From assembly GCA_027340875.1 (NCBI GenBank), contig DAIENX010000007.1:32001-96000 (forward strand): a DNA stretch of 64,000 bases. Direction: 5' to 3'. Below, in pieces: positions 1-64,000 of the stretch (within the stretch, counting starts at the first letter, position 1; each line of letters starts with the position of its first letter). The notes under the pieces are model-generated. The model did not search any database and was not told the DNA's origin. It saw only the letters and a list, made by a program, of their open reading frames with translations. The position numbers and the translations under genes were made by a program. The DNA is from Elusimicrobiota bacterium. Its GTDB lineage: Bacteria > Elusimicrobiota > Elusimicrobia > Elusimicrobiales > UBA9959.

Positions 1-1354
1 AGCAGCCGTCCAGGCAGGTGGAGCTGACCACCACCGGCACGCCGCTGGCCTTCTCGGCCTCGCCGGCCAGCTTCCGCACGTCCTCGCCCATAGCGTAAGG
101 TACGCAGCCGTTGGTCATGAAGATATAATCCGGCCTTCCTCCGGCCAGGTCCGCGGCGATATCCCTTATGCGGCCGCCGCTGCCGAGTATCACTTCCCCT
201 GTGCCCAGCGCGCTGGAGCTCCTGGTGGAGCCGGCTTCCGGGTGCAGCTCGCTGCCGGGCAGCAGGCTGGCGGGACCGCGCAGGAACGGGACCTTCTCGC
301 TCTCCTCCAGCCGCTCCTGGCTGTAGGCGCATTCCCTGTCCTCGTGGGCCAGGAAAGCCTGCCGCCCGGTGTAGCGTACCAGCCCGGTGCCGGAGAAGAC
401 GGCGTCCGAGAAGAAGCGGCGCCAGCCGTCGCCGGCGCCCGAGGGCGGCCTGGCGGGCGAGGAGATCTTGAAGGACGCCCCGCAGGCCTCCGGCGCGTGG
501 CAGGCAGCGGGCACGTCGGGCGGGGCGGCCGGAAGCACGCGCGGCTTCTTCCCGCGGCCGGAGAGCAGCGGCAGCAGTATCCTGCCGTCCACCGGCCGCG
601 GCAGGGAGCCGGCGGCATCGGAAGCGTCCAGGCCGGCCTTTATCCTCCTGACCGCCGCGGCGAAAGGCGAGCGCGGGGCCAGGCGCACCACCGCGGCCCC
701 GGCGGCTTCGGCCTCCCTGACCGCCGGGTCCAAAGGACAGCGGGCCAGTATGCCGGCCTTTATCAGCGCGGCGAACTTGTCCACGGCGCCGCCGCGGCCG
801 CCGTCCGCGCCGTTGGCCACCAGCCCCATCAGGCCGGCGCCGCTGCCGGCGTGCACGGTCATCGCGCGGGCTATGTTGTTGGCGGCGTAGAGTGACATCA
901 GGTCTTCCGAGACCACTATCAGCACCTTGCGCCCGAAGCCTTTTCTCAGCGGCACGGCGAAGCCGCCGCAGACTATGTCGCCCAGCACGTCGAAGATCAC
1001 CGCGTCGTAGTCGGCGGCCACCTTCTCGCGGGCGGATTCCAGCAGCTCGAAGGTCTTCAGCAGGCCCATGCCGGCGCAACCCTCTCCCGGAGCGGGGCCG
1101 CCGGCCTCCAGGCAGTCCACGCCCCTGCCTGTCCTGTAGATCAGCTTCTCCAGCGTCGGGCGGCCGCCGCGCAGCGCCTCCACCACGGTCGGGATGCCCT
1201 CGCCGCCTGTCAGCAGCAGCGCGGAATCGCTCTTCGGGTCGCAGCCCACGTGCAGGACCCGCTTGCCCTCCATGGCGTACAGCTCGCTGAGGTTGGCTGC
1301 TATGGTGGATTTGCCTATCCCGCCCTTGCCCAGGATGACGATGCGCTCAGACAT
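1..1354 (-). CDS. Nitrogenase Fe-protein (NifH/BchL/CfbC family) paralog fused to a nitrogenase component-1 (NifD/E/K-like) domain; 3' end outside the window
   Basis: Hand translation from ATG at 1354 gives MSERIVILGKGGIGKST, VGCDPKSDS, EAGGPAPGEGCAG, FDVLGDIVCGGFAVP and MSLYAANNI (Fe-protein motifs incl. both cluster Cys). The frame stays open through a Pro-rich linker into HEDREC...EVILGSGGRI...PDYIFMTNGCVPYAMGEDV...GVPVV. Not in the ORF track because there is no stop before position 1. Confidence 0.9.
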   Translation of the reverse strand, partial: MSERIVILGKGGIGKSTIAANLSELYAMEGKRVLHVGCDPKSDSALLLTGGEGIPTVVEALRGGRPTLEKLIYRTGRGVDCLEAGGPAPGEGCAGMGLLKTFELLESAREKVAADYDAVIFDVLGDIVCGGFAVPLRKGFGRKVLIVVSEDLMSLYAANNIARAMTVHAGSGAGLMGLVANGADGGRGGAVDKFAALIKAGILARCPLDPAVREAEAAGAAVVRLAPRSPFAAAVRRIKAGLDASDAAGSLPRPVDGRILLPLLSGRGKKPRVLPAAPPDVPAACHAPEACGASFKISSPARPPSGAGDGWRRFFSDAVFSGTGLVRYTGRQAFLAHEDRECAYSQERLEESEKVPFLRGPASLLPGSELHPEAGSTRSSSALGTGEVILGSGGRIRDIAADLAGGRPDYIFMTNGCVPYAMGEDVRKLAGEAEKASGVPVVVSSTCLDGC

Positions 1355-2366
1355 GTCCCACCGCCTCTCCCGCGGCCGGCCGGGCGCGCAGTATCCGGGC
1401 CGCGGCGGCCGCGGGGATGGGGCGCAGTTCGCCGTCGCCGAACCTGTCGAGGTAGGCCCCGAAGACCCCGGCGCAGCGGTCCGCCAGCGCGCAGCCCGAG
1501 CAGCGCTCCGTCCTCGTCCGCTTCAGCGGCGGGACCACGCTCTTCTTAACCGAGAGCACGTTCTCCTTCAGGTAGGAGCGCCCGCGCTCCAGCACGAGCC
1601 GCGGGGAGAAGAGCAGGTCGTTGGAGAAAGGGGCCAGCGGGCCCAGCGCGCAGAAAGGGGCCCCGGAGACGACCAGGCGGGCGCCGTTGGCGCGTATGGT
1701 CCCGGCGGCTGAACGCACGGCGCGCGCGAAGTCCGGCAGCCTCACGGTCAGGCTCCCGTAGGAGGAGCGCACGTTCCCCCACGGTATCAGCTGCGACATC
1801 ATGTAGACCCCCGGCCGGCCGCGGGAGAAGACGTACTTCGCTATGTCCGCCGTTCTCCCGGAGTTGAGGGAGCAGACCACGGTGTGGCACATGAACAGCT
1901 TGAGCTTCCCGAAGCGTTCCACGTTCGAAAAGACCTTTTCGACCGTGGAGAAGGCGGACGGCATCCGCGTGACGGCGCGCGCCAGTCCCTCTTCGTTCCA
2001 GTGCACAGAGAGGCAGAGTTCGTCGATGTCCGGCAGCAGCCGTGCCGCCGCCGCGGGGTCGGCCAGTCCCGTGCCGTCGGTGGTGACCTGCACCGAGTAG
2101 CCCAGCAGCTTGGCTATGCGCAGTATGCGCCCGAACTGCGGATGCACGGTGGGCTCCCCGCCCAGCAGCGTCAGGTGCCCGGCGCCGCCGCTCCGGAGCT
2201 TCTTCATTATCGAGCAGGCCTCCGCGAGCGGCATGAAGCCGCCGCCGGAGCGCAGGCTGCGCGCCTCGCAGCAGAAGACGCAGCGGCGGCGGCAGACCTT
2301 GGAGATCCGCAGCTCGGCCCGCTCCCCGGCGGCGCCGGGGGCGCTCAGTAGGTCCTCTCCGTGCAT
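1347..2366 (-). CDS. Radical SAM protein (HxsC-like) with C-terminal Cys cluster
   Basis: CRRRCVFC (CxxxCxxC), GGEPT, TTDG; C-terminal CSGCALADRCAG. Start is ATG 2366 or CTG 2348. Confidence 0.9.
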   Translation of the reverse strand: MHGEDLLSAPGAAGERAELRISKVCRRRCVFCCEARSLRSGGGFMPLAEACSIMKKLRSGGAGHLTLLGGEPTVHPQFGRILRIAKLLGYSVQVTTDGTGLADPAAAARLLPDIDELCLSVHWNEEGLARAVTRMPSAFSTVEKVFSNVERFGKLKLFMCHTVVCSLNSGRTADIAKYVFSRGRPGVYMMSQLIPWGNVRSSYGSLTVRLPDFARAVRSAAGTIRANGARLVVSGAPFCALGPLAPFSNDLLFSPRLVLERGRSYLKENVLSVKKSVVPPLKRTRTERCSGCALADRCAGVFGAYLDRFGDGELRPIPAAAAARILRARPAAGEAVGHV

Positions 2367-3076
2367 ATGTTGTACTTCACGTAATTGGGCGCGCGGTCCT
2401 CGCGCACCCGGCTGTCCACGGCCCGCTGCTTCCGCGGCCTGGCCCCGTCCGGCCTGAGCGCGGCGTAGTCCACGTGCGTGTCCGTCTCGTTCTCCTTGAG
2501 GTCCCAGACCGCGCATTTCAGCCCGAGCGCCATCATCCCGGAGACGGTCTCCTTTATCCTGCCCTGGTTGGCCTTCAGGCGCAGCGTGTGCATCTCTATC
2601 CTAGTGCCGGGAAAGGACTTTATGTTCTTTATGGCCTTCAGCAGGGCCGCGTAGCTGCCTTTCTTCCTGGTCACGGCGTCGTGCACGGCCGCGTCCGGCC
2701 CGTAGACCGGCAGCAGGAAGGCGTTGACCCCGGCCGCGACCAGCGCGGCCGTCAGCCGGCGGCTGCGCAGCTTGACGCCGTTCGACATCAGCTCTATATA
2801 GGCGAAGCCTTCCTTCACTCCCATCCTGACCACGGACTCCAGCAGCCACGCGGGGGCCATCGTGGGCTCGTCGCCGCCGAGGCAGAGCCGCCTGACTCCG
2901 CGCCGGCGGAGCACCCGCATCAGCGCGAGGAAGCGTATCAGCACCTCGCGCCACCGCTCCTCGGTGAAGGTGAAGGAGGTCTTGTGCGGGTGCCTGTTCC
3001 GCTGGCAGAAGACGCAGTCGATGTCGCAGCCGAACGGGAACGCCAGCAGCAGCTTGTCCTCCTTCCTGGCGTTCAT
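2345..3076 (-). CDS. Short radical SAM protein (243 aa) without a C-terminal auxiliary Cys motif
   Basis: CDIDCVFC, GDEPT, MSNG, HDAVT; GGAGG RBS and ATGA overlap with the upstream stop at 3073-3076. Confidence 0.9.
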   Translation of the reverse strand: MNARKEDKLLLAFPFGCDIDCVFCQRNRHPHKTSFTFTEERWREVLIRFLALMRVLRRRGVRRLCLGGDEPTMAPAWLLESVVRMGVKEGFAYIELMSNGVKLRSRRLTAALVAAGVNAFLLPVYGPDAAVHDAVTRKKGSYAALLKAIKNIKSFPGTRIEMHTLRLKANQGRIKETVSGMMALGLKCAVWDLKENETDTHVDYAALRPDGARPRKQRAVDSRVREDRAPNYVKYNICTERTY

Positions 3077-4059
3077 GCGGCCTTCACCTCCGTTATGGGA
3101 CGGAAGAAAGGGGCCTGCTCCGGGAAGGCCTCGAGATACTTCCGGAAGATGCCTCCGCAGGAGCGCCGCAGCGCGCAGCGGCCGCAGGACTTCAGATAGA
3201 CGCGCCGCCGCGTCGGGCGCAGCGAGACCGTCTCCTTCAGGCCGGCGCGCCCGCCGGGGAGCGCCGCCCTCTCCACGGTCAGCCGCGGCGAGTAGTAGAG
3301 GTCGTTGGAAAGGTCGTAATGACCGTTCAGCGAACAGGCCGGCGCGCCGAAGAAGCGCAGCGTCACGCCGAACAGCGCGGCCTGCTCCCGCAGGTCCCCT
3401 ATGCGCCGGCCTATGGCGGTGAGGTCCGGAGCCAGCGAGGCGTAGTCCTCGCAGGCGCCGCCCTCCGGGGCCGGGTTGGAGATCATGTAATGCCGGACGA
3501 ACCCAGAGCGGGAGACCAGGCGCAGGATGTCCGAGACCAGCTTGAAGTTCTTTTTGACGGCCACGGTGTTGACCATCAGGAACAGCCTGCCGCCGCCGGC
3601 CTTGCCCAGGTTGTCCAGCGCGGCCATGGCGTCGTCGAAGCTGCCCTTCCTGCCGGTCAGCGCGTCGTGTATCTTGGCCGTAGGTCCGTGGCAGGAGAGC
3701 ATGGCCTCGTCCAGCAGCGGCGCGGTACGGCGGACGAAAGCGGGATCGGCGAAGGCGAGGCCGTTGGTGGTGACGCTGGTCCTGAACCCAAGCGCCCTGG
3801 CCGCACCGAGGGCGGCCGGCAGCGCGGCGCACAACGACGGCTCTCCTCCGGTGAAAGTGACGTGGGAGAAGCCGGCCCTGCGTTTCTCGCGCAGGATGCC
3901 TGCTATCTCCGACCCCGTCAGGTCCAGCGAGCCGAACCGGCGCAGCCTGTTCCGCTCGCTGCAGAACAGACAGCTGTTCTCGCAGGTGTAGGAAACGTGT
4001 ATCTCCAGCCGCTCCACCGCGGCTTTCTTCGCTCCAGCGCCGTGTACCGTTCGGCTCAT
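3073..4059 (-). CDS. Radical SAM protein (HxsC-like) with C-terminal Cys cluster
   Basis: CENSCLFC, FTGGEPS, TTNG, HDALT; C-terminal CGRCALRRSCGG; ATGA overlap at 4056-4059. Confidence 0.92.
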   Translation of the reverse strand: MSRTVHGAGAKKAAVERLEIHVSYTCENSCLFCSERNRLRRFGSLDLTGSEIAGILREKRRAGFSHVTFTGGEPSLCAALPAALGAARALGFRTSVTTNGLAFADPAFVRRTAPLLDEAMLSCHGPTAKIHDALTGRKGSFDDAMAALDNLGKAGGGRLFLMVNTVAVKKNFKLVSDILRLVSRSGFVRHYMISNPAPEGGACEDYASLAPDLTAIGRRIGDLREQAALFGVTLRFFGAPACSLNGHYDLSNDLYYSPRLTVERAALPGGRAGLKETVSLRPTRRRVYLKSCGRCALRRSCGGIFRKYLEAFPEQAPFFRPITEVKAA

Positions 4060-5183
4060 GCGACGCACCTCCCGGAACGGACCGGCTTCAACGCCGAGAA
4101 ACCCCTGGCCATCACGGTCCATATCCTGGCTCCGCGGCAGGCCGGGCCCAGCCGGCAGCGTCGGCAGGCGGAACCCTTCACGGTCAGCCTCTCCGCTATG
4201 AAGAACTCGGCCACCTTCATCAGGCCGGCCCTTGGCGTTATCTTTTTCACGGCCCTCCGCTTCTCCGGCAGGCAGGCCGGCGCCGGGACCGTCTTAAGGG
4301 AACCTTCCGCCCGCAGCAGCTCGAGGTCCGAGCAGAACTGTGCCATCACGCAGGACGCGCACCGCGCCCCCTTGCAGTGCATCTCCTCTCCGGCGTACAG
4401 GAAGGCCTCCAGCGGCCGGCGCATCCCCCGCACCTCGTCCATCAGCTTGCCGGGGTGCTGTATATACCGCTCGTTGCCCTCCAGCACTGCGGCGGGGAAG
4501 CGGTTCGTCCAGACGTGGGCGTTGACGGATTCGGAGAAGCGGAACACCTTTTCCAGCACCTTCCTCTTGGAAGCCGGGTCATAGGAAAGTTTCTTCCAGT
4601 TCTCCCACGCCCTGCCGAAAGGTATCAGGTTCAGCAGGTCGTACTCGTCCACGCCGAGGCGGTGCAGCAGGCCGACTATCTCGCGGACGGAGTCGGCGTT
4701 AAGCCTGTTCACCACGATGTCGCTGCTGACTATCAGGCCCGGCACCTTCTTGGCGTTGGCGATGGCCAGCAGGGTCTGCGCGAAAGCGCCGGGGACCCCG
4801 ACCAGCGCGTCGTGCTGCCCGGAGGTGGCCCCGTGCACGGAGAACGTTATCTCGGTGAGCCCGGCGGCCACAGCGCGCTTCAGAAAGCCATCGTAGCAGA
4901 ACATCCGCCCGTTGCTGATGGCCTGCACGTGGGTATAGCCGAGCTTCCTCGCCTTCGCCACTATGGCCGTGAATTTGGGGTGTATCGTGGGCTCTCCGCC
5001 GCTCAGCACCACCCGGCGGCAGCCCTCCGCCCGGCCCCGCCTCAGGTCGGCCTCTATCTCTCCGAGCGGCAGATGTTCGCCGCAGATGGAGTCCGCGTCC
5101 AGACAGAAAAGGCAGCGGTTGTTGCAGGCCCTGGTCAGCCTGACCCATTTCCGCTTTTCCGGGGCGGCGGTTCTTTCCGTCAT
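4056..5183 (-). CDS. Radical SAM protein (HxsC-like) with two C-terminal Cys clusters
   Basis: WVRLTRACNNRCLFCLD, SGGEPT, ISNG; C-terminal CKGARCASCVMAQFC and CRRCRLGPACRG; ATG at 5183. Confidence 0.92.
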   Translation of the reverse strand: MTERTAAPEKRKWVRLTRACNNRCLFCLDADSICGEHLPLGEIEADLRRGRAEGCRRVVLSGGEPTIHPKFTAIVAKARKLGYTHVQAISNGRMFCYDGFLKRAVAAGLTEITFSVHGATSGQHDALVGVPGAFAQTLLAIANAKKVPGLIVSSDIVVNRLNADSVREIVGLLHRLGVDEYDLLNLIPFGRAWENWKKLSYDPASKRKVLEKVFRFSESVNAHVWTNRFPAAVLEGNERYIQHPGKLMDEVRGMRRPLEAFLYAGEEMHCKGARCASCVMAQFCSDLELLRAEGSLKTVPAPACLPEKRRAVKKITPRAGLMKVAEFFIAERLTVKGSACRRCRLGPACRGARIWTVMARGFSALKPVRSGRCVA

Positions 5184-5187
5184 AGTT

Positions 5188-6135
5188 CTATCCAAGAAGT
5201 ATCCTCTCTGCCAGCCTGTCCGCGGCCATCCCGCCGGCCACGGCCTTGGCCCCGAAAAGCTTCTTCGCCATGCCGGAGTAATCAGGACGGCGTCCGCTCC
5301 CGGCGCCCAGAGCCTCCAGCCCGCCGGCCAGCATCTGCGCGGCCTGGCCCGGGTCCCTCGCGGCAAGGACGAGGTTGGAGTGATAGCACCTGCCGTCAGT
5401 GTCCACCGTGGTCCCGGGATTGAAAAGCGGCACCGGGCCTTCGCGCGAGGCGTTCTCGATGACAACGGCCCCGGAATCGGCCAGTTCCCTGATATGCCTC
5501 AGCGCCCTGGCGAGCTTGGCGAGGGCGGCCGGCGTCCATTCCCGGTAATAGGCCGGCAGGACGTTGACCCTGGGCGGTCGTCCGCGCGAAGCGGCTATCA
5601 CGCGCTTCAGGACCCCGAGCGAAGAAAGCGGGTCGCGCTCGGGCAGCAGCAGGTTCCAGATCAGGTTGGGCAGGGCCGCGAACCTGCGGCTGACGCTCAC
5701 CGAGGAGTTAATGTTCACCTGCACCCACGGCCGGGCCGAGAAATACCGGAGCTTCGCCGCGTCCAGCAGCAGGCCGTTCGTGCCCACCTCCGCGCGGCCG
5801 CGGTAGCCGGCCGCCTCCAGCATGCCTATGCCAGTCCTCACCAGCCCGAAGCGCAGCAGCGGCTCCCCGCCGAAAAACTTGACCGCGCCGCCCCCCAGGG
5901 CGGCGGAACAATACTGCTTTATAGCGCTTTTCAGGACCGCCGCGGGCATGTCCGCCCGCCCGGTCGCGACGGGACATTCGGGGCACGCCGACTGGCAGCG
6001 CCGGGTGAGGATAAGGGTCAGCTGCGGGGCCGGCGCGCCCCCGCGGCAGGCCGGAAGGGCCGAGTTACTGGCCCTTCGCCGGTTCCTTTCCTTTGGTCTG
6101 CTTGCCCTGCGGCTGTACGCCCATCCTCTTGTCAT
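5188..6135 (-). CDS. Radical SAM protein, start codon uncertain
   Basis: LTRRCQSACPEC, FFGGEPLL, GTNGLLL; the ATG at 6135 lies inside the upstream gene, so the true start may be later. Confidence 0.8.
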   Translation of the reverse strand: MTRGWAYSRRASRPKERNRRRASNSALPACRGGAPAPQLTLILTRRCQSACPECPVATGRADMPAAVLKSAIKQYCSAALGGGAVKFFGGEPLLRFGLVRTGIGMLEAAGYRGRAEVGTNGLLLDAAKLRYFSARPWVQVNINSSVSVSRRFAALPNLIWNLLLPERDPLSSLGVLKRVIAASRGRPPRVNVLPAYYREWTPAALAKLARALRHIRELADSGAVVIENASREGPVPLFNPGTTVDTDGRCYHSNLVLAARDPGQAAQMLAGGLEALGAGSGRRPDYSGMAKKLFGAKAVAGGMAADRLAERILLG

Positions 6136-7114
6136 CTTCAGCCTTCTGCTTTACCATGTCGGCCATTATCTTGTGGCGGAACGAGCTCGTGCAGTAGCCG
6201 GTGGCGAGCTTCTTGGCCAAAGGTGCGCAAACCGACGGGTCCCTGGACTGCAGCACGTGGAGCAGCCATTTCTCGTCCGGGGTGGAATCCCCCCTCACCA
6301 GCGCGGCGCTGAGCTGGCATTCTTTCTTCCGCGGGCCGCTCAGTTTGCCGCAGGCCGCCCGCCCGTTGATGAACAGGAAGTTGGATTCGCAGTTGGGCGG
6401 CAGACCGAGCGAGCGGCACTCCGGGGTCCGCCTCTTCGCGATAGAGTCGGTAATGAACCGACAGAAGTCGGGGCTGGGACGCCCCCCCCTGAACGCGTTG
6501 TTAACGAACTTCTCGCATTTCCCGTCGTTCGTCTTCCTGTTCAGGGCCGAATACATGAAATCGTAGTAATCGGCGGCGAAACAGACCCTCTCCAGGTTCT
6601 GCTGGACGCAGTCGAGACGGCCACCGCTGATAAGCCGGCAGACGCCGTAGTCCAGGAAGAGATCGAGTATAGTCTCATCCTCGGGCATGTTGCTGTTGGT
6701 ATTGAAGAAGAACCGGAAGTTCTTGTCGAAATGCCTGACGATAGCGTCCGGGTTGTCCGAGAAGGCCTTTATACAGTCGCTGTCGGCCGCGTTCACCGGG
6801 ACGTCCTCTGGCTGGGAATAATACCCGCCGGAGGCGCTTTCGTACTGGCCGCTCTGGGGGATATTGCTCTGGGTATCGGTCGACGCCTGGCTGACCAGCG
6901 CGGCGGCGTCCGGAGGAAGCGCCTGGCCGACCTCCTGTTGCTGGGCCGCGGGGTAGGCCGGAGCCGCCGGCTGCTCGATGCCTATCTTCGCGGCGTTCCT
7001 GTCGGTGACCATCTTCAGGGCGAAAAGCACGCCCATCAGCGCCACCAGCAGGCCGATAAGCAGCTTCGGGGACATCGCCCCGGGTCTGTAGCCTTTCCTC
7101 ATCGCGCTCACCAT
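6065..7114 (-). CDS. Membrane-anchored, Cys-rich (12 Cys) hypothetical protein, probably extracytoplasmic
   Basis: N-terminal hydrophobic segment LLIGLLVALMGVLFAL, Q/P/A-rich linker, 12 spaced Cys and no CxxCH; start overlaps the precursor stop. Confidence 0.8.
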   Translation of the reverse strand: MVSAMRKGYRPGAMSPKLLIGLLVALMGVLFALKMVTDRNAAKIGIEQPAAPAYPAAQQQEVGQALPPDAAALVSQASTDTQSNIPQSGQYESASGGYYSQPEDVPVNAADSDCIKAFSDNPDAIVRHFDKNFRFFFNTNSNMPEDETILDLFLDYGVCRLISGGRLDCVQQNLERVCFAADYYDFMYSALNRKTNDGKCEKFVNNAFRGGRPSPDFCRFITDSIAKRRTPECRSLGLPPNCESNFLFINGRAACGKLSGPRKKECQLSAALVRGDSTPDEKWLLHVLQSRDPSVCAPLAKKLATGYCTSSFRHKIMADMVKQKAEDDKRMGVQPQGKQTKGKEPAKGQ

Positions 7115-7404
7115 TGCCCGTGGCTGCCGTGCGAACCGTGCGAACCGTGCGAGCCGTGGCTGCTGTGCGAACCGTGCGAACCGTGCGAGGCGTGACTCAC
7201 GTGGCCCGACGCGTTGCCGCTGCTGTGGAAGTAGTTTGCATGCGCTAGCGCGTCAGCGTGCTCTGTCACCACTCCGACGGCGGTGGCTACCAGTCCGAGG
7301 ACGACCGCGGCCTTGACCACGTCGCTCTTGACTATCTTGCCCTCCTCGCTCGAAAGGAAGCGGGAAAGGTCTACCGACAGTTTCTTTTTCTGTTTTCCGG
7401 CCAT
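7108..7404 (-). CDS. hxsA: His-Xaa-Ser repeat precursor peptide (HxsA-like), 98 aa
   Basis: C-terminus HVS-HAS-HGS-HGS-HSS-HGS-HGS-HGS-HGS-HGQW; basic plus hydrophobic leader; directly downstream of an HxsB-like radical SAM gene. Confidence 0.9.
   Translation of the reverse strand: MAGKQKKKLSVDLSRFLSSEEGKIVKSDVVKAAVVLGLVATAVGVVTEHADALAHANYFHSSGNASGHVSHASHGSHGSHSSHGSHGSHGSHGSHGQW
7123..7203 (-). repeat. Nine tandem 9-bp units encoding the His-Xaa-Ser array
   Basis: Degenerate cgaaccgtg units on the + strand. Confidence 0.9.
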
Positions 7405-7423
7405 ATTTCGCCCCGTTCTCGGT

Positions 7424-8893
7424 CTATACGTGTATCCCGGCCGCTCCGGCGCTGCTGCCGGCCCAGGATTCGAACAGCTTCCTAACCTTCGGCTCGCGCA
7501 GCCGCGCGAACAGGTAGTCCATCACTCCGGTGTAGATCTCGCACCGGAAGTTGGGATGATGCATGTACAGGTCGTTGTGCTCCGAATAGTTGAAGACCGG
7601 GCATACGCCGCAGTAGGGCTTGTAGACGCAGGAGGAGCAGAGCGTCTGTATGTCCGTGACCGACGCGGTGACCACGCATTTCACCACTGAGCTCGACGCC
7701 AGGTCCGCGTAGGTCTCCTTCTTCAGGTCGCCCATGCAGAACGAATCGGTCCCCTCCGCCGCCAGCATGCGCCCCTCGTCGCAGGTGAAGACGCGGCCGT
7801 CGTAGTCGTAGGCGATCTGGCCTATCCCCGCCCCGCAGGGGGACCGGAGGTCCATGAAGTTCGGGTCGGTGCCGGTCAGGATCTTCCTCAGGAATATCCT
7901 GGCCGTGTGCTCGACCAGGGAGGCCTTCTTCTTCAGGTTCAGCTCTATGATGTAGTCCAGCGCCTTCGTGTAGAACTCTATGTACTCCCGCGCCGTGTAG
8001 CCTATCCCAGGCCAGGCCTTCTTCGCCGCGCCGAACGGATTGAGGAAGCGCAGGAAGATGGAGCGGGCGCCGATGCGGACGTATTCGTCCACTATGTCCT
8101 TGTGGCGCCCCAGGGACTGCTGCGTCACCGTGAGCAGGGCGTCCGGCCCGTTCTTGGTCCTGGCCGTGCGCTTCTTGATGGTCTTCCACCACTTCACGAC
8201 CTGGGCGTGGCTGCTGCCGCCGGTGGCCACCCGGTTCTTGTCGTGCAGGTCGGCGGGACCGTCCAGCGAGGTGCAGATGGCGACGTTGTGCTTGAGCAGG
8301 AAGTTCAGCCTCTCTCCGGTCATGGCCGACAGGTTGGTGACCAGGCTCAGGCTCACCTTCTTATCGAAGGTCTTCGTGCGGGCGGCGGCCTCGTTGACCA
8401 CGAACTCCAGCACGGGCCAGTTGAGCAGCGGCTCCCCGCCCTGGAACTCTATGGTGATGTTGTCGGCCGGGGAAGCGAAGATGGCGTCCAGCACCCTGGA
8501 GGCCGTCTCCCTGTTCATGTCCAGGCCGCGGCCGCTCCTCTTGGACGAGGCGTGGCAATACACGCAGTCGTGGTTGCAGCGCCGCGTCAGCACGGCTATG
8601 TGCAGCGCCGGGCCGGAGAAGAGGAAATGGTTCTTCTCGAGCCACCTCTCGGCCAGGCCGGAAAAGTCCATGTAGTCGCGGACGAGGCCCTTGCGGGAGA
8701 GGTCCTTGTACTCAGCCGAGTCCTTGTCCAGCTTGCCGGCCGCCAGCCGCGAGAAGACATCGCCGGAGATGAAGGCGTGCTCGCCTATGTCGTTGGTGAC
8801 CAGGTATTCGTCGCCCCACTTCTTGTAGCGCAGAAAACCGGTCTTCTTCGGGTCGAAGTCAATTCTTTCTTTTTGCTTTTCTGGCCTTCGCAT
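7424..8893 (-). CDS. hxsB: His-Xaa-Ser system radical SAM/SPASM maturase HxsB
   Basis: CNHDCVYC, IEFQGGEPLLN, TSLDGP; SPASM-type DLRSPCGAG...TCDEGRM...CSSCVYKPYCGVCP...C; lies between the HxsD-like and HxsA-like genes. Confidence 0.9.
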   Translation of the reverse strand: MRRPEKQKERIDFDPKKTGFLRYKKWGDEYLVTNDIGEHAFISGDVFSRLAAGKLDKDSAEYKDLSRKGLVRDYMDFSGLAERWLEKNHFLFSGPALHIAVLTRRCNHDCVYCHASSKRSGRGLDMNRETASRVLDAIFASPADNITIEFQGGEPLLNWPVLEFVVNEAAARTKTFDKKVSLSLVTNLSAMTGERLNFLLKHNVAICTSLDGPADLHDKNRVATGGSSHAQVVKWWKTIKKRTARTKNGPDALLTVTQQSLGRHKDIVDEYVRIGARSIFLRFLNPFGAAKKAWPGIGYTAREYIEFYTKALDYIIELNLKKKASLVEHTARIFLRKILTGTDPNFMDLRSPCGAGIGQIAYDYDGRVFTCDEGRMLAAEGTDSFCMGDLKKETYADLASSSVVKCVVTASVTDIQTLCSSCVYKPYCGVCPVFNYSEHNDLYMHHPNFRCEIYTGVMDYLFARLREPKVRKLFESWAGSSAGAAGIHV

Positions 8894-9320
8894 TTTTGTT
8901 TTCTTCCCACGGTATGGCTATTCCCAGAGCATCGGTCTTGTAGTCGCCGCTCTCCGCCTCTTTCAGCAGCTTCTCGATCTCCTTCTCCAGCTCCGCGTCC
9001 AGCACCGGGGCGGCGGCCGCCGGTTCCGCGGGTCTGGGCTGCGCGGAAAGAAGGGCCCTGACCACTATCCTCTCGCGCAGGGCCTGGTTCACGGCCGAGA
9101 CCTTGAGGCGGAAAGCGTGGTGCAGCAGTTCGTTGCGGAACTCGCCCTCCAGGTCGCGGCCCGCCGGGAACTTGCCGTTCTTGGACTCCAGCACGGCCGA
9201 GAGAGCGCCGCCCTTGTCCTTGCCCAGCTTCACGTACGCGGCCTTGGAGAACGTGTATGCCGCGGCATAGACGCACTCGATAGGGTAAACGGAAAGATCT
9301 ATCTTCACCTGTATTTTCAT
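8859..9320 (-). CDS. hxsD: His-Xaa-Ser system protein HxsD
   Basis: YPIECVYAAAYTF...GEFRNELLHHAFR...NQALRERIV pattern and position directly upstream of hxsB. Confidence 0.8.
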   Translation of the reverse strand: MKIQVKIDLSVYPIECVYAAAYTFSKAAYVKLGKDKGGALSAVLESKNGKFPAGRDLEGEFRNELLHHAFRLKVSAVNQALRERIVVRALLSAQPRPAEPAAAAPVLDAELEKEIEKLLKEAESGDYKTDALGIAIPWEENKNAKARKAKRKN

Positions 9321-9339
9321 GCTGATCCTCTAACGCAGT

Positions 9340-9903
9340 TTATCTCAACCTGCAGCAAAGCATTTCGCCAGTAGCCTGTATACCGCCGGGAGGGCCCATC
9401 TGGTACATCTGGTTGCCGACGCGGGCGGCCACTACGGCGGTCTTGGCGCCGAGACACATCGTGACGACGCCGTAAGAATAGCTCTGCCAGGAACAGTCCA
9501 GCGGGACCGTCGGGTCGGACCAGCGGGCCAGGCCGTTGCCGTCCGAGGTAAGCAGCCGGCCGTTGGCCTGCGTGCCGTCCTGCAGCTCGAAGCTGCCGAC
9601 CACGTGGAGTTTTGCGGCCGGGGAAGGGGTGCCTATTCCAACATTGCCGCCGTCCCTGGCCAGCAGGGTCTGGCTGGTGGTAAGTATGCTGACGTAGCCG
9701 CCGTAGGGGGCAGGGTAATAAGTGGTCAGCGTAAGCGTCTCGGAGCCGATGAAGCCCGGATGCCAGCAGATGAACATGAGGGCCATCAGCGCCACCACCG
9801 TCTTCCGGTGCGTCCTGCCGAGCCTGTCCAGCCAGGCAGGCAGGCCGGGCTGGTGAAGCCAGTCCAGCGAGAACCTTATAACGATATCGCGGTTATTTTT
9901 CAT
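9340..9903 (-). CDS. Membrane-anchored hypothetical protein with TLTTYYPAPYG and GNVGIGT motifs (fibre/adhesin-like)
   Basis: Hydrophobic segment VVALMALMFICW, ETLTLTTYYPAPYGGY, GNVGIGTPSPAAKLHV, C-terminal Cys residues; 19 bp upstream of hxsD. Confidence 0.7.
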   Translation of the reverse strand: MKNNRDIVIRFSLDWLHQPGLPAWLDRLGRTHRKTVVALMALMFICWHPGFIGSETLTLTTYYPAPYGGYVSILTTSQTLLARDGGNVGIGTPSPAAKLHVVGSFELQDGTQANGRLLTSDGNGLARWSDPTVPLDCSWQSYSYGVVTMCLGAKTAVVAARVGNQMYQMGPPGGIQATGEMLCCRLR

Positions 9904-10088
9904 AGTCGCCGCCCCCGATAAGCGCGAAAAGCACATCCTTGCGCAACGGCCCCTACGGTCGGGACGCGTTGCATATCACACGGACCGCCACGGGCTTGCT
10001 CCCATGGCACTCACCGATCCGGATTTCGTTCGCGCGCCTACGCGCATGCTAGCCATCCGCCGGCTTACGCCGGCGATACTTCGACTAT
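9902..10088 (-). ncRNA. Candidate structured 5' leader RNA of the hxs operon
   Basis: Nested inverted repeats 9902-9908/10082-10088 and 9922-9928/10029-10035; hairpins 9943-9972, 9987-10008 and 10058-10075; lies between promoter and first ATG. Confidence 0.5.
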
Positions 10089-10095
10089 ATTATTA

Positions 10096-10124
10096 ATTAT
10101 AGCAGAAATCTTTCCGATTTTCAA
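10096..10124 (-). promoter_or_regulatory. Sigma70-type promoter of the hxs/radical SAM operon
   Basis: Minus strand reads TTGAAA-N17-TATAAT with an extended -10 (TGcTATAAT). Confidence 0.8.
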
Positions 10125-10254
10125 TGGGAGCCGCCTTCAGCCGCGGCCGCTGGAGGGACCGCCCGTCCCGGACAGGCTCCAGGGCAGAAAAGCCCGGCAG
10201 GCCCATGTGCAGGAGGTCCCGGCATTACCGGGGGCCAGCGATCAGGCAGACCCC

Positions 10255-11733
10255 TCAGCTGCCGGCCTTTATCCCTCTCGACCTGACGAACTTGTCGAGG
10301 TCGAACTTCTCGAAGGGCTGGTAATTCTTCTGCCGCCAGGGCTTGTTGGTGATGAAGCTCCAGCCCATCTTGATGAACATGTTGAGGTAGGTCCTATGGA
10401 GCGGCTTCTTCGAGAAGAAATAGTTCCCGAGGAACTTCCTGTTCACGATAAGTGCCTTCCCGATCCATTTTTTATAGTACTTGTCGGCCTCCCCGACCGA
10501 CATATCCGCGGTCCTGGTTATCGCGTTGAGCCAGTTGAACTGCGAGAAATCCGTCACCTCTATCGCGCCCATCTTCTTGCATTCGTCGTAATAGGGGGTG
10601 CCCGGCAGCGGCGTGGTGAAATCCGGGCCCACGATGTCGCAGTTCTCGATCAGGAAGTCGAGGGTATTGTGCAGGTCCTCCTTGGTATCCCACGGACTGC
10701 CCCACATCAGCATTCCCATGATTATGAAATTGTGCTTCTGGGCTATCTTTATGGCCTTGTTTATCACCTCGAGGGTCTGCGGCTTCTGCAGCCTTTGCAG
10801 TTCGCTGGGCTTCGAGGTCTCTATCCCCAGCATGATCTGATACACGCCTATCTCGTTGAGGTCCTTCATCAGGCTCTCGTTCCTGATCACGTTGAAGCAG
10901 GTCGTCTGTATCCACATCAGGACGCCCAGCTTCCTGGCCCGCATGAGCTTTATGAACTCCCGGGTGCGGTCCTGGTCGTGGAGGAAGTCGTTGTCCCCGA
11001 CGTAGAAGACCTTTTTGCCGTATTTCTTGCTCAGCAGCTCGAGCACGTCCACCATGTACTTCGCCCCGTGCCCGCGCCAGGAATGCTGCCAGTGTATGGC
11101 CTCGCTGCAGAACCTGCAGTGCCCCACGCAGCCCCTCGCGAAATTCACGGTGAAGCCGACCTTGCCGCCGAACGGGGCCAGGCCGTACCTCTCCATCGGG
11201 AACAGGTCGAAGGCGGGCATCGGGAGCTCGTCCAGGTCCTTTATCATCGGCCGAGGGGCGTTCTTTACGGCCTCTCCGTCCTTGAGCCAGGCCAGGCCTT
11301 TTATCCCCGAAAGGTCTCTCTCCTTCTTCTCCACGGCCCGGAGCAGCTCCATCAGCGTGACCTCTCCCTCGCCCGTGACGATGTAATCGAACAGCCCGCT
11401 TTCAAGGGCGTCCTTCCACATGTAGGAGCCCATATAGCCGCCGGTCACTATCTTGGCGCCGGGCAGCACCTTTCTCGCTATCTTCGCGGCGTTCACCGTA
11501 TCCTGCCAGAAAGCCGTTACCGACCCGGTTATGGCCACGACGTCCGGCCGCTCATTATCGAGCGTCTCCGCCGTTCTGTCCCATGGCTTATCGGGCGCGA
11601 CGGCGGCGTCGAAGACCTTCGTTTCGAACTCTTTCCTGGCTACCGCGGCGAGGTATATGAGCGACGGCGAGGCCGTCACGCCCCTGAAAAATTCCCAGTA
11701 TTGGTGGAGCGGTTCAAGAAAAAGGACTTTCAT
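10255..11733 (-). CDS. Cobalamin-binding radical SAM protein (class B methyltransferase/BchE-like architecture)
   Basis: N-terminal B12-binding-like domain (LIYLAA...PDVVAIT...VTGG...DYIVTGEGE), then ARGCVGHCRFC, GIET, TPLPGT. Confidence 0.9.
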   Translation of the reverse strand: MKVLFLEPLHQYWEFFRGVTASPSLIYLAAVARKEFETKVFDAAVAPDKPWDRTAETLDNERPDVVAITGSVTAFWQDTVNAAKIARKVLPGAKIVTGGYMGSYMWKDALESGLFDYIVTGEGEVTLMELLRAVEKKERDLSGIKGLAWLKDGEAVKNAPRPMIKDLDELPMPAFDLFPMERYGLAPFGGKVGFTVNFARGCVGHCRFCSEAIHWQHSWRGHGAKYMVDVLELLSKKYGKKVFYVGDNDFLHDQDRTREFIKLMRARKLGVLMWIQTTCFNVIRNESLMKDLNEIGVYQIMLGIETSKPSELQRLQKPQTLEVINKAIKIAQKHNFIIMGMLMWGSPWDTKEDLHNTLDFLIENCDIVGPDFTTPLPGTPYYDECKKMGAIEVTDFSQFNWLNAITRTADMSVGEADKYYKKWIGKALIVNRKFLGNYFFSKKPLHRTYLNMFIKMGWSFITNKPWRQKNYQPFEKFDLDKFVRSRGIKAGS

Positions 11734-11925
11734 TACGGTTTCTCCCTGCTGGCCGGCCGCAAGATCGAACGCGGCTCCGCGTCATCCCTCCTCACGACGG
11801 GAACACGGAACCCCGCATCTACAAACTACCACATTACTGACCCTTAAGCCAAGAGCGGCGGCTTTCATCGGGAGGGGCGCGGGACAGTTGGTCCCGCGGC
11901 GTCCGCAGTGCCGCGGTCCAGGGTA

Positions 11926-11954
11926 TTGACAGCCGCCGGGTTTCGTCTTATAAT
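11926..11954 (+). promoter_or_regulatory. Perfect-consensus sigma70 promoter
   Basis: TTGACA (11926-11931), 17-nt spacer, TATAAT (11949-11954). Confidence 0.9.
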
Positions 11955-11981
11955 CGGATTATACGGGTGACAGGAGGAAAG

Positions 11982-12092
11982 ATGCCTGCGATCGCTAAAT
12001 CTCCGGTAAAACCGGCTAAAAAACTGAACAAAACGCTGAAAGCGGACAAGAAACTGTCGCGGTACTGCCGTTCCGGCAGGGTTCTCTGGTAA
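11982..12092 (+). CDS. 36-aa putative RiPP precursor MPAIAKSPVKPAKKLNKTLKADKKLSRYCRSGRVLW
   Basis: AGGAGG at 11972-11977, ATG 11982, TAA 12090-12092; sits between the consensus promoter and a SPASM radical SAM gene; too short for the ORF track. Confidence 0.8.
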   Translation: MPAIAKSPVKPAKKLNKTLKADKKLSRYCRSGRVLW

Positions 12093-12094
12093 AC

Positions 12095-12154
12095 CGGTCC
12101 GATAACGCGACGAAGTCCCCGTAACCGCGGGGACTTCTCGTTTCCAGCGGACCG
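12095..12154 (+). promoter_or_regulatory. Long intergenic hairpin between precursor and maturase (attenuator/stabiliser)
   Basis: gaagtccccg 12112-12121 / cggggacttc 12128-12137, plus outer cggtccg 12095-12101 / cggaccg 12148-12154. Confidence 0.7.
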
Positions 12155-12168
12155 TCAAACGGAGAAAG

Positions 12169-13656
12169 ATGGCACAAAAACCGGCATTCCTCTTCGAGAA
12201 ACTCGGGCGCCGCATCGGCGTCTCTACCGGCACCGGCGATTTCTACGAGCTGTCCCCTGCCGTCTACAAGGCCCTTAAGAAGTGGAATAGCGCGATCGAA
12301 GAAAAGGGCGGAAAACTCTCGACCGCGGCGGCGGAAAAGCTGGCCCGCGGCTTTTCGGTCCCGGCGGAGATCTCCGCTCTGTTCCCGCTGCGCGCCGCCA
12401 GGTCCGGGCCTCCCGACATCCGCGCCCGCCTGACCGACCTGACGCTGAACATAACCTCCGACTGCAACCTGCGCTGCGTCTACTGCTGGAACGATACCGG
12501 GAAATATTCGAACGGTTCGTTCAAGAAGGCGAAGAGCGCCCGTCCGGAAGCCGCGGCCTGCCCTCCCCCGATGTCCGTGGAAACGGCCTGCCGGGCCGTG
12601 GACCTGCTGGTCAAGATGAGCCGCGGGGAAAAACAGCTGGTCGTGGATTTTTACGGCGGGGAGCCTCTTAAGAACCTGCCCACGCTCCTGGGCGCGGTCG
12701 CCTACTGCAAGGCCCTGGGAAAGAAAACGAACATCCGGTTCCATTTCCTGCTGGCCACCAACGGGACCCTGCTGACCCCGGCGCTGGCCGAGAAGCTGCT
12801 GGGACTGGGGGTACAGATAGCGGTAAGCGTGGACGGCCCCAGGAAGCTGCACGACCGGAACAGGCCCTTTCACGACGGGAAAGGCAGCTTCGCCGCGATA
12901 GCGCGAAACCTGCGGAACATGCGTCCGGAGACGAGACGCAGGCTGGTCGGGAGGACGACCGTCACCCCTTACTACACGGACATGGTCGCGCTTTACCGCA
13001 ACCTAAAGGACCTGGGGTTCGAGCGCGTGGAGATCTTCGAGAGCGAGGACGCGTGCCACAAGATAACCCCGGGGAGGGAAGCCGTTTTCTTCCACAAGGA
13101 AAAGGACTTCCGCAGGATCCTCGGGGAGTACGATCTGCTGGCCGGGAAATATTCGGACGAGGCCGTAAAGGGCGTCCTGGATTACGGAAAGACCTTCTTC
13201 AACAGGTTCTTCAAGCTGATGCAGAGGCTTTATTACAACCAGCAGGTCACCGGCGGGTGCCCGGCGGCCCAGGGCCAGATAGCGGTGTCGTCCGACGGCG
13301 AGATCTTCCCCTGCACCTCGTTCATAGGGATAAAGGCCTTCTCCCTCGGGAACGTGCACTCCGGGCTGGACCGCAAAAAACATCTCTCGCTGCTGCGGAA
13401 AACCGCCGGAAGGTTCAGGAGGTGCGCCGGCTGCGAGATCTTCAGCGTCTGCGGGACCACCGGGTCCTGCCTGAACATCAACCATTATTTCAACGGGGAC
13501 GTATCCAGGCCTCATGCCAGGAGTTGCAGGCTGTTCACGGAAAAGATAAAGCTGGCCATGGCCGTGCTCGCCGACCTTTCGGAAAGGATGCCGGACAGGC
13601 TGGAGGCTCTTTTCGGCCACGATCCCGTAGGACGTAGAGGGAACGAACTCTATTGA
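12169..13656 (+). CDS. Radical SAM/SPASM peptide maturase with N-terminal RRE-like extension
   Basis: CNLRCVYC, DFYGGEPL, TNGTLL, SVDGP..HD..R; SPASM-type GCPAA...DGEIFPC...CAGCEIFSVCGTTGSC...C; about 85 aa precede the core. Confidence 0.9.
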   Translation: MAQKPAFLFEKLGRRIGVSTGTGDFYELSPAVYKALKKWNSAIEEKGGKLSTAAAEKLARGFSVPAEISALFPLRAARSGPPDIRARLTDLTLNITSDCNLRCVYCWNDTGKYSNGSFKKAKSARPEAAACPPPMSVETACRAVDLLVKMSRGEKQLVVDFYGGEPLKNLPTLLGAVAYCKALGKKTNIRFHFLLATNGTLLTPALAEKLLGLGVQIAVSVDGPRKLHDRNRPFHDGKGSFAAIARNLRNMRPETRRRLVGRTTVTPYYTDMVALYRNLKDLGFERVEIFESEDACHKITPGREAVFFHKEKDFRRILGEYDLLAGKYSDEAVKGVLDYGKTFFNRFFKLMQRLYYNQQVTGGCPAAQGQIAVSSDGEIFPCTSFIGIKAFSLGNVHSGLDRKKHLSLLRKTAGRFRRCAGCEIFSVCGTTGSCLNINHYFNGDVSRPHARSCRLFTEKIKLAMAVLADLSERMPDRLEALFGHDPVGRRGNELY

Positions 13657-13727
13657 ACCCGGCGACCGCGGTCAACGGACAATGTCCGCAAGGGTCAATA
13701 CCCAGGGCCGCGCCGCATATGCTTCCC

Positions 13728-15263
13728 TCAGCGCTTCCCGGAGCCGGACGCAACGTATTCCGCGGCGAGCTTCGCCGCGCTGCCGCCGGATTGTATGGCC
13801 ATGGTCATCCCTGAACCGGGAGAAGTCCACTGTCCCGAGAGGAAAAGACCGCGCACGGGGGAGACCTGCGGCAATCTGTCGAACAGCGTCTGGCCGACCT
13901 TGTTCTCCCAGCCGTAGATCGCCCCCTCGTCCACCCCGGTCCGCGCCTCTATGGAGGCCGGGTCGAAGATCTCCATCTCGCGCACCTTGCTCCGAAGGCC
14001 CGGCAGCACGCTCTCGACCATGTCTATCAGGCGGTCCGCACGGGCCGCGCGGTTCTTCTTCCAGTAAGCCCGGCCGCGCCAGGGAGAGAGCGTGATGACC
14101 GCCAGCGAGCTGCAGCCGCGCGGCGCCTGCGAAGGATCCGCGAGGGAATGGAGGCAGAGGCCGAACGAGCTGATCTCCCCCTGCGTCGTCAGAGCGTAGT
14201 TCTCGTCGTGATCGAGGCCGCGGTAGAAGCTGGTGGCGTAGACCGGCGGCCTCTCGAGCCGCCCGATATCCAGCTCCGCGCCTATCAGCAAATGGAACGC
14301 GGACAGCGAGGTGCTCATCCCGCGCAGGCGCGAGAGGTAAGGCGCCGGCGCGACGCTCGCACCGAGCATGGCGCCGAAGGTAAGCCTGGCCGGGGCGTTG
14401 GAGATGACGCAGCGCGCGTCCACGCGGGTCCCGTCCTCGAGCTCCACCCCCTTCGCCGCGCCGGCGGCGGTAAGTATGCGCCGCACGGGCGCGCCGGTCC
14501 TCACCGTCCCGCCGCGCGCTGTTATGGAGCCGGCCAGCGCCTCGCTCAGGCTGCGCGAGCCGCCCCTGATATAGAAGGGCTTCTCCGCCGTGAAGGCGCC
14601 CAGCATGGCCACCATCATCATGGCGGGCACCCGGCCCGGCGGCACGCCCAGGTATACCCAGGGAGCGCCGAGTATGGCCACCAGCTCGGGGGACCGGAAA
14701 TGCTCGCGGCAGTAATCCCCGAAGGTCCGCTTGGCATAGCGCATCATGGCCGCCGAATTGACCATATTGCGCAGTTCGGCGGCCGGGCTGGAGCATTCCC
14801 TGAGGCGGTCCCTCCAGCCGCCGGACTTCAGCATGCGGTCCATCCGGTAGAGACTGCGGCCCTGCTCGAGCATTTTGCTTATCGCGCGGCGCTCGGCGGG
14901 GAAACGCCTGCAGAGGGCCGCCTCGAGCTCGCCGGCGTCGGCGGGGAACAGGAAGCGGAGCCCCGGGAACACCACCTCCATGAAAGCGGGCAGCTCGATG
15001 AACTCCACCTTCCGGTCCACCCCCATCTCCCGGAGCAGTCCCGCGCTCTGGGTACCCGTACTGCCGAGGCCGTAGACCTGGTGCAGCGCCCGCTCGAACG
15101 AGTAGCCGCCGCGCCTCACTACGCTGGCGTTGCCCCCCACCTCCTCGTTGCGCTCGGCCAGGAAGACCTTGTAGCCGCGGCTGGCCAGCAAGGCCCCCGC
15201 CGACAAGCCTCCGAGGCCGCCGCCTATCACCGCCGCGTCGAAATCAGTGCCGTTCTTTTTCAT
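13728..15263 (-). CDS. Phytoene desaturase (CrtI)-like FAD-dependent oxidoreductase
   Basis: VIGGGLGGLSAG dinucleotide-binding motif, GG...G(Y)SF, C-terminal GLFLSGQWTSPGSG. Confidence 0.85.
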   Translation of the reverse strand: MKKNGTDFDAAVIGGGLGGLSAGALLASRGYKVFLAERNEEVGGNASVVRRGGYSFERALHQVYGLGSTGTQSAGLLREMGVDRKVEFIELPAFMEVVFPGLRFLFPADAGELEAALCRRFPAERRAISKMLEQGRSLYRMDRMLKSGGWRDRLRECSSPAAELRNMVNSAAMMRYAKRTFGDYCREHFRSPELVAILGAPWVYLGVPPGRVPAMMMVAMLGAFTAEKPFYIRGGSRSLSEALAGSITARGGTVRTGAPVRRILTAAGAAKGVELEDGTRVDARCVISNAPARLTFGAMLGASVAPAPYLSRLRGMSTSLSAFHLLIGAELDIGRLERPPVYATSFYRGLDHDENYALTTQGEISSFGLCLHSLADPSQAPRGCSSLAVITLSPWRGRAYWKKNRAARADRLIDMVESVLPGLRSKVREMEIFDPASIEARTGVDEGAIYGWENKVGQTLFDRLPQVSPVRGLFLSGQWTSPGSGMTMAIQSGGSAAKLAAEYVASGSGKR

Positions 15264-15417
15264 AGTTTCACCCGGGGACCGGGTCTCCCGCGCATTCCGC
15301 CTATAATATCAAAAAGCGGAAGAGCTTTCGTCAGAAGACGCAGCTTCTGCCAAAATGAACGGTGGGCGGGATGCCAGGGGAGAACGGGGACGGGGGGAAG
15401 GGCGGTTTTCCGCGGTT

Positions 15418-15804
15418 TCAGAGCAGCACTACCAGCAGGGTCGCGCCGAACTTTTCCTTCAAAAAGGCCCGCGCCTCCTCCGCGATGTCCCTGAAATCCT
15501 CCAGGTCGGCGGGAGAGGCGGAGAGGAAAGAGGCCGGGTCCCGGACCGCCAGCACGTAACCCTTCGCCGGGACCTCGTTCGGGAGCGAACGCAGGCAGTC
15601 CAGCAGGGCGTCCCAGTTCCCGCCGAAATAGGCCGGGAACCTGAACGCCGACGAGACCGCGGCCAGCAGCCCGGCCTTGTCCCTGGCCGCAGATCCGTCT
15701 ATGAAGGCCGTAAAATAATCCGGAGGAGGGAACCTTTTCAGGACCTCCTCCTCCGAAGCGGACCCCTTGAGGTCCAGGAACAGCCCGCCGGCGCCCGGGG
15801 GCAT
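15418..15804 (-). CDS. Barstar family ribonuclease inhibitor
   Basis: FRFPAYFGGNWDALLDCLRSL motif; 5 bp downstream of the RNase gene. Confidence 0.9.
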   Translation of the reverse strand: MPPGAGGLFLDLKGSASEEEVLKRFPPPDYFTAFIDGSAARDKAGLLAAVSSAFRFPAYFGGNWDALLDCLRSLPNEVPAKGYVLAVRDPASFLSASPADLEDFRDIAEEARAFLKEKFGATLLVVLL

Positions 15805-15809
15805 GCGGC

Positions 15810-16370
15810 TCAGTAGACCACCGTCAGCAGGATAAAGTTCTTGTAGTGGTCGGGGGTGTAGTAGATCTTCTCGCCGCCGCCTATTATCACCCGCTCCGAG
15901 CCGCGGGCGCTGAGGTCGGGGGCCACCTGGTAGGTGGTGCCGCCTATGGTCACCGTGTGCGGCGCGTTGCCGGTCAGAAGCGTGTACTCGTGGTAGTAGC
16001 CCTTGGGCTGCTGCGGCAGGCGTCCTTCCTTGTTGGAGAAGATCGCGCCGTCCTGGGAATACGGGAGATGGTTCCCGTTGTAGATGTCGGAGATCAGCTT
16101 CATCAGCGCCTTGATGCGGGCGCCGTCCTGGATGGCGGGGCTGAAGTCGCGGCCGGGAGCGGGCGCGCCGGCCGAGGCGCGCGTTTCCGCAGCGGGAGCG
16201 GCCATCGGAACGATAATCTCATTCGGGGAGGGGATCGCGTCCAGGCCCTGCAGCACCACCGCGCCGGACAGGTCGCCCAGCGCTGTCGCGCCTGGGCGCT
16301 CGGCGAAGACCCGTGGCGAAACCGCGAGCAGGGAAAGTATTACGGCGGTCTGAAACCATCTTTTAAGCAT
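15810..16370 (-). CDS. Secreted guanyl-specific ribonuclease (barnase/RNase Sa family)
   Basis: Signal-peptide-like N-terminus; DGAIFSNKEGRLP...YYHEYT...ERVIIG...YYTPDHY. Confidence 0.9.
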   Translation of the reverse strand: MLKRWFQTAVILSLLAVSPRVFAERPGATALGDLSGAVVLQGLDAIPSPNEIIVPMAAPAAETRASAGAPAPGRDFSPAIQDGARIKALMKLISDIYNGNHLPYSQDGAIFSNKEGRLPQQPKGYYHEYTLLTGNAPHTVTIGGTTYQVAPDLSARGSERVIIGGGEKIYYTPDHYKNFILLTVVY

Positions 16371-16557
16371 GTTCTTTTTCCTTGTGTTGTAATGGCGCCG
16401 ATCGCGCTCGCGTTCCGGCATTACCGCAGTTATATTTTAGTATATAACGTTTTTCTGCCTAGGGCCCTAGGACCCAGACCCGCCTAGGCCCAAAGACCCA
16501 GAGAACCAAAAGAAAGGCCGGGGCGGGCCCGGCCTTCCCTTGACCGGCTGGAGCCGG

Positions 16558-17862
16558 TTACAGCAGCTCGGCCACGAGCGCCGCCAGCGAGCTGCGCTCG
16601 GTCTTCGTGAACGTCAGGTGGCCGTACATTTTCTGGCCCTTCATGCGGTCCACGATATAGGTCAGGCCGTTGGACGCTATGTCCAGGTACGGATTGTCTA
16701 TCTGGTACGGATCGCCTGTCACCACGACCTTGGTGCCCTCCCCGGCGCGCGAAAGTATCGTCTTGATCTCGTGCGGCGTCAGGTTCTGCGCGTCGTCCAC
16801 TATCATGTACTGCTTCGGCAGCGAGCGGCCGCGGATATGCGTGACGGAGGCTATCTCTATCTTCTCGTTCTGCAGCAGGTATTCGAACTTCTCCAGCGCG
16901 CTCTCCTGGTGGCGCTTGTCCATCACGAACTCGAGGTTGTCGTAGATAGCCCCCATCCACGTAGAGAGCTTCTCCTCCTTGGTGCCGGGGATGAAGCCGA
17001 TGTCCTTTCCGACCGGGACTATCGGACGGCAGATGATCAGCTTGCGGTAGACGTTCTCTTCCACCGACTTCTGCAAACCGCAGACCAGCGTGCAGAGGGT
17101 CTTGCCCGTGCCGGCGGAACCGAGCAACGTGACCAGCTTGACCGAGTCGTCGAGCAGCAGCTCCATCGCGCAGCGCTGCTCCTTGTTGAGCGGGCGGATG
17201 CCCCACGGCGAGGGCTCCGGGTTCAGCGCCCGGATCTTCGACGGGTCGGCCGGGTCCACGCGGCCGAGCGCCGACTTCTTCTGGTCGTCCTTGGCGTGGA
17301 TCACGACGAATTCATTGGGGGACAGCTCGCTGTCCTTCGGGCTGTCGATCACGTGGTCCTTGTAGAACTTGTCCACCGACGGCGCGGGGACCTGCAGCGT
17401 GACCAGCCCTGGGTAAAGCTCGTCCACCTTCACCTTGCCGGACTCGTAGTCCTGCGACACCAGCCCGACGGCCTCGGCCTTCAGGCGCAGGTTGATGTCC
17501 TTGGTCACCAGTATCGCGGTGTGCTTCTTCTGGCCGTACCAGTAGGCGGTGTTCAGGATGCGGTTGTCCATCTCCGTCAGCTTGAACTCCTTGGGCAGCA
17601 CCTGAACGTGGTCCAGGTCCACCACCAGCGTGCCGCCGTTCTCCATCTTGACGCCGGCGTTCAGCTTGCCTTTCAGGCGGTATTCGTCGAGCTTGCGCGA
17701 GACTATGCGCGCGCTCTTGCCGCGCTCGTCGGCCGCGTGTTTGAAGGTGTCCAGTTCCTCTATGACGGAGATCGGTATGACCACCGTATTATCCTCGAAT
17801 TTGGTGAACGACAGCGGGTCGTGGATAAGCACGTTCGTGTCGAGGATGAATACTTTTTTCAT
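16558..17862 (-). CDS. PIN domain-PhoH family ATPase
   Basis: ILDTNVL (PIN), GSAGTGKT, GFIPGTKEEK, IRGRSL, AQNLTPHE, GDPYQID. Confidence 0.93.
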   Translation of the reverse strand: MKKVFILDTNVLIHDPLSFTKFEDNTVVIPISVIEELDTFKHAADERGKSARIVSRKLDEYRLKGKLNAGVKMENGGTLVVDLDHVQVLPKEFKLTEMDNRILNTAYWYGQKKHTAILVTKDINLRLKAEAVGLVSQDYESGKVKVDELYPGLVTLQVPAPSVDKFYKDHVIDSPKDSELSPNEFVVIHAKDDQKKSALGRVDPADPSKIRALNPEPSPWGIRPLNKEQRCAMELLLDDSVKLVTLLGSAGTGKTLCTLVCGLQKSVEENVYRKLIICRPIVPVGKDIGFIPGTKEEKLSTWMGAIYDNLEFVMDKRHQESALEKFEYLLQNEKIEIASVTHIRGRSLPKQYMIVDDAQNLTPHEIKTILSRAGEGTKVVVTGDPYQIDNPYLDIASNGLTYIVDRMKGQKMYGHLTFTKTERSSLAALVAELL

Positions 17863-18096
17863 TGGTTCCTCCGTTTCCGGTCCGGCCGGCGGAAGCCGGG
17901 GCTCAAGCCCCGGAAGACCGCAACTTTTCCGCCCCCCGGTCCGTAATTGTGATAGCAGGATATCGGGCCCCGCTAATTCTAGCATAAATCCCGCGAAAGC
18001 GGTTTTATGAGCGGGCGCTAAAATAGTAAGATATCGATATCCACCGCCACCGCCCTACGGGGCGGCGGCGTCGTTCATCTGGCAACAAGGACAAAG

Positions 18097-20538
18097 ATGC
18101 GAATTTCCACCGTTCTACTACTGCTCTCCGCCCTGCCGGCCGCCATGGCCGGCGCCCAATCCACACCCGCCGCCACCGGCGACCTTCCCGGCATGCAGCA
18201 GCAGGCGCCGGCCGCGCCGCGCGTAGTGCTGCCTGCCGAGCACCTGGTCATAGAGGTCCCGAAAGCGGACGCGGACGACCTGGGCGAAGGGCCGTGGGCC
18301 GTGGCCGAAACGGCCGTAAAGGGCAACGTCAATCTTAAGCCCAAGACCGTCATCAAGGCCGGCAAGGCCAGAAAGGGGCGGGTCTACATGAAGGACTTCG
18401 TGCAGGACGACATCGAGGCCATCCTGGCGCTGGGCAGCGTGGACAAGGTCTCCGTGGACATAGCCAGGATGCCTGGCGCGGAGATACCGGAGAAGCTCTC
18501 CCGGGCCGCCGGCGTGACCGAGGCCGTCCGCGTCACTTATATCATCACAGAGAAGCCCCTGATCCGCAGCCTCGACGTCAGCGGCAACAAGGACCTCTCG
18601 AAGGGCCGCGTCAAGGACGAGATGACGCTGAAGAAGAAGGACTATTTCGACGAGCTGAAGGTGCGCGAGGACCTTATCAAGATCGCCGACATGTACCGCG
18701 AGAAGGGTTACATCGACATCCAGACCGACTACGACGTGAAGTTCGATTCCTCCTCCTCCGCCTGCGATCTTACCATCAAGGTGAAGGAAGGCAACAAGGC
18801 CCGCGTGGCGGCCGTGGAGATAACCGGCGCCGAGGGCTTCCCGCTGAAGAAGCTCGTCAAGAAGTTCAAGAACCGCCCGAAGAAGGTCTACGCCCCGCAG
18901 GAGCTGTCCGCCGACGTGGAGAAGCTCAAGGACTTCTACAAGAACAACGGCTACGCCGATTTCTCGGTGGACAGGACCTCCACCTCGTTCAACGAGAACC
19001 GCTCCAGCGCGACCATACACATAACCGTCACGGAAGGAAAGAAGATAAAGTTCGGAGGCACCTATTTCTCCGGCAACTCCGTCTACCTGCCGAGCGACCT
19101 GACGCCGCTGGTAGAGTACCGGCGGGGCAAGTATTTCAGCCAGGAGAAGCTGGACGACACCGTGCGCGCGTTGCAGGACAAGTACGCCGACAAGGGCTAC
19201 CTGAAGGCCGTGATCGTCCCGCAGCGCAACTTCGTCGAGTCCACCGGGGAGACCGACATAACGTTCCTGATCACCGAGAACTCCCAGATCTACGTCGCCC
19301 ACATCGACGTGGAAGGCAACAAGGCCACGAAGACCCACGTGCTGCGCCGCGAGATCACGCAGAAGGAGGGCGAGGTGTTCAGCTCCTCCAAGATCCGCCG
19401 CAGCCAGGAGAAGATCTTCAACCTCGGTTTCATAGACGACGTGGCCCCGGTCATCAACCCTACGCCCGACCCGGACAAGGTGGACCTCGTCTTCGACGTC
19501 ACGGAGGGCAAGCCCGGCATGCTGACCGCGGGCGCCGGCATCTCGTCCACCGACGGCCTGGTCGGCACGCTGTCGATGTCGCACATGAACATGTTCGGCA
19601 GGGCCCAGCGGATGTCCCTCTCCTGGAACTTCGGCAAGCGCGTGCAGGACTACTATCTGAGCTGGATGACCCCGTGGGTCGGGGACCACCCCACGTCGCT
19701 CGGCGTGGACGTGTTCAATACGCGCCATTACAAGCCCTACCGCGACACCATCTCCGCCTACACGGAGCGCCGCACCGGCGGCAAGATCACCCTGGGCCCG
19801 CGCTTCCAGGAGGACAAATACCAGCTGCGGACCTCGTACACCTACGAGAAGGTGCGGATAACCGGCGTGGACCAGATCTATCAGGGAGAGCTGCAGGAGG
19901 GCACCAGCGTCACTTCCTCTGTGTACGTGGAGCTGACGCGCGACACCCGCGACAACGTCTGGGACCCGACCCGCGGCACCAAAACCTCCCTGGGCTTCGA
20001 TTACGCCGGCGGCCCGCTGCAGGGCGACGTGAACTACTACAAACCCACGCTCTCCTACAGCTACAACCTGAAGCTCTTCTCGATAGACGACTACCCGTTC
20101 GTGATGTCTTTCGCCAACCGCTTCGGCTTCGTCGGCCGCTTCGGGAGCACTAAGAAGGTCCCCGTATACGAGCGCTACTTCCTCGGCGGCGCGGAGACCG
20201 TGCGCGGCTATTCCAACAACGGCCAGATAGGCCCGCTGAACGGCGGCCGCGTCTACGACGTGGCTAACCTCGAGTTCAAGATCCCGCTGGCGCGGGAGAA
20301 GCACAGGACGATAGTGCAGTGGGGCTTCTTCCTGGACGCCGGCAACTCGTGGGACGGCTTCGACAGGATCAGCACCCGCTTCGGCACCGGGACCACGAAC
20401 ATGAAGGCGGGCGCCGGGTTCGGCATACGTTTCACGACCCCGGCCTTCCCGATACGGCTGGATTGGGGCTACGGCTTCAACCACAAGGCCGGCGAACAGC
20501 GCTCCGACATCTACTTCACGCTGGGCAACCTGTTCTAG
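18097..20538 (+). CDS. bamA: Outer membrane protein assembly factor BamA
   Basis: POTRA repeats, VRGY motif, C-terminal barrel ending in F; upstream of skp-lpxD. Confidence 0.95.
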   Translation: MRISTVLLLLSALPAAMAGAQSTPAATGDLPGMQQQAPAAPRVVLPAEHLVIEVPKADADDLGEGPWAVAETAVKGNVNLKPKTVIKAGKARKGRVYMKDFVQDDIEAILALGSVDKVSVDIARMPGAEIPEKLSRAAGVTEAVRVTYIITEKPLIRSLDVSGNKDLSKGRVKDEMTLKKKDYFDELKVREDLIKIADMYREKGYIDIQTDYDVKFDSSSSACDLTIKVKEGNKARVAAVEITGAEGFPLKKLVKKFKNRPKKVYAPQELSADVEKLKDFYKNNGYADFSVDRTSTSFNENRSSATIHITVTEGKKIKFGGTYFSGNSVYLPSDLTPLVEYRRGKYFSQEKLDDTVRALQDKYADKGYLKAVIVPQRNFVESTGETDITFLITENSQIYVAHIDVEGNKATKTHVLRREITQKEGEVFSSSKIRRSQEKIFNLGFIDDVAPVINPTPDPDKVDLVFDVTEGKPGMLTAGAGISSTDGLVGTLSMSHMNMFGRAQRMSLSWNFGKRVQDYYLSWMTPWVGDHPTSLGVDVFNTRHYKPYRDTISAYTERRTGGKITLGPRFQEDKYQLRTSYTYEKVRITGVDQIYQGELQEGTSVTSSVYVELTRDTRDNVWDPTRGTKTSLGFDYAGGPLQGDVNYYKPTLSYSYNLKLFSIDDYPFVMSFANRFGFVGRFGSTKKVPVYERYFLGGAETVRGYSNNGQIGPLNGGRVYDVANLEFKIPLAREKHRTIVQWGFFLDAGNSWDGFDRISTRFGTGTTNMKAGAGFGIRFTTPAFPIRLDWGYGFNHKAGEQRSDIYFTLGNLF

Positions 20539-20589
20539 AAGGCGGGAGACGAGAGTACTGGAGGATCGGCCGGGACAGCCCCGGCCCCT

Positions 20590-21402
20590 ATGGCTATGAA
20601 AGAACTCCTTTTTGCCGCGCTGCTGGCGCTGCCGGCGGCTAAAGCCAACGCGCTCGAATTGCTGCTCGAGGAGAACCGCGGCGAATCCGGCACGATAGGC
20701 TACGTGGACATCGACCGCGTCTTCAAGGAATATTCCGGCACCACCGGCGCGCGCGAGGACTTCCTGGCCGAGATAAAGAAGAAGGAGGACTCCCTCAACG
20801 CCAGGAAGACCGAGATCTTCACGCTGAAGGCCGAGATCGCCAAGTTGCGACAGGAAAGGGAGTTCGCTCTTACGCTGCCGTCCCTGATGGAGACCAGGCG
20901 CAGCGTGGCCGAGGCCGCCGCGCAGGCCGCGCAGGCCGTCTCCACCGAGACCGTCTCCCTCTCCACTTCCTCGCCCGAGGCGTCCACCTCCGCCGTCCAG
21001 GGCGCCGCCGCGCCCGTGCCCTCTACCGCCGTACCGGCGGGGCTGCCGGGCATGACGGGCATAGATATGCCCGGGGTGGCCCGCGTCCCCGTCTCCCACT
21101 TCAAGTTCTCGGTCTCCACCTCCGTCCCGGAGATAGACGCCGCCATAACCGGCAAAGAGACCGACCTGTCACGCAAGGAGGAGTCGCTGCGCCAGGCCCA
21201 GAAACAGGCCGAGCGCGAGCTGCTCGACTACGAGAGCCGCAAGAGCGAGCTGCTGCTGGGGCGCATCTACGTGGCCCTCAAGGAGCTGGCGACAAAGGAG
21301 GAGGTCAGCGTGGTGGTGGACAAGCGCAACATCCTCTACGGCCAGCACGCGGTGGACCTGACCGACAAGCTTATGAAGAAGCTGGAGGAGGGCGGCCTAT
21401 GA
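20590..21402 (+). CDS. OmpH/Skp family chaperone with low-complexity insertion
   Basis: [10 protein letters not shown]...VVVDK..ILYG...VDLTD; syntenic between bamA and lpxD. Confidence 0.85.
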
Positions 21403-22427
21403 GCCTCGCCGCCTCCGAAGTGGAGAAGCTGGCGCAGGGCAAGCTACGCGGCGACCCCGGCCTGATGCTGCGAGGCGCCGCCCCGCTGGAGAAGGCCGGC
21501 CCCTCGGACCTCGCCTTCCTCGCGGACCCGGCCCTCGCCGCGGCCGCCGCGGCCTCGAAGGCCGGCTGCCTGCTGGCCCCCGACGGCAGCGAAGCGGCCC
21601 TCTCCGAGTTCAAGGGCGCGGTGGTCTTCACGAAGAACCCGAAGTACGCCTTCATGCTGGCCCTGCGCCGCTTCGAGGCCGACCTGAGGCCGCTCCCGGA
21701 CCGCGGCAGGCACCCGACGGCCGTCATCTATCCCACGGCGAAGATCGGGGCCGACTCGCACGTCGGTCCCGGCGCCGTCGTCGAAGAGGGCGCCTACATA
21801 GCCCCCGGCGCCTCGATAGGCGCGCAGTGCTATATCGGCCGCAACGCTAAGGTGGGCATGGGCACGAGGCTTTACCCCGGCGTTAAAATGATGGATTCCT
21901 GCGAGATAGGCTCCGGCTGCATAATACACGCCGGCACGGTCATAGGTTCCGACGGTTACGGTTACGTTTCCCCCCGCGGCAAACACGAGAAGATCCCGCA
22001 GATAGGAAAGGTCGTCATAGAGGACGACGTAGAGATAGGCGCCAACTGCGCGGTAGACCGCGCCGCGCTGGAGGTCACGCTGATAGGCGCGGGCACGAAG
22101 ATAGACAACTTGGTGCACATAGCTCACAACGTGAGGATCGGCAGGAACTGCCTGATCATGGCGCAGGCCGCGATAGCCGGCTCCACCGAGGTAGGCGACA
22201 ACGCGATAATCGGCGGCCAGGCCGGCATCTCGGACCACGTGAAGATCGGGGAGAACTCCGCGGTGATGGCCAGGACCGGCATCATGAGCGACCTCTCCCC
22301 GGGACAGGTGGTGTTCGGCCATATCGGCCGGCCGCGCATCCAGGCCATGAAGATAGAGGCCCTGCTCTCCAAGCTGCCGGAGATGCACCGCACGCTCTCG
22401 AAGATAAAGAAGCGCCTCGGGATCTAG
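21399..22427 (+). CDS. lpxD: UDP-3-O-acylglucosamine N-acyltransferase
   Basis: Hexapeptide repeats, [24 protein letters not shown]. Confidence 0.95.
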
Positions 22428-22440
22428 ACGGGCTGAGCCT

Positions 22441-22539
22441 GGCGAGGGTATGCCTTCTCCGGGTACGCGCGGCCACACCGTGGCCGTGCTCTTTCACTCG
22501 GGCTCGGCGCTGCGCAAGCCTCGCCCTCGCGAGGCCCCT
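22441..22539 (+). repeat. Dispersed palindromic repeat, copy 1 (homologous to 55551-55675, inverted)
   Basis: Shares gccttctccgggtacgcg-ggccacaccgtggcc...gaggcccct with the reverse complement of copy 2. Confidence 0.8.
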
Positions 22540-22716
22540 GTCGCCGAAATAGTTGGAGGGGTGACGACCGGGCCGTTTTTCCGGGCCGGCCGCGTAAGGT
22601 GAACGGCAGGCACGCATCTCGCCAGCCTAGCAGGGGATGGGTGGAGCGGACGGGACGGGAAAGCGGACCGGGCGGCAGGACCCCGAACCTGCATTCGGCG
22701 ACACAATTCAAAACGC

Positions 22717-23550
22717 ATGAGAACTACAACCAAAGAGACGGCTACGATAGACGGGATCGGCCTCCATAAAGGCAAACCATCCAGGGTCACCTTCAGACCC
22801 GCGGAAGGCCCGACCGGGTACAGGTTCCTGCACCCGGCCTTCTCCGCCCCGCTGCCCGCCAGGCTGGACCGCATGGCAGGCACCGCTCGCGGCACCAACA
22901 TCACCGACGGCAGGACCACCATCTACACCGTGGAACACCTGCTCTCCGCGGCCGCCGGCCTCGGCATAGACGACCTGGACATAGAGCTCTCCGGAGAGGA
23001 GCCGCCCGCGGCCGACGGCTCGGCCCTGCCATTCGCGCTGGCGCTGAAGGGCGCGGGCATGGTTCCAAAACCGGCGCAGGAGCGCAGGACGATTTCGCTC
23101 TCCGTCCCGGTCCGCTTCGAGAACGCCGGCACGCGCATCTCCGCCGAGCCGCGTCCCGGCGGCGTCTCTTTCAGGTTAGTCTACGACTACCCGCACAAGC
23201 TGGTGGGACGGCAGGCGGTGGAATTCTCGCTTTCTCCGGAGGCTTATCTGAAAGAAGTCGCGCCGGCCCGCACCTTCGGCTTCTCGCACGAACTCGAGGC
23301 CCTGAAGAAGGCCGGCCTCGCGCTGGGAGGCTCGCTGGACAACGCGGTGGTGATAGCGGAGGAGGAGGTGCTGGCCAAGGACGGCCTGCGCTTCGCTGAC
23401 GAGTTCGCCCGCCACAAACTGCTGGACCTGATAGGGGACCTGGCGCTGGCCGGTCTGCCGCTGGCCGGCGTCCATATAGAGGCCGAGCGCCCCGGCCACG
23501 CCGCCAACGTCAATTTTGCTAAACTATTGTCGGAGAAGGCCAACCTATGA
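22717..23550 (+). CDS. lpxC: UDP-3-O-acyl-GlcNAc deacetylase
   Basis: GIGLHKG, TVEHLLSA, DGSA, ARTFGF, RHKLLDLIGD. Confidence 0.95.
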   Translation: MRTTTKETATIDGIGLHKGKPSRVTFRPAEGPTGYRFLHPAFSAPLPARLDRMAGTARGTNITDGRTTIYTVEHLLSAAAGLGIDDLDIELSGEEPPAADGSALPFALALKGAGMVPKPAQERRTISLSVPVRFENAGTRISAEPRPGGVSFRLVYDYPHKLVGRQAVEFSLSPEAYLKEVAPARTFGFSHELEALKKAGLALGGSLDNAVVIAEEEVLAKDGLRFADEFARHKLLDLIGDLALAGLPLAGVHIEAERPGHAANVNFAKLLSEKANL

Positions 23551-24008
23551 CCGAAACCAAAGCCCCGGCGTACAAGCCCGTGCGCGTCATCCCCTGCGAA
23601 GACATACTGAAGATCATCCCCCACCGCTACCCGTTCATGATGGTGGACCGCGTTGAAGTGGTGGAGGAGGGAAAGTACTGCGTGGGCGTGAAATGCGTCA
23701 GCGCCAACGAACTCTACTTCCACGGCCACTTCCCGGAGAAGCCGATAATGCCAGGCGTGCTGATGCTCGAAGGCATGGCGCAGACCGCGGCCGCGATGAT
23801 GATGGACCTGCCCGAGACCAAGGGCCGCCTGGGCTTCTTCGCCGGCATCAACAAGGCCAAGTTCCGCCGTCAGGTGGTGCCCGGCGACGTGCTTAAGATG
23901 CACGTTGAGATAGTGAAATTCAAGAGCAGGATAGGCAAGGTCAGGGGCTCGGCCTGGGTAGGCGACGAGCCGGCCGCCGGGGCCGAACTGACCTTCGCGA
24001 TAGGCTGA
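23547..24008 (+). CDS. fabZ: 3-hydroxyacyl-ACP dehydratase
   Basis: PHRYPF, GHFPEKPIMPGVLMLEGMAQ. Confidence 0.96.
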   Translation: MTETKAPAYKPVRVIPCEDILKIIPHRYPFMMVDRVEVVEEGKYCVGVKCVSANELYFHGHFPEKPIMPGVLMLEGMAQTAAAMMMDLPETKGRLGFFAGINKAKFRRQVVPGDVLKMHVEIVKFKSRIGKVRGSAWVGDEPAAGAELTFAIG

Positions 24009-24033
24009 CCCTTAAGACTTCACAGGAGAGAAC

Positions 24034-24843
24034 ATGGCGACCAAGATACATCCCACGGCGGTGATAGACCCTAAGGCCCAGATCGACAACGACGTAGAGA
24101 TAGGCCCGCTGACCGTGATAGGCGAGGACGTGCAAATAGGCGCCGGCACGAAGATAGGCCCGCACTGCATCCTCGAGTTCTGCACCGTCGGCAAGAACAA
24201 CTGGCTCACCGGCGCCGCCTACGTGGGCATGCCGCCGCAGGACTGGAGCTACAAGGGCGAGCACAAGCGCTTCATCATGGGCGACTCCAACGTGATCCGC
24301 GAGAACGTCACGCTGCACCGCGGCGCGCACACCGACATCACTACGATGGGCTCCAACTGCATGCTGATGGCCAACTCGCATATCGGCCACGACTGCCGCG
24401 TCGGGAACAACGTCATCATGGTCAACTGCGCCTCCGCCGCCGGCCACGTGGAGATAGGCGACAGGGCGCTGATCAGCGGCCTCGCCGGCATACACCAGTT
24501 CACGCGCATAGGCAGGTTCGCGATGATCTCCGGAGGCGGCATGGCCAACCAGGACATCATCCCCTACGTCACCGCGCAGGGCGACCGCGCCAAGCCCGTC
24601 GGCCTGAATCTGGTCGGCATGAGGCGCAACGGCTTCACCCGCGAGCAGATAAAGGCCGTAAAGCACGTTTTCAAGACCCTGTTCTTCCGCGGCCTGCTGC
24701 TGAAGGACGCGGTGGCGAAGCTCCGCGCCGATAACCTGCCCGCCGAAGCCGCGCTGATCCTCGACTTCGTCGAGGCCTCCAAGCGCGGCATAGCGAGGCC
24801 GCGCCGCAACGCAGGCTCGCTGGAGAAGGACCTGGCAGACTGA
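24034..24843 (+). CDS. lpxA: UDP-GlcNAc acyltransferase
   Basis: IHPTA, PQD, IRE..T.HRG, HIGHDC, HQFTRIG, GLN.VG..R. Confidence 0.95.
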   Translation: MATKIHPTAVIDPKAQIDNDVEIGPLTVIGEDVQIGAGTKIGPHCILEFCTVGKNNWLTGAAYVGMPPQDWSYKGEHKRFIMGDSNVIRENVTLHRGAHTDITTMGSNCMLMANSHIGHDCRVGNNVIMVNCASAAGHVEIGDRALISGLAGIHQFTRIGRFAMISGGGMANQDIIPYVTAQGDRAKPVGLNLVGMRRNGFTREQIKAVKHVFKTLFFRGLLLKDAVAKLRADNLPAEAALILDFVEASKRGIARPRRNAGSLEKDLAD

Positions 24844-25685
24844 TGGGCGAAAAGATCGGCATCATCGCGGGCGGAGGCAGCTTCCCGCTGCTGTTCGCCG
24901 CCGAGGCCAAAAAGGCGGGCCGCGAGGTCTACGCCGTAGCGCTCAACGACATAACCTCCAGGGACATCGAGCTGTCCGCCGCCGAGACCGCCTGGTTCCG
25001 GCTGGGCAACATAGGCGGGCCGATAGATTTCTTCAAGAAGAACGGCGTGACGCGCACGCTGATCGCCGGTTCCGTGCAGCACGTCAACGTCTTCGGCGGC
25101 ATCCTGCCGGACCTGCGCGGCGCGAAGCTGCTGCTGAAGCTCCGCGACAAGAAGGCCAACTCCATCTTTTCCGCCATCGCGGACGAGCTGGCCGCGGACG
25201 GCATAGAGGTAGCCAGCTCCGCCACGCTGCTCGAACACCTGCTCGTCAAGCCCGGCCTCCTCGCCGGCCGGCATCCCGGTTCCGACACCCTCAAGACCGC
25301 GGCCTACGGCTGGAAGGCCGCGAAGGCCCTGGCCGCGCTGGATATAGGCCTCACGGTGGTCCTGCGCGACCAGGTCGTAGTAGCCGCGGAGGGGATAGAG
25401 GGAACCGACGCGTGCATAAAGCGCGCCGGCGCGCTGACCCGGGAGAAGGGCGGGGAACTCACCGTCGTGAAGGTAGCGCGTCCCGGACAGGACATGCGCT
25501 TCGACCTGCCGGTGGCCGGCGCCAGCACGCTCAAGGTCATGAAGGAAGCCGGCGCCGCGACGCTCGTGCTGGAAGCCGGCAAGACCCTGATCCTCGGCCT
25601 GGACGATTTTCTAACCGCCGCAGCCGAGACCGGCATCTCCGTACTCGGCGCTGACGACAACACCTTCAAGGACGAGCCGGTCTAG
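24843..25685 (+). CDS. lpxI: UDP-2,3-diacylglucosamine diphosphatase LpxI
   Basis: GIIAGGG.FP, LDIG, EGIEGTD, QDMRFDLP; follows lpxA. Confidence 0.9.
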   Translation: MGEKIGIIAGGGSFPLLFAAEAKKAGREVYAVALNDITSRDIELSAAETAWFRLGNIGGPIDFFKKNGVTRTLIAGSVQHVNVFGGILPDLRGAKLLLKLRDKKANSIFSAIADELAADGIEVASSATLLEHLLVKPGLLAGRHPGSDTLKTAAYGWKAAKALAALDIGLTVVLRDQVVVAAEGIEGTDACIKRAGALTREKGGELTVVKVARPGQDMRFDLPVAGASTLKVMKEAGAATLVLEAGKTLILGLDDFLTAAAETGISVLGADDNTFKDEPV

Positions 25686-25712
25686 CCTCCGGGGCCCTCC
25701 GCTGGCACAGCG

Positions 25713-26357
25713 ATGAACGAGCTGCTCTACAAGAACTCCCCCGGACACTGGCTGCTCTCGCTGCTGGCGCGCTTCTACATACGTTTCCTCGGCCTGACCT
25801 CCCGCATACACATCAAAGGACGCAGGCATCACCCCGGCCCCGCCGTCTACGCTCTGTGGCACCGGCAGGAGGTGCTGATGATCTGGCTGCACCGCGGCAA
25901 GGGGCTCTGCGGCCTGGTCAGCCAGAGCAAGGACGGGGAGTACATGGCCCGCATCCTGCTCGGCATGGGCTTCAACGTGATACGCGGCTCCTCGACCACC
26001 GGCGGCTCGCAGGCCCTGCGCGCCCTCACCAAGGCGGCCAGGGCCGGCTACTCCATAGCCGTCACGCCCGACGGCCCGAAGGGCCCCATCTTCAAGGTAC
26101 ACCCCGGCAGCGTCTTCATAGCGCAGAAGGCCGGAATACCGATAATCCCCGCCGCCTGCGCGCTGTCGAACAAGAAGATACTCCGCAGCTGGGACAAGTA
26201 CCAGTTCCCGCTGCCTTTCGGCCGCATAGAGGCCGTCTACGGCGAGCCGCTCTTCGTGGCCGAGACCGACGACGTCCAGGCCAAGGCCCTGGAACTGGAA
26301 ACCAGGCTCAACGCCCTCACCGAAGAAGCCGAAAAGCTGCTCGCCGCCGGGAACTGA
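25713..26357 (+). CDS. Lysophospholipid acyltransferase family protein (DUF374-like)
   Basis: WH, VSQSKDGE, RGSS, TPDGPKGP, SWDK..PLPF. Confidence 0.85.
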   Translation: MNELLYKNSPGHWLLSLLARFYIRFLGLTSRIHIKGRRHHPGPAVYALWHRQEVLMIWLHRGKGLCGLVSQSKDGEYMARILLGMGFNVIRGSSTTGGSQALRALTKAARAGYSIAVTPDGPKGPIFKVHPGSVFIAQKAGIPIIPAACALSNKKILRSWDKYQFPLPFGRIEAVYGEPLFVAETDDVQAKALELETRLNALTEEAEKLLAAGN

Positions 26358-26358
26358 C

Positions 26359-28365
26359 ATGCGGGACCAGGGGCGATATCCTCAGCTCCTTTTCAGCGCC
26401 ACCGCCTTTCTGGGCTCCTTCCTGCTGTTCCAGCTGGAGCTGCTGGCCGGCTCCGCCGTGCTGCCGCTGTTCGGCGGCGGCTACTACGTCTGGACCGTCT
26501 GCCTGCTGTTCTACCAGGCCGTGCTCGTCGCCGGCTACGCCTATGCGCTGCTGCTCTCCGAGAGACTGCCTGGCCGGCGGCTTCTTTCCCTGCACCTGGC
26601 GCTGCTGGCCGCGGCGCTGGCGCTGTTCTCCGGGCGCTTCCACGGCCAGGTGCTGGCCGCGCCGATAGGGGACCTGCTGGCGCGGCTCGCCCTCTTCATA
26701 GGCCTGCCGTTCCTGGTCCTATCCGCGTCCACGACGCTCTGCCACCGGCTGCTGGCCGAGACAGGCAGCCGCAGCCCGTTCAGGGTCTTCGCGTGGTCCA
26801 ACGCCGGGTCGCTGGCCGGCATGCTCTCCTTCTCGCTGCTCGTCGAGCCGCGCCTGGCCGCGCCGCAGACGGTGCACCTATGGCGCTGGCTGTTCGGCGG
26901 CTACATACTGCTGCTGCTCGCCGCGCGCGCGGCCTTCACGTATTCCCCGGCACCGCCGACCCCTCCGGCGGGAACAGAGCGCCCCCGCTGGGCGCTCTGG
27001 CTGGCGCTGCCGGCGGCCACCTCCGCCATGCTCGCCGCCGTCACCAGCTACCAGAGCTCGGCCACGGCTTCGATGCCGCTGACCTGGATGATACCGCTGT
27101 CGGCCTACCTGTTCTCGTATGCACTGCTGTTCTCCGGCCGCGAATTCCGGACCGGCACCCTGCGCTTCTTCCTCTTCGGACTGCTTGCCGTCCTGCTGTT
27201 CCTGTTGTGGCGGATGCAGGCCCCGGTCAGCACCGCGCTGGTGGCCCTGCTGAACTGGGCGCTTCTCTTCGTCTGCGTGGCCGCGCACCGCGAGCTCTAC
27301 GGGGCCAGGCCGCGCGACCCGGCGCTGGCCCCGCGCTTCTACCTCGCGATGGGCCTCGGCGGCGTACTGGGCACGGCGCTGGTCACGCCTGCAGGGGCTT
27401 TGCGCTTCGGCTACGGCTTCGCCGACCTCTATATAGCCGCGGCCGCCCTGATCGGCGCGATGTCGTACGCCGCCGGCCGGCAGAAAGGGTTCGGAGGACG
27501 CGCCGCGCTGGCCTCGCTGCTGCTCTTGGGGGCGATAGTCTGGGGCGGGGCGAAGGTCTCCGGCGAATCCACGGTCTTCGCGCTGCGCAACTTCTACGGC
27601 ATGTACCGCGTGGAGGAGGACAGGGCCGCCGGCATACGCCGCTTCGTGCACGGCGCCACCGTGCACGGCATACAGCGCATCTCCGGCGGCGCCGAGGGCC
27701 AGGCCACCACCTACTACGCGGCCGGCTCCCCTATCAGCGAGGTGCTGAACTCCTTCCCGGCCGAGCGCGTGGGGGCCGTGGGGCTGGGGATCGGGGTGAG
27801 TTGCGCGGACGCGAAGCCCGGCACCGAGTGGACCTTCTACGAGCTGGACCCGGACGTCGAGATGATAGCCAGTAAATACTTCTCGTTCCTGCCGCGCTGC
27901 CGGGCGAAGGTCTCGGTGATCACCGGCGACGCGAGGGTGAACCTGGCCAAGGCTCCCCCTGGCTGCTACGATCTGCTCTACCTCGACGCCTTCACCGGCG
28001 GCGCCGTCCCGTTCCATCTGCTGACAAAGGAAGCGCTGGAACTCTATAAGGAGAAGCTGAAGCCGGGCGGGCTGATGGTCTTCCATGTCTCCGCCAACTT
28101 CCTGGACATCTCGCCGGTGATAGCCATGTCAGCGGAAGCGGCCGGCCTGCGGAGCCTCTACAAGGAGATCTCCTACGACCCCTCGGACCCGGCCCGCCTG
28201 AGCTCCGAATGGCTGGCCGTGACGGATGATCCGTCCCACCTTCGGACGCTGAGGGCCAGCGGCTGGACCGCGGCTTCGGTGCCGCAGGGCTGGCGGGTCT
28301 GGACCGACGACTACCGCGACGTGCTGAAAGCCCTGAAATTCCGACCCGGCCCGTTGCGGCCGTAA
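26359..28365 (+). CDS. Membrane protein fused to a spermidine synthase-like SAM-dependent domain
   Basis: Multiple TM segments, then RNFYG, HG.T.HG.Q, VGLGIG, YELDP, GDAR, DAF, WTDDY. Confidence 0.85.
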   Translation: MRDQGRYPQLLFSATAFLGSFLLFQLELLAGSAVLPLFGGGYYVWTVCLLFYQAVLVAGYAYALLLSERLPGRRLLSLHLALLAAALALFSGRFHGQVLAAPIGDLLARLALFIGLPFLVLSASTTLCHRLLAETGSRSPFRVFAWSNAGSLAGMLSFSLLVEPRLAAPQTVHLWRWLFGGYILLLLAARAAFTYSPAPPTPPAGTERPRWALWLALPAATSAMLAAVTSYQSSATASMPLTWMIPLSAYLFSYALLFSGREFRTGTLRFFLFGLLAVLLFLLWRMQAPVSTALVALLNWALLFVCVAAHRELYGARPRDPALAPRFYLAMGLGGVLGTALVTPAGALRFGYGFADLYIAAAALIGAMSYAAGRQKGFGGRAALASLLLLGAIVWGGAKVSGESTVFALRNFYGMYRVEEDRAAGIRRFVHGATVHGIQRISGGAEGQATTYYAAGSPISEVLNSFPAERVGAVGLGIGVSCADAKPGTEWTFYELDPDVEMIASKYFSFLPRCRAKVSVITGDARVNLAKAPPGCYDLLYLDAFTGGAVPFHLLTKEALELYKEKLKPGGLMVFHVSANFLDISPVIAMSAEAAGLRSLYKEISYDPSDPARLSSEWLAVTDDPSHLRTLRASGWTAASVPQGWRVWTDDYRDVLKALKFRPGPLRP

Positions 28366-28443
28366 TCCCCCATATTTAGTAGAATAATAAGATTGACGGG
28401 CCGCGCGGCCGGTCCGCGCTATCCGTTTTCTTTGAGGACACTT

Positions 28444-29514
28444 ATGGCTGACAAAGAGAAGAAACTGAGGTTCGGCGTCGTAGGCGCCGGCAAACTGGGC
28501 GGCTTCCATACACGCACCCTTTCGACCATGCCCGAAGTGGAGCTGGTCGGGGTCTCCGACCCCAACCTGCTGCGGGCCCAGGTGCTGGCCTGGCGCCACA
28601 ACTGCGTGGCCTATAAGACCGTGGAGGAGCTGCTCAACCAGGTGGACGCGCTGGTGATAGCCGCCCCCACCGAATACCACGCCGAACTGGGCGTGAAGGC
28701 CCTGTCGGCAGGCGTGCACGTGCTGATGGAGAAACCGATAACGAATTCCGAGGAGGGCGCCCGCAAGCTGCTGGACCTCTCCGAGAAGAACAAGGTGGTC
28801 CTGCAGGTTGGGCACTCCGAGCGCTTCAACGCGGCCGTCGTGGAAACGATGAAGCACGTCAAGAACCCGCGCTACGTCACGATAGAGCGCCTCGGGCCGT
28901 ACGACCCGCGCGTGGCCGCCACCGGCGTCACGCTGGACCTGATGATCCACGACCTTGACATCATCCTCACGATGATAGACTCCGAGATAGAGTCCTTCGA
29001 GGCCATCGGGGCCAGCATGCTGTCCAACCACGAGGACATCTCCAACGTGCGCCTGAAGTTCCGGAACGGCTGCGTGGCGGACATCACGGCCAGCCGCGCC
29101 ACGATGGAAGCCTCCCGTCGCATGCGCATCTACCAGCAGGACGCCTACATCTCGGTGGACTACGTCAGCTCCCGGCTCAAGATCTACACGAAGAAGAACC
29201 CCGTGATAAAATCGCTGCGCGACATAGAGATCACCTACCCTAAGTTCGCGCCGAAACAGCCGATCCGCGAGGAGCTGTACCATTTCATAGACTGCATCAA
29301 GACCTCCAAGACCCCGACGCCCAGCGGCGAGAAGGGCCTGAAGGCGCTGCGGCTGGCGCTCGACATCACCGACAAGATGCGCCGCTTCGAGGTCTCCGGC
29401 TCCAAGACCGAGCAGTCTCCCGAGTCCATCTCGGGAACGCTGGCCGACATAGGCAAGGTCACCAAGGTCCTGGTGGAGGAAAGCCTCAAGAACGCCGGGA
29501 TAGACAAGCACTAG
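28444..29514 (+). CDS. Gfo/Idh/MocA oxidoreductase (GnnA-like UDP-GlcNAc 3-dehydrogenase candidate)
   Basis: GVVGAGKLG, EKP, VGHSERFN, DLMIHDLD; directly upstream of lpxB. Confidence 0.8.
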   Translation: MADKEKKLRFGVVGAGKLGGFHTRTLSTMPEVELVGVSDPNLLRAQVLAWRHNCVAYKTVEELLNQVDALVIAAPTEYHAELGVKALSAGVHVLMEKPITNSEEGARKLLDLSEKNKVVLQVGHSERFNAAVVETMKHVKNPRYVTIERLGPYDPRVAATGVTLDLMIHDLDIILTMIDSEIESFEAIGASMLSNHEDISNVRLKFRNGCVADITASRATMEASRRMRIYQQDAYISVDYVSSRLKIYTKKNPVIKSLRDIEITYPKFAPKQPIREELYHFIDCIKTSKTPTPSGEKGLKALRLALDITDKMRRFEVSGSKTEQSPESISGTLADIGKVTKVLVEESLKNAGIDKH

Positions 29515-29534
29515 CCGGAGCGCCCTACTCAACC

Positions 29535-30679
29535 ATGGCCAAGATAGCACCCTCGAACAAGAACATTCTGGTGGTTGCAGGCGACCCCTCCGGCGACCTG
29601 CACGCCGCCAACCTGATACGCGCCCTGCAGGCCAAAGACCCGGAGATCACCGTCACCGGCATAGGCGGAGTGCGGATGCAGGAGGTCTCAACCCACTTCA
29701 TCTACAACCTGGTCTCGGTCGGCGCCGTGGGCTTCTCGGAACCGTTCAAGCACTTCTTCCTGTGGCTAAAGCTGATCAAGCTGGTCAGGCGCTACATGGA
29801 GGAGCGGCGCCCGGCCTGCGTGATAGCGGTGGACTTCTACGGCTTCAACCACCAGGTGCTGGGCCTGGCCGCCCACCGCAAGATCCCCGCGTTCTACTAC
29901 ATAAGCCCGCAGGTCTGGGCCAGCCGCGCCGGCCGGGCCGCCAAGATCGCCAAGCTGACCAAGGAGATCTTCGTGATCTTCCCGTTCGAGGAGGAGCTCT
30001 ACAGGAAGGCCGGCGGCAACCCTTCCTTCGTCGGCCACCCGCTGCTGGACATCATGCCGGAGCCGGAGAAGCGCGAGGGCCTGCCCCCCGGAGGAGAGCT
30101 GCGCATCGGCATACTGCCTGGCTCGCGCAAGACCGAGATCTACCGCCACCTGCCGCTGTTCGTCAAGGCGTTCTACCGCATAAAGGAGCAGCACCCGAAG
30201 GCCCGCGCCTACCTGTTCGCCGTGCCGGAATTCCCGGACGAGGCGATGGTGCCGGCGCTCGAGGAAGCCGAGAAGTACTGGTCCAAGGACGTCGAGATAG
30301 TCCGCGAGAAGGACTACCGCGAGCGCGCCAAGCTCGACTTCGCCTTCACCTGCTCCGGCACGGCCACGCTCGAGAACGCGCTGCTCGGCGTGCCGATGGC
30401 CGTCGCCTACAAGATGCAGAAGCTCACCTACGAGGTGGCAAAGCTAGTCGTCAAGACGCCGTATATCTCGCTGGTCAACATCCTGCTGAAGCGCCCCGCC
30501 GTCAAGGAGCTGATACAGGACAAGGCCACGGTCGACAACCTGGCCCAGGAGGCCTTCGCCTACATCAACAACCCGCCGCGCATGCAGGCGGCCCGCAAGG
30601 AGCTGATAGCGATGCGCTCCCTGCTGGGCGAGCGCGGGGCCGCGCGCCGCGCGGCCGACAAGATCCTGGCGCACCTTTC

Positions 30680-30683
<4 letters not shown>
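29535..30683 (+). CDS. lpxB: Lipid-A-disaccharide synthase
   Basis: AGDPSGDLH, SPQVWA, FPFE, VGHPL, LPGSR..E, SGTATLE. Confidence 0.95.
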
Positions 30684-32446
<1,763 letters not shown>

Positions 32447-32452
32447 TCCATT

Positions 32453-33175
32453 ATGGTCATCCTCTTCAGCATCCTGGCGGTAGTTTTCACCATGGCGGGA
32501 GCGGCGGCCGTGCTGAAGCTGGGCGGTTTCAGCAGGACTTTCCTGGCGCGCGCGCTGGCCTACGCCGCGGGCGTGCTGATCTCGGTGGCGCTGCTCGACA
32601 TCCTCCCGGCCGGCTTCGGCTTCGACGCGCAGGCGCTCTCCTACGGTGCGCTGGCCGGGCTGCTCGCCCTGTTCACGCTCGAGACCTTCGCCGCCCACAG
32701 CTCCTGCAGCGAGTTCATGGAGGACTGCCATGTCCACGACATAGGCGCCTTCGCGCTGGCGGCGATGGGCCTGCACTCCCTGCTGGACGGTTTCAATATC
32801 GCCGTGGGCTTCTCCTCCGGCTCGGCGGCCGGCTTCAACGTGGCGCTGGGCGTGATCCTGCACAAGTTCGCGGACGGCGTCACGCTGGTCTCGCTGCTGC
32901 TGCACGCCGGCCGTACGCCGCGCAAAGCCCTGGTCTTCAGCCTGTGGCTGGCCGCGGCCACCCCCTTCGGGGCGCTGGTCGCCGCGCCGCTGCTGCGGGC
33001 CCTGCCCGCGGGGGCCGAAGCTTTCGCGCTCGGCCTCTCCGGCGGCTCGTTCCTCTATATCGCGATGGCCGACATCCTGCCCGAGCTGCACCGTCACGAC
33101 GACAAGTTCGCGCGCCTGATCTACCCGGCCGGCTACCTGACCGTATACCTCATCAAGAAACTGGGAGCGCATTGA
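32453..33175 (+). CDS. ZIP family metal transporter
   Basis: LHSLLDG, VILHKFADG, FLYIAMADILPE. Confidence 0.9.
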   Translation: MVILFSILAVVFTMAGAAAVLKLGGFSRTFLARALAYAAGVLISVALLDILPAGFGFDAQALSYGALAGLLALFTLETFAAHSSCSEFMEDCHVHDIGAFALAAMGLHSLLDGFNIAVGFSSGSAAGFNVALGVILHKFADGVTLVSLLLHAGRTPRKALVFSLWLAAATPFGALVAAPLLRALPAGAEAFALGLSGGSFLYIAMADILPELHRHDDKFARLIYPAGYLTVYLIKKLGAH

Positions 33176-33176
33176 C

Positions 33177-34619
33177 ATGGAACTGGACGAACTGCTGAAG
33201 AAATTCCGGGAATACTCCTCGCAGGACACCACCGTCCTGGAATACGCCTGGAACTACTCCTGCGAGGCGCACCAGGACCAGAAGCGCGCCTCCGGCGAGA
33301 AGTATTTCGTCCACTGCGCGGCCGTGGCCGAGATCCTCGTGGACTACAAGATGGACCTCGAGACCGTGGCGGCGGGACTGCTGCACGACGTGCTCGAGGA
33401 CACGAAGATACCGCACGAGACCTTCAAGAAGGAGTTCGGCGACGAGATATACGCGCTCGTGGCCGGCGTGACCAAGATCGAGACCCTCAAGTTCTCCTCC
33501 CGCGACGAGGCCCAGGCCGAGAACTGGCGCAAGATGATCCTGGCCACCGCGAAGGACATCCGCGTGATCGTGATAAAGCTGGCCGACCGCCTGCACAACA
33601 TGCGCACGTTGAACTTCATGCCTAAGGAAAAGCGCCTCGAGATCAGTCACGAAACCCTCTCCCTCTACGCCCCGCTCGCGCAGCGGCTGGGCATCTTCCA
33701 TCTGAAATCGGAACTCGAGGACCTGTCGTTCAAGTACCTGCATCCCGACGAGTACCAGAGCCTGCTGACCAAGGTGCAGCTGCGCTACGCCAAGCGCGAG
33801 AAGCTGCTGGACGATTTCCGCGCCGAGCTGGAGAAGCACCTAAATGGCGCCAACGTGCCCTTCCGGGTCCTCTCCCGCGCGAAGAACCTATATTCCATCT
33901 ACCGCAAGATGCTGCGCCAGGCTAAGCCGTTCGAGGAGATCCAGGACGCGCTCGGCGTACGCGTGATCACCGACACGGTGCTCAACTGCTACGCGCTGCT
34001 CGGCACCGTCCACTCCGTCTTCAAACCGGTGGCCGGCTCGTTCACCGACTATATCGCGGTCCCGAAGATGAACCTTTACCAGAGCCTGCACACCAGCGTG
34101 ATCGCGGCCTCCGGCGAGGTCATCGAGATCCAGATCCGCACCGAGGACATGCACCACACCTCGGAGTACGGCATCGCGGCGCACTGGCGCTACAAGATGG
34201 GCGACAAGGGAGCGGACCGCCACCTTGACGAGAAACTGAACTGGCTGCGGCAGTGGATGGAGTGGCTGCAGGACCTCTCCAGCCCGCGCGAGTTCATAGA
34301 AAGCTTCAAGACCGACCTCGAGCTGGACCAGATCTTCATCTTCACGCCGAAGGGCGACGTGAAGCCGCTGCCGGTGGACGCCACGCCGATAGATTTCGCC
34401 TACGCGATACACACCGATGTGGGCAACACCTGCATAGGCGCCAAGGTCAACAACAAGATGGTCCGCCTGGACCACTCGCTCAAGAGCGGCGACATCTGCG
34501 AGATCATCACCCGCAAGAATTCCGCCCCGCGCAAGGACTGGCTCGGCGCCGTAAAGACGGCGGGCGCGCGCAGCCATATCCGCAAGTACCTGCGCGAGCA
34601 CGGCCAGTCGGAAGAGTAA
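33177..34619 (+). CDS. RelA/SpoT homolog (HD, synthetase, TGS) lacking the C-terminal ZFD/ACT region
   Basis: LLHDVLED, IKLADRLHNMRT, YQSLHT, EIQIRT, AAHWRYK, TPIDFAYAIHT; ends at 480 aa. Confidence 0.93.
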   Translation: MELDELLKKFREYSSQDTTVLEYAWNYSCEAHQDQKRASGEKYFVHCAAVAEILVDYKMDLETVAAGLLHDVLEDTKIPHETFKKEFGDEIYALVAGVTKIETLKFSSRDEAQAENWRKMILATAKDIRVIVIKLADRLHNMRTLNFMPKEKRLEISHETLSLYAPLAQRLGIFHLKSELEDLSFKYLHPDEYQSLLTKVQLRYAKREKLLDDFRAELEKHLNGANVPFRVLSRAKNLYSIYRKMLRQAKPFEEIQDALGVRVITDTVLNCYALLGTVHSVFKPVAGSFTDYIAVPKMNLYQSLHTSVIAASGEVIEIQIRTEDMHHTSEYGIAAHWRYKMGDKGADRHLDEKLNWLRQWMEWLQDLSSPREFIESFKTDLELDQIFIFTPKGDVKPLPVDATPIDFAYAIHTDVGNTCIGAKVNNKMVRLDHSLKSGDICEIITRKNSAPRKDWLGAVKTAGARSHIRKYLREHGQSEE

Positions 34620-34621
34620 CG

Positions 34622-34999
34622 GTGAACTTCCCGGAGCTCTCCGACATCACCCCGCAGAAGGCCGAAGCGCTCAAGGCGCGCATCGCGCGCCTCGCGATAG
34701 ACCTGCGCCTGGTGGAGGAGCAGTTCGTGCGCGGCGGCGGCAAGGGCGGCCAGAAGATAAACAAGACGGCCAATGCGGTGCTGCTGCGCTACGCGCCGCT
34801 GGGGCTGGTCGTCCGCTGCCAGCGCGAGCGCAAGCGCTCGCTCAACCGCTTCCTGGCCCTCAGGGAGCTCGTGGACGAGATAGAGCTGCGCGTCTCCCCG
34901 GGAACCTCGGAGCGCCTCAAAGAGATAGCCCGGATAAGGAAAAGAAAATCCCGCGCGCGGTCCAGGCGCGCGGGCGGAGGAGAAGGGGCCGGCATATAG
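34622..34999 (+). CDS. Short GGQ-motif peptide release factor-like protein (ribosome rescue type)
   Basis: FVRGGGKGGQKINKT and basic C-terminal tail; GTG start 2 bp after the RSH stop. Confidence 0.85.
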   Translation: MNFPELSDITPQKAEALKARIARLAIDLRLVEEQFVRGGGKGGQKINKTANAVLLRYAPLGLVVRCQRERKRSLNRFLALRELVDEIELRVSPGTSERLKEIARIRKRKSRARSRRAGGGEGAGI

Positions 35000-35008
35000 C
35001 CGGCCTCT

Positions 35009-36823
35009 TCATTTTGAGAATCTGCTGGCTTCCTTCTGGAACTTGACTATCAGCGGCGCATAGGCGCGCGCCGCCTTCTTCCCCTCTTCCCCGTATTCGG
35101 AGTCGAAAGCCTTCACGCCGCCCTTGTAAGCCTCCAGCGGCATTTCAAGCGTGCCGCTCGACGTGATGATGGCAGCGGTGTCCCAGGACGCGCAGGACAC
35201 GAAGGACCGCGGAGAAACGTCGAACAGGCTGCGTCCGCTGGAATAGTCGGACGGGGGGTTCTTTACGCCCAGCAACGGCATCAGCGTCGGCACTATATCC
35301 AGATGGCTCGTCATGGCCGAGGAGACCAGCGGTTTTCGGCCGGGCACGTACAGCACCAGCGGCACGCGCACCTCTTCCGGACTGTAGCCCTGGTTGTGGC
35401 CGTAACGGCCGCGCTCCAGGAAGGCCTCGCCGTGGTCTCCCAGCACCAGGATGACCGTGTCCTTCATCCCTCCGGTATCCGCTATCGTCTTCAGTATCTC
35501 CCCTGCCAAGCGATCGTCGTAGTAGACCGAGTTCTTGTACATGTTGAACAGCGGGCCGATATTGTCCCTGTTAAGGGCCAGGCGGTTCGCGTTAGCCGCG
35601 GGCCTGAACTTCTCTAATTCGGGCGGGTAGCCGTAAGCCCCGTGCGAGGCGTCGTAGAAGACGAAGGCGAAATACGGAGAACCCCGGCGGCGGGAGCGCA
35701 GGTAGGAGACGAACTCCTTAGTTATACGCCCGTCCCGGGCCACCACGTCGGCGCCGTCCGGATCGTCGTAGACGCCGCCTCTGGGGACCCTGGCGAAGGC
35801 GGTCTTATCGAACTCGGGAAAACTCAGCTTCGAACTGGCGTACAACCGGATGTCGTAGCCCTGAGCCTGCAGCTCGTCCATGAGCACCGGCGGGCGGCGC
35901 TCACCCAGCATGTCGAACCAGTAGTTGCCGTAGATGCCGTAGAAGATGGAGAAGATGCCGAACCTGGTGCAGTTGCCGCCGCTGTAGTGATCCGTGAAAA
36001 TGGCGCTCTTCTTCCCCAGCGCCCAGGTCTCCGGCATGATGTCCGGCTTCAGCATGTCCCGGCGCAGCGAGTCCACCACCAGGACCACGAAGTTCAGCGG
36101 CCTGGCCGGCCGCTCCGCCCGCAGCGGGACCAGCGGGTAGGCCAACCCTGAGTAACGCTTGTCTATGCCGCCCCTGACCTCCGAGTCCAGTCTGACGCCC
36201 AGGTACTTATTGGCGAAACTCCGTATCCTCAGCGGCTGGTAGAGCGGGTAAAGCTGGGCGTTGCGGGTGATGTAGACCGAGTCGTACAGCGTGCCCCACG
36301 CGAAGAGACCTTTATCCGCCAGCACGAACAGCAACAAAACGGCGGCGGCCGTCCTGGCCGCGCGGCGGCTGAAGCCCGCCCGCACCCTTTCCGATAGCTT
36401 CCAGAGCGGCCGCTGCGCCGCCAGCATCGCGGCCGCCAGGAGAACGTAGAAGAGCTTCATGCCCCAGCCCTGTTCCAGCGAGTCGAGGCCTCCGGGGGTC
36501 AGGACCAGGTTGACCACCATCGAGTTCAGGTGGAACTTGAATATCTTGTATACGCCGGCGTCGGTGACCAGCAGCAGCTGGAAGAGGCCCAGCAGCGCGC
36601 CGGGCAGCGCCGGCCCGCGGCCGAGACGATACAGCAGCAGGGCCGGGACGGAGACGGCCGCGCAGAGCATCAGCGTATTGGAGACCAGCGCCACCGCCGC
36701 GAAGGCCAGCTCGAGCGGGTGCCGGCCCGCGAAGAGGAGGAAAAAGGAGGAGACGGCCAGGGACAGGCAGAAATTCAGGGCCAGGAAAGCCGTAAATCTG
36801 TTCAGGTCGCAGCTCTTTGTCAT
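35009..36823 (-). CDS. YejM/PbgA-like inner membrane protein with sulfatase-fold periplasmic domain
   Basis: About five N-terminal TM segments, VDSLR, HYSGGNCTRFGIFSIFYG, GDHGE, TSHLDIVPTL. Confidence 0.8.
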   Translation of the reverse strand: MTKSCDLNRFTAFLALNFCLSLAVSSFFLLFAGRHPLELAFAAVALVSNTLMLCAAVSVPALLLYRLGRGPALPGALLGLFQLLLVTDAGVYKIFKFHLNSMVVNLVLTPGGLDSLEQGWGMKLFYVLLAAAMLAAQRPLWKLSERVRAGFSRRAARTAAAVLLLFVLADKGLFAWGTLYDSVYITRNAQLYPLYQPLRIRSFANKYLGVRLDSEVRGGIDKRYSGLAYPLVPLRAERPARPLNFVVLVVDSLRRDMLKPDIMPETWALGKKSAIFTDHYSGGNCTRFGIFSIFYGIYGNYWFDMLGERRPPVLMDELQAQGYDIRLYASSKLSFPEFDKTAFARVPRGGVYDDPDGADVVARDGRITKEFVSYLRSRRRGSPYFAFVFYDASHGAYGYPPELEKFRPAANANRLALNRDNIGPLFNMYKNSVYYDDRLAGEILKTIADTGGMKDTVILVLGDHGEAFLERGRYGHNQGYSPEEVRVPLVLYVPGRKPLVSSAMTSHLDIVPTLMPLLGVKNPPSDYSSGRSLFDVSPRSFVSCASWDTAAIITSSGTLEMPLEAYKGGVKAFDSEYGEEGKKAARAYAPLIVKFQKEASRFSK

Positions 36824-36903
36824 CTTTTGGAAGTTGACCAAAATCAGTTGACAACGGTCAACACATCTGCTAGATTTTAGCCGAAACAGCGTAGCTATAT
36901 TAT

Positions 36904-38010
36904 ATGAAAATGGCAAAACCCGCGCTTTTCATCCTTGCCCTGCCTTTCCTGCTCTGCGGCCGCGCGGCCGCCATCGACCTGAACGCCACGCACGCGGCCG
37001 ACTTAGCGGCGCTGGCCTCGGACATGGACATGCCGGCCCCGCAGCCTCCGCTGGCCGGGGTACTGACCCAGGTGAACGGCATGGACCCGATAGTAATAAC
37101 GCTGCCCGGACTGAAGTTCTCGGAGATAGGCTGGGGGTCGGCCGACCTGGGGAATTTTCTCAAGCTCATCCGCAGGATCTTCCCCCACAGGGACCTGACC
37201 GAAGCGGACGAGGCCGGGACCGGCTTCGACGCGCGCTACTTTTTCCCCGAAGAGGACGAGGCCGGCCTGGAGGCCGAGCGGGAAGTGGTGCGCCTGCCGG
37301 ATAACTACCTCGAGCTCAAGCTGCAGGAGCTGCCCGGCTACGCGGACCACGACGTCATAGTAATACCCTTCACCTGGTCCAGGGACCCCGGGGACACCCG
37401 GAAGACGGTGCGCAGGCTGCAGGCGAAGATCATAGAGGTCTACGACAAATACAAGGACTCAGGCAGGCCGATCTACATCCTGGCCCACAGCTGGGGCTCG
37501 GTGCTGGCCCACACGGCGCTGCACCGGGTAGGGAAAAGGCGCGGCGACGTCCGCATAGACAAGCTGATCACCGTCGGCTCCCCGCTGGTGCCCTCCAACC
37601 CGGTGGTCAAGATGTTCCTGCGCTTCGAGGCCCTGAAAAGCGGCCTGGTCCGGAAGGTCAGGAAGCCGGCGGTAGTCGGCGTCTGGCGGAATATCTGGGC
37701 CATGCGCGACTCGTTCTCCAACGCCATCCCGGCGGCCGACTCCAACTATCAGGTAGACGCGGAAGTGGGCAACGTGGAACACAACCTGATCGACTTCATC
37801 CTTCACAACAAGCCGCTGCGGGCCGCCGCCAGGCGGGACCTTTTCACCATACGCAACGTGAAGACCTGGCATGGCTCCTATTTCTACGACTACAAGGCCG
37901 CGCTGAAGACGCTGAACCGCGAGATCTTCGTGCCGGTATTCCGCCCGGTCCTGGCCCCGCAGGTGGTGGACTGCGGCAAGGACCCCGCCTCTTTCATGTG
38001 CCCCATCTAG
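36904..38010 (+). CDS. Secreted alpha/beta-hydrolase-fold protein
   Basis: Signal peptide, ILAHSWGSV nucleophile elbow, LITVGSP. Confidence 0.7.
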   Translation: MKMAKPALFILALPFLLCGRAAAIDLNATHAADLAALASDMDMPAPQPPLAGVLTQVNGMDPIVITLPGLKFSEIGWGSADLGNFLKLIRRIFPHRDLTEADEAGTGFDARYFFPEEDEAGLEAEREVVRLPDNYLELKLQELPGYADHDVIVIPFTWSRDPGDTRKTVRRLQAKIIEVYDKYKDSGRPIYILAHSWGSVLAHTALHRVGKRRGDVRIDKLITVGSPLVPSNPVVKMFLRFEALKSGLVRKVRKPAVVGVWRNIWAMRDSFSNAIPAADSNYQVDAEVGNVEHNLIDFILHNKPLRAAARRDLFTIRNVKTWHGSYFYDYKAALKTLNREIFVPVFRPVLAPQVVDCGKDPASFMCPI

Positions 38011-38028
38011 CCGCCCCTCGGCGATCCC

Positions 38029-38058
38029 AAGGCCCGCCTCCCGGCGGGCCTTGTTTTT
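38029..38058 (+). terminator. Intrinsic terminator
   Basis: aaggcccgcc/ggcgggcctt hairpin followed by a T-run. Confidence 0.75.
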
Positions 38059-38088
38059 ATGGGCCCCCATATTTGCGATAATCTTAGT

Positions 38089-39111
38089 ATGGACTTCCAG
38101 AAGCTCTCCGCGTTCCTGGAAAAGAGCGGCCTGCCGGCCTTCCGCATGAAACAGGTGCGCGCCGCCGTCTACCGCGGCATGGCCGCCTCCTGGGACGATG
38201 TTACCGTGCTCCCGGCCCCCCTCAGGGAACAGCTGTCCCGGGAGTTCCGCCTGCATTCCGTGGAGCAGCTGGAAGCGCAGGTATCGGCCAAGGGCGACGC
38301 GGTCAAGTTCCTGTACGGCCTGAAGGACGGCCGCAAGATAGAGACAGTGCTGCTGAACCTGCTGCCGGAAAAGTGGAGCCTCTGCGTCTCCACCCAGGTG
38401 GGCTGCCCTGTGCGCTGCCCGTTCTGCGCCACCGGCAAGAAGGGGCTGAAGAGGAACCTCTCTCCCGACGAGATAACCGACCAGTTCCTGGCGGCCGGCG
38501 CCTGGCTCAGGAAGGCCCGCGGCCAGAAGATAGGCAACGTGATCTTCATGGGCATGGGCGAGCCGTTCTACAACTACGACGCCGTGGGCGAGGCCATAAA
38601 GACCATGACCGACCCCGACAGGATCGGCCTGGGCCAGCGCCACATCTCGGTCTCCACCGCCGGCCACGTGCCCGGCATCCGGCGCTTCGCGAAGGATTTC
38701 CCGCAGTGCAACCTGGCGATATCGCTGCACGCCTCAGAGGACGCGCTGCGCAACGAGCTGGTTCCGCTTAACAGGCAGTACCCGCTGTCCCAGCTGGCCA
38801 AGGCCCTGAACGACTACATCTTCAGCACCCGCCGCCGCGTGTTCGTGGAGTACGTGCTGATGGACGGCGTGAACAACAGCCGCTCCCAGGCCGGCAAGCT
38901 CAACTCCTGGCTGCGCTCGGTGGCCGCCCCCAAGTATTTCACGATAAACCTGATCCCCTACAACCGCACCGGCTGCCCTTACAATACGCCGGCCAAGGAC
39001 CGCGTTAAGGTTTTCGCGGGTCTTATGGAGACCTACGGCTTCGAGGTCACCGTCCGCAAGAGCCTGGGCGACGACATAGCCGGCGCCTGCGGCCAACTGT
39101 CCGGAAAATAG
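38089..39111 (+). CDS. rlmN: Dual-specificity RNA methyltransferase RlmN
   Basis: CVSTQVGCPVRCPFCATG, MGMGEP, SLHA, GACGQL. Confidence 0.93.
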   Translation: MDFQKLSAFLEKSGLPAFRMKQVRAAVYRGMAASWDDVTVLPAPLREQLSREFRLHSVEQLEAQVSAKGDAVKFLYGLKDGRKIETVLLNLLPEKWSLCVSTQVGCPVRCPFCATGKKGLKRNLSPDEITDQFLAAGAWLRKARGQKIGNVIFMGMGEPFYNYDAVGEAIKTMTDPDRIGLGQRHISVSTAGHVPGIRRFAKDFPQCNLAISLHASEDALRNELVPLNRQYPLSQLAKALNDYIFSTRRRVFVEYVLMDGVNNSRSQAGKLNSWLRSVAAPKYFTINLIPYNRTGCPYNTPAKDRVKVFAGLMETYGFEVTVRKSLGDDIAGACGQLSGK

Positions 39112-39138
39112 CGCCCGCCCGCCGCGTCTTGCACGAAA

Positions 39139-39174
39139 GAAAAGCCCCCGGCGTTGCCGGGGGCTTTTCTTTTT
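39139..39174. terminator. Bidirectional intrinsic terminator
   Basis: gaaaagcccccggc/gccgggggcttttc between convergent genes. Confidence 0.85.
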
Positions 39175-39187
39175 CGGACGGCGCGCT

Positions 39188-40375
39188 CTAGCAGCCGCCG
39201 AGTATGCGCTTGGCCTTCTTGACCGCCGGCTCCGCCGGCGCGGCCTTGAGCAGGCCGGGCACGATCCGCTTCGCTTCCTCGCGGAAACGGTAGGCGTTGT
39301 CCCGCTCGAAAGCGGAAGCGCCGGCCGCCGGCTTGAAATCCAGTATCCGGTCCCTGAACGCCTTCAGCCCGCCCTCCAGTATCCTTATGTCCCGGAAGCC
39401 CAGCCTGTCGGCGATGAAGGCCATCCTGCGCTCCGTCTGTTCGTCCTCGGCCGCGAACACGTAGGTCAGCCCGCGGGTCAGCAGGGTCCTGGCGGCCTGC
39501 TTCTCGAACAGCCCTCCGGCAGTGAACGGCACCGAGCCCGGCAGCGGCATCTTGGCGCGCGCCTCCTCGGGCCGGAAATCCACGATGCGCATCTTATCCC
39601 CGCCGTCCATCAGCCTGAGCGCGAACTCGTCGGGGGTCATCGCGTCGGCCTTATAGGCCTGCGCGGCCCCCGGGGCCTCGGAGGCCTCGAGCAGCGAGGC
39701 CTTCCTGGAGGGCATCAGCAGGGCTGCCGCGGCCAGCACCAGCCCCGCGGCTCCGAGCCCGGCGTAGTACGGCGTGAACCGCACCGCCGGCCTCTTCACG
39801 CCGTTGACCCTGTTCTCTATGATAGAGACGGCCCAGAAAGCCCCGAGCGCGGCCAGCACCAGCAGGAAGGCGAACAGGCTCTGCGAGATGCGCAGGCTGT
39901 CGAAGACCTGCGGACTGCCCCACGGCGCGGCCATATAGAGCTTCACGAACAGCGGATAGCCCTCGGCGAAGATGAACACGCCGAGGAAGGCGCCGCCTAT
40001 GAAGACCATCGCGTCCAGCTTGCCTATGGCCGCCGCGCAGATACTGGTGCCCGGGCAGAACCCGCCAACCACGAAGCCCAGCCCCATTATCAGGCCGCCG
40101 ACTATGGCGGCCCAGAGGAAGGTCGGGTTTATGTAGACCAGGCTCATGTCCAGCAGGCCGAAGTGCTCTAGGCCTATCACGCCCAGCATGGCCGTCACGC
40201 CGGCGGTGAAGAACACGCGCAGCACCGTGAAGTCATAGCCGTAGAACAGGCCCACCAGCTTCCTCGTGCTCGAGAAGCCGGCCTGTTCCAGCACCATGCC
40301 GAAAAGCAGCCCTACCCCCAGGGCTACGAGATAGTTCAGATTGTTGCTGATTATGTCTGGTACTAAAGGCCCCAT
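39188..40375 (-). CDS. YeeE/YedE sulfur-transport protein fused to a rhodanese-like domain
   Basis: GLLFG..LE.AGF, GGFCPGT; C-terminal IVDFR...LPGS...LGF..I..LEGG; ends GGC. Confidence 0.85.
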   Translation of the reverse strand: MGPLVPDIISNNLNYLVALGVGLLFGMVLEQAGFSSTRKLVGLFYGYDFTVLRVFFTAGVTAMLGVIGLEHFGLLDMSLVYINPTFLWAAIVGGLIMGLGFVVGGFCPGTSICAAAIGKLDAMVFIGGAFLGVFIFAEGYPLFVKLYMAAPWGSPQVFDSLRISQSLFAFLLVLAALGAFWAVSIIENRVNGVKRPAVRFTPYYAGLGAAGLVLAAAALLMPSRKASLLEASEAPGAAQAYKADAMTPDEFALRLMDGGDKMRIVDFRPEEARAKMPLPGSVPFTAGGLFEKQAARTLLTRGLTYVFAAEDEQTERRMAFIADRLGFRDIRILEGGLKAFRDRILDFKPAAGASAFERDNAYRFREEAKRIVPGLLKAAPAEPAVKKAKRILGGC

Positions 40376-40385
40376 ATATCTCTCC

Positions 40386-40925
40386 TCATATCCAGAGCTT
40401 CCGGACGAAGTACGCGAAGCCGTACGCGCCGGCGAAGATGAAGATCATCGTTATTATGCCGCCGGTGGACATCACGGCCATGCCGCTCAGCGCCGCTCCG
40501 CTGGTACAGCCGCGGCCCAACTGCGCGCCGATGCCCCACAGAACGCCGCCGGCCAGCGCGCCCCAGACCCTCATCCTGTTGGTGGCGGAAGGTCCCTTGT
40601 CGAACCTGAAGGCCAGCCGGTCGGAGATCAGGCCCGACAGGAAGGCGCCGATGATCACGCCGACCGCCTCGAAGACCAGCCAGTTCTTGAGCGGCCCCTC
40701 GGGGTGCTGCGCCGCGTATTCGCTGTAGAACTCTGACGACGCCGCGTGACCCGGCGCCACCGCCTGCACCGCCGCCACCACTCCGCTCTTCAGCGCGCCG
40801 CTGGCCCCAAGTCCGCGGCCCGTCATGAAGATCGTGGCCAGCAGTACCATACCCAGCAGGAAGCCCGCCAGGTACGGGTTCATATACTTAGTCTCTTGCG
40901 CGTCTTTTACGTGTTCACTCTTCAT
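40386..40925 (-). CDS. YeeE/YedE sulfur-transport membrane protein
   Basis: NPYLAG, GLGASG, LGRGCTSG. Confidence 0.88.
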   Translation of the reverse strand: MKSEHVKDAQETKYMNPYLAGFLLGMVLLATIFMTGRGLGASGALKSGVVAAVQAVAPGHAASSEFYSEYAAQHPEGPLKNWLVFEAVGVIIGAFLSGLISDRLAFRFDKGPSATNRMRVWGALAGGVLWGIGAQLGRGCTSGAALSGMAVMSTGGIITMIFIFAGAYGFAYFVRKLWI

Positions 40926-41535
40926 CTTCCAGCTCCTCCCAGCCCGTCAACATGGCCTTCAGGTTGGACGTCACGGTGCTGCCGGTGGTCATAAGGTAAA
41001 GGTGCCCGATCAGGAACGCCGCCAGCGCGAAGGCGCAGGCCGTATGCACCAGCGCTACGGGGCCCAGGGAGCCGGCCGACAGGAAGCCCGGCAGGCCGCC
41101 GCCCTGGTAGCGGTAGAACATGTACAGCAGGCCGGACAGCAGCGTGGCCGGCAGCAGGAAGACCTTCAGGCCGAAGTAGGCCAGCTTCTGCAGCGGGTTC
41201 AGCTTGGAATGCGCGGTCTTCTTGGTAGGGTGCGGCGCGTTCCGGAAGATACCGAACACGTAGTACTCCAGCTGCGCCGAGATGTTCTTCGTGGTCGGCA
41301 CGTACTGTTTCCATTCGCCCGTGGTGAAATGCCAGAAGATAGCGAAGGCTATCAGCACCATCAGCAGCCAGGTGGCGTCGTTGTGGTAGCGGACGGCGTC
41401 CCTGAAGCCGAGGAAGGAATAGGCGCCGTGTATCTCGAACCCGGTGAAGCCGAGGAAGATGATCAGCACGGCCTGCGTCCAGTGCCAGAACCGCTCGAAG
41501 CCGGTGTAGATCCTCACTTTCTTATGCGTCTTCAT
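40915..41535 (-). CDS. Cytochrome b membrane anchor (hydrogenase/thiosulfate reductase type)
   Basis: ERFWHWTQA, NPLQKLAY, four TM His, H.Y..TTG, AMLTGWE. Confidence 0.9.
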   Translation of the reverse strand: MKTHKKVRIYTGFERFWHWTQAVLIIFLGFTGFEIHGAYSFLGFRDAVRYHNDATWLLMVLIAFAIFWHFTTGEWKQYVPTTKNISAQLEYYVFGIFRNAPHPTKKTAHSKLNPLQKLAYFGLKVFLLPATLLSGLLYMFYRYQGGGLPGFLSAGSLGPVALVHTACAFALAAFLIGHLYLMTTGSTVTSNLKAMLTGWEELEDEE

Positions 41536-43109
41536 TTTTTCTCACCGCCTTTGTAGGCCCTGCGGCTGATGATGCGGCCCGCGCCGTGCAGCAGCACGCC
41601 CAGCAGGGTTACTATCAGCATCAGCTTCCCCAGTATATCTAGCGCTTTAGAGCGGTCCCTGCCCGGCAGGTAGAAGCCGTTCAGTCCCGCCAGACGGCCG
41701 CCGTCACGCTCGTGGCATTCCGAGCATTTCAGCGTCTCTTCCTTGGGCGCAACCATGTGGTTCAGGGGCCAGTTCATGTCGGTACGGATGAAGGTTATCT
41801 TGCCGCTGAACGGCAGCCCGACCTTCTTCATGCCGAGCCGCGCGGCCGACTGCCAGTCGAAGTCCTTCCAGAAGCCGCCCTCGCCTTTCCTGTCGGCGTA
41901 CAGCTTCGGCTGTATCAGCGTCTTATTTACCGGGTCGAAGGGCTGGTTGGCCCGGTGCACCTTCACCGGTATTATCTTCGCGTTGTCGTCGGAATAGGAG
42001 CCGTAGAGCGGGTTCAGCACCAACGGCTTCGAGGTATCCTCCACCTTGTCGCCGCTCAGGTAATGCGAGGCGGTGCCGTTGGACCAGGCGTATTCCGGCT
42101 TCAGGTGGTCGCCCCACTTGAACGAGCCCTTTATCGACAGGTAGGTATGGTTGCCCCGCTCGTCCTCCTCGGAATAGGGCTTGCCGTCCCTGAGCTTTCC
42201 AGCCGTGGACCAGTCCCAGAACACCTTGGTGGAGTTGGCCTTGGCGTAGAGCGGGATGTGGCAGCTCTGGCAGGCCACTTTGGCGGTATGCTCGTTGATC
42301 ACCCTGTCCTTGTGCGGCGAGGCGGTGTGGCACCGCTCGCAGGTGACCCGGTTACGGTCCATGGACGAAAGCGAGTACATCTTTCCGGAGATCTCGTGGT
42401 TCTCCGTGAGGTGGCAGTCGACGCACTGCATGTTGGCGCCGTTCTGCGCCATGTGCACGTCCAGTTCTCTGGAGGGCTCGAACTGCGCCTTCTCCAGGTC
42501 CCCGTGCTTGACGTTGTTGCCGCCGCCGCCGAAGAAGTGGCAGATGCCGCAGTTGGCGCGCCTGGGCAGGCCGACGCTGCGGGCCGCAGCGCCGAGGTCC
42601 ACTTTCGGGTCCGGCGCGCCGCCCATGTCGGAGCCTTTCGCGTAGGTCTCGGAATTGTCGTGGCAGACCAGGCAGTCCACGTCATCGGGGTCCTTAGGTA
42701 CGGAGCCGTCCGCGTTTCGCCCGTAGCCCGGGTGGCACTTGGCGCAGCTCTTCTCGTTGCCGGGGGTGCTGATGCAGAAGTTGTTTATCGCGTTCTTTTT
42801 GCCGAAATAGACCACGCCGCGCCCCGGGATGTACTCGCCCCTGTCCCAGGTCCAGTGGCTGGTATGCATCACCTCGTCCTGCGCCTTGTTGTGGCAGGAC
42901 AGGCAGGCCGCGGTGACCTGCTTCAGGTCCCCGAATTTCTTGTCCAGGGCCTGGAACTTGGAATGGTCCACCGAGGCCTTGTGCTTCTTGGGATATTCGG
43001 CCTTCAGTACGGACAGGGTGCCGGGATCGGTCTCACGCAGGGCCAGCGCCCCGGAAGGGACGCCGCCTATAAGGCCTGCCAGCGCTATTAATATAAGGAC
43101 TTTCTTCAT
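41532..43109 (-). CDS. Octaheme c-type cytochrome, tetrathionate reductase (OTR) family
   Basis: Eight CxxCH motifs (CLSCH, CAKCH, CLVCH, CGICH, CVDCH, CERCH, CQSCH, CSECH), GKKNAINNFC, GGGGNNVKHGD, signal peptide, C-terminal TM. Confidence 0.92.
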   Translation of the reverse strand: MKKVLILIALAGLIGGVPSGALALRETDPGTLSVLKAEYPKKHKASVDHSKFQALDKKFGDLKQVTAACLSCHNKAQDEVMHTSHWTWDRGEYIPGRGVVYFGKKNAINNFCISTPGNEKSCAKCHPGYGRNADGSVPKDPDDVDCLVCHDNSETYAKGSDMGGAPDPKVDLGAAARSVGLPRRANCGICHFFGGGGNNVKHGDLEKAQFEPSRELDVHMAQNGANMQCVDCHLTENHEISGKMYSLSSMDRNRVTCERCHTASPHKDRVINEHTAKVACQSCHIPLYAKANSTKVFWDWSTAGKLRDGKPYSEEDERGNHTYLSIKGSFKWGDHLKPEYAWSNGTASHYLSGDKVEDTSKPLVLNPLYGSYSDDNAKIIPVKVHRANQPFDPVNKTLIQPKLYADRKGEGGFWKDFDWQSAARLGMKKVGLPFSGKITFIRTDMNWPLNHMVAPKEETLKCSECHERDGGRLAGLNGFYLPGRDRSKALDILGKLMLIVTLLGVLLHGAGRIISRRAYKGGEKK

Positions 43110-43116
43110 ATTCGGT

Positions 43117-43434
43117 TCAAGGCCTGCCAGCGGCCGGCGTGCGGCCCGGGCAGTACAGCCTCCTCATCATGGCCACCATCTCGGACATCCTCCCGTCGCT
43201 GATGCCGTAGAAGACCTTGTTGCCGTCCTTGCGGCGCGAAAGCACGCCGTTGTCGGTCAGGATGCGCAGGTGCTGCGAGACGTTGCCCCTGGTGGTACCG
43301 AGGGGGCCGGAGATGTCCCCGGCGCATTTCTCCCCGGAGGAGAGCATGCAGACTATCAGCAGACGCAACGGGTGGGCGATGTGCCGGAGGGTCTTCGCGA
43401 GCCTCCCGGCTTCGGCGTGGCGCGGTGGTTTCAT
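43117..43434 (-). CDS. ArsR family repressor, YgaV/BigR/SqrR-like (copy 1)
   Basis: HPLRLLIVCML, SQHL..L, C-terminal LYCP. Confidence 0.9.
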   Translation of the reverse strand: MKPPRHAEAGRLAKTLRHIAHPLRLLIVCMLSSGEKCAGDISGPLGTTRGNVSQHLRILTDNGVLSRRKDGNKVFYGISDGRMSEMVAMMRRLYCPGRTPAAGRP

Positions 43435-43438
43435 GTAA

Positions 43439-43462
43439 GTATTTTAGCAAATACTAAAATAC
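43439..43462. promoter_or_regulatory. Putative ArsR operator
   Basis: gtattttag-N6-ctaaaatac perfect inverted repeat just upstream of the ATG. Confidence 0.75.
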
Positions 43463-43567
43463 ATTGGAACCCGCATCGGTCAATCCGCGCATTGTTTTTA
43501 GTCAAGAATTCCACAAAACAGAGGGGGCGGCCAAAGCCGTCCCCTCCCCTCACCCTATCCGTTTACC

Positions 43568-44785
43568 TTAGAACCTGAAGGTCAGCCCCAGGTCCAGCGC
43601 GTTCTCGGACAGCTCGGACTTGAGGGTGATCGTGCCGGAACTGTCGGTCTCGCTGATAGTCTTCGCCAGGGCCCTGGTGTAGCCCAGGTTCAGCGCGAAC
43701 TTAGGAGAGAACTCGTAGCCGCAGCCCAGGCTGACGTGGTTCTCCACGATGCCGGGGAAGCCTATTATCCTGAAATACTCGTAGCCGAAAGTGCTCATGC
43801 TCTTGCCCTGCACGCTGGTCATGCCGCTCATCGCGTTGAAGGCCTGGTGCTTCTTTACCGGGTTCTTCCCGTAGTTCCAGCCGGCGCGCAGCGTCAGCTT
43901 ATCGGTGGTCTTGTTCTGGACTCCGAGCCCGAACACGGTCTGGGACCCCCAGTCGAAGTCCTTGTAGCCCTCGGCGTTGCCCCAGTCTATGTACTTCACG
44001 TCGGCCGAGAACAGCCACTTATCGAGGCCCTTGTAGGCCGCGCCGGCCCCGTACTGGGCCGGGTTCTCGAGCTTGAGCGAGTCGAAGCCGTTAAAGGCGC
44101 CGCCGGCCCCGGTCCCGTCGAAATCGTAGATGCGCTTATGCTCCACGCTCTGCGGGCTCACGTACGTCAGGCCGAAGTTCCAGGCGCCGGCCTCATAGCC
44201 CGCGCCGAGGCGCGCGCCCACGGCGTAGTTATGGGAAAGCCCAGACCCGAAGTCGGCGGCCTGATAATCTATGTCCATGCCGAGCCCGTACGAGAAAGCC
44301 CCGCTCTTCCAGGACACGGCCGGAACGAATTTCATCACGGAGACCTTGGTATTGGTCTTCATCGGGTCCTTGTTCCGGTAGTCCACGCCCATGCCGGAAA
44401 CTCCGTAGGCGGCTATACCGAAATTCACCTTGTCCGTCATCGGAGTGGAGAGGCCTATCGCCGGCACGGCGTAGACGGCGTCCTGGCTGGTCGCTTTCCA
44501 GTTGCCCGGCATGCCGCCGCCGGACGGAGCGACCACCGTCGCCTTAACGGCCGGGCTGAAATCGGTGCCGGCGAAGTTGAACTGCGAGCCCTCTATCTGG
44601 GAGAGAGCGGCCGGGTTGGAGAAGATGGCGCTGATGGAGTCCTGCGGGGCGGCTATCCCGGTTCCGCCCATGGCCCGGGACGTGGGGCCCACGCCTATCA
44701 GGTTGTCCCCGTTCGTCGCGTAGCAGACGGCGGAGAGCCCTATCAGGGCCGTTGCCGCCGCGAGATGTCTTACTGTCCGTTTCAT
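43568..44785 (-). CDS. OmpP1/FadL/TodX family outer membrane channel
   Basis: Signal peptide, SRAMGG...NPA hatch motif, LRAGWNY, terminal F. Confidence 0.9.
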   Translation of the reverse strand: MKRTVRHLAAATALIGLSAVCYATNGDNLIGVGPTSRAMGGTGIAAPQDSISAIFSNPAALSQIEGSQFNFAGTDFSPAVKATVVAPSGGGMPGNWKATSQDAVYAVPAIGLSTPMTDKVNFGIAAYGVSGMGVDYRNKDPMKTNTKVSVMKFVPAVSWKSGAFSYGLGMDIDYQAADFGSGLSHNYAVGARLGAGYEAGAWNFGLTYVSPQSVEHKRIYDFDGTGAGGAFNGFDSLKLENPAQYGAGAAYKGLDKWLFSADVKYIDWGNAEGYKDFDWGSQTVFGLGVQNKTTDKLTLRAGWNYGKNPVKKHQAFNAMSGMTSVQGKSMSTFGYEYFRIIGFPGIVENHVSLGCGYEFSPKFALNLGYTRALAKTISETDSSGTITLKSELSENALDLGLTFRF

Positions 44786-44830
44786 TATTGCTGCCTCCTT
44801 ATATAACCTGCGTATCGAACTGTTGGCGGA

Positions 44831-45133
44831 CTAGTGCCCGCCGCCCGGGCAATACAGGTTCCTCATCGCGTCCAGCAGCTTCACCAGCTTCCCGTCCGCT
44901 ATGCGGTAGATGACCCTGTTCGCCTCCCTCCTGTAAGCTATGACCCCGTTGTCCGACAGCACGCGCAGGTGCTGCGAGATGTTCCCCTTGGTGGTGCCCA
45001 GCCTGGCGACGATATCGCCGGCGCACTTCTCGCCCTCGGAGAGCATGCAGATCATCAGCAGCCTCAGCGGGTGGGAGATGTGCTTCAGGGTCCTTGCGAG
45101 CTTCTCTGCCTGGTTCATGCGCGGTGTCTTCAT
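44831..45133 (-). CDS. ArsR family repressor, YgaV/BigR/SqrR-like (copy 2)
   Basis: HPLRLLMICML, SQHL, LYCP; close paralog of 43117-43434. Confidence 0.9.
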   Translation of the reverse strand: MKTPRMNQAEKLARTLKHISHPLRLLMICMLSEGEKCAGDIVARLGTTKGNISQHLRVLSDNGVIAYRREANRVIYRIADGKLVKLLDAMRNLYCPGGGH

Positions 45134-45142
45134 GTATAGAAA

Positions 45143-45158
45143 TTTAGTAAATTCTAAA
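45143..45158. promoter_or_regulatory. Putative ArsR operator (second copy)
   Basis: tttag-N6-ctaaa at nearly the same distance from the ATG as the first copy. Confidence 0.65.
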
Positions 45159-45250
45159 CCATCCGCGTACCCCTCCCGGTCAGCCGGCGGATTGTTTTAT
45201 GTTAGCGCCGGGCATGACGAAAGGACCGGAACGCGCGGCTGCGGGCCCAT

Positions 45251-45280
45251 AAAAAAGGCCCCGGGCGGAAGCCCGGGGCC
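45251..45280 (-). terminator. Intrinsic terminator after thiolase
   Basis: ggccccgggc/gcccggggcc hairpin with an A-run on the + strand. Confidence 0.8.
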
Positions 45281-45303
45281 CTTCGCCGCGCTTAGGGTGC
45301 TAC

Positions 45304-46485
<1,182 letters not shown>

Positions 46486-46515
46486 TTTCCCTCCCGAGTA
46501 TGTGTATAACAGATC

Positions 46516-47850
46516 TTACAGGTAGCCCAGCTGCGCCGCCCGGCGCCTGAGCTCCGCCCTGAAATCAGGGTGGGCCACGTTCATCAGCGCGTTAGCCCTC
46601 TCCCGAACGGTTCGGCCGCGCAGCCGCGCTATGCCGAACTCGGTCACTATATTGTCGGTGTTCGCCCTGTGCAGCGTGACCGCCGTCCCCTCGGACAGCG
46701 CAGGTACGATAGCGGAGACCGTCCCGTTCTTGGCCGTCGAGCGGCAGGCGATGATGGACTTGCCGAGGCCGTCGTAGGCCTCCTTGGCTCCCACGGCGGT
46801 GTCGGTCTGCCCGCCGGTGCCGGAATACTGGACGTGGCCTAGGGTTTCGCTGGCCACCTGGCCGGTCAGGTCCACGGTCAGGCAGGTGTTGATGGAGACC
46901 ATCCTGGAGTTCCGGCGTATCACCGCGGGGTCGTTCACCCAGGAACCCCTGCGGAACTCCACCGCCGGGTTGTCGTGCAGCCAGTCATAGAGCTTCCGCG
47001 AGCCCATCGCGAAGGTGCAGACGAACTTGTCCTTCAGCAGGGCTTTGCGCTTATTGGTGATGACGCCGGCCTCGTAGAGCTCCATCATCGAGTCCACCAT
47101 CATCTCGGTGTGCACGCCCAGTTCCTTCTTGTCCTTCAGCGCCAGCGCGCAGGCGTTCGGTATGCCGCCGATGCCGAGCTGCAGCGTGGAGCCGTCGTCC
47201 ACCAGCTCGGAGATGTAATTCCCGATGGCCTTCTCCGTCGCGTCCGGGGCGGGGGACGGCAGGGTCGGCACTTCCTGGTCGTGCTCGACGAACCAGTCCA
47301 CGTCGCTGACGTGGAGGTGCGTGTCGCCGAAGGTGCGCGGCAGGTTGCGGTTTATCTCGAGGATGACGGTATCGGCCGCCTCGATGACGTCCTTCTCGTA
47401 GGTTATGCCGAGCGACAGCGAGACGAAGCCCTTGGCGTCCGGCGGCGTGCAGGTGCCGAAGAAGATGTCGGGCTTGCGGGCCTGGATGCGGTCCGTCGCC
47501 GCGCGGTGCAGCATATTGGGCACGTAGGTGACGGTACCGGCGCCCGCGGCCAGCGCTTTCCTGGAGCCGGGGGCGTGGAACCAGCTGGCCAGTTCGAAAT
47601 GCCCCCTCATCTCCGGCTTCATGTAGAAATCGTAGGGCCTGAGCGTCAGCACGGAGAACACGCGCACATCCTCCACGTTCGGCGCGACCGTATGGAAGGC
47701 CGCCATGCAGCCCTGCGGCTCCGAGGCGCACTGCGCCACCACCACGTCGTCCCCGCTCTTTATCTTCGAAGCAGCCTCTTCCGCGGTTATAAGCTTTCCG
47801 GCGTACACGCTTTTGCGCGCGGCGGCCGGCCTATCCAGAGTCGCTGTCAT
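46516..47850 (-). CDS. Acetyl-CoA hydrolase / 4-hydroxybutyrate CoA-transferase family
   Basis: LQLGIGGIP, GVHTEM, DLTGQV..E, SGTGGQ.D, VTEFG.A.LRG, AHPDFR. Confidence 0.93.
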   Translation of the reverse strand: MTATLDRPAAARKSVYAGKLITAEEAASKIKSGDDVVVAQCASEPQGCMAAFHTVAPNVEDVRVFSVLTLRPYDFYMKPEMRGHFELASWFHAPGSRKALAAGAGTVTYVPNMLHRAATDRIQARKPDIFFGTCTPPDAKGFVSLSLGITYEKDVIEAADTVILEINRNLPRTFGDTHLHVSDVDWFVEHDQEVPTLPSPAPDATEKAIGNYISELVDDGSTLQLGIGGIPNACALALKDKKELGVHTEMMVDSMMELYEAGVITNKRKALLKDKFVCTFAMGSRKLYDWLHDNPAVEFRRGSWVNDPAVIRRNSRMVSINTCLTVDLTGQVASETLGHVQYSGTGGQTDTAVGAKEAYDGLGKSIIACRSTAKNGTVSAIVPALSEGTAVTLHRANTDNIVTEFGIARLRGRTVRERANALMNVAHPDFRAELRRRAAQLGYL

Positions 47851-48461
47851 GCCAGTATCCCCCTCTTGAACACCCTCGCGAACATCTTCACGGCCTGCGC
47901 GTCGGCCAGCCCGTAGTGGCCCTTCACCTTGAAGAGCTTCTCCATGATGAAATAGTTGAAATAGTTCCAGGTCACCATCATCAGCGCGCCTACCGGGTCT
48001 ATATCCCGGGCCACGCGGGCCTTGCCGGCCGGGCCGGCCTTCAGCGCGGCGGCGTAGCCCTGCCGCATGCGCGCGAACATCCTGTTGACGTGCTTCGCCT
48101 CGAACTCCACCACGTCCACGTATATAAGGAGAATATAGGCGGAGAACCTCTCCACGACCTCGCGCGACGCGAAACCCAGGCCCTCTATATTGTCCGGGAA
48201 TGAGGTGGAAGAAAGGGCCTTTATCAGCGGCTGGTCCGGGCGGAAATACTCGCCTTCGTACTTCTCCAGCAGCGAGACGAAGATCTCCTCCTTGGTGCCG
48301 AAATAGTTGTAGATATTCCCCAGGGAAACGCCGGCTTCGGCCGCGATATCCCTGGTGGAGGTGCCGTTGAATCCTTTGCGCGTGAACAGGTCCGACGCCG
48401 CGGACAGGATCCTGTCCAGGTTAGCCGTGCCGCCCTTCTCCGTTTTCGCCTTTTTCCCCAT
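47847..48461 (-). CDS. TetR family regulator
   Basis: LF..KGF..TSTRDIA..AGVS.G.IYNYF.TKE. Confidence 0.95.
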   Translation of the reverse strand: MGKKAKTEKGGTANLDRILSAASDLFTRKGFNGTSTRDIAAEAGVSLGNIYNYFGTKEEIFVSLLEKYEGEYFRPDQPLIKALSSTSFPDNIEGLGFASREVVERFSAYILLIYVDVVEFEAKHVNRMFARMRQGYAAALKAGPAGKARVARDIDPVGALMMVTWNYFNYFIMEKLFKVKGHYGLADAQAVKMFARVFKRGILA

Positions 48462-48463
48462 AC

Positions 48464-48517
48464 ATGAACGAGCGTTCGTTCATATATATTCTAGCACAGC
48501 CGCGCCTTCACGGTCAA
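48464..48517 (-). promoter_or_regulatory. Promoter and putative TetR operator
   Basis: TTGACC-N18-TAGAAT on the minus strand (48517-48488); atgaacga-N4-tcgttcat inverted repeat at 48464-48483. Confidence 0.7.
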
Positions 48518-48554
48518 CCGCCGGGGCCCCGGCCTGCCGGGGCCCCGCGAACGT

Positions 48555-49055
48555 TCAGTTCCTCCCCTCCCTCTCCAGCGTCGGCTGGCCCGGCGCGCGG
48601 CCCGAGACCGCCTTTTTCAGCACGTAATATTTAGGCTTCTTGTGCCTGATGGTGTAATCCCCGCTTTTCCACTCGAAGAACATGTACTGCTCCCCGCCCA
48701 TCTCCACTATGGAATAGCGGGCCGCCGTATGGTCCCCGCCGAGGTGCATCACCACTCCCCTGGTCCAGCCGAACCACGGCACCGCCGTCTTCCCGTTCGG
48801 CAGGAAGGAAAGGCCCTCCAGGTACAGGTCCCCGCGGAATCTCCTTTTCCCCGGCATGAACTCCGCGGGTTCCCCGACGAAGTCCACGCTCACCCACTTC
48901 CCCAGCACCGCCGGGTCGTTCACGAAGGTCAGGTTGGAAAAGTCGTCCACGTACCTGCCGTTCATCTCCGTAGTGTTTATCTTTACCTCGCCGCCGCGGG
49001 CAGGCCCGCAGAACGCCGCCAGCATCACTATCGCCGCCAATATTCCGGTTTTCAT
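48555..49055 (-). CDS. Exported protein with one copy of a ~115-aa Trp-rich domain
   Basis: Signal peptide; F.NDP.V.GKW.SVDFV...WTRG...YMFFEWKSGDY...YYVLKK. Confidence 0.85.
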   Translation of the reverse strand: MKTGILAAIVMLAAFCGPARGGEVKINTTEMNGRYVDDFSNLTFVNDPAVLGKWVSVDFVGEPAEFMPGKRRFRGDLYLEGLSFLPNGKTAVPWFGWTRGVVMHLGGDHTAARYSIVEMGGEQYMFFEWKSGDYTIRHKKPKYYVLKKAVSGRAPGQPTLEREGRN

Positions 49056-49076
49056 AGCTCCTCCTTTTCCCTTCGG

Positions 49077-49110
49077 ACGTTATTACGCGGGCGGCCCCGT
49101 TTTCTTACAA
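49077..49110 (-). promoter_or_regulatory. Putative ECF sigma promoter, copy 1
   Basis: 30/34 identical to 51105-51138; minus strand TGTAAG-N16-CGTAAT. Confidence 0.75.
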
Positions 49111-49113
49111 AGA

Positions 49114-49140
49114 AAAAGCCCCGGGGAGACCGGGGCTTTC
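49114..49140 (-). terminator. Intrinsic terminator
   Basis: aaagccccgg/ccggggcttt hairpin. Confidence 0.7.
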
Positions 49141-49160
49141 GCTTCTGGCGGCTGAAGGCC

Positions 49161-50270
49161 TTATTTCTTCTTAAGGACGTAATAGAACGGCTTCGCCCCG
49201 CGGAATACGTAGTCGCCGCTCTTCCATTCGAAGAACATATATTTAGCTCCCTTTACATCTTTTATCGTGTAGTGACTGGCGGTGCGGTCGCCATGGTGCA
49301 TCACAACGCCCCTGGTCCAGGTCCACCACGGATTCCCTCCCTTGCCCCCAGGCAGGAACTTCAGGCCCTTCAGGTACAGTTCCCCGTTCCAGGCCCTGTT
49401 GTCCGGGTTGAAGTAGTCAGGCGTCTCCACGAAATCCACGCTCGTCCACTCTCCGACCACGTTCGGGTCGTCGCGGAAAGGGAGGTCCGTCCTGTCCATA
49501 CGCAGCGGGCCTTCGCGCTTGAGCACGTAGTACCAGGGCTTGCGGTGCCTTATGGTGTAGTCGCCGCTCTTCCATTCGAAGAACATGTATTCGACCCCTC
49601 CGATCTTCCTTATCTCGTACCCGCTGGCGGTACTATCGCCGTGATGCAGCACGGCGCCCCTGGTCCAGGTCAGCCAGCCGTTGGTGCTTTTGCCTCCGGG
49701 AAGGAAGACCAGCTCCCTGAGGAACAGGTCCCCCTTCCAGCTTCTGCCCCCCGGCGAGAACTTCTCCGGGGTCTCGACGAAGTCCACCGAGCTCCAGGCG
49801 CCCGGCACCGCGGGATCGTCGACGAAGGGCCGGTCGATATCGTCCTTTATGACGTCGCTGCCGTCTCCGGCGTAGGCGCCGCGTTCGAGCACGTAGTACC
49901 ACGGCGTCTTATGGAAGTACCTGTAGTCGCCGGTCTTCCATTCGAAGAACAGATACTCCTTCCCCCCCAGGCGGCGGATCTCGTACGTCGAGTCGAAACC
50001 CTCCCCTTTGTTGAGCACATGACCCTTGGTCCAGGTCCACCAGCCCTCGAACATGCCGCCGCCGTCATTGAAGGTCATGCCCTTAAGGAAAAGGTCCCCG
50101 CCCCAGCTCCTGGTTCCAGGAACGAACTTGTCCGGGCTCTCCACGAAATCCACGGAGCGCCACTTCCCCTTTACCGCCGGGTCGTCCGCGAAAGGCCGCG
50201 AGGTGTCGTCCCGGCCACAGCCGGCCAGCAGCGTCAGAGCGGCCATGAAAAATATCGCGTTCATCTTCAT
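49161..50270 (-). CDS. Lipoprotein with three tandem copies of the same Trp-rich domain
   Basis: Lipobox LLAGC; three PF.DDP.V.G.W.SVDFVE...FFEWK.GDY...YYVL repeats; GGAGG RBS. Confidence 0.88.
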   Translation of the reverse strand: MKMNAIFFMAALTLLAGCGRDDTSRPFADDPAVKGKWRSVDFVESPDKFVPGTRSWGGDLFLKGMTFNDGGGMFEGWWTWTKGHVLNKGEGFDSTYEIRRLGGKEYLFFEWKTGDYRYFHKTPWYYVLERGAYAGDGSDVIKDDIDRPFVDDPAVPGAWSSVDFVETPEKFSPGGRSWKGDLFLRELVFLPGGKSTNGWLTWTRGAVLHHGDSTASGYEIRKIGGVEYMFFEWKSGDYTIRHRKPWYYVLKREGPLRMDRTDLPFRDDPNVVGEWTSVDFVETPDYFNPDNRAWNGELYLKGLKFLPGGKGGNPWWTWTRGVVMHHGDRTASHYTIKDVKGAKYMFFEWKSGDYVFRGAKPFYYVLKKK

Positions 50271-50280
50271 AATTCCTCCG

Positions 50281-50595
50281 TCAGAACCTCTCGGCGGCCT
50301 GATAGTCCCCGAGGCCGCGTCTTCCGCACTGCGCGTAGCCGTCATCCGGCAGGCCGTAAGAATAGTCCGGCGCGGCGGCTTGCCGCGCGCTGCGCGGGGC
50401 GAAGAACAGCAGCAACGCGGCCGCGGCGAAGACCGGCAGCAGCCACGCCAGGACAGGCGTCCGCCTTTCGGACCGGCCGCGGGCCAGCAGCCTGGCCCGC
50501 AGCTCCTCCTTCAGGCCGCTGTCGGCGCTCAGGTCGGCCGCCCGCAGCTTCCGCTCAAGTCCGGCGAATTCGCCGCTATCGAGTTCCTCTTTCAT
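50281..50595 (-). CDS. Small single-TM protein, putative anti-sigma factor
   Basis: ATGA overlap with the ECF stop; one hydrophobic segment VLAWLLPVFAAAALLLFF. Confidence 0.7.
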   Translation of the reverse strand: MKEELDSGEFAGLERKLRAADLSADSGLKEELRARLLARGRSERRTPVLAWLLPVFAAAALLLFFAPRSARQAAAPDYSYGLPDDGYAQCGRRGLGDYQAAERF

Positions 50596-51086
50596 ATCTC
50601 CTCCGGCCCCAGCCGCGCCCGCAGCTTGCCCAGGGCCCTGAAAAGCGTCACGCCCACGTTGCTCTCGCTCAGGCCGGTCCGCTCGGCCATCTCGCGCCCG
50701 CTCATGTCCAGCGCGTAGCGCATGGCTATCAGCTCCCGCTCCGCTTCGGAAAGGACGGCCAGAGCGGCCAGCAGCCTGGCGTTCTTCTCGCCCGCCTCCG
50801 CGGCGCGCTCCACGGATTCGCCGGAGGGAATGACCTCCTCGAAGCCGCTGGTCGACAGAGCTCCGCGCACCTTGCCGCGGCGGTAATGGTCGTTGAGCGT
50901 GTTGCGCGCTATCGCGAACAGCCACGGCTCCACGGGTCTCGCCTGGTCGAAGTCGTCGAACCCGTCCAGCACCTTCTCGAACACGGCCGAGACTATATCG
51001 TCGGCCGCGTCGCGCGCCAGCACGCGGTAGCGGACATAGTTGTATATCCGCCGGAAGTACCTGTCGTAGAGTTCCTCGAAGACCAT
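50592..51086 (-). CDS. ECF sigma-70 family factor
   Basis: Region 2 WLFAIARN...D.YR; region 4 LSE.ERE...EMAE..G.SE..V...LFRA..KLR. Confidence 0.93.
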   Translation of the reverse strand: MVFEELYDRYFRRIYNYVRYRVLARDAADDIVSAVFEKVLDGFDDFDQARPVEPWLFAIARNTLNDHYRRGKVRGALSTSGFEEVIPSGESVERAAEAGEKNARLLAALAVLSEAERELIAMRYALDMSGREMAERTGLSESNVGVTLFRALGKLRARLGPEEI

Positions 51087-51104
51087 GCCAAGCGCCGCCT
51101 CCGC

Positions 51105-51138
51105 ACGTTATTACGCGGCGCCCCCCGTTTTCTTACAA
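51105..51138 (-). promoter_or_regulatory. Putative ECF sigma autoregulatory promoter, copy 2
   Basis: Near-identical to 49077-49110; just upstream of the ECF ATG. Confidence 0.75.
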
Positions 51139-51810
51139 GGCCGGACCGGGCCTGGCGGCCCGTTTGTGCCTGACGTATTCCACTATCGCCGGCAGTATCG
51201 AGATGAAGATGATGACCAGTATGACCGCGGTGAAGTTCTTCCTGACGGCCGGTATGTTGCCGAAAAAATACCCCGCGAAGGTCACTATCGTGACCCAGCT
51301 GAAACCGCCTATCACGTTGAACATAAGGAAGCGGGGATAGGTCATCGCCCCGACGCCGGCCACGAAAGGCGCGAACGTGCGCACTATCGGCACGTACTTG
51401 CAGAGGATGATGGCCTTCCCGCCGTACTTCTCGTAGAAGTTATGCGTCTTCTGAAGGTACTCCTTCCTGAAGATCCGCGAGTTCTCGTAGTGGAAGACCT
51501 TGGGGCCGATGTAGTTGCCGACCGCGTAGTTCACGTTGTCGCCGAGTATGGCCGCGAAGGCCAGCAGCGGCCAGATCTTCTGTATGTCCAGGTACTGCAG
51601 GGCGGCGAAAGTGCCCACCGCGAACAGCAGCGAGTCGCCGGGAAGGATAGGCGTGACGACAAGGCCGGTCTCGCAGAAGATTATCAGGAAAAGTATCAGG
51701 TAGGTCCAGGCGCCGTAGTCCTGTATCACCGCGCCGAGCGTCCTGTCCAGGTGGAGGAAAAGGTCGAACGCGTAGACCAGGAAGGAAAAAAGCTTGTCGA
51801 AGATCTCCAT
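51133..51810 (-). CDS. DedA family membrane protein
   Basis: FCETGL..PILPGDSLLF, GD..NY, P.VRTFAPFVAG. Confidence 0.95.
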   Translation of the reverse strand: MEIFDKLFSFLVYAFDLFLHLDRTLGAVIQDYGAWTYLILFLIIFCETGLVVTPILPGDSLLFAVGTFAALQYLDIQKIWPLLAFAAILGDNVNYAVGNYIGPKVFHYENSRIFRKEYLQKTHNFYEKYGGKAIILCKYVPIVRTFAPFVAGVGAMTYPRFLMFNVIGGFSWVTIVTFAGYFFGNIPAVRKNFTAVILVIIFISILPAIVEYVRHKRAARPGPAL

Positions 51811-51863
51811 TTATCCCCCGACCGAAAATAAAATTGCCGCCCAGGGGCGGCAACCTTTAAATC

Positions 51864-52016
51864 TGGTGGGTGGTACAGGTGAGGACCGCCTTCAGAGCGA
51901 AGCATAATTATGCTTCGCGTGCGGTCCGCAAGGCCGGAGCCGGTTTCCTGCGCAGCGAAACCGGCGAGGCGGGGTCGCGGAAAACCGCTATGCGGTTTAT
52001 CCGTGACTTGAACCTG
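51864..52016 (-). repeat. Duplicate of the tRNA-Val 3' end interrupted in the T-loop by a hairpin-rich insert
   Basis: 51864-51879 equals 52043-52058 (16 bp); 52008-52016 equals 52061-52069 (9 bp); 128 nt lie between them instead of 2. Confidence 0.75.
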
Positions 52017-52042
52017 CAACTCCCAGAAAGATCCAAAAACTT

Positions 52043-52117
52043 TGGTGGGTGGTACAGGATTTGAACCTGTGACATCTGTCGTGTGAGGACAGCGCTCTAC
52101 CGCTGAGCTAACCACCC
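52043..52117 (-). tRNA. tRNA-Val (anticodon CAC)
   Basis: GGGTGGTTAGCTCAGCGGTAGAGCG-CTGTC-CTCACAC-GACAG-ATGTC-ACAGGTTCAAATCCTGT-ACCACCCACCA cloverleaf with encoded CCA. Confidence 0.97.
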
Positions 52118-52168
52118 GCGCGATAAGAAATTCTAGCACATTTGGGCCCCGGGCATAAACCGGGCGGT

Positions 52169-53089
52169 TCAGGGAAAAAGGATGTTCACCGCGCGCGGCA
52201 GCGTCTCGAAGACCGCCGGCAGCATCCCCTCCGCCTCGCCGTCGATATTAAGCCAGACCGGCTCCTCCGAGTAAACCTCCAGCCGGCGCAGGCTCATGCG
52301 CGAGACCCCCGGAGAGCCGATATGCTTTCCTTTATATATGAGCGGGAACTTCCCGATCAACGCCGGCCGGCTCATATCCTCGACCAGTACCAGGTCCATA
52401 AGACCGTCATCGTCCTTGGCGCCGGGCGCCACCAGCATGCCGCCTCCCATGGATGAAGTGTTGGCCAGGACCCCGAAGTGGAAGCTGCCCTTTATCTCCC
52501 TGCCGTCGGCCCGCAGCGCTATCGCCCGGGCCCGGGCGCCCAGTATGGAAAGCAGCGAGGACACCGCGTAGGAAACGGTGCCGCCGAGCGGCTTTCCCAT
52601 TTCCTTTATATGGCGCGCTACGTCCCCGGCGAGACCGAACGCGGCGATATTGATGAAATGCCTCGTTCCCGGGGAGCCGTCCTCCCCGGTGAAATCCGCC
52701 CGCCCCGCATCTATCGGCCTGGAGCGGCCGCGCGCCAGCATGCCGAGCAGACCTTCGGCGTCGCGGGGACAGCCGAGGTGCCTGGCCAGGTCGCAGCCGG
52801 AGCCGGCGGGGAAAGCCCCTAGCGCCGTGCGCCGCCTCAGGCTTTCCGGCGACGCCATCATTCCCTCCAGCGCCTCGCGCAGCGTGCCGTCGCCGCCCAC
52901 CGCTATCACTTTCTCCGCGCCGGCCCGAACGGCTTCCTCGGCCAGCGCGGCCGCGTGGCCCGGCCGTTCCGTAACGGAGAAGCCGGAACCCGGCGCAAGC
53001 CGCAGCGCCCGCTCGCGCAGGCCTTCCCAGAAACGCAGGGCCCTGCCGTGGCCGGCCGCCGGGTTTATGATGAAGAAATTGGATGGCAT
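52169..53089 (-). CDS. Diacylglycerol/lipid kinase family protein
   Basis: INPAAG, VGGDGT, PAGSG.D.AR, GGGM..AP.A..DDG, IDGE. Confidence 0.93.
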   Translation of the reverse strand: MPSNFFIINPAAGHGRALRFWEGLRERALRLAPGSGFSVTERPGHAAALAEEAVRAGAEKVIAVGGDGTLREALEGMMASPESLRRRTALGAFPAGSGCDLARHLGCPRDAEGLLGMLARGRSRPIDAGRADFTGEDGSPGTRHFINIAAFGLAGDVARHIKEMGKPLGGTVSYAVSSLLSILGARARAIALRADGREIKGSFHFGVLANTSSMGGGMLVAPGAKDDDGLMDLVLVEDMSRPALIGKFPLIYKGKHIGSPGVSRMSLRRLEVYSEEPVWLNIDGEAEGMLPAVFETLPRAVNILFP

Positions 53090-53227
53090 CGTACGCTGTC
53101 GGCTCCGCCGCCGCTATCCGCCGCGACACGCTATGATAACAAAAAAGAGCGCCGGCGGCGCCGTAAAGCAGAGGCGGCGCCGAGGACCATCCGGTCCGGG
53201 CGCCGCCTTATTTCCGAAGCGAGCGAG

Positions 53228-53323
53228 TTACTTCTTCTTCGCTTTCTTCGCTTTCTTCACGGACTTCTTCGCCGTCTTTTTCTTGGCGACCTTCTTAGCA
53301 ACCTTCTTTTTCGCTTTAGGCAT
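53228..53323 (-). CDS. 31-aa Lys/Ala-rich histone-H1-like microprotein MPKAKKKVAKKVAKKKTAKKSVKKAKKAKKK
   Basis: AAGGAG RBS, ATG 53323, TAA 53228-53230, downstream GC hairpin; 18 of 31 residues are Lys. Confidence 0.8.
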   Translation of the reverse strand: MPKAKKKVAKKVAKKKTAKKSVKKAKKAKKK

Positions 53324-53454
53324 TTTATCTCCTTGCGCTCATCAGCGCGTGAATTGATTGTATATCATGAAATTTCAAAATGCAATAGGAAATTTTATTT
53401 TTTTGAAAATATTTTTCGCCGCGGAACCCGGAGAAGGTTTTATATAATTAAAAA

Positions 53455-53763
53455 ATGAACGAAACGCTGGACATCTGCGCGCTGGAGAAGCTGCCCGACG
53501 GCAGGCCGCAGGCCTTCTTTCCTCTCGGGCTGCCGGTGCTGCTGCTGCGCCGTGGAGCCGAGGTCTTCGCGCTGGAGAACCGCTGCGCGCACATGGGCTG
53601 CCCGCTCTCGTCGGGCAGGCTCGACGGGTACACGCTGCAGTGTCCCTGCCACGACTGGCGCTTCGACGTACGCGACGGCAGGTTCCTCGACGCGCCGGAG
53701 ATCTCGCTGCGCACCTACGCCGCGACGGTAAAGGACGGCAGAGTCCATCTGAGGTTGCCATGA
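53455..53763 (+). CDS. Rieske-type [2Fe-2S] ferredoxin
   Basis: CAH...CPCH, FDVRDG. Confidence 0.9.
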   Translation: MNETLDICALEKLPDGRPQAFFPLGLPVLLLRRGAEVFALENRCAHMGCPLSSGRLDGYTLQCPCHDWRFDVRDGRFLDAPEISLRTYAATVKDGRVHLRLP

Positions 53764-54011
53764 AAAAAGTCACCATCTACGCGCTCAGCACCTGCTTGTG
53801 GTGCAAGAAGACGAAGAAGTTCTTCGAGGAACGGAACGTGGCGTTCGACGCCGTGGATTACGACAAGCAGGACGAGCAGAAGCAGGCCGAGATGAAGAAG
53901 GAGATGAAGGATGCCGGCTGTTCTGCCTCTTTCCCGTTCGTCCGCATCGGCGGCTCCTGCATCCAGGGCTACGACCCCGACGAGTTCGAGAAGCTGCTAG
54001 GGGAAAAATGA
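53760..54011 (+). CDS. Glutaredoxin-like protein
   Basis: YALSTCLWCKKTK, SFP; ATGA overlap. Confidence 0.9.
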   Translation: MKKVTIYALSTCLWCKKTKKFFEERNVAFDAVDYDKQDEQKQAEMKKEMKDAGCSASFPFVRIGGSCIQGYDPDEFEKLLGEK

Positions 54012-54346
54012 GCGTCGAGACCCGCAAGGCGGCGCTCCGCTTCCTGTTCGCCCCTATCGTAGACAGGCTAGGCTACAAGTTCACGCCCAACGAGGAGGAC
54101 GCCGACTTCCTGCTCGAGCAGGAGGCCGCCCTCGAGGCCGAGACCGGCATTCCGTACTGCCCGTGCCAGGCCCGCGCGGGAGAGCGCTCCGAGGATATGC
54201 GCATGGTCTGTCCCTGCATCCCTTTCCACCGCTCCCATTACGACGCGATGCGGCGCTGCTGGTGCGGCCTGTTCGTACACAAGGACGTGACCGATCCGGA
54301 CAGGCTGAGGCAGATACCGGAGAGCAAGTTCAAGGCGGGGAACTGA
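54008..54346 (+). CDS. Ferredoxin:thioredoxin reductase catalytic subunit-like protein
   Basis: YCPC, VCPC and CWCGLF motifs; ATGA overlap. Confidence 0.88.
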   Translation: MSVETRKAALRFLFAPIVDRLGYKFTPNEEDADFLLEQEAALEAETGIPYCPCQARAGERSEDMRMVCPCIPFHRSHYDAMRRCWCGLFVHKDVTDPDRLRQIPESKFKAGN

Positions 54347-54349
54347 GCC

Positions 54350-54706
54350 ATGTACGCGAAGGCCATAGAGACGAAGGAACTGGCGCCGGGCGGGATGAAG
54401 GCCGTCGCGCTGCGCGGCGTCGAAGCCGTGATCTGCGAATACGCGGGCCGTTATTACGCCGTCTCCCGCGCCTGCGGGCACGCCGCCGCGCGGCTGGAGC
54501 GCGGCGCCCTGACCGGCTGGATACTCACCTGCCCGCTCCACTTCGCGCAGTTCGACGTGCGCACCGGAGAGGCGCTCAGCGGTCCCGCCCCCAAAGCGCC
54601 TGAAACGGCCCACCGCGATCCCCGCGACCCCTCGCTGTCCACCAGGGGACTGAAGACCTGGCCGGCCAAAGCCGAGGACGGCTGGATCTGGATAGATATT
54701 CCTTAA
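54350..54706 (+). CDS. Rieske-type [2Fe-2S] ferredoxin
   Basis: CGH...CPLH, FDVRTG. Confidence 0.9.
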   Translation: MYAKAIETKELAPGGMKAVALRGVEAVICEYAGRYYAVSRACGHAAARLERGALTGWILTCPLHFAQFDVRTGEALSGPAPKAPETAHRDPRDPSLSTRGLKTWPAKAEDGWIWIDIP

Positions 54707-54720
54707 CTAAGGCAGGCCCC

Positions 54721-54757
54721 AAAAAAAGGACGGCTCCCCTCGCGGGGAGCCGTCCTC
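54721..54757. terminator. Terminator between convergent genes
   Basis: ggacggctcccc/ggggagccgtcc hairpin with flanking A-run. Confidence 0.8.
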
Positions 54758-54773
54758 ATTTCCGGACCGGGGG

Positions 54774-55484
54774 TCAGCGCCGGACAGCGCGCTCAGGAAG
54801 CAAGACCGGCCTCGACATCTCTATCGGCTTCGAAACGAACAGCAGCGAGCCGTAATCTATGCGCAGTCCGTAAAGCACTCCGTTCACGGCCAGCAGCCAG
54901 CGCGGATAGTCCGCGATCTGGCCGTCCGGAGTGAGCGAGAAGTAATACAGGCCGTCGGACCCCACCCTGAGAGAGACCGTCCCCTCGTTCTCCGTCAGCG
55001 GCTCCAGGTTGCGGAAGACGGCGTAGGTCACGGCGTCACCGAACGTCACCTTCAGGGAATTGTTGTAGAGCTGGTCGAACAGGGCGGTCATAGTGGTCTC
55101 CACCCTGGCGCCCGCCCCCTCTATCGCCACCGCGTCCCCGGTCTTGGTTATCCTCAGTTCCAGGCCCTTGTACTTGTAGACGACGCCCGTCTCGAGAACG
55201 TCTTCTTTCCACGCGCCGGCCCCGAAGCCGGAAACCGGCTTTATCATGAGCCAGGCGTCCCAGGCGGCGTCGAAGACCACCGAAACCAGGAGCTTCTCCC
55301 CGCCTATCTCCAGCGGCAGCGAGGCCTTATCCCTGGCCGCCAGCAGTTCCAGCAGCGGCGTGGCGCTTATGACCGATATCTCGGAGCGCGCGGCCAGCAG
55401 GCCGGCCGCGGCGGCGCTCTCGGAACGGCCCCACTCGGCGGAAGCCGGTACCGCCGCCATCATCAGCATCAATAAGATCTTCAT
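54774..55484 (-). CDS. Exported hypothetical protein
   Basis: Signal peptide MKILLMLMMAAVPASA; GAGG RBS; no family recognised. Confidence 0.75.
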   Translation of the reverse strand: MKILLMLMMAAVPASAEWGRSESAAAAGLLAARSEISVISATPLLELLAARDKASLPLEIGGEKLLVSVVFDAAWDAWLMIKPVSGFGAGAWKEDVLETGVVYKYKGLELRITKTGDAVAIEGAGARVETTMTALFDQLYNNSLKVTFGDAVTYAVFRNLEPLTENEGTVSLRVGSDGLYYFSLTPDGQIADYPRWLLAVNGVLYGLRIDYGSLLFVSKPIEMSRPVLLPERAVRR

Positions 55485-55550
55485 AACCTCATTCTACAAT
55501 AATGCCAGCCTGAGCGGACATGCGCCGCGGCAGGCGAAAATCCCGCAGCG

Positions 55551-55675
55551 GCCGGCGAGGGCATGCCTTCGGAGGGGCCTCACGAGGCCCGAGCTTGCGA
55601 AGCGCGAGGGCCGAGCTGACAGAGCGGGGCCACGGTGTGGCCCCGCGTACCCGGAGAAGGCGTGCCCTTGTCGGC
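55551..55675. repeat. Dispersed palindromic repeat, copy 2, with 20-bp imperfect terminal inverted repeats (REP/MITE-like)
   Basis: 55551-55570 versus 55656-55675 (17/20 Watson-Crick, 3 G.T); internal hairpin 55624-55646. Confidence 0.8.
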
Positions 55676-55760
55676 CAATAATTCCCGGGCCTGCCCGCGC
55701 ATATCCGCAAAAAAAACCGCCCGGTTCTGAGGCCGGGCGGTTCGTCAAGAATAAGAAGGA

Positions 55761-55997
55761 TTACTTCTTCTTCTTGCCGGAATTCTTCATGATGGCGCGG
55801 GAGATGTTCCCCTTCTTATCGATGAAGTACAGGTAGCCCTTCTCTTTCTTCAGGCCGACCTTCACGGCGGTCTTCGCTTTGCCGCCCTTCTTTTTGCCGC
55901 GGGCCATCAGCGCGCAGGATATGTCGCCCTTCTTGTCGATGAAGTACAGGTAGCCCTTCTCGCGCTTCAGACCAACTTTCTGTATCATTTCAGCCAT
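55761..55997 (-). CDS. Small basic two-repeat protein resembling archaeal chromatin protein Cc1
   Basis: Two copies of KVGLK(R/K)EKGYLYFIDKKG(D/N)IS; GGAGG RBS; terminator at 55708-55742. Confidence 0.7.
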   Translation of the reverse strand: MAEMIQKVGLKREKGYLYFIDKKGDISCALMARGKKKGGKAKTAVKVGLKKEKGYLYFIDKKGNISRAIMKNSGKKKK

Positions 55998-56142
55998 TTT
56001 CACTTTCCTCCGTTGACTTCCCCCCCTGCTCTCGCCGGGGCGAATTTTCGCTCCCGTCGGGGGCGATAGGTAGATACTACATTATGCCGACGGAAAACGC
56101 AAGGGTTTTTTCCGGAAGGGCCGGACGGCCGCCCGTCGGGAG

Positions 56143-57084
56143 CTATTTCCCGGCTCCGGCAGGGGCCTCGGCCTCGGGCGCCGGCTCGGGGAGGAACTCG
56201 GAGAAGAAGGCCGAGACGCGGCCGCGGTACACCTCGCCGCCCACCTCGGCGCATTTGGCGTGCGACGCGCCGGCCATCTTCCACATCTGTTTTTTCTCCG
56301 ACGAGCAGAGCGCGAACAGCGCCTCCGCGTCCTCTATCGGCACCAGATCGTCGTTGTCGCCGTTGATGAACATCACGGGTATTTTCAGCGAGCCGACGTT
56401 GTAACGCGGGCTGTACGGCTCCGGGTCGGCCTTCAGCCTGCGGCGGACGAAGAAAAGGGTGAGGGCCACCAGCGGATAGTACGGCACCTTGAGCCTGCGC
56501 CAGCTCCAGTTCGCGACCACTTTCTGGTAGGACAGGAAGGTGTTCTCCGCCAGCAGGCAGGTTATCTCCGGGTACTTGGCCGCCGCATAGATAGATACCG
56601 CTCCGCCCATGGAGGTCCCGAAAAGCGCCACCTTTTCCGCGGCGTGCGGCCGGTGCGTCTTCAGGAATTCATAGGCGGCGTCGAAATCCCTCGTCTCGAG
56701 ATAGCCGACACTGGAGACCGTCCCCTTGCTCTCCCCCGAAGCGCGGAAATCGAAATAAAAAAGGTTGAAGCCCTTCTCGGCCAGGAACCACGTGTCGCGC
56801 AGCATCTCTCCGCGGTTGGAGCCCCAGCCGTGGCTGAAGATGATAGTGCGGCAGCTTTCGCCTCCGGGAGCCGGGATGAACCAGCCCTTCAGCCGCACCC
56901 TGTCGGCGGTCGAGAACTCAACGGTCTCGTAGGCCAGACGGTACTGGTCCGGGTTGTAGGCGAGCGCGCCGCCGCGCACCGGCATGAGTATCTCCGAGCT
57001 CTTGTGGTAGGAAAGGTACACCAGCACGGCGGCCATCACCGCCAGCGCGAACAGGAACCAGTTGACGAGTTCAGCTATGCTCAT
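56143..57084 (-). CDS. Alpha/beta hydrolase with N-terminal TM anchor
   Basis: HGWG, DFRASGES, GTSMGG, G..D.LVP, ASH. Confidence 0.9.
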   Translation of the reverse strand: MSIAELVNWFLFALAVMAAVLVYLSYHKSSEILMPVRGGALAYNPDQYRLAYETVEFSTADRVRLKGWFIPAPGGESCRTIIFSHGWGSNRGEMLRDTWFLAEKGFNLFYFDFRASGESKGTVSSVGYLETRDFDAAYEFLKTHRPHAAEKVALFGTSMGGAVSIYAAAKYPEITCLLAENTFLSYQKVVANWSWRRLKVPYYPLVALTLFFVRRRLKADPEPYSPRYNVGSLKIPVMFINGDNDDLVPIEDAEALFALCSSEKKQMWKMAGASHAKCAEVGGEVYRGRVSAFFSEFLPEPAPEAEAPAGAGK

Positions 57085-57085
57085 A

Positions 57086-57817
57086 TCATTTCACCAGCTT
57101 CCTGATGCCCAGCAGGTCGAAGTAGTCGTAGAAACCAGGGCGGCGGGCCGCCGTCCAGACCGCGGCCTTGAGCGCGCCGGCCGCGAAAACCGCGCGGGAA
57201 TGCGCCATGTGTTTCAGCTCGACGCGCTCGTGCGGACCTGCGAAAAGGACCGTATGGTCGCCGACTATATCCCCGGCCCTGACGCTGGTCATAGGCGGGG
57301 GCTTCCCGCCGCGCGCGGCGGCTATGGCCGCGGCGAAACGCAGCGCGGTGCCGGAGGGGGCGTCCTTCTTGGCGGAGTGATGCGCCTCGTGAACGTGCAC
57401 GTCGAACCCGTGCAGCCGCCCGGCGGCGAACGCCGCCAGCGAGAAGCAGAGATTGACGGCCGGGCTCATGTTCGGAGAGAAGAAGACGGCGGTCCTGCGG
57501 GCCGCGGCCTTCAGCGAGGCGAGCTGCGCTCCGGAAAAGCCGGTAGTGCCCGTCACGAAAGGCTTGCGCGCCCCGGCGCAGGCGGCCGCGTAGGCGCAGG
57601 CGGCGGCCGGCGAGGAGAAATCCACCGCCACGTCAGCGGATGAGAGAAGGCCGGCGAAAGCGGCAGGGAGCTCTATGCCCTCGCCGCCCGCGGAATCTAC
57701 GCGGCCGGCCAGCTCGAAAGCCGGAGAGGACGCCATCTCTGCCGTCACGGCGCGGCCCATCCTGCCGGCGGCGCCGCTGACTAGCACGCGAAGAGCCTTC
57801 CTTTTCATGGATTCCAT
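57086..57817 (-). CDS. dapB: 4-hydroxy-tetrahydrodipicolinate reductase
   Basis: GAAGRMG, DFS, GTTG, EAHH..KKDAPSGTA, R.GDIVG.H. Confidence 0.95.
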   Translation of the reverse strand: MESMKRKALRVLVSGAAGRMGRAVTAEMASSPAFELAGRVDSAGGEGIELPAAFAGLLSSADVAVDFSSPAAACAYAAACAGARKPFVTGTTGFSGAQLASLKAAARRTAVFFSPNMSPAVNLCFSLAAFAAGRLHGFDVHVHEAHHSAKKDAPSGTALRFAAAIAAARGGKPPPMTSVRAGDIVGDHTVLFAGPHERVELKHMAHSRAVFAAGALKAAVWTAARRPGFYDYFDLLGIRKLVK

Positions 57818-57922
57818 TATAAATATTATAGGTTCTCGATTACAATAACGGCCGGCGGCCCTCCTTAACGATATCCTTTTTATTGGATTTGCCCGCGTTC
57901 TTTTGCTATCCTTTTTCCTGTC

Positions 57923-59152
57923 ATGGTATACCTGCTTTCGCTGGCGGTCGCAACACTTCTCATCGTCATCGGCGTCCTGCTGCGCAAGGTATACGAGCTT
58001 CGCCTGGACAAGCCGCCCGAATCCGCCAGCGGCACCGAGCTCTCCTTAAGGGCCACCTGGGGCAAGTTCGACGAGCTGCTGACCAGCCTGCTCACCATCC
58101 ACGAGATAGGCATAGTGAACGCCGGCACGATAAAGAAGGAGGAGTTCTACCAGACCGTGGTGGAATCCGCCTGCGAGCTGATAGCCTCGCCCCGCGGCTC
58201 GCTGATGATACACGACGCGCAGGCCGACGAGCTCCGCATAGCCGCCTCCAAGAACATTTCCCGCGAGGTCATCGAGAACACCCGCATAAAGCCGGGCCTC
58301 GGCATAGCCGGCCGAGCGTTCCAGACCGGGGAGACAATCTTCGTTACCGACCCGGCGCAGAACACCCAGTACAAGGATTTCATCGGCAAGGAGGAGCAGA
58401 AGGACCCCTTCATCGCGATACCGCTGAAGCTCAAGGAAAAGCCCTTCGGCGTGCTGAACCTCCACCTCTCCCGCGAGAAGGAATCCTTCACCGACTACGA
58501 CCTCAAATTCCTGACGCTCCTGGCCGGCGAGACCGCCATCACGCTCGAGAACATCAAGCTCTACGAGAGCCTCGAGAACTTCTACCTCGAGATGGTGCAG
58601 ACGCTCGCGCGCGTGATAGACGCGAAGGACTCCTATACCGGCGACCACGCGGGCCGCGCCCGCCAGAAGGCGCGGCGCCTCGCCGAGGAACTGCGCATGC
58701 CCGAGCAGATGATCCGCTACGTGGAGTACGCGGCCCTGCTGCACGATATCGGCAAGATAGGCATCGACGGCGCTATCCTCTCCAAGCCGGGCAAGCTGAC
58801 CAACGAGGAGTACGAGGAGATCAAGAAGCACCCGGCCATAGGCTACCAGATACTTTCCCCGATAAATTTCCTCGGGCCGGTGGCGCAGATGGTGCTCTAC
58901 CACCAGGAATGGTTCAACGGCATGGGCTACCCCGAGGGTCTCAAGGGCGAGGAGATCCCGCTGGGCGCGCGCATCGTGGCCACGATAGACGCCTGGGACG
59001 CCATGCGCAGCGACCGCCCCTACCGCAAGGCCCTCAGCGTGGATATCGCCGAGGACCAGCTGATCAAGGGCTCAAGCCGCCAGTTCGACCCCGACGTGGT
59101 CAAGGCCTTCCTGAAGCTGGAGAAGGCCGGCTGGCCCGAGTTCGAGAAATAG
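57923..59152 (+). CDS. TM-GAF-HD-GYP cyclic dinucleotide phosphodiesterase
   Basis: LLHDIGK, HQE..NG.GYP.GL.GE.IP, DAM..DRPYR; GAF-like middle region. Confidence 0.92.
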   Translation: MVYLLSLAVATLLIVIGVLLRKVYELRLDKPPESASGTELSLRATWGKFDELLTSLLTIHEIGIVNAGTIKKEEFYQTVVESACELIASPRGSLMIHDAQADELRIAASKNISREVIENTRIKPGLGIAGRAFQTGETIFVTDPAQNTQYKDFIGKEEQKDPFIAIPLKLKEKPFGVLNLHLSREKESFTDYDLKFLTLLAGETAITLENIKLYESLENFYLEMVQTLARVIDAKDSYTGDHAGRARQKARRLAEELRMPEQMIRYVEYAALLHDIGKIGIDGAILSKPGKLTNEEYEEIKKHPAIGYQILSPINFLGPVAQMVLYHQEWFNGMGYPEGLKGEEIPLGARIVATIDAWDAMRSDRPYRKALSVDIAEDQLIKGSSRQFDPDVVKAFLKLEKAGWPEFEK

Positions 59153-59165
59153 CCCGGAGGGCAAC

Positions 59166-59879
59166 GTGCTCTCCATAGTCCCCACACCGATAGGAAACCT
59201 GAAAGATATCACGCTGCGCGCGCTGGACGTCCTGCGCGAGGCCGACGCCGTCTTCTGCGAGGACACGCGCCGCACGCTGAACCTGCTGAACCATTTCGGC
59301 CTCTCCAAGAAGCTTTTCCGCTACAACGAGCACGACGAGCGGTCCGTGGCCGGCGCGATGGCCTGGCTCAAGTCCGGCAAGAGCGCCGCGCTCGTCACCG
59401 ACGGCGGCTCCCCCTGCATCTCCGACCCCGGCAAGAGGCTGGTCTCCCTGGCCCGCGCCAACGGCATAAAGGTCACGGCGCTGCCGGGCCCGTCGGCCGT
59501 CATCGCCGCCGCGGCCGGCTCGGGACTTCCCTGCGACTCCTTCGTTTTTTTGGGCTTCCTGCCCCGCTCGCGCGGGAAGATCCTCAAGGCGCTCAAGGCC
59601 GCTTTTTCCCTGAACAAGACCGTCATCCTTTTCGAGTCCCCGTACCGGCTGAAGAAGTTCCTGGCCATGGCGCGGGAGGAGTTCGGCCCGGGCCTGACGG
59701 AGGTGGTGGCCCGCGAAATAAGCAAGGTCTACGAGGAGTGGACCGGCGGCGCCATCGACGAGACCATCGCGAAGATCGAATCCGCCGGAGAGGTGAAGGG
59801 CGAGGTGGTGGTGCTGCTGCGGCCGCCCGAGGCAGCGGAAGAGGAGAGCGGCGGCTCCGAAGAGGAGGACCTGCCCTGA
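59166..59879 (+). CDS. rsmI: 16S rRNA C1402 2'-O-methyltransferase
   Basis: TPIGNL.DIT.RA, CEDTR, ISDPG, PGPSA, ESP.R, RE.SK..EE. Confidence 0.95.
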   Translation: MLSIVPTPIGNLKDITLRALDVLREADAVFCEDTRRTLNLLNHFGLSKKLFRYNEHDERSVAGAMAWLKSGKSAALVTDGGSPCISDPGKRLVSLARANGIKVTALPGPSAVIAAAAGSGLPCDSFVFLGFLPRSRGKILKALKAAFSLNKTVILFESPYRLKKFLAMAREEFGPGLTEVVAREISKVYEEWTGGAIDETIAKIESAGEVKGEVVVLLRPPEAAEEESGGSEEEDLP

Positions 59880-60334
59880 GGAAGGTCCTTTTCGTCTGCA
59901 CCGGCAATACCTGCCGCAGCGTGCTGGCCCACCGCTACGCCGCCCTGCTGGCCGGAAAGGAGGGCCTGCCGCTCGAGTTCTCCTCCGCCGGCCTTGCCGC
60001 CTCTCCGGACATCCCCCAGCCGCCCATAGTCGCGCAGCTGCTGGCGAAAGAAGGCGTCCCGCCCTACACCCACGTCCCGGTCCCGCTGACCGCCGAACTC
60101 GCCGCCGGCGCCGATCTGATACTGGGGATGACCCGGGCGCACAAGGCCGGCATAATCTCCTCCTTCCCCGGAGAGGAAAAGAAGACCTTCACGCTGCTGG
60201 AATACGCGGGCCTCGGGAGCGGCGACATCGCGGACCCGTTCGGCCTGGACGACGTCTTCTACTTCACTATCTTCAAGGCGATAAAATCGGCCGTAACGGC
60301 CTCGCTGGAGAGACTGAAAAAAGAAGTACAATGA
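59876..60334 (+). CDS. Low-molecular-weight protein Tyr/Arg phosphatase; probable CTG start
   Basis: VLFVCTGNTCRS, SAG, DIADPFG; GAGGAGG 7 nt before a CTG overlapping the rsmI TGA. Confidence 0.88.
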   Translation: MRKVLFVCTGNTCRSVLAHRYAALLAGKEGLPLEFSSAGLAASPDIPQPPIVAQLLAKEGVPPYTHVPVPLTAELAAGADLILGMTRAHKAGIISSFPGEEKKTFTLLEYAGLGSGDIADPFGLDDVFYFTIFKAIKSAVTASLERLKKEVQ

Positions 60335-60370
60335 ATTTGGTTTTACGCGGTCACCCAAGGAGAGACTAAA

Positions 60371-61621
60371 ATGTACGACGAGATAAAGAAGAGCGATCCC
60401 CAGCTTTACGCGGCGGTCAAGGGCGAGGTGCTGCGCCAGCAGAACAACCTCGAGCTGATAGCCTCCGAGAACTATACCTCCAGGGCCGTCCTCGAGGCCC
60501 TGGGCAGCGTCCTCACCAACAAGTACGCCGAAGGCTACCCCGGCAAGCGCTACTACGGCGGCTGCGAACACGTGGACGTGGCCGAGAAGCTCGCGATAGA
60601 CCGCGCCAAGAAGCTCTTCCACGCGGAGCACGCCAACGTGCAGCCGCATTCCGGCACGCAGGCCAACATCGCCGCCTATCTCTCGCTGATAGATCCCGGC
60701 GACACCGTGATGGGCCTGAACCTCAGCCACGGCGGCCACCTGTCGCACGGCCACCCGCTCAACTTCTCCGGCCGCTACTTCAAGATAGTCACGATGAACG
60801 TCAGCCAGGAGACCGAGCTGATAGACTACGAGGAAATGGAGAAGCTCATCGAGAAGCACCGCCCCAAGCTGATCATGGCCGGCGCCTCCAACTATTCCCG
60901 CAAATGGGACTGGGCCCGCATCAAGCGCGCCGCCGACGTCTGGAAGGCCTTCCTCGTCACCGATATAGCGCACTACGCGGGCCTTATCGCCGCCGGCATC
61001 TATCCGTCGCCGGTGGAGTACGCGGACATCGTCACCACTACCACGCACAAGACGCTGCGCGGCCCACGCGGCGGCCTGATCCTCTCCAAGGCCTGCTACG
61101 CCAAGAACGTGGACCGCACCAACTTCCCCGGCAACCAGGGCGGCCCGCTGATGCACGCGATAGCCGGCAAGGCCGTCTGCTTCAGGGAGGCCCTGAGCCC
61201 CAAATTCAAGGATTACCAGGTCCAGGTGCTCAAGAACGCCCGCAAGCTCGCGCGCGAGCTGCAGGGCCGCGGCTATCGCATAGTCTCCGGCGGCACTGAC
61301 TGCCACCTTCTCAGCGTGGACCTGCGCGCCAAGAACATAACCGGCCTCGAGGCCGAGAAGGCGCTGGACAAGGCCGGCATCACGGTGAACAAGAACACGA
61401 TACCCTACGACCCGCAGAAGCCGATGGTCACCAGCGGCATCCGCATAGGCTCGCCCGCCGTCACCACCCGCGGCATGAAGGAGAAGCAGATGGCCGTCAT
61501 CGCGGGCCTGCTGGACGAGGCCATCGCCCACAAGGACGACGACAAGGCGCTGAAAGGAATAAAGGAACAGGTGAAGCTGCTCTGCTCCGGCTTCCCGATG
61601 TACCCCGGTTTCGAGAACTAA
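60371..61621 (+). CDS. glyA: Serine hydroxymethyltransferase
   Basis: [37 protein letters not shown]. Confidence 0.98.
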
Positions 61622-61818
61622 CCTGAAAATTTCAGTTGAAATTTTCCGCCCGCATAGCGGGCGCCCTTCGGGAGGCATACACCTCCTCGGGCCTGGCGCG
61701 CATAGCGCTGGGCCCTCGGCCCGCTTCGCGGGGAATTCCGCAGAATAATTATGTTCACTGAATCTTCATAATGAAAACCATGTTGAACTGCGGAATTCAG
61801 GCTAAAGCCGCCTGAAAT

Positions 61819-61857
61819 AAAAAAAGCCGCGCTCCTTCAAGGGGCGCGGCTTTTTTT
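61819..61857. terminator. Bidirectional intrinsic terminator
   Basis: aaaaaaagccgcgc...gcgcggcttttttt between convergent glyA and clpB. Confidence 0.85.
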
Positions 61858-61870
61858 GCGGGCGGCTGAC

Positions 61871-64000
61871 TCAGGCTTTCCCGAACTCCATGCCATCCTT
61901 GCCGGCCGACACCTCCAGCCTGCCGCCCGGCTTTATCTCCCCGGCCAGCAGCTTCATCGCCAGCGGGTCCTGCACCAGCCGCTGCAGCGCGCGCTTCATA
62001 GGGCGGGCGCCGTACTGCGGGTCGTAGCCTTCCCTGAACAGCAGGTCGCGGGCCGACTTATCCAGCTCCAGCCCTAACCCCCGCTCCGCGAGCACCCTGC
62101 GCAGGCGCTCGAGCTGTATGTCTACCACCCGCGCTATCTCCGCCTTGCCCAGCGCGTTGAAGACCACGATCTCGTCGACGCGGTTGATGAACTCCGGCCT
62201 GAAGTGTTCCAGCAAACTGTCGCGCACCGCGCGCCTGACCTCCTCGCCCGGCTTCCCCGCGCTCTCGAGTATCATCCGCGAGGCGATGTTGGAGGTCATG
62301 ATGACTATAGTGTTCCGGAAGTCCACCGTGCGGCCCTTGCCGTCGGTGAGGCGCCCCTCGTCCAGCACCTGCAGCAGCACGTTGAAGACGTCCGGGTGCG
62401 CTTTCTCTATCTCATCGAACAGTATCACCGAGTACGGGCGCCGGCGCACGCGCTCGGTCAGCTGGCCGCCCTCATCGTAGCCCACGTAGCCGGGGGGCGC
62501 GCCTATCAGACGGGCCACCGCGTGCTTCTCCATATATTCCGACATGTCTATGCGCGTCAGCGCCTTCTCGTCGTCGAACAGGAATTCGGCCAGCGCGCGG
62601 GCGAGCTCGGTCTTGCCCACGCCGGTCGGACCCATGAAGATGAAGCTGCCTATCGGCCTGCCGCCCTCTGTCACGCCGGCGCGGCTGCGCCTGACGGCGT
62701 TGGCCACGAGCGACAGCGCCTCGTCCTGCCCCACCACGCGCGCGCGCAGCTTGTCCTCCATCTTCACCAGCTTGGCCATTTCTCCTTCCATCATGCGGGA
62801 AACCGGCACTCCGGTCCACTTGGAGACTATCTTCGCGATATCTTCCTCGTCGACCTCTTCCTTCAGCAGCGCCCCCTTGGATTGAAGTCCGGCGAGGTCG
62901 GCCTCGGCCTTCTCTATCTCCTTTTTCGCGGCGGGCAGCTTGCCGTATTGTATCTCCGCGGCCTTGTCCAGGTCTCCGCGGCGGCGGGCCGACTGCTCCT
63001 CGAGGTTCAGCGACTCCACGCTCTCCTTCAGGCCGCGCGCGCGGGAGATGAGGTCCGTCTCCCCCTTCCAGCGCAGCTTCAGCGCGCTCGCGCGCTCCTT
63101 CAGATCGGCAAGTTCCTTTTCCAGAGTCTTCAGGCGCGCCCTGGAAGCGGCGTCGCTCTCCTTCTTCAGCGCCTGGCGCTCCACCTCCAGCTGCAGCACC
63201 TTGTGCTCTAGCTGGTCCAGCTCGGCGGGCATCGAGTCTATCTCTATGCGCAACGCCGAGGCCGCCTCGTCCACGAGGTCTATGGCCTTGTCCGGCAGGA
63301 AGCGGTCCGTGATGTAGCGGTGCGACAGGCGCACGGCCGCTATGATGGCCGCGTCCTTGATGCGCACGCCGTGGTGGATCTCGTACTTCTCCTTGAGGCC
63401 GCGCAGTATCGCTATCGTCTCCTCGGGGCCGGGCTCGCCCACGTAGACCTGCTGGAAGCGGCGCTCGAGGGCCGCGTCCTTCTCGATGTATTTCTGGTAC
63501 TCGTTGAGCGTAGTGGCGCCTATGCAGCGCAGCTCGCCGCGCGCGAGCGCGGGCTTCAGCATGTTGGAGGCATCTATCGCGCCCTCGGCCGCCCCCGCGC
63601 CGACCAGGGTGTGCAATTCGTCGATGAAGAGTATCACGCCGCCTTCCGCCTTCTCGATCTCCTTGAGCACGGCCTTCAGCCTGTCCTCGAACTCGCCGCG
63701 GAACTTGGCGCCCGCGAGCATGGCGCCCAGGTCCAGCGCCACCAACTTCTTGTTCTTGAGCCCTTCGGGGACCGAGCCCGCGGCTATGCGCTGGGCTATG
63801 CCCTCCACGATGGCGGTCTTGCCCACTCCGGGCTCACCTATCAGCACCGGGTTGTTCTTGGTGCGGCGAGACAGCACCTGTATCACCCGGCGTACCTCCT
63901 CGTCGCGGCCGATCACCGGGTCCATCTTCCCCTTGCGGGCCGCGTCGGTCAGGTCTCGCGCGTACTTCTGCAGCGCCTGGTACTTGGCCTCCGGCTCCTG
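61871..64000 (-). CDS. clpB: ATP-dependent chaperone ClpB, 5' end outside the window
   Basis: Two AAA+ modules ([16 protein letters not shown]) with a long coiled-coil middle domain; frame open to the window end. Confidence 0.96.

Follow-up and report, generated by a model that had tools for sequence, protein, structure and literature searches.

One operon of an uncultured Elusimicrobiota bacterium joins an HxsA4-type His-Xaa-Ser (HxS) maturation cassette to a nitrogenase-like (NFL) reductase that fits the Group VI type, together with a suite of radical-SAM enzymes. It occupies the minus strand of the window (the whole 64,000-nucleotide stretch analysed), where ~24 co-directional genes run from position 9936 to ~13.9–14 kb past the window start. 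From 9936 downwards come a membrane protein, HxsD, HxsB, the HxsA4-type precursor, a Cys-rich protein, five radical-SAM genes and a NifH-NifD-like fusion (Table 1), separated by 19, -35, 19, -7, -71, 4, -4, -4, -22 and -8 bp. Past the window edge follow NflK, eight further radical-SAM genes, an A24-like membrane peptidase and a secreted HEAT/Cys-rich protein, so that the radical-SAM total is fourteen: HxsB plus 13 extra genes. A first-pass annotation of the same DNA had described a tightly packed run from hxsD to the window edge with five extra radical-SAM genes. All of the features that it named lie on the minus strand and the tight packing (-71 to +19 bp) was borne out. However, the run opens with a 198-aa membrane protein rather than hxsD, continues ~14 kb beyond the edge that it does reach, and carries its five extra radical-SAM genes only as the window's share of 13.

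Table 1. Features of the operon and its upstream flank within the window.
Feature	Position	Strand	Basis or remark
B12-binding radical SAM gene, 492 aa	10255..11733	-	Pfam B12-binding + Radical_SAM
Promoter-like site TTGAAA-17-TATAAT, TG extension	10096..10124	-	consensus scan, 11/12 matches; consensus match only
198-aa protein, one membrane helix; first cassette gene	9340..9936	-	alternative start 9903, the one taken in the first-pass annotation
HxsD-like protein, 153 aa	8859..9320	-	TIGR03976, 48.2 bits vs cut-off 50
HxsB radical SAM/SPASM maturase, 489 aa, CNHDCVYC	7424..8893	-	TIGR03978, 489.4 bits vs cut-off 370
HxsA4-type precursor, 98 aa	7108..7404	-	NF038313, 64.4 bits vs cut-off 55
Cys-rich protein, 349 aa, one N-terminal membrane helix, 12 Cys	6065..7114	-	sequence features
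Divergent radical SAM gene, 315 aa, CQSACPEC	5188..6135	-	Pfam Radical_SAM 21.6 bits, below cut-off 29.5; weak NCBIfam matches
HxsC-like radical SAM gene, 375 aa, CNNRCLFC	4056..5183	-	HxsC4 94.8, HxsC 89.1 bits, both below cut-offs
HxsC-like radical SAM gene, 328 aa, CENSCLFC	3073..4059	-	HxsC4 83.8, HxsC 77.5 bits
HxsC-like radical SAM gene, 243 aa, CDIDCVFC	2345..3076	-	HxsC4 58.6, HxsC 50.6 bits
HxsC-like radical SAM gene, 339 aa, CRRRCVFC	1347..2366	-	HxsC4 63, HxsC 40.9 bits
NflH-NflD fusion, 5′ part (residues 1-451 of 738 aa)	1..1354	-	gene ends 862 nt past window start

The same gene order is found in two relatives, L004 (NflD 82% identical) and L005 (62%). Chance is excluded by three observations: HxsB and the precursor clear their curated family cut-offs, with HxsD just short; L004 encodes a precursor with 95% identity to this one; and the HxS DNA pattern read backwards gave no match in 36 genomes. 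HxsB and the NFL genes occur once each in the genome, both within this operon, and no other HxsB copy passes the TIGR03978 cut-off. The operon's first gene does not belong to an Hxs family and matches no Pfam or NCBIfam family; its homologues sit ahead of HxsD in L004, L005, G086, G220, G114 and G313, and its Atlas record begins at residue 12. A B12 radical-SAM gene lies upstream, as the first-pass annotation had noted. The 318 bp between it and the next gene contain the promoter-like site, upstream of the operon's first gene, and it is probably its own transcription unit.

The precursor consists of a Lys-rich N-terminus, an FLSSEEGKI motif, a hydrophobic helix, nine consecutive HxS units (regex count) and a C-terminal GQW. 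Its leader motif is common to HxS-array ORFs of Elusimicrobia and Myxococcota. The next protein, the 349-aa Cys-rich one, has no family match in Pfam or NCBIfam, presumably sits outside the cytoplasm, and has homologues at the equivalent position in L004 and L005. On visual inspection, its Cys residues are arranged in a similar way to those at the C-terminus of the HEAT protein encoded downstream.

Each of the five radical-SAM genes that follow in the window carries one CxxxCxxC motif. The first is kept in L004 and L005, while relatives scoring at least 200 bits were found in 16 of 55 NflD loci for the second (mostly 320–358 bits) and in 10 of 55 for the third; the fifth overlaps the start of the NflH-NflD gene by 8 nt. 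Across the operon, nine radical-SAM genes score highest with HxsC4, and the PqqE and mycofactocin maturase models match several genes weakly. The A24-like peptidase gene is also present in 15 of the 55 NflD loci; 12 of 21 family members match PF01478, and two Asp motifs are invariant. In the PQQ and mycofactocin pathways, too, the gene for a small precursor peptide adjoins those for a peptidase and a SPASM radical-SAM maturase. We know of no pathway of this type whose precursor is a repeat array or which employs a nitrogenase-like reductase.

The fusion is one open frame matching Fer4_NifH (221.8 bits) and Oxidored_nitro (54.6 bits). None of the named NifH, BchL, BchX and CfbC models reaches its cut-off on it, and inspection of the translation by eye reveals a Walker A motif (GKGGIGKS) and both cluster Cys (CAGMG, VCGGF). 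The first-pass annotation had pointed to Meheust et al. 2020 (10.1101/765248) as reporting that groundwater Elusimicrobia carry nitrogenase paralogs accompanied by radical-SAM suites, with tetrapyrrole reduction as the proposed role. This proved accurate: the paper describes these paralogs as Group VI. The reductase here fits these NFL systems, themselves uncharacterised, in its phylum, its NifH-like protein, its very divergent NifD/K-like partners, its many radical-SAM neighbours, of which some contain B12 domains, and the lack of NifB or any other nitrogenase gene in the genome. It differs in that NflH and NflD form one polypeptide, a fusion shared by 17 of 55 comparison loci (a Chem Rev 2026 review, PMC13474568, contains neither ‘fused’ nor ‘fusion protein’), and in that its operon also encodes HxsB, HxsD, the HxS precursor and an A24-like peptidase. 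The accessible text of both sources mentions neither Hxs nor an A24-like peptidase, and ‘peptide’ does not occur in the main text of Meheust 2020, whose supplementary gene maps may show such genes unlabelled.

The first-pass statement that Hxs systems have no characterised product is outdated. According to the available text of Li et al. 2026 (PMC13128918), canonical HxsABCD is an antiphage system that blocks phage DNA entry; its HxsA is periplasmic and matured by radical-SAM enzymes, the partial product carries a +8 Da modification on SHRSS, and 99.7% of HXS systems are placed in Pseudomonadota. The present cassette resembles it in an HxsB over the cut-off, an HxsD-like protein, a tandem His-Xaa-Ser precursor and HxsC-like enzymes. 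In contrast, it has no HxsC equivalog (best 106.3 bits against 267.9, L003:10985-11947) and twelve HxsC-like paralogues in its place. Its order is D-B-A instead of D-B-C-A; its precursor has a membrane helix and no Pfam peptidoglycan-binding-domain match; and extra radical-SAM genes, an NFL reductase and a peptidase are added. Although the precursor passes the NCBIfam HxsA4 cut-off, no gene reaches the cut-off of 500 for HxsC4 (NF038332; best 126 bits). The names of these two models carry no nitrogenase-like link. The precursor design recurs in the Myxococcota-type cassettes L085 and L086, where an FL(S/N)SEEGKI leader and a hydrophobic segment precede an (HxS)15-17 array that is followed by GSW at the C-terminus; they differ in being four-gene HxsD-HxsB-HxsA-HxsC cassettes with NFL genes on other contigs.

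From gene content, order, coupling, family assignments and the recurrence of the neighbourhood, we infer a pathway in which the substrate of the reductase would be the HxS peptide, once modified by the radical-SAM enzymes, or a product derived from that peptide; we tentatively put this reading at about 45%. The precursor would supply the conserved leader, the helix and the (HxS)9 tail. In the cytoplasm, the His/Ser repeats might be cross-linked or oxidised by HxsB, HxsD and a dozen HxsC-like paralogues. NflH, the ATP-dependent module of the fusion with NflD, could then act together with NflK in the low-potential reduction of an unsaturated intermediate, either on the peptide or as a peptide-derived heterocycle. 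The A24-like membrane peptidase may remove the leader, and the product would end in the envelope, where the operon's Cys-rich exported proteins might handle it.

Across genomes, the linkage of Hxs to NFL is real but not universal. HxsB (E<=1e-40) occurs in 36 of the 37 NflK-bearing genomes of a phylum sample, and HxS arrays in 35 of 36 relatives, with up to 31 repeats. Within families f1, f6 and f8, NFL genes are present in 36/86 HxsB-positive against 1/19 HxsB-negative genomes (Fisher p=0.0026, the genomes being kin and not independent). Of 36 relatives, 17 carry an NflK no more than 20 kb from an HxsB in the same contig, compared with ~15% expected from random placement by a rough estimate. 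As the first-pass annotation led one to expect, the reductase recurs near Hxs genes: it lies downstream of, upstream of or convergent with the cassette, and in a second phylum a Desulfobacter genome carries HxsA-HxsD-HxsB-HxsC and NflH-D-K in one same-strand array of ~49 kb. The first-pass annotation had named frequent occurrence of the NifH clade without an HxS precursor as evidence against its reading. Nearly all of the relatives carry HxS arrays in their genomes, but 50 of 55 NflD loci lack a precursor within 10 kb, and a precursor and a true HxsB lie within 10 kb either side in only five (four among the 21 loci fetched full-length).

The scarcity of precursors at NflD loci and several further observations count against a peptide substrate. 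HxsB is near-universal in NFL-carrying clades (43/47 in f1, 34/47 in f8, 90/107 in the class of G402) and often present in 2–3 copies within whole families, so genome-level co-occurrence has little power. One NFL genome, G152, has neither HxsB nor an HxS array, its NFL contig being only 23.4 kb long. Myxococcota-type genomes carry an HxsD-B-A-C cassette and NFL genes on different contigs, the latter beside signal peptidase, FeoB and sugar genes. None of 16 non-Elusimicrobia NflD loci has Hxs genes or an A24-like gene nearby, and just five have any radical-SAM gene nearby.

The lack of a nearby HxS precursor at most NflD loci also favours the published reading, in which a free tetrapyrrole-like molecule is reduced and tailored by NflHDK together with the neighbouring radical-SAM enzymes, and the Hxs cassette is separate and merely adjacent. 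We consider it somewhat unlikely. It was proposed for Group VI by Meheust 2020 and is repeated in PMC13474568, whose available text lists DPOR, COR and CfbCD as NFL enzymes of chlorophyll and F430 synthesis and names tetrapyrroles, N2 or small sulfur compounds, not peptides, as substrates of characterised relatives. BchE is the top NCBIfam match of the B12 radical-SAM gene, although its 213.8 bits are less than half the cut-off of 481. A HemZ/HemN-like gene lies at L003:3-1121, ~17 kb past the window start, and the operon's HEAT protein has weak CpcE/CpcF/NblB-like matches. HemB and HemC on another contig mean that the genome makes tetrapyrroles, yet family searches found no tetrapyrrole biosynthesis gene in the operon, nor was one present in five Myxococcota-type NFL loci. 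This absence, the A24-like peptidase in the NFL core neighbourhood and the flanking radical-SAM genes, 10 of 13 extra ones having HxsC4 or HxsC rather than a tetrapyrrole enzyme as top NCBIfam match, point to a peptide substrate. Mere adjacency also fits poorly with the Hxs/NFL junction, where start and stop codons overlap, genes overlap or nearly abut and order is kept in L004 and L005.

Alternatively, the operon may be an enlarged HXS-type antiphage or envelope system whose peptide is the effector, with the reductase serving not in tailoring but only as an ATP-driven electron source feeding the numerous radical-SAM clusters or as a cluster-assembly aid. The canonical precedent, the membrane helix of the HxsA4 precursor and the exported Cys-rich proteins favour this, and fourteen radical-SAM enzymes would need a low-potential reductant. 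Defence systems are usually patchy in distribution, unlike the near-universal and often multicopy HxsB. The window holds no defence or mobile-element genes, and a mere electron donor needs no catalytic-type subunits such as NflD and NflK, which are conserved with invariant Cys; we regard this possibility as improbable. Least credible is the idea, raised in the first-pass annotation, of a metal chelator or metallocofactor scaffold, in which the His-rich array (13 of 98 precursor residues) binds metal and a NifEN-like NflDK delivers a cluster to the peptide or builds it there: two Myxococcota-type loci have FeoB next to their NFL genes, but Pfam and NCBIfam searches found no metal transporter or chaperone in the operon, and genomes with only Group VI NFL are described in PMC13474568, as far as its accessible text goes, as having no NifB homologue and NflD/K without FeMo-co ligands.

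Taken with the preferred reading of a peptide-directed reductase, the operon suggests that the substrate of an uncharacterised nitrogenase-like family may be a peptide and not a tetrapyrrole.

The first 11.7 kb of the window are filled by a run of minus-strand genes, and gene calls and family scans bear out the architecture proposed in the first-pass annotation: a His-Xaa-Ser (Hxs) peptide operon extended by five additional radical-SAM genes and a nitrogenase-like reductase. One detail changes, in that hxsD had been placed at the head of the run and is preceded there by the gene for a small membrane protein. From position 9936 downwards, successive genes are spaced by 19, -35, 19, -7, -71, 4, -4, -4, -22 and -8 bp, and terminator-like sites within the operon are not enriched (10, against a mean of 8.9 in shuffled sequence). 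The operon is real and well defined. It continues on the same strand into L003, the 18 kb fetched immediately before the window, where the order of genes is that of the table below. The host genome (2.8 Mb in 112 contigs, an estimated 92% complete) carries one HxsB above cut-off and one nitrogenase-like system, both in this operon. G+C content across the window is 56-71%, and four DNA runs of one study (X1-X4) contain this stretch, with no RNA run listed.

Features of the operon and its upstream flank, in order along the minus strand (window coordinates unless prefixed L003)
Feature	Location	Strand	Evidence
B12-binding radical SAM	10255-11733	-	top NCBIfam match BchE, 213.8 bits (cut-off 481)
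Promoter-like site	10124-10096	-	consensus match, in the 318-bp gap between the B12 gene and the operon
Membrane protein, 198 aa, first gene of run	9340-9936	-	without family match
HxsD-like (TIGR03976)	8859-9320	-	48.2 bits (cut-off 50), E 1.1e-12, 87/90 model positions aligned
HxsB radical SAM/SPASM maturase (TIGR03978)	7424-8893	-	489.4 bits (cut-off 370)
HxsA4 precursor, 98 aa	7108-7404	-	64.4 bits (cut-off 55); nine consecutive HxS units
Cys-rich protein, 349 aa	6065-7114	-	12 Cys, membrane helix at N-terminus
Radical-SAM gene 1 of five	5188-6135	-	one CxxxCxxC
Radical-SAM gene 2 of five	4056-5183	-	one CxxxCxxC
Radical-SAM gene 3 of five	3073-4059	-	one CxxxCxxC
Radical-SAM gene 4 of five	2345-3076	-	one CxxxCxxC
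Radical-SAM gene 5 of five	1347-2366	-	one CxxxCxxC
NifH-like gene, continues past window edge	1-1354	-	family scan
NifK/BchN-like protein (NflK type), 429 aa	L003	-	Oxidored_nitro 141.2 bits
Three HxsC-like radical-SAM genes	L003	-	family scan
Seven-membrane-helix protein, 403 aa	L003:11935-13143	-	predicted helices
Four further radical-SAM genes	L003	-	one with a second, degenerate domain; one SPASM type resembling PapB and HxsB
Protein of 309 aa	L003	-	no named family
Last HxsC-like radical-SAM gene	L003	-	family scan
Secreted HEAT-repeat protein, 468 aa	L003:4122-5528	-	Cys-rich C-terminus

Several products of the operon fall outside named families. In the ESM Atlas, neither the 349-aa Cys-rich protein nor the 198-aa protein matched anything above 0.86, and structural TM scores of at most 0.42 named no family. 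The 198-aa protein bears a faint likeness (TM 0.35-0.42, below the threshold applied) to phage-tail-like trimerisation proteins and to C1q-like ones, and its position ahead of HxsD is conserved in several genera. By eye, the C-terminus of the HEAT-repeat protein resembles the Cys-rich protein, with common patterns around YGVC and CAPL, and the operon may thus encode two exported, paralogous Cys domains. An ORF downstream (L003:2558-4096, minus strand) was dropped as probably spurious because of its odd composition, its lack of a family and a 499-aa ORF on the opposite strand. On the other side of the B12 gene and divergent from it, a sigma-70-like site with a perfect consensus (TTGACA-17-TATAAT, 11926-11954, plus strand) stands ahead of a Lys-rich 41-aa ORF (11967-12092, plus strand) whose tail contains Cys and Trp, and a PapB-like radical SAM/SPASM maturase is found at 12169-13656 on the same strand (NF047865, 215 bits, under the cut-off of 340). 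This pair may be a second, separate peptide-maturation system. Housekeeping genes make up what remains of the window, among them BamA, Lpx genes, MsbA, RelA/SpoT, RlmN, ClpB and the gene for an octaheme cytochrome. Near this cytochrome, a c-type protein of the tetrathionate-reductase family (41532-43109, minus strand; TIGR04315, 563.7 bits), lie a cytochrome b subunit and a pair of ArsR/BigR-like regulators.

The precursor follows a design common to Elusimicrobia and Myxococcota: an N-terminus rich in Lys leads into the motif FL(S/T/N)SEEGK(I/M), after which come a hydrophobic helix, a linker, the HxS array and a terminal element. The leader motif is conserved and, among all fetched loci, confined to ORFs with HxS arrays; the arrays range from 7 to 31 units across the precursors found, and the C-termini are aromatic or end in Cys (GQW, GSW, GSY or RGGWC). 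With its maturases encoded next to it, a leader that is conserved and an array that varies, the precursor shows a RiPP-like layout. A leader peptidase acting on the membrane-anchored precursor may be supplied by the seven-helix protein. In its family of 21 sequences D25, N33 and W-P-A-G-D103-x-K are invariant, and 12 members match Pfam Peptidase_A24 (PF01478) at E<=1, the best at 2.9e-6. The operon's own copy has no PF01478 match, and its AlphaFold2 model (mean pLDDT 73.9) found no PDB structure by Foldseek at E<=1e-3.

The NifH-like gene encodes a 738-aa NflH-NflD fusion (Fer4_NifH 221.8 bits, Oxidored_nitro 54.6 bits), and this fusion recurs in 17 of 55 comparison loci, spanning both phyla. 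By eye, the translated NflH part retains GKGGIGKS as its Walker A sequence, and the two cluster Cys in the contexts CAGMG and VCGGF. It stands outside the NifH, BchL, BchX and CfbC families, as all equivalogs score under cut-off (CfbC 222 of 402, NifH 213 of 394 bits), and its top solved relative is 9fmg_D (193 bits). NflD and NflK have more remote solved relatives in the PDB (E 1e-5 to 1e-6), with invariant Cys at C43, C118 and C427 of NflD and C42 of NflK. Many NflD homologues, of 590-630 aa, carry an N-terminal extension of 150-250 residues, and one Myxococcales ORF (L042:6551-11407) reaches 1618 aa. A predicted complex of NflD, NflK and HxsA4 scored 0.00 without controls and weighs neither way.

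Across a sample of 401 genomes of the phylum, HxsB was found at E<=1e-40 in 90, of which 89 exceed the cut-off; the single match below it is probably that of G178 (E 1.9e-85). These genomes are concentrated in three families, f1 (43/47), f8 (34/47) and f6 (8/10), often with two or three copies each. NflK, scored for at most four candidates per genome, reached E<=1e-8 in 37 genomes, all within the same families. HxsB is present in 36 of these 37, G178 being one of them, and a DNA pattern of five HxS repeats matches 35 of the 36 relatives, with none for the reversed control. Within the three families, the nitrogenase-like (NFL) genes occur in 36 of 86 genomes with HxsB and in 1 of 19 without it (Fisher p=0.0026, for genomes that are kin and not independent). 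The one NflK genome lacking HxsB, G152, has its NFL genes on a contig of 23.4 kb, and its sister G190 has 17 kb between NflK and the Hxs genes; the missing HxsB may therefore reflect a contig break. Outside the phylum, all five NflD-bearing genomes carry exactly one HxsB above cut-off. For three of the five this carries little weight, since they belong to a class (that of G402) in which 90 of 107 genomes have HxsB.

At the level of loci, the association loosens. The NflD part retrieved 4 proteins in a word-indexed homologue search and 551 representatives at E<=1e-3 in a full HMMER search, and a 10-sequence NflD alignment run against 185,579 species genomes yielded 55 loci, taken with flanks of up to 10 kb, that belong to Elusimicrobia, Myxococcota, 'Deltaproteobacteria' and one Desulfobacter. 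Any radical-SAM gene occurs in 42 of them (5 of the 16 from outside Elusimicrobia), three or more in 23 (1 of 16) and a homologue of the seven-helix protein in 15 (0 of 16). An HxS-array ORF with a true HxsB accompanies NflD in five (L004, L005, L010, L013 and L031; 0 of 16), and an array is present in 4 of the 21 that were obtained at full length. The co-occurrence of reductase and HxS precursor, which the first-pass annotation proposed to test across genomes, is seen in nearly all relatives at genome level and in few loci within 10 kb of NflD. In Myxococcota-type genomes a simple HxsD-B-A-C cassette sits on a contig separate from NFL, whose neighbours are signal peptidase, FeoB, U32 peptidase and sugar genes. 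Together with the 5/55 count, this separation argues against an obligate physical link. Two Myxococcota-type loci (L024, L032) have a run of three Oxidored_nitro paralogues that apparently lacks an adjoining NifH gene and is flanked by S26 signal peptidase and FeoB and, in L032, by U32 peptidase.

In 17 of the 36 phylum-sample relatives, NflK and HxsB share a contig at a distance of 2-19 kb, against a random expectation of about 15% (a rough estimate, from about 12 gene pairs placed in 3 Mb). This count is if anything an underestimate, because contig breaks can only lower it. Fourteen regions were examined and, having been chosen because both genes share a contig, they show architecture and not frequency. 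NflH-D-K immediately follows HxsD-B-A in G267; NFL stands immediately upstream of the 198-aa-protein homologue and HxsD-B-A in G086 and G220; G190 and G072 have co-directional arrays of 14-17 kb; and in G296 the two sets are convergent. Gene order is preserved throughout in the two closest relatives of the operon, L004 (NflD 82% identical) and L005 (62%). In the Desulfobacter genome some 30 ORFs follow one another on a single strand over about 49 kb, headed by HxsA-HxsD-HxsB-HxsC and continuing through eight proteins and radical-SAM genes to NflH-D-K and more radical-SAM genes. Those eight proteins (L059-L060, G401:C1 ~2545800-2566500) are consecutive and without Pfam family, one of them 2869 aa long.

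Nitrogenase paralogues of 'Group VI' with up to 13 radical-SAM neighbours were described in groundwater Elusimicrobia, and also in Gracilibacteria and Myxococcales, by Meheust et al. 2020 (10.1101/765248), who predicted tetrapyrrole reduction; the word 'peptide' does not occur in that paper's main text. A Chem Rev 2026 review (PMC13474568), in its accessible text, treats Group VI as uncharacterised and ties it to tetrapyrroles, with no occurrence there of His-Xaa-Ser, Hxs, RiPP or 'fused'. By family scores, motifs, neighbourhood and related genomes the present reductase is a putative member of this group. The neighbourhood here is similarly rich, with 14 radical-SAM genes in the operon and the upstream B12 gene as a fifteenth, and relatives occur in named Elusimicrobia genomes of the Meheust groundwater series (L005, GWA2_56_46; L028, GWA2_66_18). 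That the NFL reductase acts on a tetrapyrrole here is consistent with BchE as top match of the B12 gene, a HemZ-like gene about 17 kb before the window, weak CpcE/F-like matches of the HEAT-repeat protein and the presence of HemB and HemC in the genome. The operon itself, however, is without any tetrapyrrole gene, and for the present system we rank this published reading second, well below even odds.

The Hxs side has also been reported on. The first-pass annotation regarded these systems as lacking a characterised product, a view now outdated by Li et al. 2026 (PMC13128918), who show canonical HxsD-B-C-A to be an antiphage system that blocks DNA entry. Periplasmic HxsA is matured by HxsB and HxsC, with +8 Da on SHRSS, the last repeat; HxsC binds HxsD; and 99.7% of systems are placed in Pseudomonadota. 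Like the canonical system, this operon has an HxsB over cut-off and an HxsA with tandem His-Xaa-Ser repeats. Unlike it, no HxsC over cut-off stands beside HxsB, where the downstream neighbour is the precursor gene. HxsC4 or HxsC is the top NCBIfam match for four of the five window radical-SAM genes, all far under cut-offs, and none reaches the HxsC equivalog (TIGR03977, 267.9 bits), the best scoring 89.1 in the window and 106.3 in the operon. An enlarged antiphage or envelope system, with the reductase merely an electron source, is a reading to which we give small odds. A metal-scaffold role is more improbable still.

The operon combines two known kinds of system, and the combination is not in print in the literature searched: no paper was found linking 'His-Xaa-Ser' with 'nitrogenase', or joining 'nitrogenase-like', 'RiPP', 'radical SAM' and 'precursor peptide'. 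The reading we prefer, at a probability of roughly 0.45, is that the operon forms one functional unit. HxsB, HxsD and the HxsC-like paralogues would modify the HxsA4 peptide, the reductase would then reduce an intermediate that is either attached to the peptide or produced from it, and the product would afterwards be processed and exported. That the reductase is linked to the peptide is a hypothesis, which the majority of NflD loci contradict when the surrounding 10 kb are considered. More tentatively, Group VI reductases could be peptide tailors, the ATP-driven NflHD/NflK reducing heterocycles that radical-SAM enzymes build from the HxS repeats of a membrane-anchored precursor. The product might then be a polymer displayed on the envelope, or else a redox or metal-binding cofactor derived from the peptide.

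Should peptide tailoring prove correct, a ribosomal peptide would for the first time be the substrate of a nitrogenase-family enzyme. The uncharacterised Group VI reductases gain a testable candidate substrate in a 98-aa peptide amenable to co-expression, and the operon and its relatives define a minimal gene set with which the question can be put to experiment. Hxs-type systems are near-universal in some lineages of Elusimicrobia and Myxococcota, beyond the Pseudomonadota in which they were characterised, and there the precursor is built differently and as many as fourteen radical-SAM enzymes accompany it.

Follow-up and report, generated by a model that had tools for sequence, protein, structure and literature searches.

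The window, i.e., the whole stretch of DNA analysed, covers 64,000 nt (G000:C65:32001-96000) of a contig from an Elusimicrobiota bacterium, the genome of which is a metagenome bin of 112 contigs, 92% complete and with 5.49% contamination. At its left edge, on the minus strand, lies a fused gene of the NflH-NflD type. The ORF listing and Pfam place the first 451 of its 738 codons at 2–1354, and the rest lies past the left edge (C65:31138-32000, which is L003:11138-12000). With the upstream contig added to the window, the full ORF extends over L003:11138-13354 (minus strand) and is free of stops throughout its 738 residues. This leftward extension, which an earlier note on the DNA had recommended, also recovered a partner gene, P0002, described below. 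The public protein collection holds an identical 738-residue protein (P0004) and an 85% identical protein from a GenBank MAG (P0005); the best relative, at 85% identity, comes from an Elusimicrobia MAG.

The fused protein has three parts, as follows. Residues 1–265 (560–1354) form a complete NifH-type Fe protein, the H domain, identified by Foldseek and by Pfam Fer4_NifH (E 1.5e-65), which matches residues 4–265 with 221.8 bits against a gathering threshold of 25. A linker of about residues 266–330 (365–559), delimited by AF2 pLDDT and by contigs from sequencing runs, is rich in Pro, Ala, Gly, and Ser; its residues 269–307 have a pLDDT below 50 and are modelled as disordered. The D domain, of component-1 fold, extends from about residue 331 to 738 and starts at 2–364, as indicated by Pfam, by a model of the domain, and by fold matches. 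Oxidored_nitro matches residues 379–628 with an E-value of 1.1e-14 and 54.6 bits, the gathering score being 28.6. The two profile searches that the earlier note had suggested thus both give scores above their thresholds.

The join between the domains was followed in contigs of sequencing runs. The linker DNA (L003:12365-12559) is covered by Logan contigs in 4/4 runs, with no letter inserted or deleted inside the ORF; these runs are from one study, possibly of the source samples, their assembler differs from that of the MAG, and the count is separate from runs X5 and X6, which contain only 0.06 of the sampled words. The runs listed for the gene include none of RNA. One contig of run X3 (record 17) spans L003:11249-12595 with no difference from the fused gene, and a variant run contig has 119 nt in place of 116 nt of linker, with the frame kept. 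The frameshift that the earlier note had named as a way for its reading to fail is therefore not seen, and a complete Fe-protein domain is genuinely fused, in frame, to a component-1 fold. The supposed rarity of this layout is not supported, as 116 of the 120 database relatives listed carry both domains in one protein. Fused forms are also present in the genomes of isolates, i.e., Clostridium tetanomorphum DSM 4474 and Methanosarcina. Thus, one intact gene joins the Fe protein to one of two catalytic subunits through a floppy tether.

The H domain and the lineage of the fused protein

The Walker A motif GKGGIGKS, the switch I/II residues Asp39, Asp43, Asp122, and Asp126, and the cluster ligands Cys93 (nt 1076–1078) and Cys129 (nt 968–970) are all present in the H domain. 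The two cysteines stand in the GCAG and VCGGF motifs, where the earlier note had placed them. They are kept in 120/120 proteins of a MAFFT alignment of the query and 119 relatives, and together with the Walker A Lys and the four Asp residues they are found in 30/30 fused Group VI rows of a 190-row H alignment. In Foldseek, the H domain is matched best by 9fmg_E, the Fe protein of MAR (E 3.7e-21, target TM 0.87). The domain scores far from the equivalog level of any NCBIfam model compared: 213.4 bits against a cut-off of 394.35 for NifH (TIGR01287), 170 against 345 for BchL, 177.3 against 331 for BchX, and 222.3 against 402 for CfbC.

NifH-type clusters are bridged between two chains. A profile scan of the genome gives one NifH match, the H domain of the fused gene (225 bits); two further matches, with 25.1 and 21.3 bits, are confined to the profile's P-loop end. 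As the genome has no NifH homologue besides the H domain, the Fe-protein cluster can only be held by a pair of chains.

The H domain lacks the docking Arg. That is, Met96 (nt 1067–1069), at Cys+3, occupies the place of NifH Arg100. Passages of a 2026 review (PMC13474568) describe Arg100 (A. vinelandii numbering) as required for nitrogenase catalysis and as conserved in all Fe proteins but BchL/ChlL; its absence here is, on that account, a likeness to the Fe protein of DPOR. In the 190-row H alignment, Arg100 is found in 11/30 fused Group VI rows, 35/36 unfused Group VI rows, 40/40 rows of another fused clade, and 79/82 other rows. Among 120 fused proteins, it is missing in 34, all but one of which are in Group VI subclades.

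The tree-building that the earlier note had proposed puts H, D, and K together with the Group VI nitrogenase-like lineage. These placements come from quick IQ-TREE searches with SH-aLRT support only, a 190-row FastTree serving for orientation. In the H tree, the query falls in a six-row clade with support of 100, every member of which is fused; this clade nests in a 34-row clade that includes unfused NflH of Elusimicrobia and Myxococcota, and it is this second node that places H in Group VI, with SH-aLRT of 92 on a branch that is not starred, in trees built without the reference set of the original paper. In the D/K tree, the D domain of the query groups with the two unfused D proteins of myxobacteria in a clade of 23 rows (100), and its K partner falls in a five-row clade (100). 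Clade members include proteins from genomes named in the Group VI paper, GWA2_69_24 (P0018) and GWF2_62_30 (L051). Judged by these trees, H, D, and K all fall in the published Group VI lineage (Méheust 2020), alongside sequences of Elusimicrobia and Myxococcales and away from those of Nif, Cfb, Group IV, and Bch. The locus also has the features of that group, i.e., a neighbourhood rich in radical SAM genes and without cofactor-assembly genes.

The likeness to published Group VI NflH/NflD/NflK (bioRxiv 10.1101/765248) thus extends from lineage to the Elusimicrobia host, the density of radical SAM genes, the lack of NifB and of FeMo-co ligands, and an incomplete set of P-cluster Cys. In contrast to the three separate proteins of published Group VI systems, a single chain here comprises H and D, Arg100 has disappeared, and the neighbouring genes are recognisable as an Hxs system. 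The words 'fused' and 'fusion' are not used of Group VI genes in the main text of the preprint (10.1101/765248), and they do not occur in the 2026 review (PMC13474568, Chem Rev 2026), section 7 of which covers Group VI.

A fused layout is not new as such. A lineage of NifH-NifE-like fusions was mentioned in print in 2012 (Dos Santos 2012, PMC3464626), with no data shown and with the sequences removed from trees, and the wording 'fused nifH/nifE' is that of Borrel et al. 2014 (PMC4153887). The 2012 lineage resembles the present locus in having H and D in one ORF and a K/N-like gene adjoining, but it differs in forming separate H and D/K clades and in keeping Arg100 in 40/40 rows. In our trees, these other fusions (methanogens, Clostridium, Treponema, and others) form an all-fused H clade of 13 rows (support 97), a D clade of 13 rows (98), and a K clade of four rows (99). 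The Group VI fusions and the methanogen/Firmicutes fusions are accordingly separate lineages in the trees of H, D, and K. Thus, the family is known and its fused layout is already in databases and, briefly, in print, and this is not a new kind of enzyme. What we did not find in print is a D/K interface with only three conserved Cys, the loss of Arg100 in fused Group VI subclades, and the recurrent linkage of Group VI genes to the Hxs peptide-maturation system. The last two sections deal with that linkage and its meaning.

The D domain, its K partner, and a proposed arrangement

When the full-length model is submitted to Foldseek, the matches listed are to Fe proteins alone; therefore, the D domain was folded separately, giving a model with pLDDT of 86.7 and pTM of 0.87. 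The earlier note's reading depended on a component-1 fold after about residue 320, and such a fold is found. VIA-align superposes the D domain on NifD chain 9cje_C with Z 25.1 and an rmsd of 3.6 over 351 aligned residues, and gives Z ≥8 for 162 of 1000 chains, cofactor-less NifD forms scoring highest. NifEN chains are also among the best matches (9ian_B by Foldseek, E 2e-15; 9i0g_A by VIA-align, Z 23.7). No BchN, BchB, or CfbD chain is among the best 50 Foldseek or VIA-align matches listed, which has no bearing on their exclusion.

Two cysteines of the D domain are conserved. Cys342 (nt 329–331) ends the motif HEDREC (residues 337–342, nt 329–346), and Cys417 (nt 104–106) belongs to the C-x5-GED segment of NGCVPYAMGED (residues 415–425, nt 80–112); both motifs are as the earlier note had located them. 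Each Cys is kept in 118/120 sequences of the MAFFT alignment, the remaining two being gaps. In the C-terminal half of the domain, a search of the aligned relatives for conserved Cys or His found none.

P0002, the second component-1 gene, overlaps the stop codon of the fused gene by 20 nt and encodes a 429-residue protein (Oxidored_nitro, E 5.5e-41), referred to as K. Its scores against NCBIfam BchN (41.5 vs 420) and BchB (36.4 vs 490) are low. A scan of the genome finds two component-1 genes only, the D domain and P0002, and the two are paralogues (hhalign probability 99.9%, E 6e-32). The hhalign comparison pairs K-Cys42 with D-Cys342, and Cys417 is without a counterpart in K. Among 139 aligned relatives of K, Cys42 is the sole conserved Cys (136/139), and His54 (97%), Asp55 (98%), and Asp38 (90%) are nearly invariant. 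The ORF following a complete fused ORF is component-1-like at 12/12 genome loci.

A complex prediction for D (residues 308–738), K, and a 4Fe-4S cluster gave a score of 0.78, as compared to 0.00 for the best of three controls; this score is reached by 116/157 solved complexes and by 2/215 mismatched pairs, although the use of our own alignments and a riding ligand puts the run outside the tool's calibration. At least 76% of the contacts are shared between the runs, and the pLDDT of the partner is 86 or higher. The predicted interface involves D residues 339–345 and 417–418 and K residues 39–42, 51–53, 56, and 106–108. Thus, K is predicted to bind the D domain via the face that has the conserved Cys. 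The score may also stem from the model's memory of the solved NifDK, NifEN, BchNB, and MarDK complexes.

The earlier note had described a single-chain nitrogenase-like reductase with a divergent ligand set and a substrate other than N2. The fusion is upheld, as is the divergent ligand set, with two conserved Cys in the D domain and one in K; a substrate other than N2 is likely, for reasons given in the final section. The term single-chain has to be given up, because a separate component-1 gene overlaps the stop codon, its product is predicted to bind D, and NifH-type clusters bridge two chains. The locus probably encodes a Group VI reductase composed of a tethered H-D protein and a separately encoded K subunit.

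The following arrangement is proposed. NflH would be the ATP-driven electron-donor module, fused by a disordered tether of ~60 residues to the alpha-type NflD, with P0002 as the beta-type NflK. Two HD chains would pair via their H domains, Cys93 and Cys129 of each holding one bridging [4Fe-4S] cluster, and each D domain is predicted, from the complex model, to pair with one K subunit. A second, simple Fe-S cluster may sit at the D/K pseudo-twofold interface, held by D-Cys342, D-Cys417, K-Cys42, and one non-Cys ligand; the K residues His54, Asp55, and Asp38 are candidates for the fourth ligand. Hydrolysis of MgATP in the H dimer would gate electrons to the D/K cluster and from there to a non-N2 substrate. 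The tether would replace the free association of H with D/K, which fits the loss of the docking Arg100 in the fused subclade. The sole NifH homologue being fused, there is one H per D/K pair and hence no more than one H dimer for every two D/K units. The loss of Arg100 could instead mean that the H domain functions without classical docking.

The DPOR cluster is held by three Cys plus an Asp, all three Cys being in one subunit (3 + 0), unlike the present split of two in D and one in K. The proposed arrangement resembles DPOR/COR (Group V) in having an ATP-driven Fe protein that feeds a single inter-subunit [4Fe-4S] cluster with one putative non-Cys ligand. It differs in that the BchL, BchX, BchN, and BchB models score far below their cut-offs and a photosynthesis context is absent. 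As for CfbCD (Group IV-B), CfbC is the best NCBIfam model for the H domain, and its persistent complex with CfbD, described in a passage of the 2026 review (PMC13474568), is a functional parallel to the tether. In contrast, the H score is far below the CfbC cut-off, CfbD acts without a K-type partner (PMC13474568), and the D domain lies in a different clade.

The usual view of the nitrogenase Fe protein is that it binds, hands over a single electron, and departs. An Fe protein naturally tied to its catalytic subunit makes the need for dissociation testable and is of value as a test case provided by nature; the present example is all the stronger in that the genome has no NifH copy other than this H domain, from which the docking Arg100 has been lost. 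A more far-reaching reading, fairly unlikely in full and taken up in the final section, is that an Fe-protein cycle can run without its components coming apart, a single H dimer attending to the two catalytic halves alternately. The 2026 review raises the question of whether some nitrogenase-like systems require dissociation in the first place (PMC13474568).

Radical SAM and Hxs genes around the fused gene

The gene run around the fused gene includes 13 genes with a radical SAM domain. The nearest upstream gene (1347–2516, minus strand; Pfam Radical_SAM) overlaps the start of the fused gene with its stop codon by 8 nt; among NCBIfam models, HxsC4 and HxsC match it best, with scores that fall far short of the cut-offs. 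Five HxsC-like paralogues lie upstream of the fused gene, this one being the first and the other four (Pfam, NCBIfam) occupying 2345–about 3100, 3073–4122, 4056–5465, and 5188–6135 on the same strand. For the radical SAM paralogues, the top-scoring models are HxsC or HxsC4, at 41–104 bits as compared to cut-offs of 268–500.

Three minus-strand genes of the Hxs type start the same-strand run, 6 kb upstream of the fused gene. These are an HxsD-like small protein (8859–9320; TIGR03976, 48.2 bits, slightly below a cut-off of 50), the radical SAM/SPASM maturase HxsB (7424–8893; TIGR03978, 489.4 bits vs 370), and the 98-residue His-Xaa-Ser repeat protein HxsA4 (7108–7404; NCBIfam NF038313, 64.4 bits vs 55). 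A consensus scan alone finds a minus-strand promoter-like site at 10096–10124 (TTGAAA, 17 nt, TATAAT, 11/12, the second hexamer being preceded by TG); it lies upstream of the cluster's first minus-strand gene. Terminator-like sites are no commoner than in shuffled sequence (8 vs 8.1 expected and 6 vs 7.2 expected), and the terminator scan neither backs nor breaks a single operon.

The canonical HXS anti-phage system has its genes arranged as HxsD-HxsB-HxsC-HxsA (Li et al. 2026, PMC13128918), and the present HxsB and HxsA-type repeat protein score above their cut-offs, the HxsD-like protein falling just short. Unlike the canonical system, the locus has an A4-type repeat protein, about a dozen HxsC-like paralogues as compared to one, and an embedded nitrogenase-like enzyme; the word 'nitrogenase' is absent from Li et al. 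2026 (PMC13128918).

The association is found in other genomes. In the myxobacterial MAG with locus L049, the genes lie on one strand in the order HxsD-like, HxsB, NflH, NflD, NflK, HxsA4, and HxsC4-like, so that the nitrogenase-like (NFL) genes occupy the place of HxsC in canonical systems. In a 201-genome sample of the phylum, HxsB is present in 11/12 genomes with high-scoring NFL matches (families f1, f5, and f7), and in 7/12 it is found on the same contig at a distance of no more than 20 kb; six of those seven are of one family, and the linkages are therefore not independent. In the same families, 10/21 genomes with HxsA4 are without a high-scoring NFL match. No HxsB match occurs in the Group VI genome G154, and at locus L022 neither Hxs nor paralogous radical SAM matches are present within 10 kb. 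A genome of the query's genus, G124, has Hxs genes and no NFL match; its Hxs locus (HxsB 47% identical) is too diverged to reveal a clean insertion or deletion of HD-K. To summarize, the Group VI genes are recurrently, but not universally, linked to the His-Xaa-Ser (Hxs) peptide-maturation system.

Candidate substrates and competing explanations

A substrate other than N2, as the earlier note had surmised, is likely on three grounds: there is no nifB (the best match in the genome has 20.5 bits against a cut-off of 343.65), there are no component-1 genes beyond D and K, and the C-terminal half of the D domain has no conserved Cys or His. The enzyme does not match nitrogenase proper (NifHDK) in its TIGR01287 score, in NifB, in NifEN, in its P-cluster Cys, or in its Cys/His ligands for FeMo-co.

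We suggest tentatively that the surrounding Hxs/radical-SAM pathway, as the single most likely source, supplies the substrate, which would then be the repeat protein HxsA4 itself or a derivative of it. A tetrapyrrole is given a much smaller share of the probability, and the remainder falls to other substrates. According to the first proposal, which is possible though less than even, HD and K would act as a tailoring reductase on radical-SAM-modified HxsA4 or an HxsA4-derived compound. Four observations argue for it: the HxsD-like, HxsB, and HxsA4 genes head the same-strand run; HxsC-like radical SAM genes flank HD and K on both sides; the myxobacterial gene order puts the NFL genes in the canonical position of HxsC; and HxsB accompanies nearly all of the 12 NFL genomes and is nearby in seven. 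As against these, a peptide substrate is known for no nitrogenase-like enzyme, canonical HXS functions without one, and NFL genes are missing from about half of the HxsA4 genomes. In addition, six of the seven linked genomes are of one family, and a shared radical SAM island may be the sole link. Group VI is without a characterised member, and the repeated Hxs linkage thus supplies a concrete substrate hypothesis, unlike the published tetrapyrrole idea. If the proposal is right, this would be the first nitrogenase relative acting on a peptide-derived substrate. A broader claim, namely that Group VI NFL enzymes are reductases tailoring the His-Xaa-Ser repeat protein or a cofactor derived from it and that the tether and the loss of Arg100 reveal a dissociation-free Fe-protein cycle, is fairly unlikely to hold in full.

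The published proposal for Group VI, a tetrapyrrole reductase making a new cofactor, was drawn by analogy with DPOR, COR, and CfbCD, and we consider it rather improbable here. Méheust et al. cite, in the main text of the preprint (bioRxiv 10.1101/765248), the phylogenetic position and the neighbouring radical SAM genes with B12-binding or HemN_C domains, and the idea is repeated in a passage of the 2026 review (PMC13474568). The genome does contain hemB and hemC, but these are on another contig, and the cluster itself is without tetrapyrrole genes; HEM4 was not found in the 92%-complete genome, which is not evidence of absence. A BchE-like B12 radical SAM gene at 10255–11733 (213.8 bits, below the cut-off of 481) is consistent with the proposal, yet its position is upstream of the promoter-like site, and HxsC/HxsC4, rather than heme or chlorophyll enzymes, are the best matches of the radical SAM paralogues. 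A cobalamin riboswitch above the gathering score is absent from the 6/6 Group VI loci searched, and likewise from seven methanogen/Firmicutes fused-clade loci (0/7).

Maturation roles are known for NifH. It is very improbable that HD and K form a scaffold for cluster assembly, as NifEN does with NifH, rather than a substrate reductase. NifH's roles, the NifEN chains among the best fold matches of the D domain, and the high fold scores of cofactor-less NifD forms would be in keeping with such a scaffold; against it, NifB is missing, no component-1 protein that could be a downstream client is found in the genome, and the three conserved Cys are not accompanied by conserved cofactor ligands.

That an assembly or sequencing error joined neighbouring nflH and nflD genes is scarcely credible: the fragmentation and contamination of the bin and the commonness of unfused NflH (about 273 residues, about 50% identical to the H domain) might raise the suspicion, but contigs of all four runs cross the linker without indels, the linker variant is in frame, nearly all relatives listed and the isolates named above have both domains in one protein, and the six-row H clade of the query is fused throughout.

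The fused gene and its partner

The gene studied here, HD, encodes a NifH-type Fe-protein domain (H) followed in frame by a nitrogenase component-1 domain (D). It comes from a metagenome bin of 2.8 Mb in 112 contigs (completeness 92.45, contamination 5.49). In the ORF listing, HD lies on the minus strand, starting at window position 1354 and open at the window's left edge. With the contig extended beyond the window, the complete ORF is L003:11138–13354(−), i.e., 738 codons without interruption, where L003 denotes positions 20001–36000 of contig DAIENX010000007.1. Pfam places Fer4_NifH at residues 4–265 (E 1.5e-65) and Oxidored_nitro at residues 379–628 (E 1.1e-14; 54.6 bits vs. a gathering score of 28.6), and all the motifs read in HD by the earlier note were found at the nucleotides it named. 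An 8-nt overlap joins the HD start codon to the stop codon of the radical SAM gene upstream. The HD stop codon is in turn overlapped, by 20 nt, by the gene for K (P0002; L003:9868–11157(−), 429 aa), a second component-1 protein (Oxidored_nitro E 5.5e-41). HD is quite probably a Group VI nitrogenase-like (NFL) reductase with its H joined to D by a tether, working with K.

The AlphaFold2 model of the full chain has a mean pLDDT of 81.4 and a pTM of 0.71. Residues 269–307 fall below pLDDT 50, which marks the tether as disordered. All Foldseek matches listed for the full-chain model are Fe proteins, the best among them being the methylthio-alkane reductase Fe protein 9fmg_E (E 3.7e-21). Modeled in isolation, D (residues 308–738; pLDDT 86.7, pTM 0.87) matches NifEN, NifD, and MarD chains (best 9ian_B, E 2e-15; 150 matches at E ≤ 0.001), and VIA-align superposes it on NifD residues 55–479 with Z 25.1, rmsd 3.6, and 351 residues aligned. 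Thus, a component-1 fold does follow the H domain, as had been supposed.

Authenticity and descent of the fusion

The in-frame fusion is borne out by sequencing-run contigs, by database relatives, and by its recurrence in other genomes. A frameshift artefact in the linker was a concern; Logan contigs from four runs carry no indel in the ORF across L003:12365–12559. These runs belong to one mine-drainage study and may be the source samples, so the contigs are independent of the assembler but perhaps not of the data. At L003:12434–12551 (window 434–551), contigs of runs X1 and X2 carry 119 unrelated letters for 116 nt of linker. This variant is in frame and derives from a co-occurring strain, which suggests that the tether sequence may be free to drift. 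At L003:12934–13030 (window 934–1030), the conserved region encoding switch II and Cys129, the summed depth of contigs is some ten times higher in each of the four runs (97–154 vs. ~5–30 elsewhere), probably through contigs of other NifH-like genes of the community.

From a 5.8-billion-protein collection, 8,000 candidates were scored and 157 relatives reach E ≤ 0.001. Among the matches listed, 116 of 120 relatives are single chains of ~700–1,090 aa with both Pfam domains; the fusion is not the rarity that the earlier note implied. Fused ORFs occur in 12 of the 80 representative-genome loci compared, the next ORF being component-1-like in all 12, and isolates with one include Clostridium tetanomorphum DSM 4474 and Methanosarcina sp. 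KYL-1. Some Elusimicrobiota genomes have up to four fused copies (G182:C42:8125–10752; several places in G178:C27 and in G180). Several H-like or fused matches in genomes of this phylum contain internal stop codons and may be pseudogenes or recoded. Elusimicrobia RBG_16_66_12 has, upstream of its intact copy, another that spans two overlapping ORFs, L010:6210–7949 (H and the first 110 positions of D) and 7763–8722 (the remainder of D), apparently through a frameshift in a fused gene or an error of assembly. Upstream of a fused H-D gene in a Methanomassiliicoccaceae MAG, at a distance of 4 kb, is a group II intron domain match (L040:5308–5376; 49.8 bits vs. a gathering score of 40).

The H domain scores below all NCBIfam equivalog cut-offs: CfbC, 222.3 vs. 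402; NifH, 213.4 vs. 394; BchX, 177.3 vs. 331; and BchL, 170 vs. 345. A tree of 69 H domains (IQ-TREE quick search, LG+C20, SH-aLRT) included reference Fe proteins named by NCBIfam, i.e., NifH, CfbC, BchL, BchX, and two Group IV copies. HD falls in a clade of six rows, all fused (support 100), nested in a clade of 34 (support 92) made up of 21 fused rows and 13 unfused NflH-like rows from Elusimicrobia, Myxococcota, and Deltaproteobacteria. The HD clade has proteins of Elusimicrobia GWA2_69_24 and GWF2_62_30, both named in the text of the preprint that defined Group VI (Méheust et al. 2020, bioRxiv 10.1101/765248). A separate 13-row clade (support 97) is also wholly fused and holds methanogen, Clostridium, Oscillospiraceae, and H-H-D proteins. 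The same split appears when D and K are placed in one tree (66 rows): each of the 21 fused D domains of Group VI joins the two unfused myxobacterial D proteins in a clade with support 100, a second clade (support 98) takes up the remaining fused D domains, and the K partners of the two fused lineages likewise separate (supports 100 and 99). The starred branches of the H tree require at least two changes of fused state; that is, fusion arose, or was lost, more than once.

Two unfused Group VI NflD proteins of Myxococcales MAGs (L049:10815–12923 and L022:10804–12918) carry an N-terminal extension of ~280 residues before the component-1 domain. No Pfam family matches this extension. Its length, close to that of H and linker combined, suggests that it may be the remnant of an H domain.

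Fused NifH-NifE-like sequences were taken out of their trees by Dos Santos et al. 2012 (PMC3464626), and a "fused nifH/nifE" gene was named as a landmark by Borrel et al. 2014 (PMC4153887). Judged by the trees, the Group VI fusion is independent of the 2012 fused lineage. The main text of the Méheust preprint applies "fused" to radical SAM-B12 domains and to a hydrogenase, and to nothing else. The Chem Rev 2026 review (PMC13474568) handles NflH, NflD, and NflK as separate proteins, has no occurrence of "fused" or "fusion", and states that Group VI lacks a characterised member. Apart from an unrelated fusion, MarB-NflX, the 2012 paper was all that full-text searches for NflH, NflD, and fused turned up.

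Cluster ligands, docking and stoichiometry

Only two Cys are conserved in D, each in 118 of 120 sequences: Cys342, within an H-x4-C motif (family consensus HGDxEC), and Cys417, within C-x5-G-[DE]-D. The K family (525 representatives at E ≤ 0.001, 262 at ≤ 1e-30) has a single conserved Cys, Cys42 (136 of 139 aligned members), followed in rank by His54, Asp55, Asp38, and Asp32 (89–98% conserved). D and K are paralogues (profile-profile probability 99.9%, E 6e-32); their alignment pairs K Cys42 with D Cys342 and gives D Cys417 no counterpart in K. Thus, the ligand set is indeed divergent, and the interface would supply three Cys, presumably completed by one non-Cys ligand. Such an arrangement fits a simple [4Fe-4S] cluster rather than a P-cluster, as far as the residues indicate. 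The cluster of DPOR, with three Cys and an Asp as ligands, is a precedent.

A predicted complex of D (308–738), K, and a riding 4Fe-4S cluster scores 0.78, a mark that 116 of 157 solved complexes and 2 of 215 mismatched pairs attain; the best of three controls scores 0.00. The custom alignments and riding ligand are both outside the tool's calibration and, because complexes of this kind have been solved before, the high score may reflect resemblance to them. At least 76% of contacts recur between the runs, with partner pLDDT of at least 86. The predicted interface includes D residues 339–345 and 417–418 and K residues 39–42, 51–53, 56, and 106–108, i.e., the stretches holding the conserved Cys. 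With a separate K gene overlapping the HD stop codon and K predicted to bind D, the earlier idea of a single-chain enzyme is abandoned.

The H domain keeps every NifH residue checked for nucleotide binding, switching, and cluster binding, bar Arg100, whose position, three after the first cluster Cys, is occupied by Met96. In a 190-row alignment, Arg is found there in 11 of 30 fused Group VI rows vs. 35 of 36 unfused ones; the other fused clade has it throughout (40/40), and the remaining rows in 79 of 82 cases. The fused proteins without it (34 of the 120 listed) are the query clade (Met/Leu), a clade of 790–875-aa Elusimicrobia proteins (Ala/Thr/Leu/Val/Tyr), and one other protein. According to the 2026 review (PMC13474568), Arg100 touches NifD and NifK and is needed for catalysis, and among the Fe proteins of nitrogenases and NFL enzymes it is missing only from BchL/ChlL. 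Fused Group VI subclades have lost it.

A profile scan of the source genome finds one NifH-family gene, HD itself (225 bits), the other matches (25.1 and 21.3 bits) being restricted to the P-loop end of the profile, and two component-1 genes, the D domain of HD and K. Because clusters of the NifH type are held between two chains, HD must pair with a second HD and, with HD the sole NifH-family gene, there would be one H dimer per two D/K units. The assembly we picture is therefore of (HD)2K2 type, and its H dimer would be brought to the D/K face by the tether instead of by diffusion. H-H-D proteins of ~1,085–1,093 aa (L021:2627–5884, from a Myxococcota MAG; P0010; P0011) have two tandem Fer4_NifH domains and then a component-1 domain, and fall in the methanogen/Firmicutes fused clade. 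Their layout puts a whole Fe-protein dimer and one catalytic subunit in a single chain, another evolutionary answer to the same stoichiometry problem. The value of HD lies in the natural experiment it offers on Fe-protein docking and in the handle it gives on Group VI function.

Gene neighbourhood and candidate substrates

HD lies in a same-strand gene run of ~22 kb headed by a promoter-like site (window 10124–10096(−), 11/12 consensus matches). The order is as follows: a 198-aa ORF of unknown type; HxsD-like, HxsB, and HxsA4 genes of the His-Xaa-Ser peptide-maturation system (Hxs); a predicted membrane protein; five radical SAM genes; HD; K; and then seven radical SAM genes and two unknown ORFs. 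By NCBIfam, the HxsD-like protein scores 48.2 bits vs. a cut-off of 50, HxsB 489.4 vs. 370, and HxsA4 (98 aa, with His-x-Ser repeats at its end) 64.4 vs. 55. The radical SAM paralogues score highest as HxsC or HxsC4, far under the cut-offs. NCBIfam matches none of the four ORFs of the run at window 6065–7114(−), which has an N-terminal hydrophobic segment, window 9340–9936(−), L003:5932–7143(−), and L003:422–1351(−), and Pfam neither of the last two. Directly upstream of the promoter-like site is a BchE-like, B12-binding radical SAM gene (window 10255–11733(−); 213.8 bits, cut-off 481 not reached).

A substrate other than N2, as first proposed, is likely. The leading candidate, though it falls somewhat short of an even chance, is a substrate from the Hxs pathway. 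Besides the Hxs genes in the run of HD and K, locus L049 of a myxobacterial MAG has on one strand HxsD-like, HxsB (477.5 bits), NflH, NflD, NflK, HxsA4 (93.5 bits), and HxsC4-like genes; set against the canonical order HxsD-HxsB-HxsC-HxsA (PMC13128918), the NFL genes stand in HxsC's place. Among 201 sampled genomes of the phylum, high-scoring NFL matches occur in 12, from families f1, f5, and f7 (9/12 full-length fused), with separate, weaker matches in 9 further genomes of other families. HxsB is present in 11 of these 12, and within 20 kb on the same contig in seven. However, six of those seven are from one family, 10 of the 21 genomes of f1, f5, and f7 with HxsA4 and HxsB have no high-scoring NFL match, and the myxobacterial locus L022 has no Hxs genes within 10 kb. 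Canonical HXS is an anti-phage defence in which HxsA is modified by +8 Da, of +C/−4H type (PMC13128918). No paper was found in the full-text literature for His-Xaa-Ser together with nitrogenase; the Hxs linkage, the separateness from the 2012 fusion, the 2+1 Cys, and the loss of Arg100 are the four points not found in print.

A tetrapyrrole, whose reduction was proposed for Group VI in the Méheust preprint, along with its definition and up to 13 neighbouring radical SAM genes, ranks second and is an unlikely substrate, with the remaining weight falling on other compounds, although hemC and hemB lie side by side elsewhere in the source genome (G000:C14:10335–12841, a contig other than that of HD). 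The HEM4 profile finds no hemD, and the hemC match is within a 529-aa open frame, likewise without a HEM4 match, that is long enough to conceal a diverged hemD.

What the first reader, a model, noticed from the sequence alone, without database searches (positions are those of the whole stretch)
11926..13656. Candidate new RiPP: unannotated 36-aa precursor ending RYCRSGRVLW plus a SPASM maturase
Seen: perfect TTGACA-N17-TATAAT, AGGAGG, a 36-codon ORF with a Lys-rich leader and a core holding the only Tyr, Cys and Trp, then a long hairpin and a radical SAM/SPASM gene with an ~85-aa N-terminal extension. Known: promoter-precursor-hairpin-SPASM is a typical layout, and such enzymes form Cys thioether or aromatic C-C/C-O crosslinks and often carry an N-terminal RRE. 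Inference: the core does not match the SCIFF, streptide, darobactin, mycofactocin or PQQ precursors I know, so it may be a new family. No protease or transporter gene is adjacent.
Basis: partly seen in the sequence, partly recalled or inferred. Interest (0 to 1): 0.85.

Follow-up and report, generated by a model that had tools for sequence, protein, structure and literature searches.

The report
Conserved peptide, maturase and B12 partner
A tiny, very basic peptide gene with an almost unchanging tail and the radical-SAM enzyme beside it form a real, unnamed peptide-modifying pair of uncultured bacteria, which turns up together with one particular vitamin-B12 enzyme, hinting at an undescribed pathway whose product is unknown.

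Summary
Observation confirmed. The 36-aa ORF is a real gene. Its core C-R-[S/C]-G-R-V-L-W-stop occurs beside 68 of 91 fetched maturase loci; the misses are 6 contig-end truncations and 17 distant relatives. Clade-1 cores vary only synonymously (43 DNA encodings). The maturase is CteB-like (Z 38, RRE included) and passes no named maturase cut-off. A predicted complex puts the leader on the RRE and the core in the barrel (0.81 against 0.02; may echo CteB-CteA).

Tested here: genomes with the pair also carry a BchE-like B12 radical SAM. In Omnitrophota this held in 14 of 14 pair genomes, 13 of them at >=72% identity, against 0 of 387 others at that level, and often on another contig. In the window's genus the divergent neighbour (10255-11733) plays that part (3 of 3 pair genomes, 1 of 40 others).

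Best reading: a Cys thioether crosslink, with the B12 enzyme in the same pathway; chemistry untested. Tyr is not invariant, and the hairpin is lineage-specific. No paper found. The scan noted this pair before in other genomes. New variant of a known kind; interest 0.66.

The parts
11926..11954 (+). sigma-70-type promoter, perfect consensus
   Evidence: 12 of 12; 9 perfect sites genome-wide; >=10 of 12 upstream of 33 of 66 homologous peptide genes (no shuffle control for that count)
11972..11977 (+). Shine-Dalgarno AGGAGG
   Evidence: sequence; SD-like words upstream of homologous peptide starts (where starts were chosen by SD score)
11982..12092 (+). 36-aa precursor-like peptide: Lys-rich N-terminus, leader motif K-K-L-N16, core ending C29-R-S-G-R-V-L-W36
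   Evidence: C, R, G, R, V, L, W invariant in 56 of 56 distinct peptides; Asn 21 residues from the end in 52 of 56
12095..12154 (+). intercistronic hairpin, probably stabilising the short peptide mRNA or lowering read-through (inference); not family-wide
   Evidence: z -5.07; 20 of 68 loci with z <= -2; single copy in the genome
12169..13656 (+). RRE-rSAM-SPASM maturase, CteB-like; rSAM Cys99/103/106; seven SPASM Cys 364, 382, 419, 422, 428, 434, 453
12181..12378 (+). RRE-like domain (about residues 5-70)
   Evidence: DSSP E6-11, E14-19, E25-27, H30-46, H52-61, H66-69; residues 24-28 touch peptide residues 12-16 in the predicted complex
10255..11733 (-). divergent BchE-like B12-binding radical SAM enzyme; candidate third component
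   Evidence: orthologs in all 3 pair-bearing genomes of the 43 in the genus, plus 1 without the pair
13728..15263 (-). convergent CrtI/phytoene-desaturase-like FAD oxidoreductase; possible lineage-specific member of the same pathway
   Evidence: 73-80% orthologs in G009 and G004, 36% in G036; in 5 Omnitrophota pair genomes only one 26% match

Best explanation
A self-contained two-gene precursor/maturase cassette that works within a larger pathway containing a BchE-like B12 radical SAM enzyme.

Steps: (1) The peptide is transcribed from its own promoter and translated (inferred from conservation, not measured). (2) Its K-K-L-N leader binds strand 3 of the maturase RRE and the core threads into the barrel, where family-specific acidic residues hold the two invariant Arg (modelled, plus conservation). 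(3) Cys29 binds an open iron of auxiliary cluster I. The 5'-deoxyadenosyl radical abstracts H from a nearby core residue and a thioether ring forms, -2 Da (inferred from CteB; about 0.6). The acceptor is unknown; Ser31, which is Cys in clade 2, and the invariant V/L/W are candidates. (4) The co-occurring B12 enzyme either modifies the same peptide further, for example by C-methylation (about 0.4), or uses the product (see rivals). (5) With no conserved protease or exporter, the product probably acts inside the cell or is processed by housekeeping enzymes (inferred).

The stated confidence is for steps 1-3 together with a functional link to the B12 enzyme. That the peptide is the maturase's substrate is about 0.9; that the B12 link is functional is about 0.75.
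For: Pairing: 68 of 91 loci carry the core; every family locus with enough upstream DNA has it; 15 of 15 further genome loci. Selection: 43 distinct DNA encodings of the clade-1 12-mer differ only synonymously. Two enzyme clades go with different cores, and in L004 the gene stays linked tail-to-tail. Enzyme: best PDB match CteB, E 3e-60, Foldseek rank 1, Z 38.3, rmsd 2.7 over 408 residues; seven SPASM Cys conserved. D90, D160, E288, E291 and E293 are invariant in clades 1 and 2 apart from truncated rows, but not in 69 outgroup enzymes. Complex: score 0.81, best control 0.02; the mark was reached by 116 of 157 solved and 2 of 215 mismatched pairs; runs agree in >=90% of contacts; partner pLDDT >=56; contacts include C364, C382, C434. 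B12 link. CteB's open-iron site binds a substrate Cys (PMC8326336, PMC8172795, passages).
Against: No experiment, and no expression data. The complex may pass from memory of the solved CteB-CteA complex. Seven SPASM Cys plus an RRE also occur in TigE, which makes C-C bonds with a Tyr-capped cluster (PMC10878394, passages); this family has conserved Tyr339 and Tyr355 of unknown role. The residue after Cys382 is Thr here, His in CteB and Asp in anSME. The core lacks the Asp at Cys+4 that PapB needs. The B12 enzymes do not co-diverge with the maturases: 30-33% between Elusimicrobiota and Omnitrophota against 55-60% for the maturases. The B12 model has no RRE. G004 has the B12 ortholog but no pair was found, and more distant B12 relatives (46-57%) occur without the pair.
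Confidence: 0.5

Rival explanations
1. Cofactor or helper reading: the modified peptide, or a fragment cut from its C-terminal residues, is an intracellular cofactor, activator or building block needed by the B12-rSAM. That enzyme acts on an envelope glycan or lipid together with the U32 enzymes, glycosyltransferases and CrtI-like proteins of its gene islands (PQQ/mycofactocin-type logic, recalled).
For: Invariant core; no conserved exporter or protease among recurring neighbours. Every pair genome tested has a B12 relative, but broader B12 relatives exist without the pair. Both peptide clades serve the same B12 subfamily, and G090 has both ahead of one copy. A U32 family is in 11 of 14 pair genomes against 10 of 387 others. 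Recurrent neighbours are GT2, PMT_2, sulfatase and TPR proteins.
Against: No precedent known to me for a B12-rSAM needing a peptide-derived cofactor. This U32 family was not found in G000, G036 or G065. No dedicated peptidase was seen.
Confidence: 0.2
2. The peptide is the substrate but the chemistry is not a thioether: C-C or C-O crosslinking at Val34/Leu35/Trp36, or anSME-like oxidation of Ser31/Cys31 at the beta carbon, with Cys29 only anchoring the peptide on the cluster.
For: V, L and W are as invariant as C. Position 31 alternates only between Ser (48) and Cys (8), the two residues anSME oxidises (PMC8326336, passage). CteA Cys21 binds the cluster without being crosslinked (same paper). 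Family-specific Tyr339 insertion and Thr383. In one tool-fetched SCIFF precursor the first Cys lies at the same distance from the leader motif as Cys29 here (weak).
Against: The closest named models and structures are thioether formers: PapB, nif11, QhpD, ScfB and CteB at Z 38.3 against anSME 31.4 and TigE 26.4. TigE's GYW motif was not matched.
Confidence: 0.3
3. A stand-alone two-gene RiPP (signal or antimicrobial peptide). The B12 enzyme merely travels in the same mobile radical-SAM island.
For: The pair has its own promoter and sits in unrelated contexts, such as archease/RtcB/serS-like genes in 7 loci. It is patchy: 14 of 401 and 3 of 43 genomes. Another island gene is also enriched (variant rSAM in 4 of 14 pair genomes). 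Genomes are not independent samples. The peptide is strongly cationic (net +7 to +22).
Against: The close B12 subfamily matches pair presence in 13 of 13 genomes although 8 of the 12 full-length copies lie on another contig. The match holds inside two families (2 of 38 and 2 of 47 genomes, the same genomes for both genes). It recurs in Elusimicrobiota with a different B12 subfamily.
Confidence: 0.22
4. The small ORF is a regulatory leader peptide or small nucleic-acid-binding protein, and the enzyme acts on some other protein such as sulfatases.
For: Histone-like Lys-rich N-terminus; a hairpin follows the ORF; sulfatase-family genes neighbour 6 of 42 locus groups.
Against: The hairpin is absent in 48 of 68 loci. 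Tail-to-tail linkage in L004 cannot attenuate. The enzyme has an RRE, which the anSME structures do not cover. The core co-varies with the enzyme clade.
Confidence: 0.06

Closest known systems
SCIFF/thermocellin system: CteA with CteB (ScfA/ScfB, TIGR03973/TIGR03974; PDB 5WGG, 5WHY)
   Same: RRE + rSAM + seven-Cys SPASM; best sequence and structure match (26% identity over 408 aligned residues); small precursor directly upstream; modelled leader on RRE strand 3; no dedicated transporter.
   Different: One Cys (two in clade 2), not six. The peptide is 26-47 aa, Lys/Arg-rich and ends in GRVLW. TIGR03974 scores 171 bits against a cut-off of 425. CX2CX5CX5C spacing, a four-residue Tyr339 insertion, Thr in place of His after the second SPASM Cys, an acidic barrel, and a co-occurring B12-rSAM.
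PapA/PapB (freyrasin; NF047865)
   Same: Top NCBIfam model for the enzyme, E 1e-63.
   Different: 215 bits against a cut-off of 340. The Cys-X3-Asp motif (PMC8172795, passage) is absent: the residue at Cys+4 is Arg.
TigE/TvgB cyclopropyl synthases (PDB 8VPO)
   Same: RRE, seven SPASM Cys, conserved Tyr in the barrel-SPASM linker; the core has an invariant Val.
   Different: No GYW motif matched; no repeating TIGSVS-type precursor; Z 26.4 against 38.3 for CteB.
anSME (PDB 4K36-4K39)
   Same: SPASM fold, Z about 31; acts on Cys or Ser.
   Different: No RRE; 70 bits on the A1 profile; TIGR03942 65 bits against a cut-off of 349; protein substrate.
Mycofactocin (MftA/B/C) and PQQ (PqqA/D/E) cofactor systems (recalled)
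   Same: Invariant C-terminal core, no exporter, co-occurrence with enzymes encoded elsewhere.
   Different: Fused RRE, no conserved peptidase, different core; neither model is among the 25 best of 58 listed NCBIfam matches.
B12-dependent rSAMs BchE, OxsB, TsrM, CysS, TokK, MgmA
   Same: The partner enzyme has the B12-binding + rSAM fold (TM 0.63-0.72); best model BchE, 214 bits.
   Different: Below every NCBIfam cut-off listed (BchE 481); 16-19% identity to all solved ones; reaction cannot be assigned.

Membership tests
RRE-dependent rSAM/SPASM RiPP (kind) | short conserved precursor gene next to the maturase | tested here: met
RRE-dependent rSAM/SPASM RiPP (kind) | rSAM CX3CX2C plus SPASM cysteines | tested here: met
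RRE-dependent rSAM/SPASM RiPP (kind) | N-terminal RRE that binds the leader | tested here: met
   fold; binding only modelled, 0.81 against best control 0.02, possibly from likeness to CteB-CteA
RRE-dependent rSAM/SPASM RiPP (kind) | enzymatic modification of the core | not testable with these tools
   needs co-expression or in vitro assay
RRE-dependent rSAM/SPASM RiPP (kind) | leader removal and export genes | tested here: not met
   no protease or transporter among the recurring neighbour families in 76 loci; only an S11/beta-lactamase-like protein and a TauE protein in 3 of 42 groups each. Genome-wide partners were not searched.
SCIFF (ScfA/ScfB) | six-Cys precursor (TIGR03973) | tested here: not met
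   1-2 core Cys; 0 NCBIfam families for 32 of 32 peptides
SCIFF (ScfA/ScfB) | maturase above the TIGR03974 cut-off | tested here: not met
   171 against 425 bits
SCIFF (ScfA/ScfB) | SCIFF-like leader | tested here: inconclusive
   peptide HMM against two tool-fetched SCIFF leaders: 19 of 500 shuffles reach one; 292 of 419 scored shuffles reach the other
PapA/PapB ranthipeptide | Cys-X3-Asp motif and NF047865 cut-off | tested here: not met
   Cys+4 is Arg in 56 of 56; 215 against 340 bits
ranthipeptide or sactipeptide (class) | Cys-S to carbon thioether | not testable with these tools
   invariant Cys and CteB likeness only
ranthipeptide or sactipeptide (class) | open coordination site on auxiliary cluster I | tested here: inconclusive
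   seven SPASM Cys, but Tyr339, Tyr355 or clade-1 Cys296 could cap it; model coordinates not available
cyclopropyl synthases (TigE) | GYW motif with cluster-ligating Tyr | tested here: inconclusive
   no GYW in the sequence; Tyr339 aligns five residues away in a low-confidence stretch
His-Xaa-Ser system (neighbouring cluster) | HxsB/HxsC maturase above cut-off | tested here: not met
   this enzyme scores 74 against 370 bits; the true HxsB is 7424-8893 at 489 bits

The most novel reading that the evidence does not exclude
The crosslinked peptide, or a fragment from its invariant C-R-x-G-R-V-L-W tail, is a new ribosomally derived intracellular cofactor or activating subunit required by a clade of B12 radical SAM enzymes that tailor the cell envelope without oxygen in Omnitrophota and Elusimicrobiota. 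It would be a third peptide-derived cofactor logic after PQQ and mycofactocin, and the window's four-gene block would be its minimal cassette.
Probability: 0.2. Interest if true: 0.9.

Novelty: new variant of a known kind. Interest (0 to 1): 0.66.

Why it matters
It gives a compact, directly testable set of genes (peptide, SPASM maturase, B12-rSAM, perhaps a CrtI-like oxidoreductase) from phyla with almost no characterised natural-product chemistry. A single-Cys, Arg-rich, Trp-terminal core with an acidic, His-less active site could extend thioether or C-C chemistry in the CteB clade. The tight co-occurrence offers the first candidate substrate or cofactor for one of the many orphan B12-rSAMs in these envelope islands. 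The core's invariance and the lack of exporters suggest a role other than an antibiotic.

Tried and rejected
Viral contigs: 11 loci, all weak partial matches of 25-38%. Plasmids: 35 records, all under 60% identity; the 8 listed were 26-28% and annotated QhpD/ScfB-type or unannotated. Peptide profile against the PDB, NCBIfam and the ESM Atlas: no hits, which does not prove novelty. TIGR03973 in the own genome rang nowhere, controls included, so it is uninformative.

Literature: the motif search found 0 papers. Searches listed no description of this family; I saw only listings for those papers except the five named in the full report. Supplements and subscription rSAM-RiPP atlases were not seen and may list it.

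Rejected: the hairpin as a family-wide element (20 of 68) or a genomic repeat; Tyr-dependent crosslinks as the conserved chemistry; Cys296 as a family-wide ligand (Gly in 12 of 12 clade-2 enzymes); the variant rSAM, the U32 family and the CrtI-like protein as obligate partners; a link to the adjacent Hxs cluster. The B12 enzyme's reaction could not be assigned by fold. A first maximum-likelihood tree did not finish; FastTree was used.

Full report
OBSERVATION. A perfect sigma-70 consensus lies at 11926-11954, one of 9 perfect sites in the 2.8-Mb genome. AGGAGG precedes an ATG at 11982, and the ORF ends at 12092, giving 36 aa. A hairpin at 12095-12154 folds at -39 kcal/mol, z -5.07, without a terminator T-run. 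The 495-aa gene at 12169-13656 has Radical_SAM and a weak SPASM match. It hits 58 NCBIfam models; none of the 25 shown reaches its cut-off (PapB 215/340, nif11 197/519, QhpD 188/453, ScfB 171/425). The closest named relatives, at 76-81%, are labelled Elusimicrobiota, so the window probably comes from that phylum (inference).

THE PEPTIDE IS A REAL, CONSERVED GENE. I fetched 91 maturase loci (they include duplicates and the window itself). Sixty-eight carry an ORF ending [YF]-C-R-x-G-R-V-L-W-stop. Six family loci without it have 67 bases or fewer upstream on their contig. The other 17 are distant relatives (best segment 26-40%) and lack it; several of those have other small Cys-containing peptides upstream. 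All 15 loci from a separate search of 401 Omnitrophota genomes carry it. In clade 1 the 12-residue core is identical in 56 loci through 43 distinct DNA encodings, with only synonymous differences. Among 56 distinct peptides (26-47 aa, net charge +7 to +22), C, R, G, R, V, L and W are invariant. Position -6 is Ser in 48 and Cys in 8, position -9 is Tyr in 45 and Phe in 11, and position -21 is Asn in 52. Maturases at 37-42% identity mostly go with a second core type, F-C-R-C-G-R-V-L-W. In L004 the peptide gene lies tail-to-tail with the maturase. The pair is patchy: 14 of 401 Omnitrophota genomes and 3 of 43 in the window's genus; these genomes are incomplete. The hairpin reached z <= -2 in only 20 of 68 loci.

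THE ENZYME. The family is discrete. About 107 clusters lie at 48% or more and a second clade near 40%. Among 50%-identity representatives, scores fall from 810, 461 and 420 bits to a plateau near 220. The AlphaFold model (pLDDT 86) starts with three strands and three helices. CteB is the best match by profile (E 3e-60), by Foldseek and by VIA-align (Z 38.3, rmsd 2.7, 408 residues from residue 2; anSME 31.4, TigE 26.4). The extension is therefore an RRE. Seven SPASM cysteines are conserved. D90, D160, E288, E291 and E293 are invariant in 107 clade-1 and 12 clade-2 rows (truncated rows aside) but not in 69 outgroup enzymes, which suits a core with two invariant Arg. The predicted complex scored 0.81 against a best control of 0.02 (mark reached by 116 of 157 solved and 2 of 215 mismatched pairs; runs agree in at least 90% of contacts; partner pLDDT at least 56). 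Peptide residues 12-16 lie on RRE residues 24-28, and residues 23-36 lie in the barrel near C364, C382 and C434. Because CteB-CteA is solved, this may reflect likeness rather than binding. In CteB an open iron of one auxiliary cluster binds a substrate Cys (PMC8326336 and PMC8172795, passages). Against a simple transfer of chemistry: TigE also has an RRE and seven Cys but forms C-C bonds with a Tyr-capped cluster (PMC10878394, passages). This family has a four-residue insertion carrying Tyr339, an invariant Tyr355, and Thr where CteB has His after the second SPASM Cys. The PapB motif Cys-X3-Asp is absent.

A THIRD GENE TRAVELS WITH THE PAIR. Mapping 76 loci (42 groups at 85% identity) showed no recurring protease or transporter; the commonest neighbours were B12-binding rSAMs (19 of 42 groups). 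One highly conserved subfamily of about 519 aa occurs in 15 loci from 12 groups and is the next gene in 13, behind both clades. In the same 401 Omnitrophota genomes, 19 had a match: all 14 pair genomes and 5 of 387 others (only three candidates per genome were scored). Twelve pair genomes have it at 73-82%, G407 has a 72% piece at a contig end and G061 has 56%. The five others are at 46-57% and showed no family maturase; four of the five were also searched for the peptide, without a match. Of the 12 full-length copies, 4 are adjacent and 8 lie on another contig. Inside two families the same two genomes carry both genes (2 of 38; 2 of 47), while three genomes with 46-50% relatives lack the pair. 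Two further pair genomes, close relatives of G064, have it at 72%. Thirteen contig lengths are shared between the two independent 120-row protein lists. Comparison genes from the same islands fit less well: a variant rSAM is in 4 of 14 pair genomes and 3 others, and a U32 family in 11 of 14 and 10 others. Fisher values overstate, because genomes are related.

IN THE WINDOW. The own genome lacks that subfamily; its best match, at 29-31%, is the divergent B12-rSAM at 10255-11733. Orthologs of this gene at 63-67% are in G009, G036 and G004 of the 43 genus genomes. With G000 that is all 3 pair genomes plus one (G004, about 450 contigs) where neither pair gene was found. In G009 it lies on another contig. 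It is the best hit of the Omnitrophota enzyme in 4 of 4 Elusimicrobiota pair genomes tested. In a FastTree of 65 island B12-rSAMs the two types group with one other protein at 96% local support (limited sampling). The same U32 family follows it in G004 and G009 but was not found in G000, G036 or G065. The convergent CrtI-like gene at 13728-15263 has 73-80% orthologs in G009 and G004 and a 36% relative beside the B12 gene in G036, but only one 26% match in 5 Omnitrophota pair genomes. The B12 model has no RRE and resembles OxsB, AprD4, TsrM, MgmA, CysS and TokK about equally, so its reaction is open. The window's four-gene block is the smallest context seen.

MECHANISM. Shown by computation: gene pair, purifying selection, RRE-rSAM-SPASM anatomy, and co-occurrence with a B12-rSAM. 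Inferred: leader binding, Cys29 on auxiliary cluster I, and H abstraction with thioether formation (about 0.6; acceptor unknown). The B12 enzyme either tailors the peptide (about 0.4), depends on it (about 0.2-0.3) or hitchhikes (about 0.25). The lack of co-divergence between the two enzymes and the existence of B12 relatives without the pair keep the last two open.

COMPARISON AND NOVELTY. It works like SCIFF/CteB but fails membership of SCIFF, PapA/B, Hxs and anSME on tested features. The peptide matches nothing in NCBIfam, Pfam, the PDB or the Atlas. A weak likeness to one SCIFF leader was inconclusive. A full-text search for the core found 0 papers, and seven topic searches listed no description. 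Seen beyond listings: passages of PMC8326336, PMC8172795, PMC10878394 and 10.1101/2023.11.21.568195 (not relevant), and the abstract and outline of PMC13692751. Subscription papers and all supplements were not seen, and published rSAM-RiPP atlases may list this precursor. Statements on PQQ and mycofactocin are recalled. Earlier notes of this scan report the same pair in other genomes, and one reports the B12 link (seen after my own tests); they are not independent support.

VERDICT. A real, unnamed precursor-maturase family with a probable third, B12-dependent partner and unknown product: new variant of a known kind, interest 0.66.

Noticed in passing
window 1347-9320 (- strand): His-Xaa-Ser cluster: HxsA4 precursor 7108-7404, HxsB 7424-8893 and HxsD-like 8859-9320, HxsC-like 4056-5465, a further rSAM at 5188-6135 and more rSAM-like ORFs down to 1347, plus a 349-aa protein with no family match at 6065-7114. 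A second peptide-modification system next to this one.
   Followed up: partly
window 15418-16421 (- strand): Barnase-like secreted ribonuclease followed by a barstar-like inhibitor.
   Followed up: no
window 9340-9936 (- strand): 198-aa ORF with a hydrophobic segment and no Pfam or NCBIfam match, between the Hxs cluster and the B12-rSAM.
   Followed up: no
L004 6486-6569 (- strand): Peptide gene lies tail-to-tail with the maturase, with its own promoter-like site; the only such arrangement among 68 loci.
   Followed up: partly
L113 (G090:C19) 300-8400: Clade-1 and clade-2 peptide-maturase pairs lie 3.4 kb apart, separated by a UbiA-like prenyltransferase and a variant rSAM, ahead of four B12-rSAMs.
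   Followed up: partly
   Followed up: no
L072-L074, L076, L078: A sister maturase group (30-32%) without the peptide. In L072-L074 and L076 it lies between a Tat-signal-like 350-aa protein and a CARDB/FlgD-Ig secreted protein: a possible protein-modifying, QhpD-like system.
   Followed up: partly
L082-L090 upstream regions: Distant maturases have short acidic-leader peptides with a Cys-Cys pair, resembling geopeptide-type precursors (recalled).
   Followed up: no
L155 (G004:C216) 1150-14500: Island with several long B12-rSAMs, two U32 genes, a CrtI-like gene and the ortholog of the window's B12 enzyme, but no peptide pair found in that genome.
   Followed up: partly
L169 1174 onward: Unannotated six-Cys SCIFF precursor upstream of a ScfB-like gene in a 2.6-Mb record filed as a plasmid with only 4 annotated features.
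   Followed up: partly
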